A stretch of 63,530 bases of DNA, the filler included, from Octopus bimaculoides (taxonomy: Eukaryota): assembly GCF_001194135.2 (NCBI RefSeq). It is 6 parts of 6 records of this genome, joined end to end, with 100 filler letters (N's around TTAATTAATTAA, not from the genome) between each part and the next. Parts side by side here need not be neighbours in the genome. Positions count along the whole stretch, not along the records: positions 1 to 18,750 come from NC_069007.1; 5 more parts are not named here. One strand, given 5' to 3'. The notes under the pieces were generated by a model. That model did not search any database, was not told the DNA's origin, and saw only the letters and a list, made by a program, of their open reading frames with translations. Each line of letters opens with the position of its first letter. The stretch's first letter is position 1. This document shows, piece by piece, positions 1-63,530 of this stretch. The translations under genes and the position numbers were made by a program.

Positions 1-299
1 ATATATTTATTTATTTATTTTTATTTATTTATCGGTTTTAACTCAAAGCTGTCGCCATGCTGGGGCACTGTCGTCTTTCTACTGTTATTATTGACAGCCT
101 ATTCTGATATGTGCCATATGGTCAATAAGGGAGTTTGATGTCACTGCCCTCATTTGCGCCTCCTGTCGCGAGGTAGATTCATCTGGGACTCTCAACAGGA
201 AGAGATCCAGTTTTGTTTTAAAAACACCTACATCCACCTTTTAATATTCTTTGAGAGAATATAAAAAAAACTGTGGGCCCCTAAATCACAGGCTGTTGC

Positions 300-1830
300 A
301 GTAACTGGTCCTGAAGCATGACGACATTGTTGGGATCTTTGGCACTGTCAGTGGCGATCCGTTCTGGCATTTGTGTAGCTGTCAATGCCAAAATTTGGCA
401 CAATTACTTCCAGGATCTTCTAGGATCACCACTTCATCTATGGCTAATATATCTTCTTCACCAATGTCGATGTAATCCATCGTAACTGCCTCACTGGTTA
501 TAACTGAGACGGCAAAGAAATCCATTGGCTAGTTCACTTTTGAATTGGTCATTAAGTACCCCGCTGATCCTGGTTGGGTTATCTGTGATGGATCCATCCT
601 TCTGGAAGAGGGGTCCTATTTTGCAGCGTACTGAGGCCCTTTCTTTCGCATAAAGAAAACTTTTGGATTTGACTTTGTTTTTTTTTTATAACCCAGGCTT
701 CTTTGTCTGCTCTCTCTCTTTCACATAGGATTGTTGCAGGCGTTTTTCAATCTCCATCAGTGTTGTTTTAAGGCGGAACCTTTCACTATTTTTGGAATGT
801 TGGTTGAAGCCATTTGCAACCTTCGTCCGTCGCCTCATGAGGATCTTCCTCTCTCTTGGAATCTCGTTCCTTTTTGTGTTAGCCTTGTACTCTGGGACAT
901 ATTTCTGGCATATCGCTTGTATAACAGACATGAAATACTCTAGTTTCATGCCAATGTCTGGTGTAGAAAGACATTTTCGTCAGTCCTGTCTGAGGATCTC
1001 TTTTTGGATCGATTTCCAGTCTGCTTTGTGGAAGTTCAGATTGGAGAGATTTTGGGTGCTTCCTTTAGGTTGTATGTCTCTCGCTACTTTTTGTCTGTAC
1101 ATAGACAGCTGTATTATGTTGATCCGAAACTAATGTCGGCGTCACTATCACATTATGAACGATGTCCATGTTGTTTGTGAAGCAGAGATCCAATATGGTT
1201 GGTCGGAGCACAATTTGCTCCATGAATAGGGCATTAGTGAGGTTGAGCAGGGACGCCGCCTGTACTTGTTTGCAATGAGTTATTCCTGAGAGTATGGGGC
1301 CCTCGGGCCATTTGACAGTTAGGAAGTTGAAATCACACATAAGAAACACGCTCACGTGATATTCCAGTTTCATGAGGGTTTCTTTTATTTTTGTGAGGCA
1401 ATCTTCAAACTTGCCCGTGTGATTTGGAGTATTGAGTGGGCGATATGTATTGCATATGACTGGATTGTGTTGTCTTATGGATACAGTTTGAGTGTCACAT
1501 ACTGAATTTTAGTATGACAGTAGGGCATGGGCGCGAGGTCCTCACGGATATATACAGCAACTCCACCATGGCTCCTTTTCCTTTTGTCCGTTCGCAGTAC
1601 GGTATATTTTAGCACGTATGCTCTTGCATTCTCTCTATCAGGCCTAAGATGAGTTTCTACGAGTGCTATGCATAGGGCTTGATGGCATGCAGTAAGGTCT
1701 CTCAGGAAAAAGATTTTGGTTTTGTTGTGATGCAACAGGCCTCCAATATTTAGTAAAAATATTGGCGTGACGATTGCACTGGCGTTAGGGGAGGCAATAC
1801 CGTGTCTGTTGATTGTGGTGGTCTTGCGCT
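300..1830 (-). mobile_element. Decayed CR1/L2-type LINE ORF2 5' half (APE endonuclease plus linker); boundaries approximate
   Basis: Minus-strand peptides across frameshifts: IALVETHL, RTDKRKRSHGGVAVYIREDL, CDFNFLTVKW, ILDLCFTNN...VSDQH, and FLYAKERASVRCKIGPLFQKDG...LNDQFK. Confidence 0.8.
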
Positions 1831-1832
1831 AG

Positions 1833-1911
1833 GTGACGGGGACCTAAATACACCAACACCGGTTGTCAAGCGGTGATGGGAAGAGAGGACAGACACAGAC
1901 ACAAAGAGACA

Positions 1912-1986
<75 letters not shown>

Positions 1987-2138
1987 GACGGGCTTCTTTC
2001 AGTTTCCGGCTAACAAATCCACTCGCAAGACTTTGGTCGGCCTGAGGCTATAGTAAAAGACAGTTGCCCAAGTTTCCACGCAGTGGGACTGAACCCGGAA
2101 CCATGTGGTTGGGAAGCACACTTCTTACTACACAGCCA
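1833..2138 (-). mobile_element. tRNA-derived SINE family C (GGCTGTGTGGTAAG head, CORE-like CCTTGGGCAAG, internal (TA)n), 3' end missing
   Basis: Reverse-complement match to the copy at 22383-22784. Internal (TA)n at 1915-1985. Confidence 0.8.
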
Positions 2139-2178
2139 TTTAAAAATAATATTTTCTCATTTGTCTTCTTCTTTTCAG

Positions 2179-2295
2179 CTTCCGTTCACTGCTGCGGCAC
2201 CCATTCATCGTGGCTTTTTGACTGATGTTGACACTCGCTGGCTTTCTCTTTCTCAGAGTTGTGATGATCGTACCAGACAAGAACGAGGATTAGAA
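2179..2295 (+). CDS. GCLC: GCLC-like gene, visible coding exon 1 (117 bp; upstream exons not in window)
   Basis: ttttcag acceptor and gtgagt donor. Encodes LPFTAAAPIHRGFLTDVDTRWLSLSQSCDDRTRQERGLE, matching the GCLC segment [38 protein letters not shown]. Confidence 0.95.
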
Positions 2296-2324
2296 GTGAG
2301 TTTCAATACATTTACCTAAATCAA

Positions 2325-2520
2325 GGCGCTGAGCTGGCAGAATCGTTAGGACGCCGGACAAAATGCTTAGAGGCATTTCGTCCGTCTTTACATTCTGAGG
2401 TCGACTTTACCTTTTATCCTTTCAGGGTCGGTAAAATAAGTACCAGTTGAGCACCGGGGTCGATGTAATTGACTTAACCCCACTCCTGATATTGCTGGCC
2501 TTGTGCCGAATTTGAAACCA
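2325..2520 (+). mobile_element. SINE family B (GGCGGCGAGCTGGCAGAA head), about 30 bp downstream of the exon 1 donor
   Basis: Homologous to 5035-5263, 56186-56380 and 58455-58573 (GGTCGACTTT.CCTTT.ATCCTTTC.GGGTCG, AAGTACCAGTT). Confidence 0.8.
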
Positions 2521-2650
2521 GTATTTATATCTCACTCTGTAAATGGCGTCTGAAGTAAATTCTTTAAAACAATTCCTCCTCAGTTTCTTAGCAAAAATCG
2601 TTTTGATGAATACATGTAAAGTGTTTGGGATAAATTTGATAGTTGGCATA

Positions 2651-3107
2651 CGAGGTCTGATCAATTAGTATCCGGACTGTTGCTATAGTAACGAATCTAA
2701 AGCACGCAGAGTAAAGTCGCTTGGTAAAAATTGACCTTAAACTCTGCTGCGTATGCGCATTAAATTTTAATGTTCTAGCTCACTTCCACTGTTTATTGCA
2801 GTGCTTGAAAGGAACGTGTGTAGCGTGTGATCGTCGCATTGTCCATGACAGAGAAAGTTGTCATGGCGATACCTGCTCAGAGGCCAACACAAAGTTGCAG
2901 AAAGTGTTTGGAGAGGAGTGTATGAGCCGCACATAGGTGTACGGGTGGTTCAGGCGTTTCCAAGATGTCCAAAAAAATGTCGAACGTTCTGGGAGATACG
3001 CAACCAACAGAACTGAGAAAAACATCGCAGATGTGCGTGCAGCCGTGAGGGGAAATTGTCGAATCACCATCCGTGAGTTATCAGAGGATGTGCAGATTAG
3101 TTACGGT
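2651..3107 (+). mobile_element. Mariner transposon 5' remnant
   Basis: TA followed by a CGAGGTCTGATCAA TIR. N-terminal HTH peptide LQKVFGEECMSRT*VYGWFRRF...RSGR...RITIRELSEDVQISYG. Confidence 0.85.
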
Positions 3108-3867
3108 GACCCTCTCCATCCAGGGTTTGACAACAGTCTCCAGCAGTTTCACATAGCCGTCTGAACTGAGCCAAAGACCCTGTTCAAAGATGTAAGGCGG
3201 CATGATGTTACCCTTACTAGAGACACATACAAAGACCGTCACAGTTTGGGGAAACTTGATTTTCATGATTCATGAAACATCACATGGATTGTGGGTAAAC
3301 CCCCTGTTCTTTTGGGTGTTGTGAAACTGGTCCTGGTAGACATTCTTTTTATATGAGAAGGTCCAGACGATCCTTTTGATCAGCTTGTTCGGGAGCTTCT
3401 TTGCGTTTGTCAAGCTGTTCTCCTTAGTCTTGGCTGTCAGAATTTGTCTCTTGCGCCTCTTGTATCAGTTGTAACTAAGGTCCTCATTCAAGGCCGTCTT
3501 CATGGTGGAGACTCCAACACCTATCACTATCGCCAAAGCCTGGATTCCTTTACTTAGATCTTCCATTACGCTGTCCTGCAGTTGTTGGGTGAATTCTGGC
3601 GTGCAGAACGCCTGCTGTATTCCTTCCTGATGGCAACGGCTTCAAAGTCTCCCTCTTGCAGCTGGCCATATCACATCTTACAGCCTTTACACTGTTCTCA
3701 AAGTATTCTGCTGCAGACATGATGACATCATTTTGGTACCCAGCAATAATCATCATGGCACAGGTAATTCTTTTTTAATATTCAGACCGTTAACCGTTCA
3801 CCAGTACATCAAGCTGTTTCTGAAATGAAGACATTAAAACATCGTCAGATTGAGTCGGGACACTCTA
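3108..3867 (-). mobile_element. Tc1/mariner-superfamily (maT/DD37D-like) transposon 5' remnant
   Basis: Minus-strand TA then TAGAGTGTCCCGACTC terminus. Peptides AKKLPNKL...WTFSYKKNVYQDQFHNTQKNR (FSDEK motif decayed) and KFPQTVTVFVCVSSKGNIMPPYIF...YVKLLETVVKPW. Confidence 0.75.
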
Positions 3868-4031
3868 TATTAAAGAAGACCTTGAAGCAGGTGAGAAGAT
3901 TGGTTGTAGAAAATCTGTCTCCACAAATTCTGTTTGATTCATGCGAGCATGGAAAGTGTACGCGTTAAATTATGATTATAATGGTACTAATTTAAATATG
4001 AACCGTTTATGACCGAGTGTGGGTCGGTATT

Positions 4032-4421
4032 GTTGTTGTTGTTGGCACTCCGTCGCTTACGACGTCGAGGGTTCCAGTTGATCCGATCAACGGAATAACC
4101 TGCTCGTGAAATTAACGTGCAAGTGGCTGAGCACTGCACAGACACGTGTACTCTTAACGTAGTTCTCGGGGATATTCAGCGTAACACAGTGTGACAAGGC
4201 TGACCCTTTGAATTACAGGCACAACAGAAACAGGAAGTAAGAGTGAGTGAAAGTTGTGGTGAAAGAGTACAGCAGGGTTCGCCACCATCCCCTGCCGGAG
4301 CCTCATGGAGCTTTAGGTGTTTTCGGTCAATAAACACTCACAACGCCCGGTCTGGGATTCGAAACCGCGATCCTATGACCGCGAGTCCGCTGCCCTAACC
4401 ACTGCGCCATTGCGCCTCCAC
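4032..4421 (-). mobile_element. Full-length tRNA-derived SINE family A with (AAC)n tail and 12-bp TSD
   Basis: Minus-strand head GTGGAGGCGCAATGGCGCAGTGGTTAGGGCAG...GGTTTCGAATCC (A/B boxes). TSD TGGGTCGGTATT at 4020-4031 and 4422-4433. Confidence 0.92.
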
Positions 4422-4503
4422 TGGGTCGGTATTAGTTAAAGAATAAATGCCATGAAATCGTTTCTTTTATAAATATACTTTATAATCTCTTGTCTTCATT
4501 TAG

Positions 4504-4642
4504 CCTTTGACAAATGGCAGTGTTTTTATACCAACAACGCGTTTTGATACAGTATGCAGTTACCTTTCTGTGAGCGACCAATTTTATAACGACTATGAGT
4601 ACAGTTATGATCCTGAGCAGTATGAATTATTGAAGGCAGAAG
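4504..4642 (+). CDS. GCLC: GCLC-like visible exon 2 (139 bp, phase 0-1)
   Basis: cttcatttag acceptor and gtattt donor. Encodes PLTNGSVFIPTTRFDTVCSYLSVSDQFYNDYEYSYDPEQYELLKAE(G), matching PLKNNNYRISKSRYDSIDSYL...YND...IYEQLLQEG. Confidence 0.93.
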
Positions 4643-4921
4643 GTATTTAGAAATTCTCTAAAGACATAAAAATAGTTTTTGATTTATTTTGTATGAAAAT
4701 ATTATCATTAACAGAATTATCTTTTTCCCTTTTCCGACTTTGTATCGAGTTGCGAAGATTTACTCTCAATTACATTCATTAAAGCATCTAAGACTCATGT
4801 TAATCGTTCAAAAACACACAGAAACGAATAATTTCACTTAACTTCTTGGGGCCAAAATCTTCGTTGCACTGTCTGTAATCTGGTTAGGGATGACGATTTT
4901 GACACCAAGTAATGTCAAGGA

Positions 4922-5490
4922 GCACTCCGTCGTTTACGACGAAGAGAGTCTCAACTGATACGATCAACGGAACAGCTTGCTCGTGAAATTAGCGTGCAAA
5001 TGGCTGAGCACTCCACAGAAATGTGTACCCTTAAGGCGGCGAGCTGGCAGAAACGATAGCACGCCGGGCGAAATGCTAAGTGGTATTTCGTCTGCCGCTA
5101 CGTTCTAAGTTCAAATTCCGCGAGGTCAACTTTACCTTTCATCTTTCGGGGTCGATTAAATAAGTACCAGTTACGCACTGGGGTCGATATAATCGACTTA
5201 ATCCGTTTGTCTGTCCTTGTTTGCCCCCTCTATGTGTAGCCCCTTGTGGGCAGTAAAGAAATAAGAAACGTGTACCCTTAACGTAGAAAGGAGATTCAGC
5301 GTGACACAGTGTGACAAGGCTGGCCTTTGAAATACAGTTACTACTCGTTTTTGCCAGCTGAGTGGACTGGAGCAACGTAAAATAAAGTGTCTTGCTCAAG
5401 GACACAACGCGTCGCTAGGAATTGAATTCATGACCTTACGATCGTGTGCAGAATGCCCTAACCCTAACCCTAACCACTAAGCCACGCTCC
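4922..5490 (-). mobile_element. SINE sharing the family-A 3' tail but with a different tRNA/CORE-like head; interrupted by a family-B SINE
   Basis: 4922-5034 and 5282-about 5330 match the family-A tail. About 5360-5490 carries GTGTCCTTGAGCAAGACACTTTATTT (CORE-like) and a GGCTTAGTGGTTAGGG head on the minus strand. Confidence 0.8.
5035..5263 (+). mobile_element. SINE family B nested inside another SINE
   Basis: Flanked by the duplicated target AGAAA(T/C)GTGTACCCTTAA at 5017-5034 and 5264-5281. Confidence 0.9.
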
Positions 5491-5867
5491 TTCTCACCAA
5501 GTAAAAAATTATTGAGTAAAGTTAACAATTTTTGTGTTAACGAATAGTTAATGCATGTCTTCTATACTGTGATTGCTTTAGTTTCAGCGAACATTCAACG
5601 AACGTTGTGTTCTTGAGCAAGACACTTTATCATTTGCCAGACAAATCAACCCTGATACATACCTTGATGTATTCTAATAACTCAGAGCTACCATAGAAAT
5701 CTTATACAATCTGAACCTAGTTTTTAAAATTCTACCAGAGTCAACATTGTGTTCAATATTATAGAATTTTCACAAAATTGCATCATACCTGACGATGGAT
5801 TCAAAATTGTTTTGTTTTTTTTTCTGGATTCTTTACTTACTCTAATCCAATCTCGCTAGTTGTACTA

Positions 5868-6049
5868 CGGGGTGCTGAAAACTTACTGGCTTTAAGGATG
5901 TCGCGAAATGCCTGGCTAGAGGCCCAAACTGAAGGACCGCTGCAATAAGTATGTGAATCTGAGAAGGGAATATATTAAATACAATCATAATTAACTGATC
6001 CTCCAGTATTTTCTTTTCCCCAAAGACAGGAACTTTTCAGCATCCCTCA
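5868..6049 (+). mobile_element. Mariner-derived MITE, copy 1
   Basis: TA-flanked TIRs GGGGTGCTGAAAA...TTTTCAGCATCCC. Carries a remnant of the transposase C-terminus. Confidence 0.82.
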
Positions 6050-6072
6050 TATGTATATATTAAATATATATA

Positions 6073-6279
6073 TGAGAGGGCGCTGAAAAGTTCCTGGCTT
6101 TAAGGGTGTCACGAAATGCCTGGTTAGAGGCTCAAACTTCTGAGTTCTTTTCCAGTGCTTAGAAAAACTGAAGGACCACTGTAATAAGTGTGTGAATCTG
6201 AGAGGAGAATATGTTGAATAAAATCATAATTAACTGATCCTCCTGTATCCAAAGCGAGGAACTTTTCAGCACCCCTTCG
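6073..6279 (+). mobile_element. Mariner-derived MITE, copy 2
   Basis: TIRs GAGGGCGCTGAAAAGTTCC / GGAACTTTTCAGCACCCCTTCG with TA flanks. Encodes LKDHCNKCVNLRGEYVE*, a mariner C-terminus. Confidence 0.85.
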
Positions 6280-6592
6280 TATATATATACACACACACAT
6301 ATAGACACCTCAAGCAAATAGACGTGCCTCGTTTTATTGTTCTCTGTGTAAACACTACTCCCCAGTACAGCGTCCAAACGGGTTGAATCATTAAAAACCG
6401 CGCAAGGTATGTCTACGAAATACTAGATTAGGTATTTGACTGCAATAAATGACATTTTATTTCTTGAAATAAATCTTTAAGAAATGGTGTCTATTTACCT
6501 TTGATACATATTACTCAATTGTCAATTTTTCTCTTGAAAACATGTTACAATTTTATAAATTTAATTAATTAAAATATTTTTTAATTACTCAG

Positions 6593-6702
6593 GTGTTGAT
6601 GAAATGATGGCTAAATATGTTGCCCAACTTCTTGTTAGAGACCCAATCACTATGTACAAAGAAAAGATTGATCAAGACGTGAAAGATACTGATCATATTC
6701 AG
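6593..6702 (+). CDS. GCLC: GCLC-like visible exon 3 (110 bp, phase 1-0)
   Basis: ttactcag acceptor and gtaaaa donor. Encodes (G)VDEMMAKYVAQLLVRDPITMYKEKIDQDVKDTDHIQ, matching [26 protein letters not shown]...DHFE. Confidence 0.93.
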
Positions 6703-6861
6703 GTAAAACAGTTTATTTGTAAATAAATCTATAAAATAGTAAAGGAACGCAGCTAAGTGGTTGAGGTATTCGGTTCACAATCATAGTGCCGTGGGTTCAA
6801 TTCGTAGTGAATAGGACGCCAAAGTGTTACAGAGTTAACTTCCTAACTGCTGCTGGAATTC

Positions 6862-6966
6862 GGTGCCACATGAAAAGCACTGGTGATGGTGCCTTGCAAA
6901 AATCACTGATGATAGTGCCATGTAAACAGAGCTGGTGCTGGTGCCACGTAAAAAAGCAGTGGTGAT
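6862..6966 (+). repeat. Four-copy 26-bp minisatellite (GGTGCCAC.TAAAA.GCACTGGTGAT) downstream of a degenerate tRNA-like SINE head at about 6744
   Basis: Units start at 6862, 6888, 6914 and 6940. Confidence 0.7.
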
Positions 6967-7199
6967 GGAACTATAAACATAGGATTCCTTGAAGAGAAAC
7001 AAACACTCATAAGGATCTTGTACTCTGACTGCTATTTTATTGATCCAACCCAAATGGTTGAAAGCAGGATTTAAACTCATATTGGAGAGAACTAGAAGAA
7101 ATACGTGGGACATTTATAGGAAATCTAACAACTCTGTAATCTTATTACCTAATGTATAAATTACACGGTGGAACACGATTTTTGTCCTTGGGTAGGAGC

Positions 7200-7604
7200 T
7201 GTTATTTCCTATTTGCTTACTCTTAGAAAGTATGAAAAATGGCTAATATTTCCTTTAAACATTGCTCTTCTTGTATTTATTCAAACCACACATAATTCCT
7301 CTCAACACATGGCTATGATACTACCCCATTACTGCTGCTCATGATCAGAGATGCACATATTGTCAGCCACTTAGGGACTTGCTCAAGTGATTACGGTTAA
7401 GCAACTGTTAAGTAAATCTGTGATATTGAACAGAATATTTGATTCAGCAATGTCTGCTTCCGCAACTCAGCGCTGAATTTGTCTGAAATTTAAAGGAAAA
7501 TAAGTCAATTTCAGAACATCGATGTCCAAGTGACAAAGGCAAAGTTTGAAGGGAATGGTAGTCATTTCCTTTGATTTCTAGATAGAAGCAAATAGGAAAT
7601 AACA
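7200..7604. mobile_element. MITE-like non-autonomous element bounded by a perfect 19-bp inverted repeat
   Basis: TGTTATTTCCTATTTGCTT at 7200-7218 and AAGCAAATAGGAAATAACA at 7586-7604. No TSD identified. Confidence 0.6.
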
Positions 7605-8330
7605 CTTACTGGCAAAACATACTCTCACACAAATAATAAAACTTTTGTTACAGTGCTATCAATGTGCATGAAAGTTGTGACAAATGCCAGACAGCATAAT
7701 TGCTGGAATTCAATAATGTTGTTGAAACATAAGGAATCCTTTCTTGAACTTTCAAATTTCATACATTTTTCGTAAAAGAGGACTGTTAAAGGGGATAAAA
7801 ATATTATGAACAAAAAATATTGAAGGGTTAAATATGATCAGTAAACCATTTACTGATATTAGAAGACTAAGCTGAAAGCTCTCTACAATAGTAATTGTCA
7901 ATTGATGTTTATTATGAATCTTTATCGAAAGATTCCAAAACATCAATGAGAAAATTTTAATTGGATGTGTTTTAATTGAAAAATTTTTCACAGCTTTGAC
8001 CTCACAAAATATACACTTTTACATCATACATTGGTAAAGGTCAAAGGTTACTTTACATTTTGCTTTTTGTTTAAAATATGTGAACATTTTATATGCATTT
8101 TACACAGCAATTATAACAAACATGACTAAATACTTTCTCTACACATCATAATAGTAAATAACAATTAGTGTACGTTATAAATGAGCTATACCCTATATGT
8201 TATCATAACCAACAATCAGTGATGTGCATTATACTCATGTATGTATTATGAACGGATAAATATATTTGTTATTAAATCGATTATATATGTTCTATATCTA
8301 TGACTAAAGTTGGTTAACATTCTGTTTCAG

Positions 8331-8417
8331 ACCATTATTGGAAGTAATTGGCACACCTTAAAACTGAAACTACCTGATGAGAACTCTGGATGGAAAATAG
8401 AATTCAGAACAATGGAG
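8331..8417 (+). CDS. GCLC: GCLC-like visible exon 4 (87 bp, phase 0-0), containing the GWxxEFR catalytic segment
   Basis: ctgtttcag acceptor and gtcata donor. Encodes TIIGSNWHTLKLKLPDENSGWKIEFRTME, matching [31 protein letters not shown]. Confidence 0.93.
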
Positions 8418-8874
8418 GTCATATTTTAGTAGAGACTGTCTCCGTATAAAAGATATTTCTGTATGCTTCATTGTATATAGGCGCAGACATAGCTTTTTGG
8501 TGTTGGCTTCATATCAGCATGGTTACGAGTTCAATCTCACTGCAAGACTCCTTGCAGAAATATTTTTTAATAACATTGGGTTGATTGATATTTGTGAGTG
8601 GGATTTGGAAGAATTTGTTATATTCTTTGACTTGTTAGACCCATTGGACAGCAGCCATGCCACAGGCACCAATTCCAAGGATTCGATCAGTCATATCAAT
8701 TCCAGAACTTATATTTTTAAGTCCAGACTTTATTTTCTCGATCTCCATAAGCACCATGACTGGTAGTTTGTAAACAGTGTACATGTATGCACAATCACGA
8801 AGCCATACACACACACGCTCACATGCATGCATACGCATAGATACATATATAAATGTATGACTTGTTTGAACCAT

Positions 8875-9190
8875 CAGACACACATAAGCATGCACACATA
8901 CATACATAAGCACACACACACACACACACACAAGCATACATACAGACACACATAAGCATGCACACATACACATACACACATAAGCATGTACACATGCACA
9001 CACACAGATACACATAAGCATGCACACATACACACACAGAGACACACAGACACACATAAGCAGGCACACAGACACACATAAGCATGCACACAGACACACA
9101 AACACACATAAGCATGTACACATGCATACATACACACCCACATAAGCATGGACATAGACACATAAGCATACACACATAAGGATGTACACA
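8875..9190. repeat. CA-derived minisatellite (CACACATAAGCATG-type units)
   Basis: About ten recurrences of CATAAGCA embedded in CA-rich sequence. Confidence 0.8.
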
Positions 9191-9226
9191 TACACACACA
9201 CACATACAAATATATATATATAATAA

Positions 9227-9635
9227 CAGGCGTGGCTGTGTGAAGGCGCAGGTGTGGCTGTGTGGAGGTGCAGGTGTGGCAAGAAGCTTACTTCCCAACC
9301 ACATGGTTCCGGGTTCACACCTTGTCTTCTACTATAGTCTTGGGCTGACCAAAGCCTTGTGAGTGGATTTGGTAGACGGAACCTGAAAGAAGCCCATCAT
9401 ATACTTACTTTGCATATATCTGTGTTTGTGTCTGTGTTTGTTCCCAACCCACCATCGCTTGATAACCGATGTTGGTATGTTTACGTCCAATAACTTAGCA
9501 GTTAGGCAAAAGACGCCGATAGCATAAGTACTAGGCTTACAAATCGACTAGGGTCGATTTGTTCGACTAGAAACCCCTTACGGTGGTGCTCCAGCATTGC
9601 TGCAGTCAAATGACTGGAACAAGTGTAAGAATAAA
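9227..9635 (+). mobile_element. SINE family C with triplicated 5' end, ending 20 bp upstream of GCLC visible exon 5
   Basis: Homologous to 22383-22784. 22-bp head units start at 9227, 9249 and 9271 (last one partial). Confidence 0.85.
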
Positions 9636-9655
9636 AATATTGTCTATATTTCCAG

Positions 9656-9908
9656 CTTCAGTTGACCGACTTTGAAAACGCTGCCCTTGTTGTATTTATG
9701 GTTCTTCTTACCCGAGCTATGGTTACCTTCANNNNNNNNNNNNNNNNNNNNNNNNNNNNNNNNNNNNNNNNNNNNNNNNNNNNNNNNNNNNNNNNNNNNN
9801 NNNNNNNNNNNNNNNNNNNNNNNNNNCGCTGCCCTTGTTGTATTTATGGTTCTTCTTACCCGAGCTATGGTTACCTTCAAACTGAACTTTTTGGTCCCAT
9901 TGACAAAG
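9656..9908 (+). CDS. GCLC: GCLC-like visible exon 5 (true length about 105 bp; split by an N gap with a 53-bp duplicated overlap)
   Basis: tttccag acceptor at 9655 and gtaaat donor at 9909. Merging the duplicated flanks gives LQLTDFENAALVVFMVLLTRAMVTFKLNFLVPLTK, matching [35 protein letters not shown]. Confidence 0.92.
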
Positions 9909-10319
9909 GTAAATATTGATTTCTCTACAATAAATAATGAACTCTTTGATTTAACTAAAGATATATGAACTACAGTTGGCGTTTAATTATATCTCAAAAC
10001 ATTGCTTTCATAAGATTATCATTTTTTTAAAAGTTAACATCTTTTTTAATCGTGAAAGTTTTTAAAATATTTACACTATAGTTCAACCGATTTGACTTCA
10101 GCCACTATCATGTTTCGGATTTTGGGATATAAACAGGAAACTGCTTCGTGAGAAAAGGGCGAAGCAACTGAGATTTTTAGATCATGTGATAAGGAAGAGC
10201 GCTTGGAAAATTTATAACCAGTTCTTTTTCTTAAATCATTTACAATCTACTGCATCTCAAAGCCCATGTTTCATTGTCATGTAGCATAGCTGTTTGCACA
10301 CAGACATCATACAATCTAC

Positions 10320-11095
10320 CTTTCACTCAAAGGTGGGGTCCCATTGTTAACAACAAAACTAGTAGCTCTCTGAATTTTGCCCAGCCTGTTCTTATTCTAG
10401 CAACTATGCTCTCAGAACTTATATATACTGCTTCCAAGGATTCTCACAGACATTTGAAGAAGCCTATTTTCTGTACCTTCTGAGTTTTTATTGTACCCGC
10501 ACATCTGTCACACACAAAGACTACTTTCTCTGTTAATTTTCCTGTGGTACTGCTGCACCTCTTATGTATCCATAGCTTACACTGGGTACTCTGTATGGTA
10601 TGAAGTACCTACAAACACATTTTCTACAAACGGTCAGTGTTAGTGATTTGTCCACTTTTGCTACTTAGTACAACTTTGGTCATTGCTAAATTAACTTCAT
10701 GGCCCTTTGATTTCAGGGATTGCTTCAAAACCTGAAATTTCTTTTCTAGTTTTTGTTGGGATTCAGCTACAAAAACAAGGTCATCAGCATAGAGAAGCTC
10801 CCAAGGGCAGCCCGTCTTAAATTCCACTGTTATGCCCTGGAGGACTATGATAAACAAGAGGAGGCTGAGAACTGATCCTTAGTGAACTCCTACGTGTGCA
10901 TTGAATTCCTTGCTATACTCATTGCTGACTTTCACTTTATTGACATCTCTGCACATGGCGGGTACAGCTCTCACCAACCACTCATCTATCCCTTGCTTCC
11001 ACATTGACGACAAGGTAAAAGAGTGGAAGACCCTATCACCGGCTTTCTCCATATTGCTAAGCCAAGTACAGAGGTTTATTTTTGGCTAAATATAT
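10320..11095 (-). mobile_element. RTE-clade LINE reverse-transcriptase fragment
   Basis: Minus-strand peptides GIDEWLVRAV, GVH*GSVLSLLLFIIVL, CPWELLYADDLV, CTQCKLWIHKRC and ARIRTGWAKFRELL. Confidence 0.85.
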
Positions 11096-11359
11096 NNNNN
11101 NNNNNNNNNNNNNNNNNNNNNNNNNNNNNNNNNNNNNNNNNNNNNNNNNNNNNNNNNNNNNNNNNNNNNNNNNNNNNNNNNNNNNNNNNNNNNNNNNNNN
11201 NNNNNNNNNNNNNNNNNNNNNNNNNNNNNNNNNNNNNNNNNNNNNNNNNNNNNNNNNNNNNNNNNNNNNNNNNNNNNNNNNNNNNNNNNNNNNNNNNNNN
11301 NNNNNNNNNNNNNNNNNNNNNNNNNNNNNNNNNNNNNNNNNNNNNNNNNNNNNNNNNNN

Positions 11360-11399
<40 letters not shown>

Positions 11400-11435
11400 C
11401 AATATCTTCTTACATGTAATTTTTCCTTCTCCAAG

Positions 11436-11517
11436 GTTGCTGAAAACTTCACACCAGCACAAAAACGAGATGCCATTACTAAAGAAAAGTTTCACTTCAG
11501 GAAAAATGTTCAACAAG
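11436..11517 (+). CDS. GCLC: GCLC-like visible exon 6 (82 bp, phase 0-1)
   Basis: ttctccaag acceptor and gtaaga donor. Encodes VAENFTPAQKRDAITKEKFHFRKNVQQ, matching VDENMKVAQKRDAVLQGMFYFRKDI. Confidence 0.92.
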
Positions 11518-11892
11518 GTAAGAATTAAATTTCTTGGAAATTCTGAGAACGAAAACACAATTTTAACTTTGACTAAGTTTTGTAAAGGATTAAAAAATCT
11601 ATTAGGGATACCCCAAAAAGCCCCTAATATTTTCTTGTTTAGACACAGATCATAACAATCAAGAGTTGTGACATCCTTGGTCATCATAAACAGTATTTAA
11701 GGATTTCTCAATGTTACCATATGGGTATATATTTTCTCTATTGGAACACAACGATGGGTGTTATGTATCTTAAATATAGGGAGGTTAGGGTGACTGGGTT
11801 ACAGATACATAGACAAGCACCGTTATTTATCACTGAACATGCACAATTAAATGTATTTATTATAGCTAATCTATAATTTTTTTGCTAATTAG

Positions 11893-11963
11893 AAGTCGCT
11901 GATTGTAAGCTAACTGACGATATTTACACCTTGATGACTCTAAACGAAATCATTAATGGAAAG
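11893..11963 (+). CDS. GCLC: GCLC-like visible exon 7 (71 bp, phase 1-0)
   Basis: ctaattag acceptor and gtaaaa donor. Encodes (E)VADCKLTDDIYTLMTLNEIINGK, matching EEYTLMSIDTIINGK. Confidence 0.9.
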
Positions 11964-12052
11964 GTAAAAGATATTTTTAATAATCTTTTAATCTTTAACT
12001 CTATATTTAACTATTTAACTATTTTCAATTATTTTGATTCTATTCCCAACAG

Positions 12053-12170
12053 GATGATTTCCCTGGTTTAATTCCTCTCATATGCAAATATCTCGATCAT
12101 GTTGACTACGATTCCAGTAAAAGACCTAAAATAATGCAATACCTGAAATATCTCTCAGACAAGGCTGCAG
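12053..12170 (+). CDS. GCLC: GCLC-like visible exon 8 (118 bp, phase 0-1)
   Basis: cccaacag acceptor and gtaaga donor. Encodes DDFPGLIPLICKYLDHVDYDSSKRPKIMQYLKYLSDKAA(G), matching FPGLIPILNSYLENMEVDVDTRCSILNYLKLIKKRASG. Confidence 0.93.
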
Positions 12171-13292
12171 GTAAGATGGTTCATTTGTTTTCAACAATAT
12201 TAAACAAATGTTATTATAAACATTCAACCTTAAAATTCAGTATTGAAAGTATTTATTTAAATAATAATTCGACATATGTTTCGATAATAGATATTTATAA
12301 AATATATATCCACCATTCCATTAGTTATTGAAATCTGTTTAAAATTAAGAAAAATATAGCGTTTATTGCACAAAGAAGATTATCTCCCATGCAATAGAAA
12401 TGTACAAGATTGCTTCCCAACCACGTGGTTCNNNNNNNNNNNNNNNNNNNNNNNNNNNNNNNNNNNNNNNNNNNNNNNNNNNNNNNNNNNNNNNNNNNNN
12501 NNNNNNNNNNNNNNNNNNNNNNNNNNNNNNNNNNNNNNNNNNNNNNNNNNNNNNNNNNNNNNNNNNNNNNNNNNNNNNNNNNNNNNNNNNNNNNNNNNNN
12601 NNNNNNNNNNNNNNNNNNNNNNNNNNNNNNNNNNNNNNNNNNNNNNNNNNNNNNNNNNNNNNNNNNNNNNNNNNNNNNNNNNNNNNNNNNNNNNNNNNNN
12701 NNNNNNNNNNNNNNNNNNNNNNNNNNNNNNNNNNNNNNNNNNNNNNNNNNNNNNNNNNNNNNNNNNNNNNNNNNNNNNNNNNNNNNNNNNNNNNNNNNNN
12801 NNNNNNNNNNNNNNNNNNNNNNNNNNNNNNNNNNNNNNNNNNNNNNNNNNNNNNNNNNNNNNNNNNNNNNNNNNNNNNNNNNNNNNNNNNNNNNNNNNNN
12901 NNNNNNNNNNNNNNNNNNNNNNNNNNNNNNNNNNNNNNNNNNNNNNNNNNNNNNNNNNNNNNNNNNNNNNNNNNNNNNNNNNNNNNNNNNNNNNNNNNNN
13001 NNNNNNNNNNNNNNNATATATATATATAATTTTTATTCTTGTACTTGTTTCAGTCATTTGACTACGTCCATACTGGAGCAACACCTTAAGGGGTTTTAGT
13101 CGAACAAATCGATCCCAAGACTTATTCTTTGTAAGCCTTGTAGAAACAATTATCACTGCTAAAACTATTAGGGCTTTATCCATTTGTAGCTCATTTAACG
13201 AACCCAGAATATTGTTACAGAAGACACCAACTAATTTCCATCTGAAATGAAAAACGAATTATTCATTATTCTAATTTATATTTGTCTTGCAG

Positions 13293-13459
13293 GAAAGATC
13301 ATGACAATGGCCCAATGGACAAGGCAGTTTGTTACAAATCATGAAGAATACAAGAACGATTCTGTTGTCAGTGAGAGAATCGCTTATGATTTTATTATGG
13401 AATGTGAAAAGATTGTCAACAGTGAAGGACGATTTCCAGAAGCTTTTATCAGGAGTTAA
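13293..13459 (+). CDS. GCLC: GCLC-like terminal coding exon ending in TAA
   Basis: tcttgcag acceptor. Encodes (G)KIMTMAQWTRQFVTNHEEYKNDSVVSERIAYDFIMECEKIVNSEGRFPEAFIRS*, matching GELMTVARWMREFIANHPDYKQDSVITDEMNYSLILKC. Confidence 0.93.
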
Positions 13460-14847
13460 AGAAACATTCCAACTTTATTGCATGTTTAATTAACTATGAG
13501 TTACAGAGAATGTAGCCTACATACTAATTTACATTATACTAACTAAACAGAATATACATATATATATATACTTTCTGACGTGACTCTATCTATCTTTCTA
13601 TTTTTGTATCTTTTTCCCCCTCTCGTTCTTCCTTCTGTTACTACTATATCTCTCTCTTCCTCCCTGTCTCTCGTTGCTCACCTATTTTCTACTTCCTCCC
13701 CTTTTTTCTCCCTCTACCACTCTTTCTCCTTACCCCTCGCTGGTCACATGTGTCCAGCTTTACTTCCTTTCTTCCTTGGCTATCACCAAGCACGTACACG
13801 AACTATTCTTCATCCCTCTTCATTCCAGTTCGTTGCTTCACAGAGTTAAATATACACATATTTGTCCACGTCTGGCTGTATAGCCTTTTCTGTTTATTCT
13901 ACTGTTTCGTTTTCCTGTCTTGTTTTCTGTCCGCCACTACATTCCTCCATGGTACAAATTTAATTTGTGATCCGTGGGAAGAGCCATTTTAACGATGCGT
14001 CCTGCCCTAACTCTTCGAAATGCCAGTGTTAGAATGGTGGCAGCTGATGAAGGAAATGTTCTCTATGTGGCCTGAGTGTTTTCTGTACTTGTTTATCATT
14101 TTGTCTACGTTTTGTTTGCAATGTCCTGTACCCAGATATGCATCTATATACACAGGTAGATGTAAGTATGTACATACATGTACNNNNNNNNNNNNNNNNN
14201 NNNNNNNNNNNNNNNNNNNNNNNNNNNNNNNNNNNNNNNNNNNNNNNNNNNNNNNNNNNNNNNNNNNNNNNNNNNNNNNNNNNNNNNNNNNNNNNNNNNN
14301 NNNNNNNNNNNNNNNNNNNNNNNNNNNNNNNNNNNNNNNNNNNNNNNNNNNNNNNNNNNNNNNNNNNNNNNNNNNNNNNNNNNNNNNNNNNNNNNNNNNN
14401 NNNNNNNNNNNNNNNNNNNNNNNNNNNNNNNNNNNNNNNNNNNNNNNNNNNNNNNNNNNNNNNNNNNNNNNNNNNNNNNNNNNNNNNNNNNNNNNNNNNN
14501 NNNNNNNNNNNNNNNNNNNNNNNNNNNNNNNNNNNNNNNNNNNNNNNNNNNNNNNNNNNNNNNNNNNNNNNNNNNNNNNNNNNNNNNNNNNNNNNNNNNN
14601 NNNNNNNNNNNNNNNNNNNNNNNNNNNNNNNNNNNNNNNNNNNNNNNNNNNNNNNNNNNNNNNNNNNNNNNNNNNNNNNNNNNNNNNNNNNNNNNNNNNN
14701 NNNNNNNNNNNNNNNNNNNNNNNNNNNNNNNNNNNNNNNNNNNNNNNNNNNNNNNNNNNNNNNNNNNNNNNNNNNNNNNNNNNNNNNNNNNNNNNNNNNN
14801 NNNNNNNNNNNNNNNNNNNNNNNNNNNNNNNNNNNNNNNNNNNNNNN

Positions 14848-14879
<32 letters not shown>

Positions 14880-14884
<5 letters not shown>

Positions 14885-15434
14885 ATTTGGCAGCATAAGT
14901 GGCTGTCCTGGATAGGACGATTGTTACTGTTGTTTAGCCTCAGGGAACATCGTTTCCAGCTGGCTATACGACACAATATTTGTGTCCTCATATTTTCGAA
15001 CAGGAAGTCCAGTACCCCTATCTAGCACAAAGCCACGTCTGTGGGCCGGTTTCTGGGTTATTGCAATTTATCAGTACAAAGTAGCTACATGGTTAGGTGG
15101 CGTTGCTGAATTCCCGTTCTAAAATATATAATTTTCAAAGTGACACACAGTCACTAATCTAATAAATAGAAACATTATTATTTCTAAATCTTTCAGAGAG
15201 ATATCTAGTAACAGTTCTTTAAAGTAAAGACTATTTGTCAACGTAATGTGGCTGTCCTGGATAGGACGATTGTTACTGTTGTTTTAGTCCCAGGAAACAT
15301 CGTTTCCTGCTGGCTGTATGACACACTGTCTGTGTGTCACTTTGAAAATTATATATTTTAGAACGGGAATTCAGCAACGCCACCTAGCCAAGCAGCTACT
15401 CTGTGCTGATAAATTGCAATAACCCAGAAACCGG
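14880..15434. repeat. Compound local duplication: about 97-bp direct repeat plus a 105-bp inverted repeat
   Basis: Direct: 14880-14975 vs 15228-15325. Inverted: 15046-15150 vs 15330-15434 (5 mismatches counted by eye). Confidence 0.88.
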
Positions 15435-15489
15435 TTAAAATGCATCTCCTGCTGTGAAAATACGGGGACACAGCTTAGGATACAAGCGC

Positions 15490-15680
15490 CCACTTGAACA
15501 GCTTAGGATTTAATGGCCCATAGCTCTTCAATACTCTCTTGAAGGAGCTGAGATTTCCACATAGTGTGGAAGTAGATGTCTTCAAAACCGAACTGGATCT
15601 CCTACTGTCAAGATTCCCAGATGATCCAACTTCACAGCTTGCACTAAATGCCGTGAACTCACTCATTCACCAAATGCCAA
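15490..15680 (+). mobile_element. CR1/L2-type LINE ORF2 C-terminal fragment
   Basis: Encodes GP*LFNTL...VEVDVFKTELDLLLSRFPDDPT...NSLIHQ across frameshifts. Confidence 0.65.
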
Positions 15681-15964
15681 CTGTTAAAGGCTCCGCAACC
15701 CACTTGAAATTTTGAATAGTGAGCGAATAATCACTTTATAACATGTTTGCCGTTCCTCATTTTATTTTTTACCTTCATTGTTACGAATTGATTCTTCTTT
15801 TGCAAGCTCTAAAATTTATATTTTTAGGCTCCGCAACACACTTAAAATTTCGAAATAATGTGAAATAAATAGACTTTCGACTTTGTTTTCTTTATTATTT
15901 TTAATACGAGGTCACCGAATATATGTGTTACATGAGGTCTAGATTACACACACATTAAACTAAA

Positions 15965-17072
15965 TTAAACAAATTGTCAAGATTGTAGCAGAAAAGATAA
16001 TTCTTTTTGGCAAAAGGCATCCATCCCTTGTGTTATGATTGAGTCAGTTAAACCGAAAATCTTAAAGTTTCCTTTGCTGTCATGATCTGGCCGATTCTTT
16101 CTAATCAACCTCTGAACGTTGCATTTAGATACTTCTTGTTCTATTCCACCAATGATGATTTTTCGGTTTGTCCGTTGATCTTGTAAAAAAATCTTGTTCT
16201 CTCTGTGATCCTTTTTTTGTCTCTACTACGACTCTACAACTGCAGTTTTTAAAGGAATTGCACTTGCAACAGGAAATGTCAAACAAATCCTTTGTTGCAT
16301 TGTTTTTCAACACATTACACTTTGTTTGAAACGATGGCACATTTTCTTCTATTTTTAACTGATTTTAGTAATGCTTGCTGCTTTAAATAAAAGTTTAAGG
16401 CTTTCGGTTTAACTGACCCAATCGTAGCACAAAGGATGGATGCCTTTTGCCAAAGAAGAATTATCTCTTCTGCTACAATCTTGACAATTTGTTTAACTGA
16501 AGTATCTTTCTTAACTACGTTCTTTTCTTTTTCTCATTCAAATAAAACGCATTTTAGTACGCCCTTGTAAGTTGGAGAAACTCGCTCGCTAAGATCACAG
16601 AGTGAGCACTCAGTATCATGGCTTATGAGTCATCACTAAATGTAAACAACACTAAATTTAACACGATCATTAATTTTAATACAATGGCCAAAAGTCAAGG
16701 TACAAAGCAGAAAACTTCACACACGTACGACGTACGTCCACATGCAACAACCGTTGCAGCGGCACTGGAGAGAAGTTCACACACTAGTTCTCTTAACTGT
16801 CAATGCGGACCCTCAAGGTATTAGTCAATTGTATTGAAACTTGGTATGCAACCTTTTAAGAATACTATATTTACTGTTTTGCATTCTACTAACGACTTAC
16901 AATCCACGAAATTCAAAAATGGTGATTTTCAAAATTTTCGATTGCGTTGCGGAATCTGCAAAAAATATATAACCGCAATGTTCTTTATACACCTTTTTTT
17001 AACCATAATTCGCAACAAAATATCGATTCTTGGTTACCAATTACGAAAGTTGAATTTTTGCCCCTCCTCTAA
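15965..17072 (-). mobile_element. hAT-superfamily (hATm-like) DNA transposon 5' remnant with an inverted duplication
   Basis: Minus-strand terminus TTAGAGGAGGGGCAAAAA at 17072. Peptides VAEEIILLWQKASI and DLFDISCCKCNSFKNCSC. The subfamily assignment is from memory of such motifs and is unverified. Confidence 0.5.
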
Positions 17073-17514
17073 TATATATATATACTCCTCCTTCTCTTCC
17101 GTCTCTTCCTGTCTCTTTGTTTCTTCCTCTCTCCCCGTGTGTGCAGCATTCATTTACTCATTGCCTGCTGGACACTCATCCTGCTGCAGCTCTTATGTTG
17201 ACCCTCTCTCTGTATCTCTCTTTATTCTCTCATTCTCTGCCCCTCTCTCTATGCAATGTAGAGTATAACCAAGCGTGCAACTAGCTACTGTGTATATTCA
17301 CAATCATAATATAGGGTTATGTAATAACCTCCACGTAAATCATAACTCACATTTTTATCTTGGCTTTTAATCGGGAAGTCAACGCCCTAACTGCGAAAAA
17401 ATTATCTTCTGTCTATGTTGTAATGGCCTATATATATTATAGAACAGATGGAATAGTATACGTTTCAGACAGCAGCCACAAGAAATGATATAAACAACGT
17501 TTATTTTATAGATG

Positions 17515-17675
17515 CTGGAATGGTTGTGTAGTTAATAGGTTCACTTTGCAACCATATGGTTTCAGGTTCAGTCCCATTGTACAGCACCTTGGGCAAATGT
17601 CTTTACTATAGCCCTGAGCTGACTAATGCCTTGTGAGTGGATTTAGTAGATGGAAACTGTGTAGGAGCCAGCCGT
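17515..17675 (+). mobile_element. Degenerate SINE family C, 5' half
   Basis: GGTTCAGTCCCATTG..CACCTTGGGCAAATGTCTTTACTATAGCC...TTGTGAGTGGATTT. Confidence 0.7.
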
Positions 17676-17743
17676 GTGTGTGTGTGTGTATGGTGTGATT
17701 ATATGTATATATCTATGTATGTATGAAACTAGCTCTTTGTCGG

Positions 17744-17817
<74 letters not shown>

Positions 17818-18572
17818 NNNNNNNNNNNNNNNNNNNNNNNNNNNNNNNNNNNNNNNNNNNNNNNNNNNNNNNNNNNNNNNNNNNNNNNNNNNNNNNNNNN
17901 NNNNNNNNNNNNNNNNNNNNNNNNNNNNNNNNNNNNNNNNNNNNNNNNNNNNNNNNNNNNNNNNNNNNNNNNNNNNNNNNNNNNNNNNNNNNNNNNNNNN
18001 NNNNNNNNNNNNNNNNNNNNNNNNNNNNNNNNNNNNNNNNNNNNNNNNNNNNNNNNNNNNNNNNNNNNNNNNNNNNNNNNNNNNNNNNNNNNNNNNNNNN
18101 NNNNNNNNNNNNNNNNNNNNNNNNNNNNNNNNNNNNNNNNNNNNNNNNNNNNNNNNNNNNNNNNNNNNNNNNNNNNNNNNNNNNNNNNNNNNNNNNNNNN
18201 NNNNNNNNNNNNNNNNNNNNNNNNNNNNNNNNNNNNNNNNNNNNNNNNNNNNNNNNNNNNNNNNNNNNNNNNNNNNNNNNNNNNNNNNNNNNNNNNNNNN
18301 NNNNNNNNNNNNNNNNNTATATATATATATATATATGTATGTATATATATATATATAAATAATATATGAGTATATGCATATATATGTAGATGTATGTAGA
18401 TACCGTCATCTACATGAATATATAGATGCATAACTGGGTACATGACGTTGCAAAAAAACATGGACAAAATGATAAAACATGGACAAATGATAAACAGGGT
18501 ACAGAAAACACACAGGCCACATAGAGAACATATATATAAATAGACAGATCGATAAATATTATATAGGTAGAT

Positions 18573-18708
18573 GCAGGCCTGGCTGTGTGGTAAGATACTT
18601 GCTTCCCAACCACATGGTCTGAGGTTCAGTCATACTGCGCGGCTCCTTGGGCAAGTGCCCTCTACTATAGTCTCGAGCCGAGTAGAGGGAAACTGAAAGA
18701 AGCCGTCG

Positions 18709-18710
<2 letters not shown>
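18573..18710 (+). mobile_element. SINE family C, 5' half running into a gap
   Basis: GCAGGCCTGGCTGTGTGGTAAG...CCTTGGGCAAGTG...GAAAGAAGCCGTCGTA. Confidence 0.8.
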
Positions 18711-18750
<40 letters not shown>

Positions 18751-18850
18751 NNNNNNNNNNNNNNNNNNNNNNNNNNNNNNNNNNNNNNNNNNNNTTAATT
18801 AATTAANNNNNNNNNNNNNNNNNNNNNNNNNNNNNNNNNNNNNNNNNNNN
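18751..18850. other. Artificial 100-bp gap spacer N44-TTAATTAATTAA-N44 (linkers also at 39704, 55651, 58246 and 60629)
   Basis: Identical 12-mer centred in fixed-size N runs five times; it places stop codons in all frames. Confidence 0.95.
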
Positions 18851-19000
18851 ATATGGGAGAATTTACGAAAAAAACAACAACAGATGAGGACAGGTGGTGT
18901 AAACAACAAAAGGATGTATTAGATTTAACGCTCGGGAATAGAGAAAGTCTTTAACGTTTCGAGCTACGCTCTTCAACTGAAAGGAACACAGAAAGAAATA
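18851..19000 (-). mobile_element. Interspersed repeat, possibly Penelope-like-derived; second diverged inverted copy at about 29933-30025
   Basis: Minus strand reads TTGAAGAGCGTAGCTCGAAACGT (hammerhead-like core). Homology to 29933-30025 is visible by eye. Confidence 0.4.
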
Positions 19001-19456
19001 AGGAGAAAAACAAGAAGAAAAAAAATTGAATGTTGTGGTCAGCGATCTATCATGTGGAGAGAAGTTAAAAAGCGGGGAGGGAATAAAACCGTCCCTTGAT
19101 TAACGGTTGCATATATATGTAAAGGCATGCATATGTATGCGCGTATACATACATCCACAGATGTATATGTATATAAAATAAAAGCGACTTAAGTGAAATA
19201 ATTTGTTTTTGTCCGTAGCATGAATATGAATAAGAGAGAGGAAGAAAACCATACTAAATCCAATACAAAATATATTCGGAATTTATTGAAATTATCTTCG
19301 TCACGAAAGTAGGTAAATAGATATATAGCAGCGATTGCAACAAACTCGAAACGACAGGGGAGATAATTCAATAGAATCAATAACCCATCTGATTGAATCT
19401 ATCATTCAGAAAATGACAATGTTTTTCTATAAGATACCAGCTGCGAAAGAGTTCGT

Positions 19457-19835
19457 TGTTGGCACTCCGTCGCTTACGACATCGAGGGTTCCAGTTGATC
19501 CGATCAACGGAACAGCCTGCTCGTGAAATTAACATGCAAGTGACTGAGCACTCCACAGACACGTGTACCCTTAACGTAGTTCTCGGGGATATTCAGCGTG
19601 ACACAGTGTGACAAGGCTGGCCCTTTGAATTACAGGCACAACAGAAACAGGAAGTAAGAGTGAGAGAAAGTTGTGGTGAAAGAGTACAGCAGGGTTCGCC
19701 ACCATCCCCCGCCGGGGCCTCGTGGAGCTTTAGGTGTTTTCGCTCAATAAACAGTTACAACGCCCGGTCTGGGAATCGAAACCGCGATCCTATGACCGCG
19801 AGTCCGCTGCCCTAACCACTGGGTCCTTGTGTCTC
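19457..19835 (-). mobile_element. SINE family A with 13-bp TSD
   Basis: Near-identical to 4032-4421. TSD CGAAAGAGTTCGT at 19444-19456 and 19836-19848. Confidence 0.92.
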
Positions 19836-21114
19836 CGAAAGAGTTCGTAATACTGCTTCAAATCATCAATTCTTTTACATCTTCAGAGATGATTGCCGTC
19901 TCTTTGTGCTTCATCGTTGTCCATAGCATATGTGACTTTCCGTCCATGATTTTTCAGATGACTATTCACTTCCCTTGCATATCTGCATGGTTTGAAACGT
20001 GAGTGACAGACGAAAGTTGTAACTTACGGTGCTTTCCCAACCGATTAGGTCTTCACACGTCACCACCCTCCCCTACCATAGGACTTTCTGTAGATTGGCT
20101 GAAAAATGAGGTTACCATAAACAGACACTTGTACGTCATTGGACTATAGCGATAAACGCTTGTACAACATGAGTTCCATATTCTGAGCTTCGTGGTAAGT
20201 GACATAAACACACACGCGCACACACGTATCTGTATATTTCTATTTATAAATAGATATATGTGTACATATTTATCATATAGTGGTTGTGACGCAGATAAAC
20301 ACAATTAGGCTCACACATACGCGCATGCGCACACAGACACAGACACATGTATATGCACATATATATCTACATATATTCATATATAATATATAGACAAACA
20401 AGTTCATTTATTGACCACCTTGAATAAACTCATATATACACACACACATACACGCACACATTTTTCATCATATATCATATATCATGTATCGTGTCATATA
20501 TAACTATATAATCATATACGTCTGTTATATCAGCCTGATCGCAGAGAGTAAATGAACTTATAATACCATCGCATAATCCATCCCCATCTATCATACCCAA
20601 TACTATCTCACACCTTCCCTCCTTCACAGTCTATGTACCAACGTATGCTCGTTCAAAGGTAAAGCTCACACAACATCCTGTTACATACATTACGAACAAA
20701 GAAGCGAACTTTCAATTCCTAACTTCTGACTCAATTCATGAAAAAAAAAAAAAAAATACCGCATTCAAGAGACGACATCATAGCAATAATTATAAGTTCT
20801 TTCATGGGTATTTTTTTTCTATGTTTATTTATTTATCTATTTATTTCAATATTTCTTTTTAATAATGTTCTCGCTCCCTCCCTTGTTTTTGATGTTGTAT
20901 TAGTCGTTGATTTTGTCGTTGTTGTTATTGACCTATGTTTAGAATATTATTTTCCCCCTTCTTCATTTATTAACCGACTCCGTACCGAAAATTAATTAAT
21001 ATCCGCTGGGAGAGCTTGCAAACTACTACACATGTCACACATACATGCACATATGTACACAAGCAGATACGTACACAAGCAGATACGTACACAAGCATAT
21101 ACACATTTATATTT

Positions 21115-21117
<3 letters not shown>

Positions 21118-21198
<81 letters not shown>
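21118..21198. repeat. (CA)n microsatellite, representative of many CA/TA/AG tracts between 17.7 and 29.7 kb
   Basis: Direct observation. Confidence 0.95.
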
Positions 21199-21204
<6 letters not shown>

Positions 21205-21461
21205 ACACACACATACACAGACACACACACACGCACACACGCACACACACACACATCACACACACTGCGGCATACGCATATATACACATCACTCACATAG
21301 ACGCATACAGTTTCACATATGCCGTATTCACGTGCGTATATACGAATGTTATTCACTTACTATCACAAGTATTCACACATACGGACATGCATACACGCAT
21401 ATATGTATATGTGTATGCATACACACGTACGTATATATATGTATAATATGTACATATGTTT

Positions 21462-21493
<32 letters not shown>

Positions 21494-21607
21494 ATNNNNN
21501 NNNNNNNNNNNNNNNNNNNNNNNNNNNNNNNNNNNNNNNNNNNNNNNNNNNNNNNNNNNNNNNNNNNNNNNNNNNNNNNNNNNNNNNNNNNNNNNNNNNN
21601 NNNNNNN

Positions 21608-21657
<50 letters not shown>

Positions 21658-22212
21658 TATGTGTTCGTGTGTATTGAGTTACTGTTCTATTAATACCACG
21701 TATGACGCTTCGCATTAATAACAGTGAAATTTGGAGGTGCAACGTTCAAAGGTTGTTTCCAGTCATTAAACAGAGATTCACCATTCTAACTTGAAGAACA
21801 TGAGTAAGCCTCTATGTGTCCGATCGACATAGCAAAGACACATTTGATAATCTAATAATTGATATACTATGTATGTTGGAAAAAGCAAAAATAAAAAAAA
21901 ATAAAAAAATAATAGAATGGCTATACTGAGAAACTCTTTTGAAAAACAATTCATCTCAACGAAGGCTGACATCGGGTTAAACCAGAACAACATCAAGAAA
22001 TAACTTGTATTCAAATATAAACAGCATATATACATATGACTTTGTAAAGAAAATTGCGATGAGTGTTTCTCGATAGATTTCATGTGATATCTGATGTATA
22101 TTCAAATAATTTATATANNNNNNNNNNNNNNNNNNNNNNNNNNNNNNNNNNNNNNNNNNNNNNNNNNNNNNNNNNNNNNNNNNNNNNNNNNNNNNNNNNN
22201 NNNNNNNNNNNN

Positions 22213-63530: not shown

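What the first reader, a model, noticed from the sequence alone, without database searches (positions are those of the whole stretch)
2179..13459. Intact but active-site-diverged GCLC paralog: possible neofunctionalised ligase or pseudoenzyme
Seen: 9 exons, canonical splice sites, consistent phases, and no stop or frameshift over 331 aa, despite transposon-filled introns. Known: animal and fungal GCLC keep RYDS, DHFENIQSTNWQTMRFKPPP and GWRVEFRP nearly invariant. Here they read RFDT, DHIQTIIGSNWHTLKLKLPD and GWKIEFRT, and two exons are 1 and 2 codons shorter than the human segments as I recall them. DxRW, NW, the KP lysine and EFR are retained. From memory of the yeast Gsh1 structure (unverified), the lost Tyr and Arg residues contact glutamate or nucleotide, while the retained Glu/Arg are catalytic. 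Inference: this is a constrained duplicate with altered substrate or activity rather than the housekeeping GCLC. Cephalopods have co-opted glutathione-related enzymes before (GST-derived S-crystallins).
Basis: partly seen in the sequence, partly recalled or inferred. Interest (0 to 1): 0.72.

Follow-up and report, generated by a model that had tools for sequence, protein, structure and literature searches.

The report
Diverged octopus GCLC paralog, 3′ half
This is the last nine exons of one of several tandemly duplicated, fast-evolving copies of the glutathione-synthesis enzyme GCLC in Octopus bimaculoides; it is kept by selection, keeps its catalytic core but has a remodelled substrate and nucleotide pocket, and what it makes is unknown.

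Summary
Nine + strand exons (2179-13459) with AG/GT borders and consistent phases give 331 aa. They are 100% identical to O. bimaculoides RefSeq 'GCLC-like' proteins XP_014785340.1 / XP_052833098.1. The gap at 9732-9826 lies inside one exon. It is flanked by an exact 53-nt duplication, and collapsing that gives the 105-nt exon seen in every relative. The other two gaps are intronic.

This is not the housekeeping gene. A canonical GCLC with all classic motifs sits on another chromosome in O. bimaculoides, O. vulgaris and O. sinensis; Argonauta has one too. The window gene belongs to an Octopus cluster of 4-5 GCLC-like paralogs with the canonical 16-exon layout. These form a 100%-bootstrap clade on a long stem.

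dN/dS is 0.28 (95% bootstrap CI 0.19-0.42), against 0.05-0.08 for canonical GCLC. Metal-binding Glu residues, Lys451 and Arg472 (yeast numbering) are kept. Tyr362 is Phe, and Arg449 and Arg468 are Lys. A loop is 2 residues shorter and the C-terminal tail is missing.

The most likely reading is an active ATP-dependent ligase with altered specificity or kinetics. Function and expression are untested. The gene is already annotated, but I found no description of the paralog family.

The parts
2179..2295 (+). Exon 8 of 16 (117 nt): LPFTAAAPIHRGFLTDVDTRWLSLSQSCDDRTRQERGLE. Contains DxRW (yeast Arg313, kept).
   Evidence: same 117-nt exon in paralogs and canonical GCLC.
4504..4642 (+). Exon 9 (139 nt, ends in phase 1): contains TTRFDT, i.e. 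yeast Arg361 kept and Tyr362 changed to Phe.
6593..6702 (+). Exon 10 (110 nt, one codon shorter than the 113 nt of all relatives): ...AKYVAQLLVRDP...DHIQ. Human His370 is Tyr and His373 is Gln here.
8331..8417 (+). Exon 11 (87 nt vs 93 in canonical): TIIGSNWHTLKLKLPDENSGWKIEFRTME. Trp445, Lys451, Glu470 and Arg472 are kept. Arg449 and Arg468 are Lys. There is a 2-residue loop deletion.
   Evidence: Of 21 family-conserved columns in this exon, 11 are changed.
9656..9908 (+). Exon 12 (105 nt after collapse: 9656-9731 + 9880-9908), interrupted by assembly gap 9732-9826. The segment 9827-9879 is an exact copy of 9679-9731.
   Evidence: RefSeq proteins use the same join.
11436..11517 (+). Exon 13 (82 nt): VAENFTPAQKRDAITKEKFHFRKNVQQ.
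11893..11963 (+). Exon 14 (71 nt vs 98 in canonical): EVADCKLTDDIYTLMTLNEIINGK. The variable Cys-rich linker is shortened.
12053..12170 (+). Exon 15 (118 nt): DDFPGLIPLICKYLDHVDYDSSKRPKIMQYLKYLSDKAA.
13293..13459 (+). Exon 16, coding part with TAA at 13457-13459. The protein ends ...FPEAFIRS, about 26 residues before the end of canonical octopod GCLC.
16897..16955 (-). Annotated terminal coding exon of the convergent neighbouring GCLC-like paralog (XP_014785336.1 and the newer 601-aa model). It encodes a non-homologous tail, DSATQSKILKITIFEFRGL*.
1826..2178 (.). High-copy interspersed repeat plus (AT)35 directly upstream of exon 8. Similar repeats fill other introns (4030-4426, 4918-5497, 9240-9655, 13016-13290).

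Best explanation
The window carries exons 8-16 of a lineage-specific GCLC paralog of Octopus bimaculoides (chromosome CM046627.1, RefSeq XP_052833098.1). It arose by DNA-level duplication of the cephalopod GCLC gene and was then amplified in tandem.

Shown: it is a duplicate, it is under purifying selection, it keeps the GCL fold, and it keeps every residue listed as a metal, phosphate or gamma-carboxylate contact (Asp49, Glu50, Glu52, Glu96, Glu103, Lys451, Glu470, Arg472; also Arg313 and Trp445).

Inferred: it still carries out ATP-dependent activation of a carboxylate and ligation to an amine. However, its pocket is altered, so its substrate preference, nucleotide handling or regulation differs from housekeeping GCLC. 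The alterations are Tyr362Phe at the glutamate alpha-carboxylate contact, Arg449Lys and Arg468Lys next to the ADP ribose, a 2-residue deletion in the adjacent loop, 11 of 21 conserved positions changed in exon 11, and loss of the C-terminal tail. The housekeeping gene is retained elsewhere to make gamma-glutamylcysteine.
For: Identity and duplication:
- 100% match to XP_014785340.1.
- Full model and chromosome.
- Canonical GCLC on another chromosome.
- Tandem and convergent paralogs in O. vulgaris and O. bimaculoides; O. sinensis paralogs share one contig.
- Identical 16-exon layout and phases.
- NJ tree: paralog clade 100% bootstrap, inside cephalopods 100%.
- Among 1.84 billion cluster representatives, only one is close (79%); the next is 48%.

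Constraint:
- dN/dS 0.27-0.29, CI 0.19-0.42, and lineage-specific pN/pS 0.28.
- Canonical GCLC gives 0.077 overall and 0.048 in the C-terminal half.

Core kept, pocket changed:
- Residue table against the contact list in PMC5613772 Table 3.
- 70 of 100 columns that are at least 95% conserved are kept. The 30 changes are concentrated at P0465 residues 404-436 (13 of 24 vs 17 of 76, Fisher p=0.005; the region was chosen post hoc).
- Substrate-contact residues differ among paralog lineages (Tyr362, Trp445, Arg313, Arg361), while metal ligands never do.

Fold: AF2 pLDDT 87.7, and Foldseek TM 0.85 to yeast Gsh1 3IG5.
Against: There are no expression, protein or activity data.

The N-terminal catalytic residues lie outside the window. 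The 59-nt exon 6 is not in the assembled sequence; two gaps lie there. So intactness of the whole gene is not proven.

Arg-to-Lys and Tyr-to-Phe are conservative changes. Tyr-to-Phe occurs in two otherwise canonical GCLCs, so the same reaction may simply persist.

dN/dS of 0.28 is 4-6 times more relaxed than canonical, and pairwise NG86 is crude.

The AF2 model is driven by canonical homologues, so it says little about the pocket.
Confidence: 0.5

Rival explanations
1. Isozyme. It still makes gamma-glutamylcysteine, with altered kinetics or regulation (for example feedback inhibition by glutathione or dependence on GCLM). In this reading it is a tissue- or stage-specific extra GCL.
For: All listed catalytic, metal and Cys-moiety contacts except Tyr362 are kept in this paralog. 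Tyr-to-Phe is tolerated in two otherwise canonical GCLCs. The gene is under purifying selection.
Against: 30 of 100 positions conserved from fungi to mammals are changed, and the changes are concentrated in the motif around Trp445, Lys451 and Arg468. Arg449 and Arg468 are invariant in 127 of 127 other GCLCs. Sister paralogs have lost Trp445 or Arg313, which argues that the family is not held to the ancestral substrates.
Confidence: 0.25
2. Pseudoenzyme. It is folded and maintained by selection but catalytically impaired, and acts by binding, for example by sequestering GCLM, a substrate or another partner, or as a structural protein in the manner of cephalopod enzyme-derived crystallins.
For: Many invariant pocket residues are replaced. 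The C-terminal ~26 residues are lost. Protein evolution is fast: 69-81% identity to the closest Octopus relatives, against 96.5% for canonical GCLC between the same species.
Against: Every metal-binding Glu, Lys451 and Arg472 is retained in all five paralog lineages after long divergence. That is unexpected if catalysis were dispensable.
Confidence: 0.18
3. A decaying or unexpressed copy that merely has not yet acquired a stop codon. Alternatively, the apparent open frame is an artefact of joining across the exon-12 gap.
For: An assembly gap sits inside exon 12 and exon 6 is unassembled. The RefSeq model is patched there. No transcript evidence was available.
Against: dN/dS is 0.28, with no bootstrap replicate reaching 1. 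The window lineage has 44.5 synonymous against 51.5 non-synonymous changes over 169 and 710 sites. All nine exons are open with intact splice sites. The collapsed exon 12 has exactly the family length. The true exon-5 donor and exon-7 acceptor flanking the missing exon are intact.
Confidence: 0.07

Closest known systems
Canonical animal GCLC (glutamate-cysteine ligase catalytic subunit; Pfam PF03074), e.g. O. bimaculoides XP_052823647.1 and human GCLC
   Same: Homologous over the full length. Same 16-exon architecture and phases. Same fold. Same metal-binding Glu residues, Lys451 and Arg472.
   Different: Only about 50% identical to the same species' canonical GCLC. Different chromosome. Tyr362Phe, Arg449Lys, Arg468Lys, human His370Tyr, a 2-residue loop deletion, a shortened Cys-rich linker, and no C-terminal tail. 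dN/dS is 4-6 times higher.
Saccharomyces cerevisiae Gsh1 (PDB 3IG5, 3IG8, 3LVV, 3LVW)
   Same: The only solved structure found by sequence (E 3.5e-49). The AF2 model superposes on it with TM 0.85. It is the reference for residue numbering.
   Different: 30% identity. Yeast keeps all the pocket residues that the octopus paralog has changed.
Other Octopus GCLC-like paralogs (O. vulgaris CAI9741796/797/799 and CAI9742280; O. sinensis XP_029652761, XP_036370436, XP_029652703; O. bimaculoides XP_014785336, XP_052834018)
   Same: Same clade. They share derived residues (13 canonical-invariant sites fixed to a new residue), the exon-11 deletion and the early stop. O. vulgaris paralogs lie in tandem and O. 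bimaculoides has a convergent neighbour.
   Different: 67-81% identical to the window protein. The window gene has a private 1-codon deletion in exon 10. Other lineages have lost Trp445 (CAI9741796 lineage) or Arg313, Arg361 and Trp445 (XP_029652703 lineage).
Members of the GS/GCL carboxylate-amine ligase superfamily with different substrates or weak activity (E. coli YbdK; 1-naphthylamine gamma-glutamylating GS-like enzyme of Pseudomonas sp. JS3066)
   Same: They are precedents, from my own knowledge of these enzymes, for this fold keeping ATP- and Mg-dependent chemistry while changing the amine acceptor or activity level. Both appear as structural neighbours in the Foldseek search (YbdK TMt 0.73).
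   Different: Very distant (7-11% identity) and bacterial. This is an analogy of evolutionary mode only, not membership.
Cephalopod enzyme-derived lens crystallins (GST-derived S-crystallins, ALDH-derived omega-crystallin); from my own knowledge
   Same: Lineage-specific tandem amplification of a glutathione-related or detoxification enzyme gene, with divergence at the active site.
   Different: S-crystallins lose key catalytic residues and are massively expressed in the lens. Here the catalytic core is kept and nothing is known about expression.

Membership tests
GCS/GCLC family (Pfam PF03074, group 2 eukaryotic gamma-glutamylcysteine synthetases) | Significant sequence homology across the catalytic domain | tested here: met
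   PF03074 is precomputed on the identical protein P0001, and hundreds of GCLC hits were returned. E 3.5e-49 to yeast Gsh1.
GCS/GCLC family | GCL fold | tested here: met
   AF2 pLDDT 87.7, pTM 0.92. Foldseek 3IG5 E 2.9e-48, TM 0.85. The model is homology-driven.
GCS/GCLC family | Mg-binding glutamates (yeast Glu50, 52, 96, 103, 470), Lys451 and Arg472 | tested here: met
   Lys451, Glu470 and Arg472 are read in the window. The N-terminal residues are read in XP_052833098.1, outside the window. The contact list is from PMC5613772 Table 3.
GCS/GCLC family | Glutamate alpha-carboxylate contact Tyr362, and the invariant Arg449 and Arg468 | tested here: not met
   Phe, Lys and Lys respectively. Arg449 and Arg468 are Arg in 127 of 127 other GCLCs; Tyr362 is Tyr in 124 of 127.
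Housekeeping GCLC orthologue (the enzyme of glutathione synthesis) | Orthology to the single conserved animal GCLC locus | tested here: not met
   The canonical orthologue is a different gene on CM046604.1. In the tree, the canonical octopod sequences form their own clade at 99% bootstrap, excluding the paralogs.
Housekeeping GCLC orthologue | Synthesis of gamma-glutamylcysteine; heterodimer with GCLM | not testable with these tools
   This needs a biochemical assay or complementation.
Processed or unprocessed pseudogene | Stops or frameshifts, lost splice sites, dN/dS near 1, or lack of introns | tested here: not met
   Nine open exons with AG/GT borders. Introns at canonical positions. dN/dS 0.28, CI 0.19-0.42. 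Caveat: there is a gap inside exon 12 and exon 6 is unassembled.
Pseudoenzyme (catalytically dead homologue) | Loss of residues essential for chemistry | tested here: not met
   No metal ligand, Lys451 or Arg472 is lost in any paralog lineage. Activity itself is untested.

The most novel reading that the evidence does not exclude
Octopuses evolved a small tandem family of GCL-derived ATP-dependent ligases. The paralogs keep the phosphoryl-transfer core but differ at substrate-contact residues (Tyr362, Trp445, Arg313, Arg361). In this reading they make one or more gamma-glutamyl (or related amide) compounds other than gamma-glutamylcysteine, which would be a lineage-specific branch of thiol or amino-acid metabolism in an animal.
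Probability: 0.3. Interest if true: 0.7.

Novelty: new variant of a known kind. Interest (0 to 1): 0.5.

Why it matters
To my knowledge GCLC is a single-copy, slowly evolving, rate-limiting enzyme in nearly all animals. Here a cephalopod keeps the canonical gene and also maintains 4-5 fast-evolving paralogs under selection. Their catalytic machinery is intact, but their substrate and nucleotide pockets differ from every other GCLC and from each other.

If these proteins are active, they are candidates for new ligase specificities or for a new layer of glutathione regulation in octopus. If they are inactive, they would be a further case of cephalopods recruiting glutathione-pathway enzymes for other roles.

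There is also a practical point. RefSeq names XP_052833098.1 simply 'glutamate--cysteine ligase catalytic subunit'. That name would mislead expression and orthology studies.

Tried and rejected
- Two homologue searches returned no canonical octopus GCLC. This looked like 'only copy in the genome' until I noticed that no listed hit exceeded roughly query length + 250 aa (my reading of the hit lengths). A longer chimeric canonical query then found the 649-aa canonical proteins.
- P0001 is not on record as an encoded product. The 618-aa cluster member P0465 gave the locus instead.
I used Argonauta as the canonical dN/dS baseline.
- The Biterova & Barycki papers on the yeast structure are not held. 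I took the contact list from Table 3 of PMC5613772 instead.
- The first AF2 run, with 15 sequences, was unusable (pLDDT 39.9). I repeated it with 134 sequences.
- Orthology of the window gene with O. vulgaris CAI9741797 is suggested by gene order but not resolved by the tree (43-62% bootstrap). Identity is only 74-79%, so I left this open.
- dS between paralogs and canonical GCLC is saturated, so I could not estimate omega on the stem branch or test it for positive selection.
- No tRNA or Rfam family was found in the window.
- The mariner-like ORF in intron 8 gave only E=1 to SETMAR.
- Five literature searches found nothing on octopus or cephalopod GCLC paralogs and only a clinical paper for the human variants.

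Full report
**What is in the window**

The usable piece (1-18750) is AT-rich and holds five runs of N. A tblastn probe and three-frame reading recover nine + strand exons:
- 2179-2295
- 4504-4642
- 6593-6702
- 8331-8417
- 9656-9731 joined to 9880-9908
- 11436-11517
- 11893-11963
- 12053-12170
- 13293-13459 (TAA at 13457-13459)

All readable borders are AG...GT, the phases agree, and the product is 331 aa with no stop. The quoted motifs (TTRFDT, DHIQ|TIIGSNWHTLKLKLPDENSGWKIEFRT, DTRW) are present.

**The gaps**

Gap 9732-9826 lies inside an exon. The 53 nt before it (9679-9731) are repeated exactly after it (9827-9879). Collapsing this overlap gives a 105-nt exon. That is the length of the same exon in every paralog and in canonical GCLC, and the sequence is 91-97/105 identical to the three O. 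vulgaris paralog exons compared. I read it as two contig ends that overlap but were not merged. This is an inference; the join is not read.

Gaps 11096-11359 and 12432-13015 are intronic. The protein alignment is continuous across both junctions.

**Identity**

The 331 aa are 100% identical to O. bimaculoides XP_014785340.1, 'GCLC-like'. The current full model is XP_052833098.1 (618 aa) on chromosome CM046627.1. The window equals positions 21952-40701 of locus L003. It therefore holds exons 8-16 of a 16-exon gene.

Exon 6 (59 nt) is not in the assembled sequence. Two gaps lie between exons 5 and 7, and the true donor and acceptor on either side are intact. RefSeq bridges the hole by reading intron sequence. 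The AF2 model has pLDDT below 50 exactly there, at residues 184-205.

**Not the housekeeping gene**

My first two homologue searches listed no hit longer than about query + 250 aa, so they hid all full-length proteins. A longer query found canonical GCLC of O. sinensis (649 aa) and Argonauta. Cluster look-up added O. bimaculoides XP_052823647.1 (chromosome CM046604.1) and O. vulgaris. These proteins keep RYDS, DHFENIQSTNWQSLRFKPPP and GWRVEFRP.

The window protein is only about 50% identical to its own species' canonical GCLC.

**A tandem paralog family**

In O. vulgaris the genes for CAI9741796, CAI9741797 and CAI9741799 lie within about 275 kb of chromosome OX597840.1. CAI9742280 is on the same chromosome.

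O. sinensis has at least three paralogs on one 20-Mb contig.

In O. bimaculoides a convergent paralog begins 3.4 kb downstream of the window gene's stop. Its annotated last exon lies in the window on the minus strand, at 16955-16897.

The paralogs share the canonical 16-exon layout. Sizes are 150, 107, 108, 66, 117, 59, 218, 117, 139, 113, 87, 105, 82, 71, 118, 164, against 150, 110, 120, 66, 117, 59, 218, 117, 139, 113, 93, 105, 82, 98, 118, 242 in Argonauta. They are therefore DNA-level duplicates, not retrocopies.

In a bootstrapped NJ tree:
- the paralogs form a clade at 100%;
- that clade lies inside cephalopods at 100%;
- it is sister to the octopod canonical clade at 70%;
- its stem is long (0.38).

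A scan of 1.84 billion cluster representatives found one close relative (79%), and the next was at 48%. Whether non-Octopus cephalopods have these paralogs could not be tested.

**Selection**

Nei-Gojobori dN/dS for the window part against three O. vulgaris paralogs is 0.27-0.29. The bootstrap 95% CI is about 0.19-0.42, and 0 of 1000 replicates reach 1.

Changes private to the window lineage are 44.5 synonymous and 51.5 non-synonymous, giving pN/pS 0.28.

Canonical GCLC (O. bimaculoides vs Argonauta) gives 0.077, or 0.048 in the C-terminal half.

At the protein level, canonical GCLC is 96.5% identical between O. bimaculoides and O. vulgaris. The window protein is at most 81% identical to any relative.

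So the gene is constrained, but 4-6 times less tightly than canonical GCLC.

**Active site**

I used yeast numbering verified on the HMMER alignment and the contact list in Table 3 of PMC5613772.

Kept in the window gene product:
- Asp49, Glu50, Glu52, Glu96 and Glu103 (outside the window);
- Arg313, Trp445, Lys451, Glu470 and Arg472.

Changed:
- Tyr362 to Phe (the contact to the glutamate alpha-carboxylate);
- Arg449 to Lys and Arg468 to Lys. Their Leishmania equivalents are modelled at the ADP ribose, and both are Arg in 127 of 127 other GCLCs;
- a 2-residue deletion in the loop between them.

Of 100 window-part columns that are at least 95% conserved across 127 other GCLCs, 70 are kept and 30 are changed. 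The changes concentrate in exons 10-11: 13 of 24 at P0465 residues 404-436 against 17 of 76 elsewhere (Fisher p=0.005; I chose the region post hoc).

Thirteen canonical-invariant sites are fixed to a new residue in all five paralog lineages. One of them is human His370 to Tyr; H370L is a variant named in a paper on human GCL deficiency.

Across paralogs, metal ligands, Lys451 and Arg472 never change. Substrate contacts do: Trp445 is lost in two lineages, and Arg313 and Arg361 in one.

All paralogs end about 26 residues before the canonical C-terminus.

Caution: Tyr-to-Phe alone occurs in two otherwise canonical GCLCs.

**Structure**

With a 134-sequence alignment, AF2 gives pLDDT 87.7 and pTM 0.92. 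Foldseek finds yeast Gsh1 3IG5 at E 2.9e-48 and TM 0.85. This shows fold compatibility, not function.

**Interpretation**

Shown:
- the gene is a duplicate;
- it is distinct from the housekeeping gene;
- its 3' half (exons 8-16, all that lies in the window) is intact;
- it is under purifying selection;
- its catalytic core is kept and its pocket is remodelled.

Inferred: it is still an ATP-dependent carboxylate-amine ligase whose substrate, nucleotide handling or regulation differs from GCLC.

My estimated probabilities for the competing readings:

| Reading | Probability |
|---|---|
| Active ligase with altered pocket (best explanation) | about 0.5 |
| Isozyme still making gamma-Glu-Cys | 0.25 |
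| Pseudoenzyme | 0.18 |
| Decaying copy | 0.07 |

No paper in the held library describes these paralogs. The gene is already annotated automatically, so the novelty lies in the family and its pattern of divergence.

Noticed in passing
window 16897-16955 (- strand): Annotated terminal coding exon of the convergent neighbouring GCLC-like paralog. It has a good AG acceptor but encodes a non-homologous tail (DSATQSKILKITIFEFRGL*). The neighbour's homologue of exon 16 is nowhere in the assembled window and may be hidden in gaps 14184-14847 or 17818-18317.
   Followed up: partly
window 9679-9731 and 9827-9879; protein P0004: An exact 53-nt duplicate flanks the gap inside exon 12. The old model of the neighbouring paralog (XP_014785336.1) carries a duplicated LQLTDFENAALVVFMVLLTR at the same exon. 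This suggests the assembler broke at this exon, which is nearly identical between adjacent paralogs.
   Followed up: partly
L003:16503-19984 (upstream of the window): RefSeq XP_052833098.1 lacks the 59-nt exon 6 and bridges the hole by reading intron sequence (a 12-aa insertion relative to relatives). The true donor at 16504|GT and acceptor at 19984 are intact. Gaps lie at 17335-18045 and 19078-19475. AF2 pLDDT is below 50 at residues 184-205.
   Followed up: yes
L005:55444-60012; L007:48756-50754: A collagen/C1q-domain gene is nested on the opposite strand inside an intron of the canonical GCLC gene in O. bimaculoides, O. sinensis and Argonauta. This is a conserved nested-gene arrangement.
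   Followed up: no
window 1826-2178, 4030-4426, 4918-5497, 9240-9655, 13016-13290, 17490-17817, 18318-18750: High-copy interspersed repeats (up to 135 blastn hits within about 0.5 Mb of other octopus loci, including other chromosomes and species). No tRNA or Rfam match, so their class is unassigned.
   Followed up: partly
window 2937-3161 (+): An open stretch in intron 8 resembles the DNA-binding region of mariner/SETMAR transposases, but only at E=1 against the PDB. It may be a degraded transposon fragment.
   Followed up: partly
window 1915-1985, 8878-9208, 11360-11396, 18700-18750: Microsatellites: (AT)35, a long CA-rich compound repeat, and (TA)n abutting an assembly gap and the end of the piece. 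Simple repeats coincide with contig ends.
   Followed up: no
L001:62519-62677 / protein P0319: The O. vulgaris model CAI9741797 has a spurious N-terminus (it seems to lack Asp49 and Glu50). A proper exon 1 encoding MVFVIDGTLMAWEE...YWGDE lies in the genome. The apparent loss of metal ligands in that paralog is therefore an annotation artefact.
   Followed up: partly
proteins P0473/P0471 and P0470/P0003: Sister paralog lineages are more diverged at substrate contacts. One has Arg313Ala, Arg361Gly, Tyr362Phe and Trp445Gly; another has Trp445Thr. Both keep all metal ligands, Lys451 and Arg472.
   Followed up: partly
tool behaviour: the search for homologous proteins listed no hit longer than about query length + 250 aa. 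A 331-aa query therefore hid all full-length (about 606-649 aa) relatives, including the canonical octopus GCLC.
   Followed up: yes
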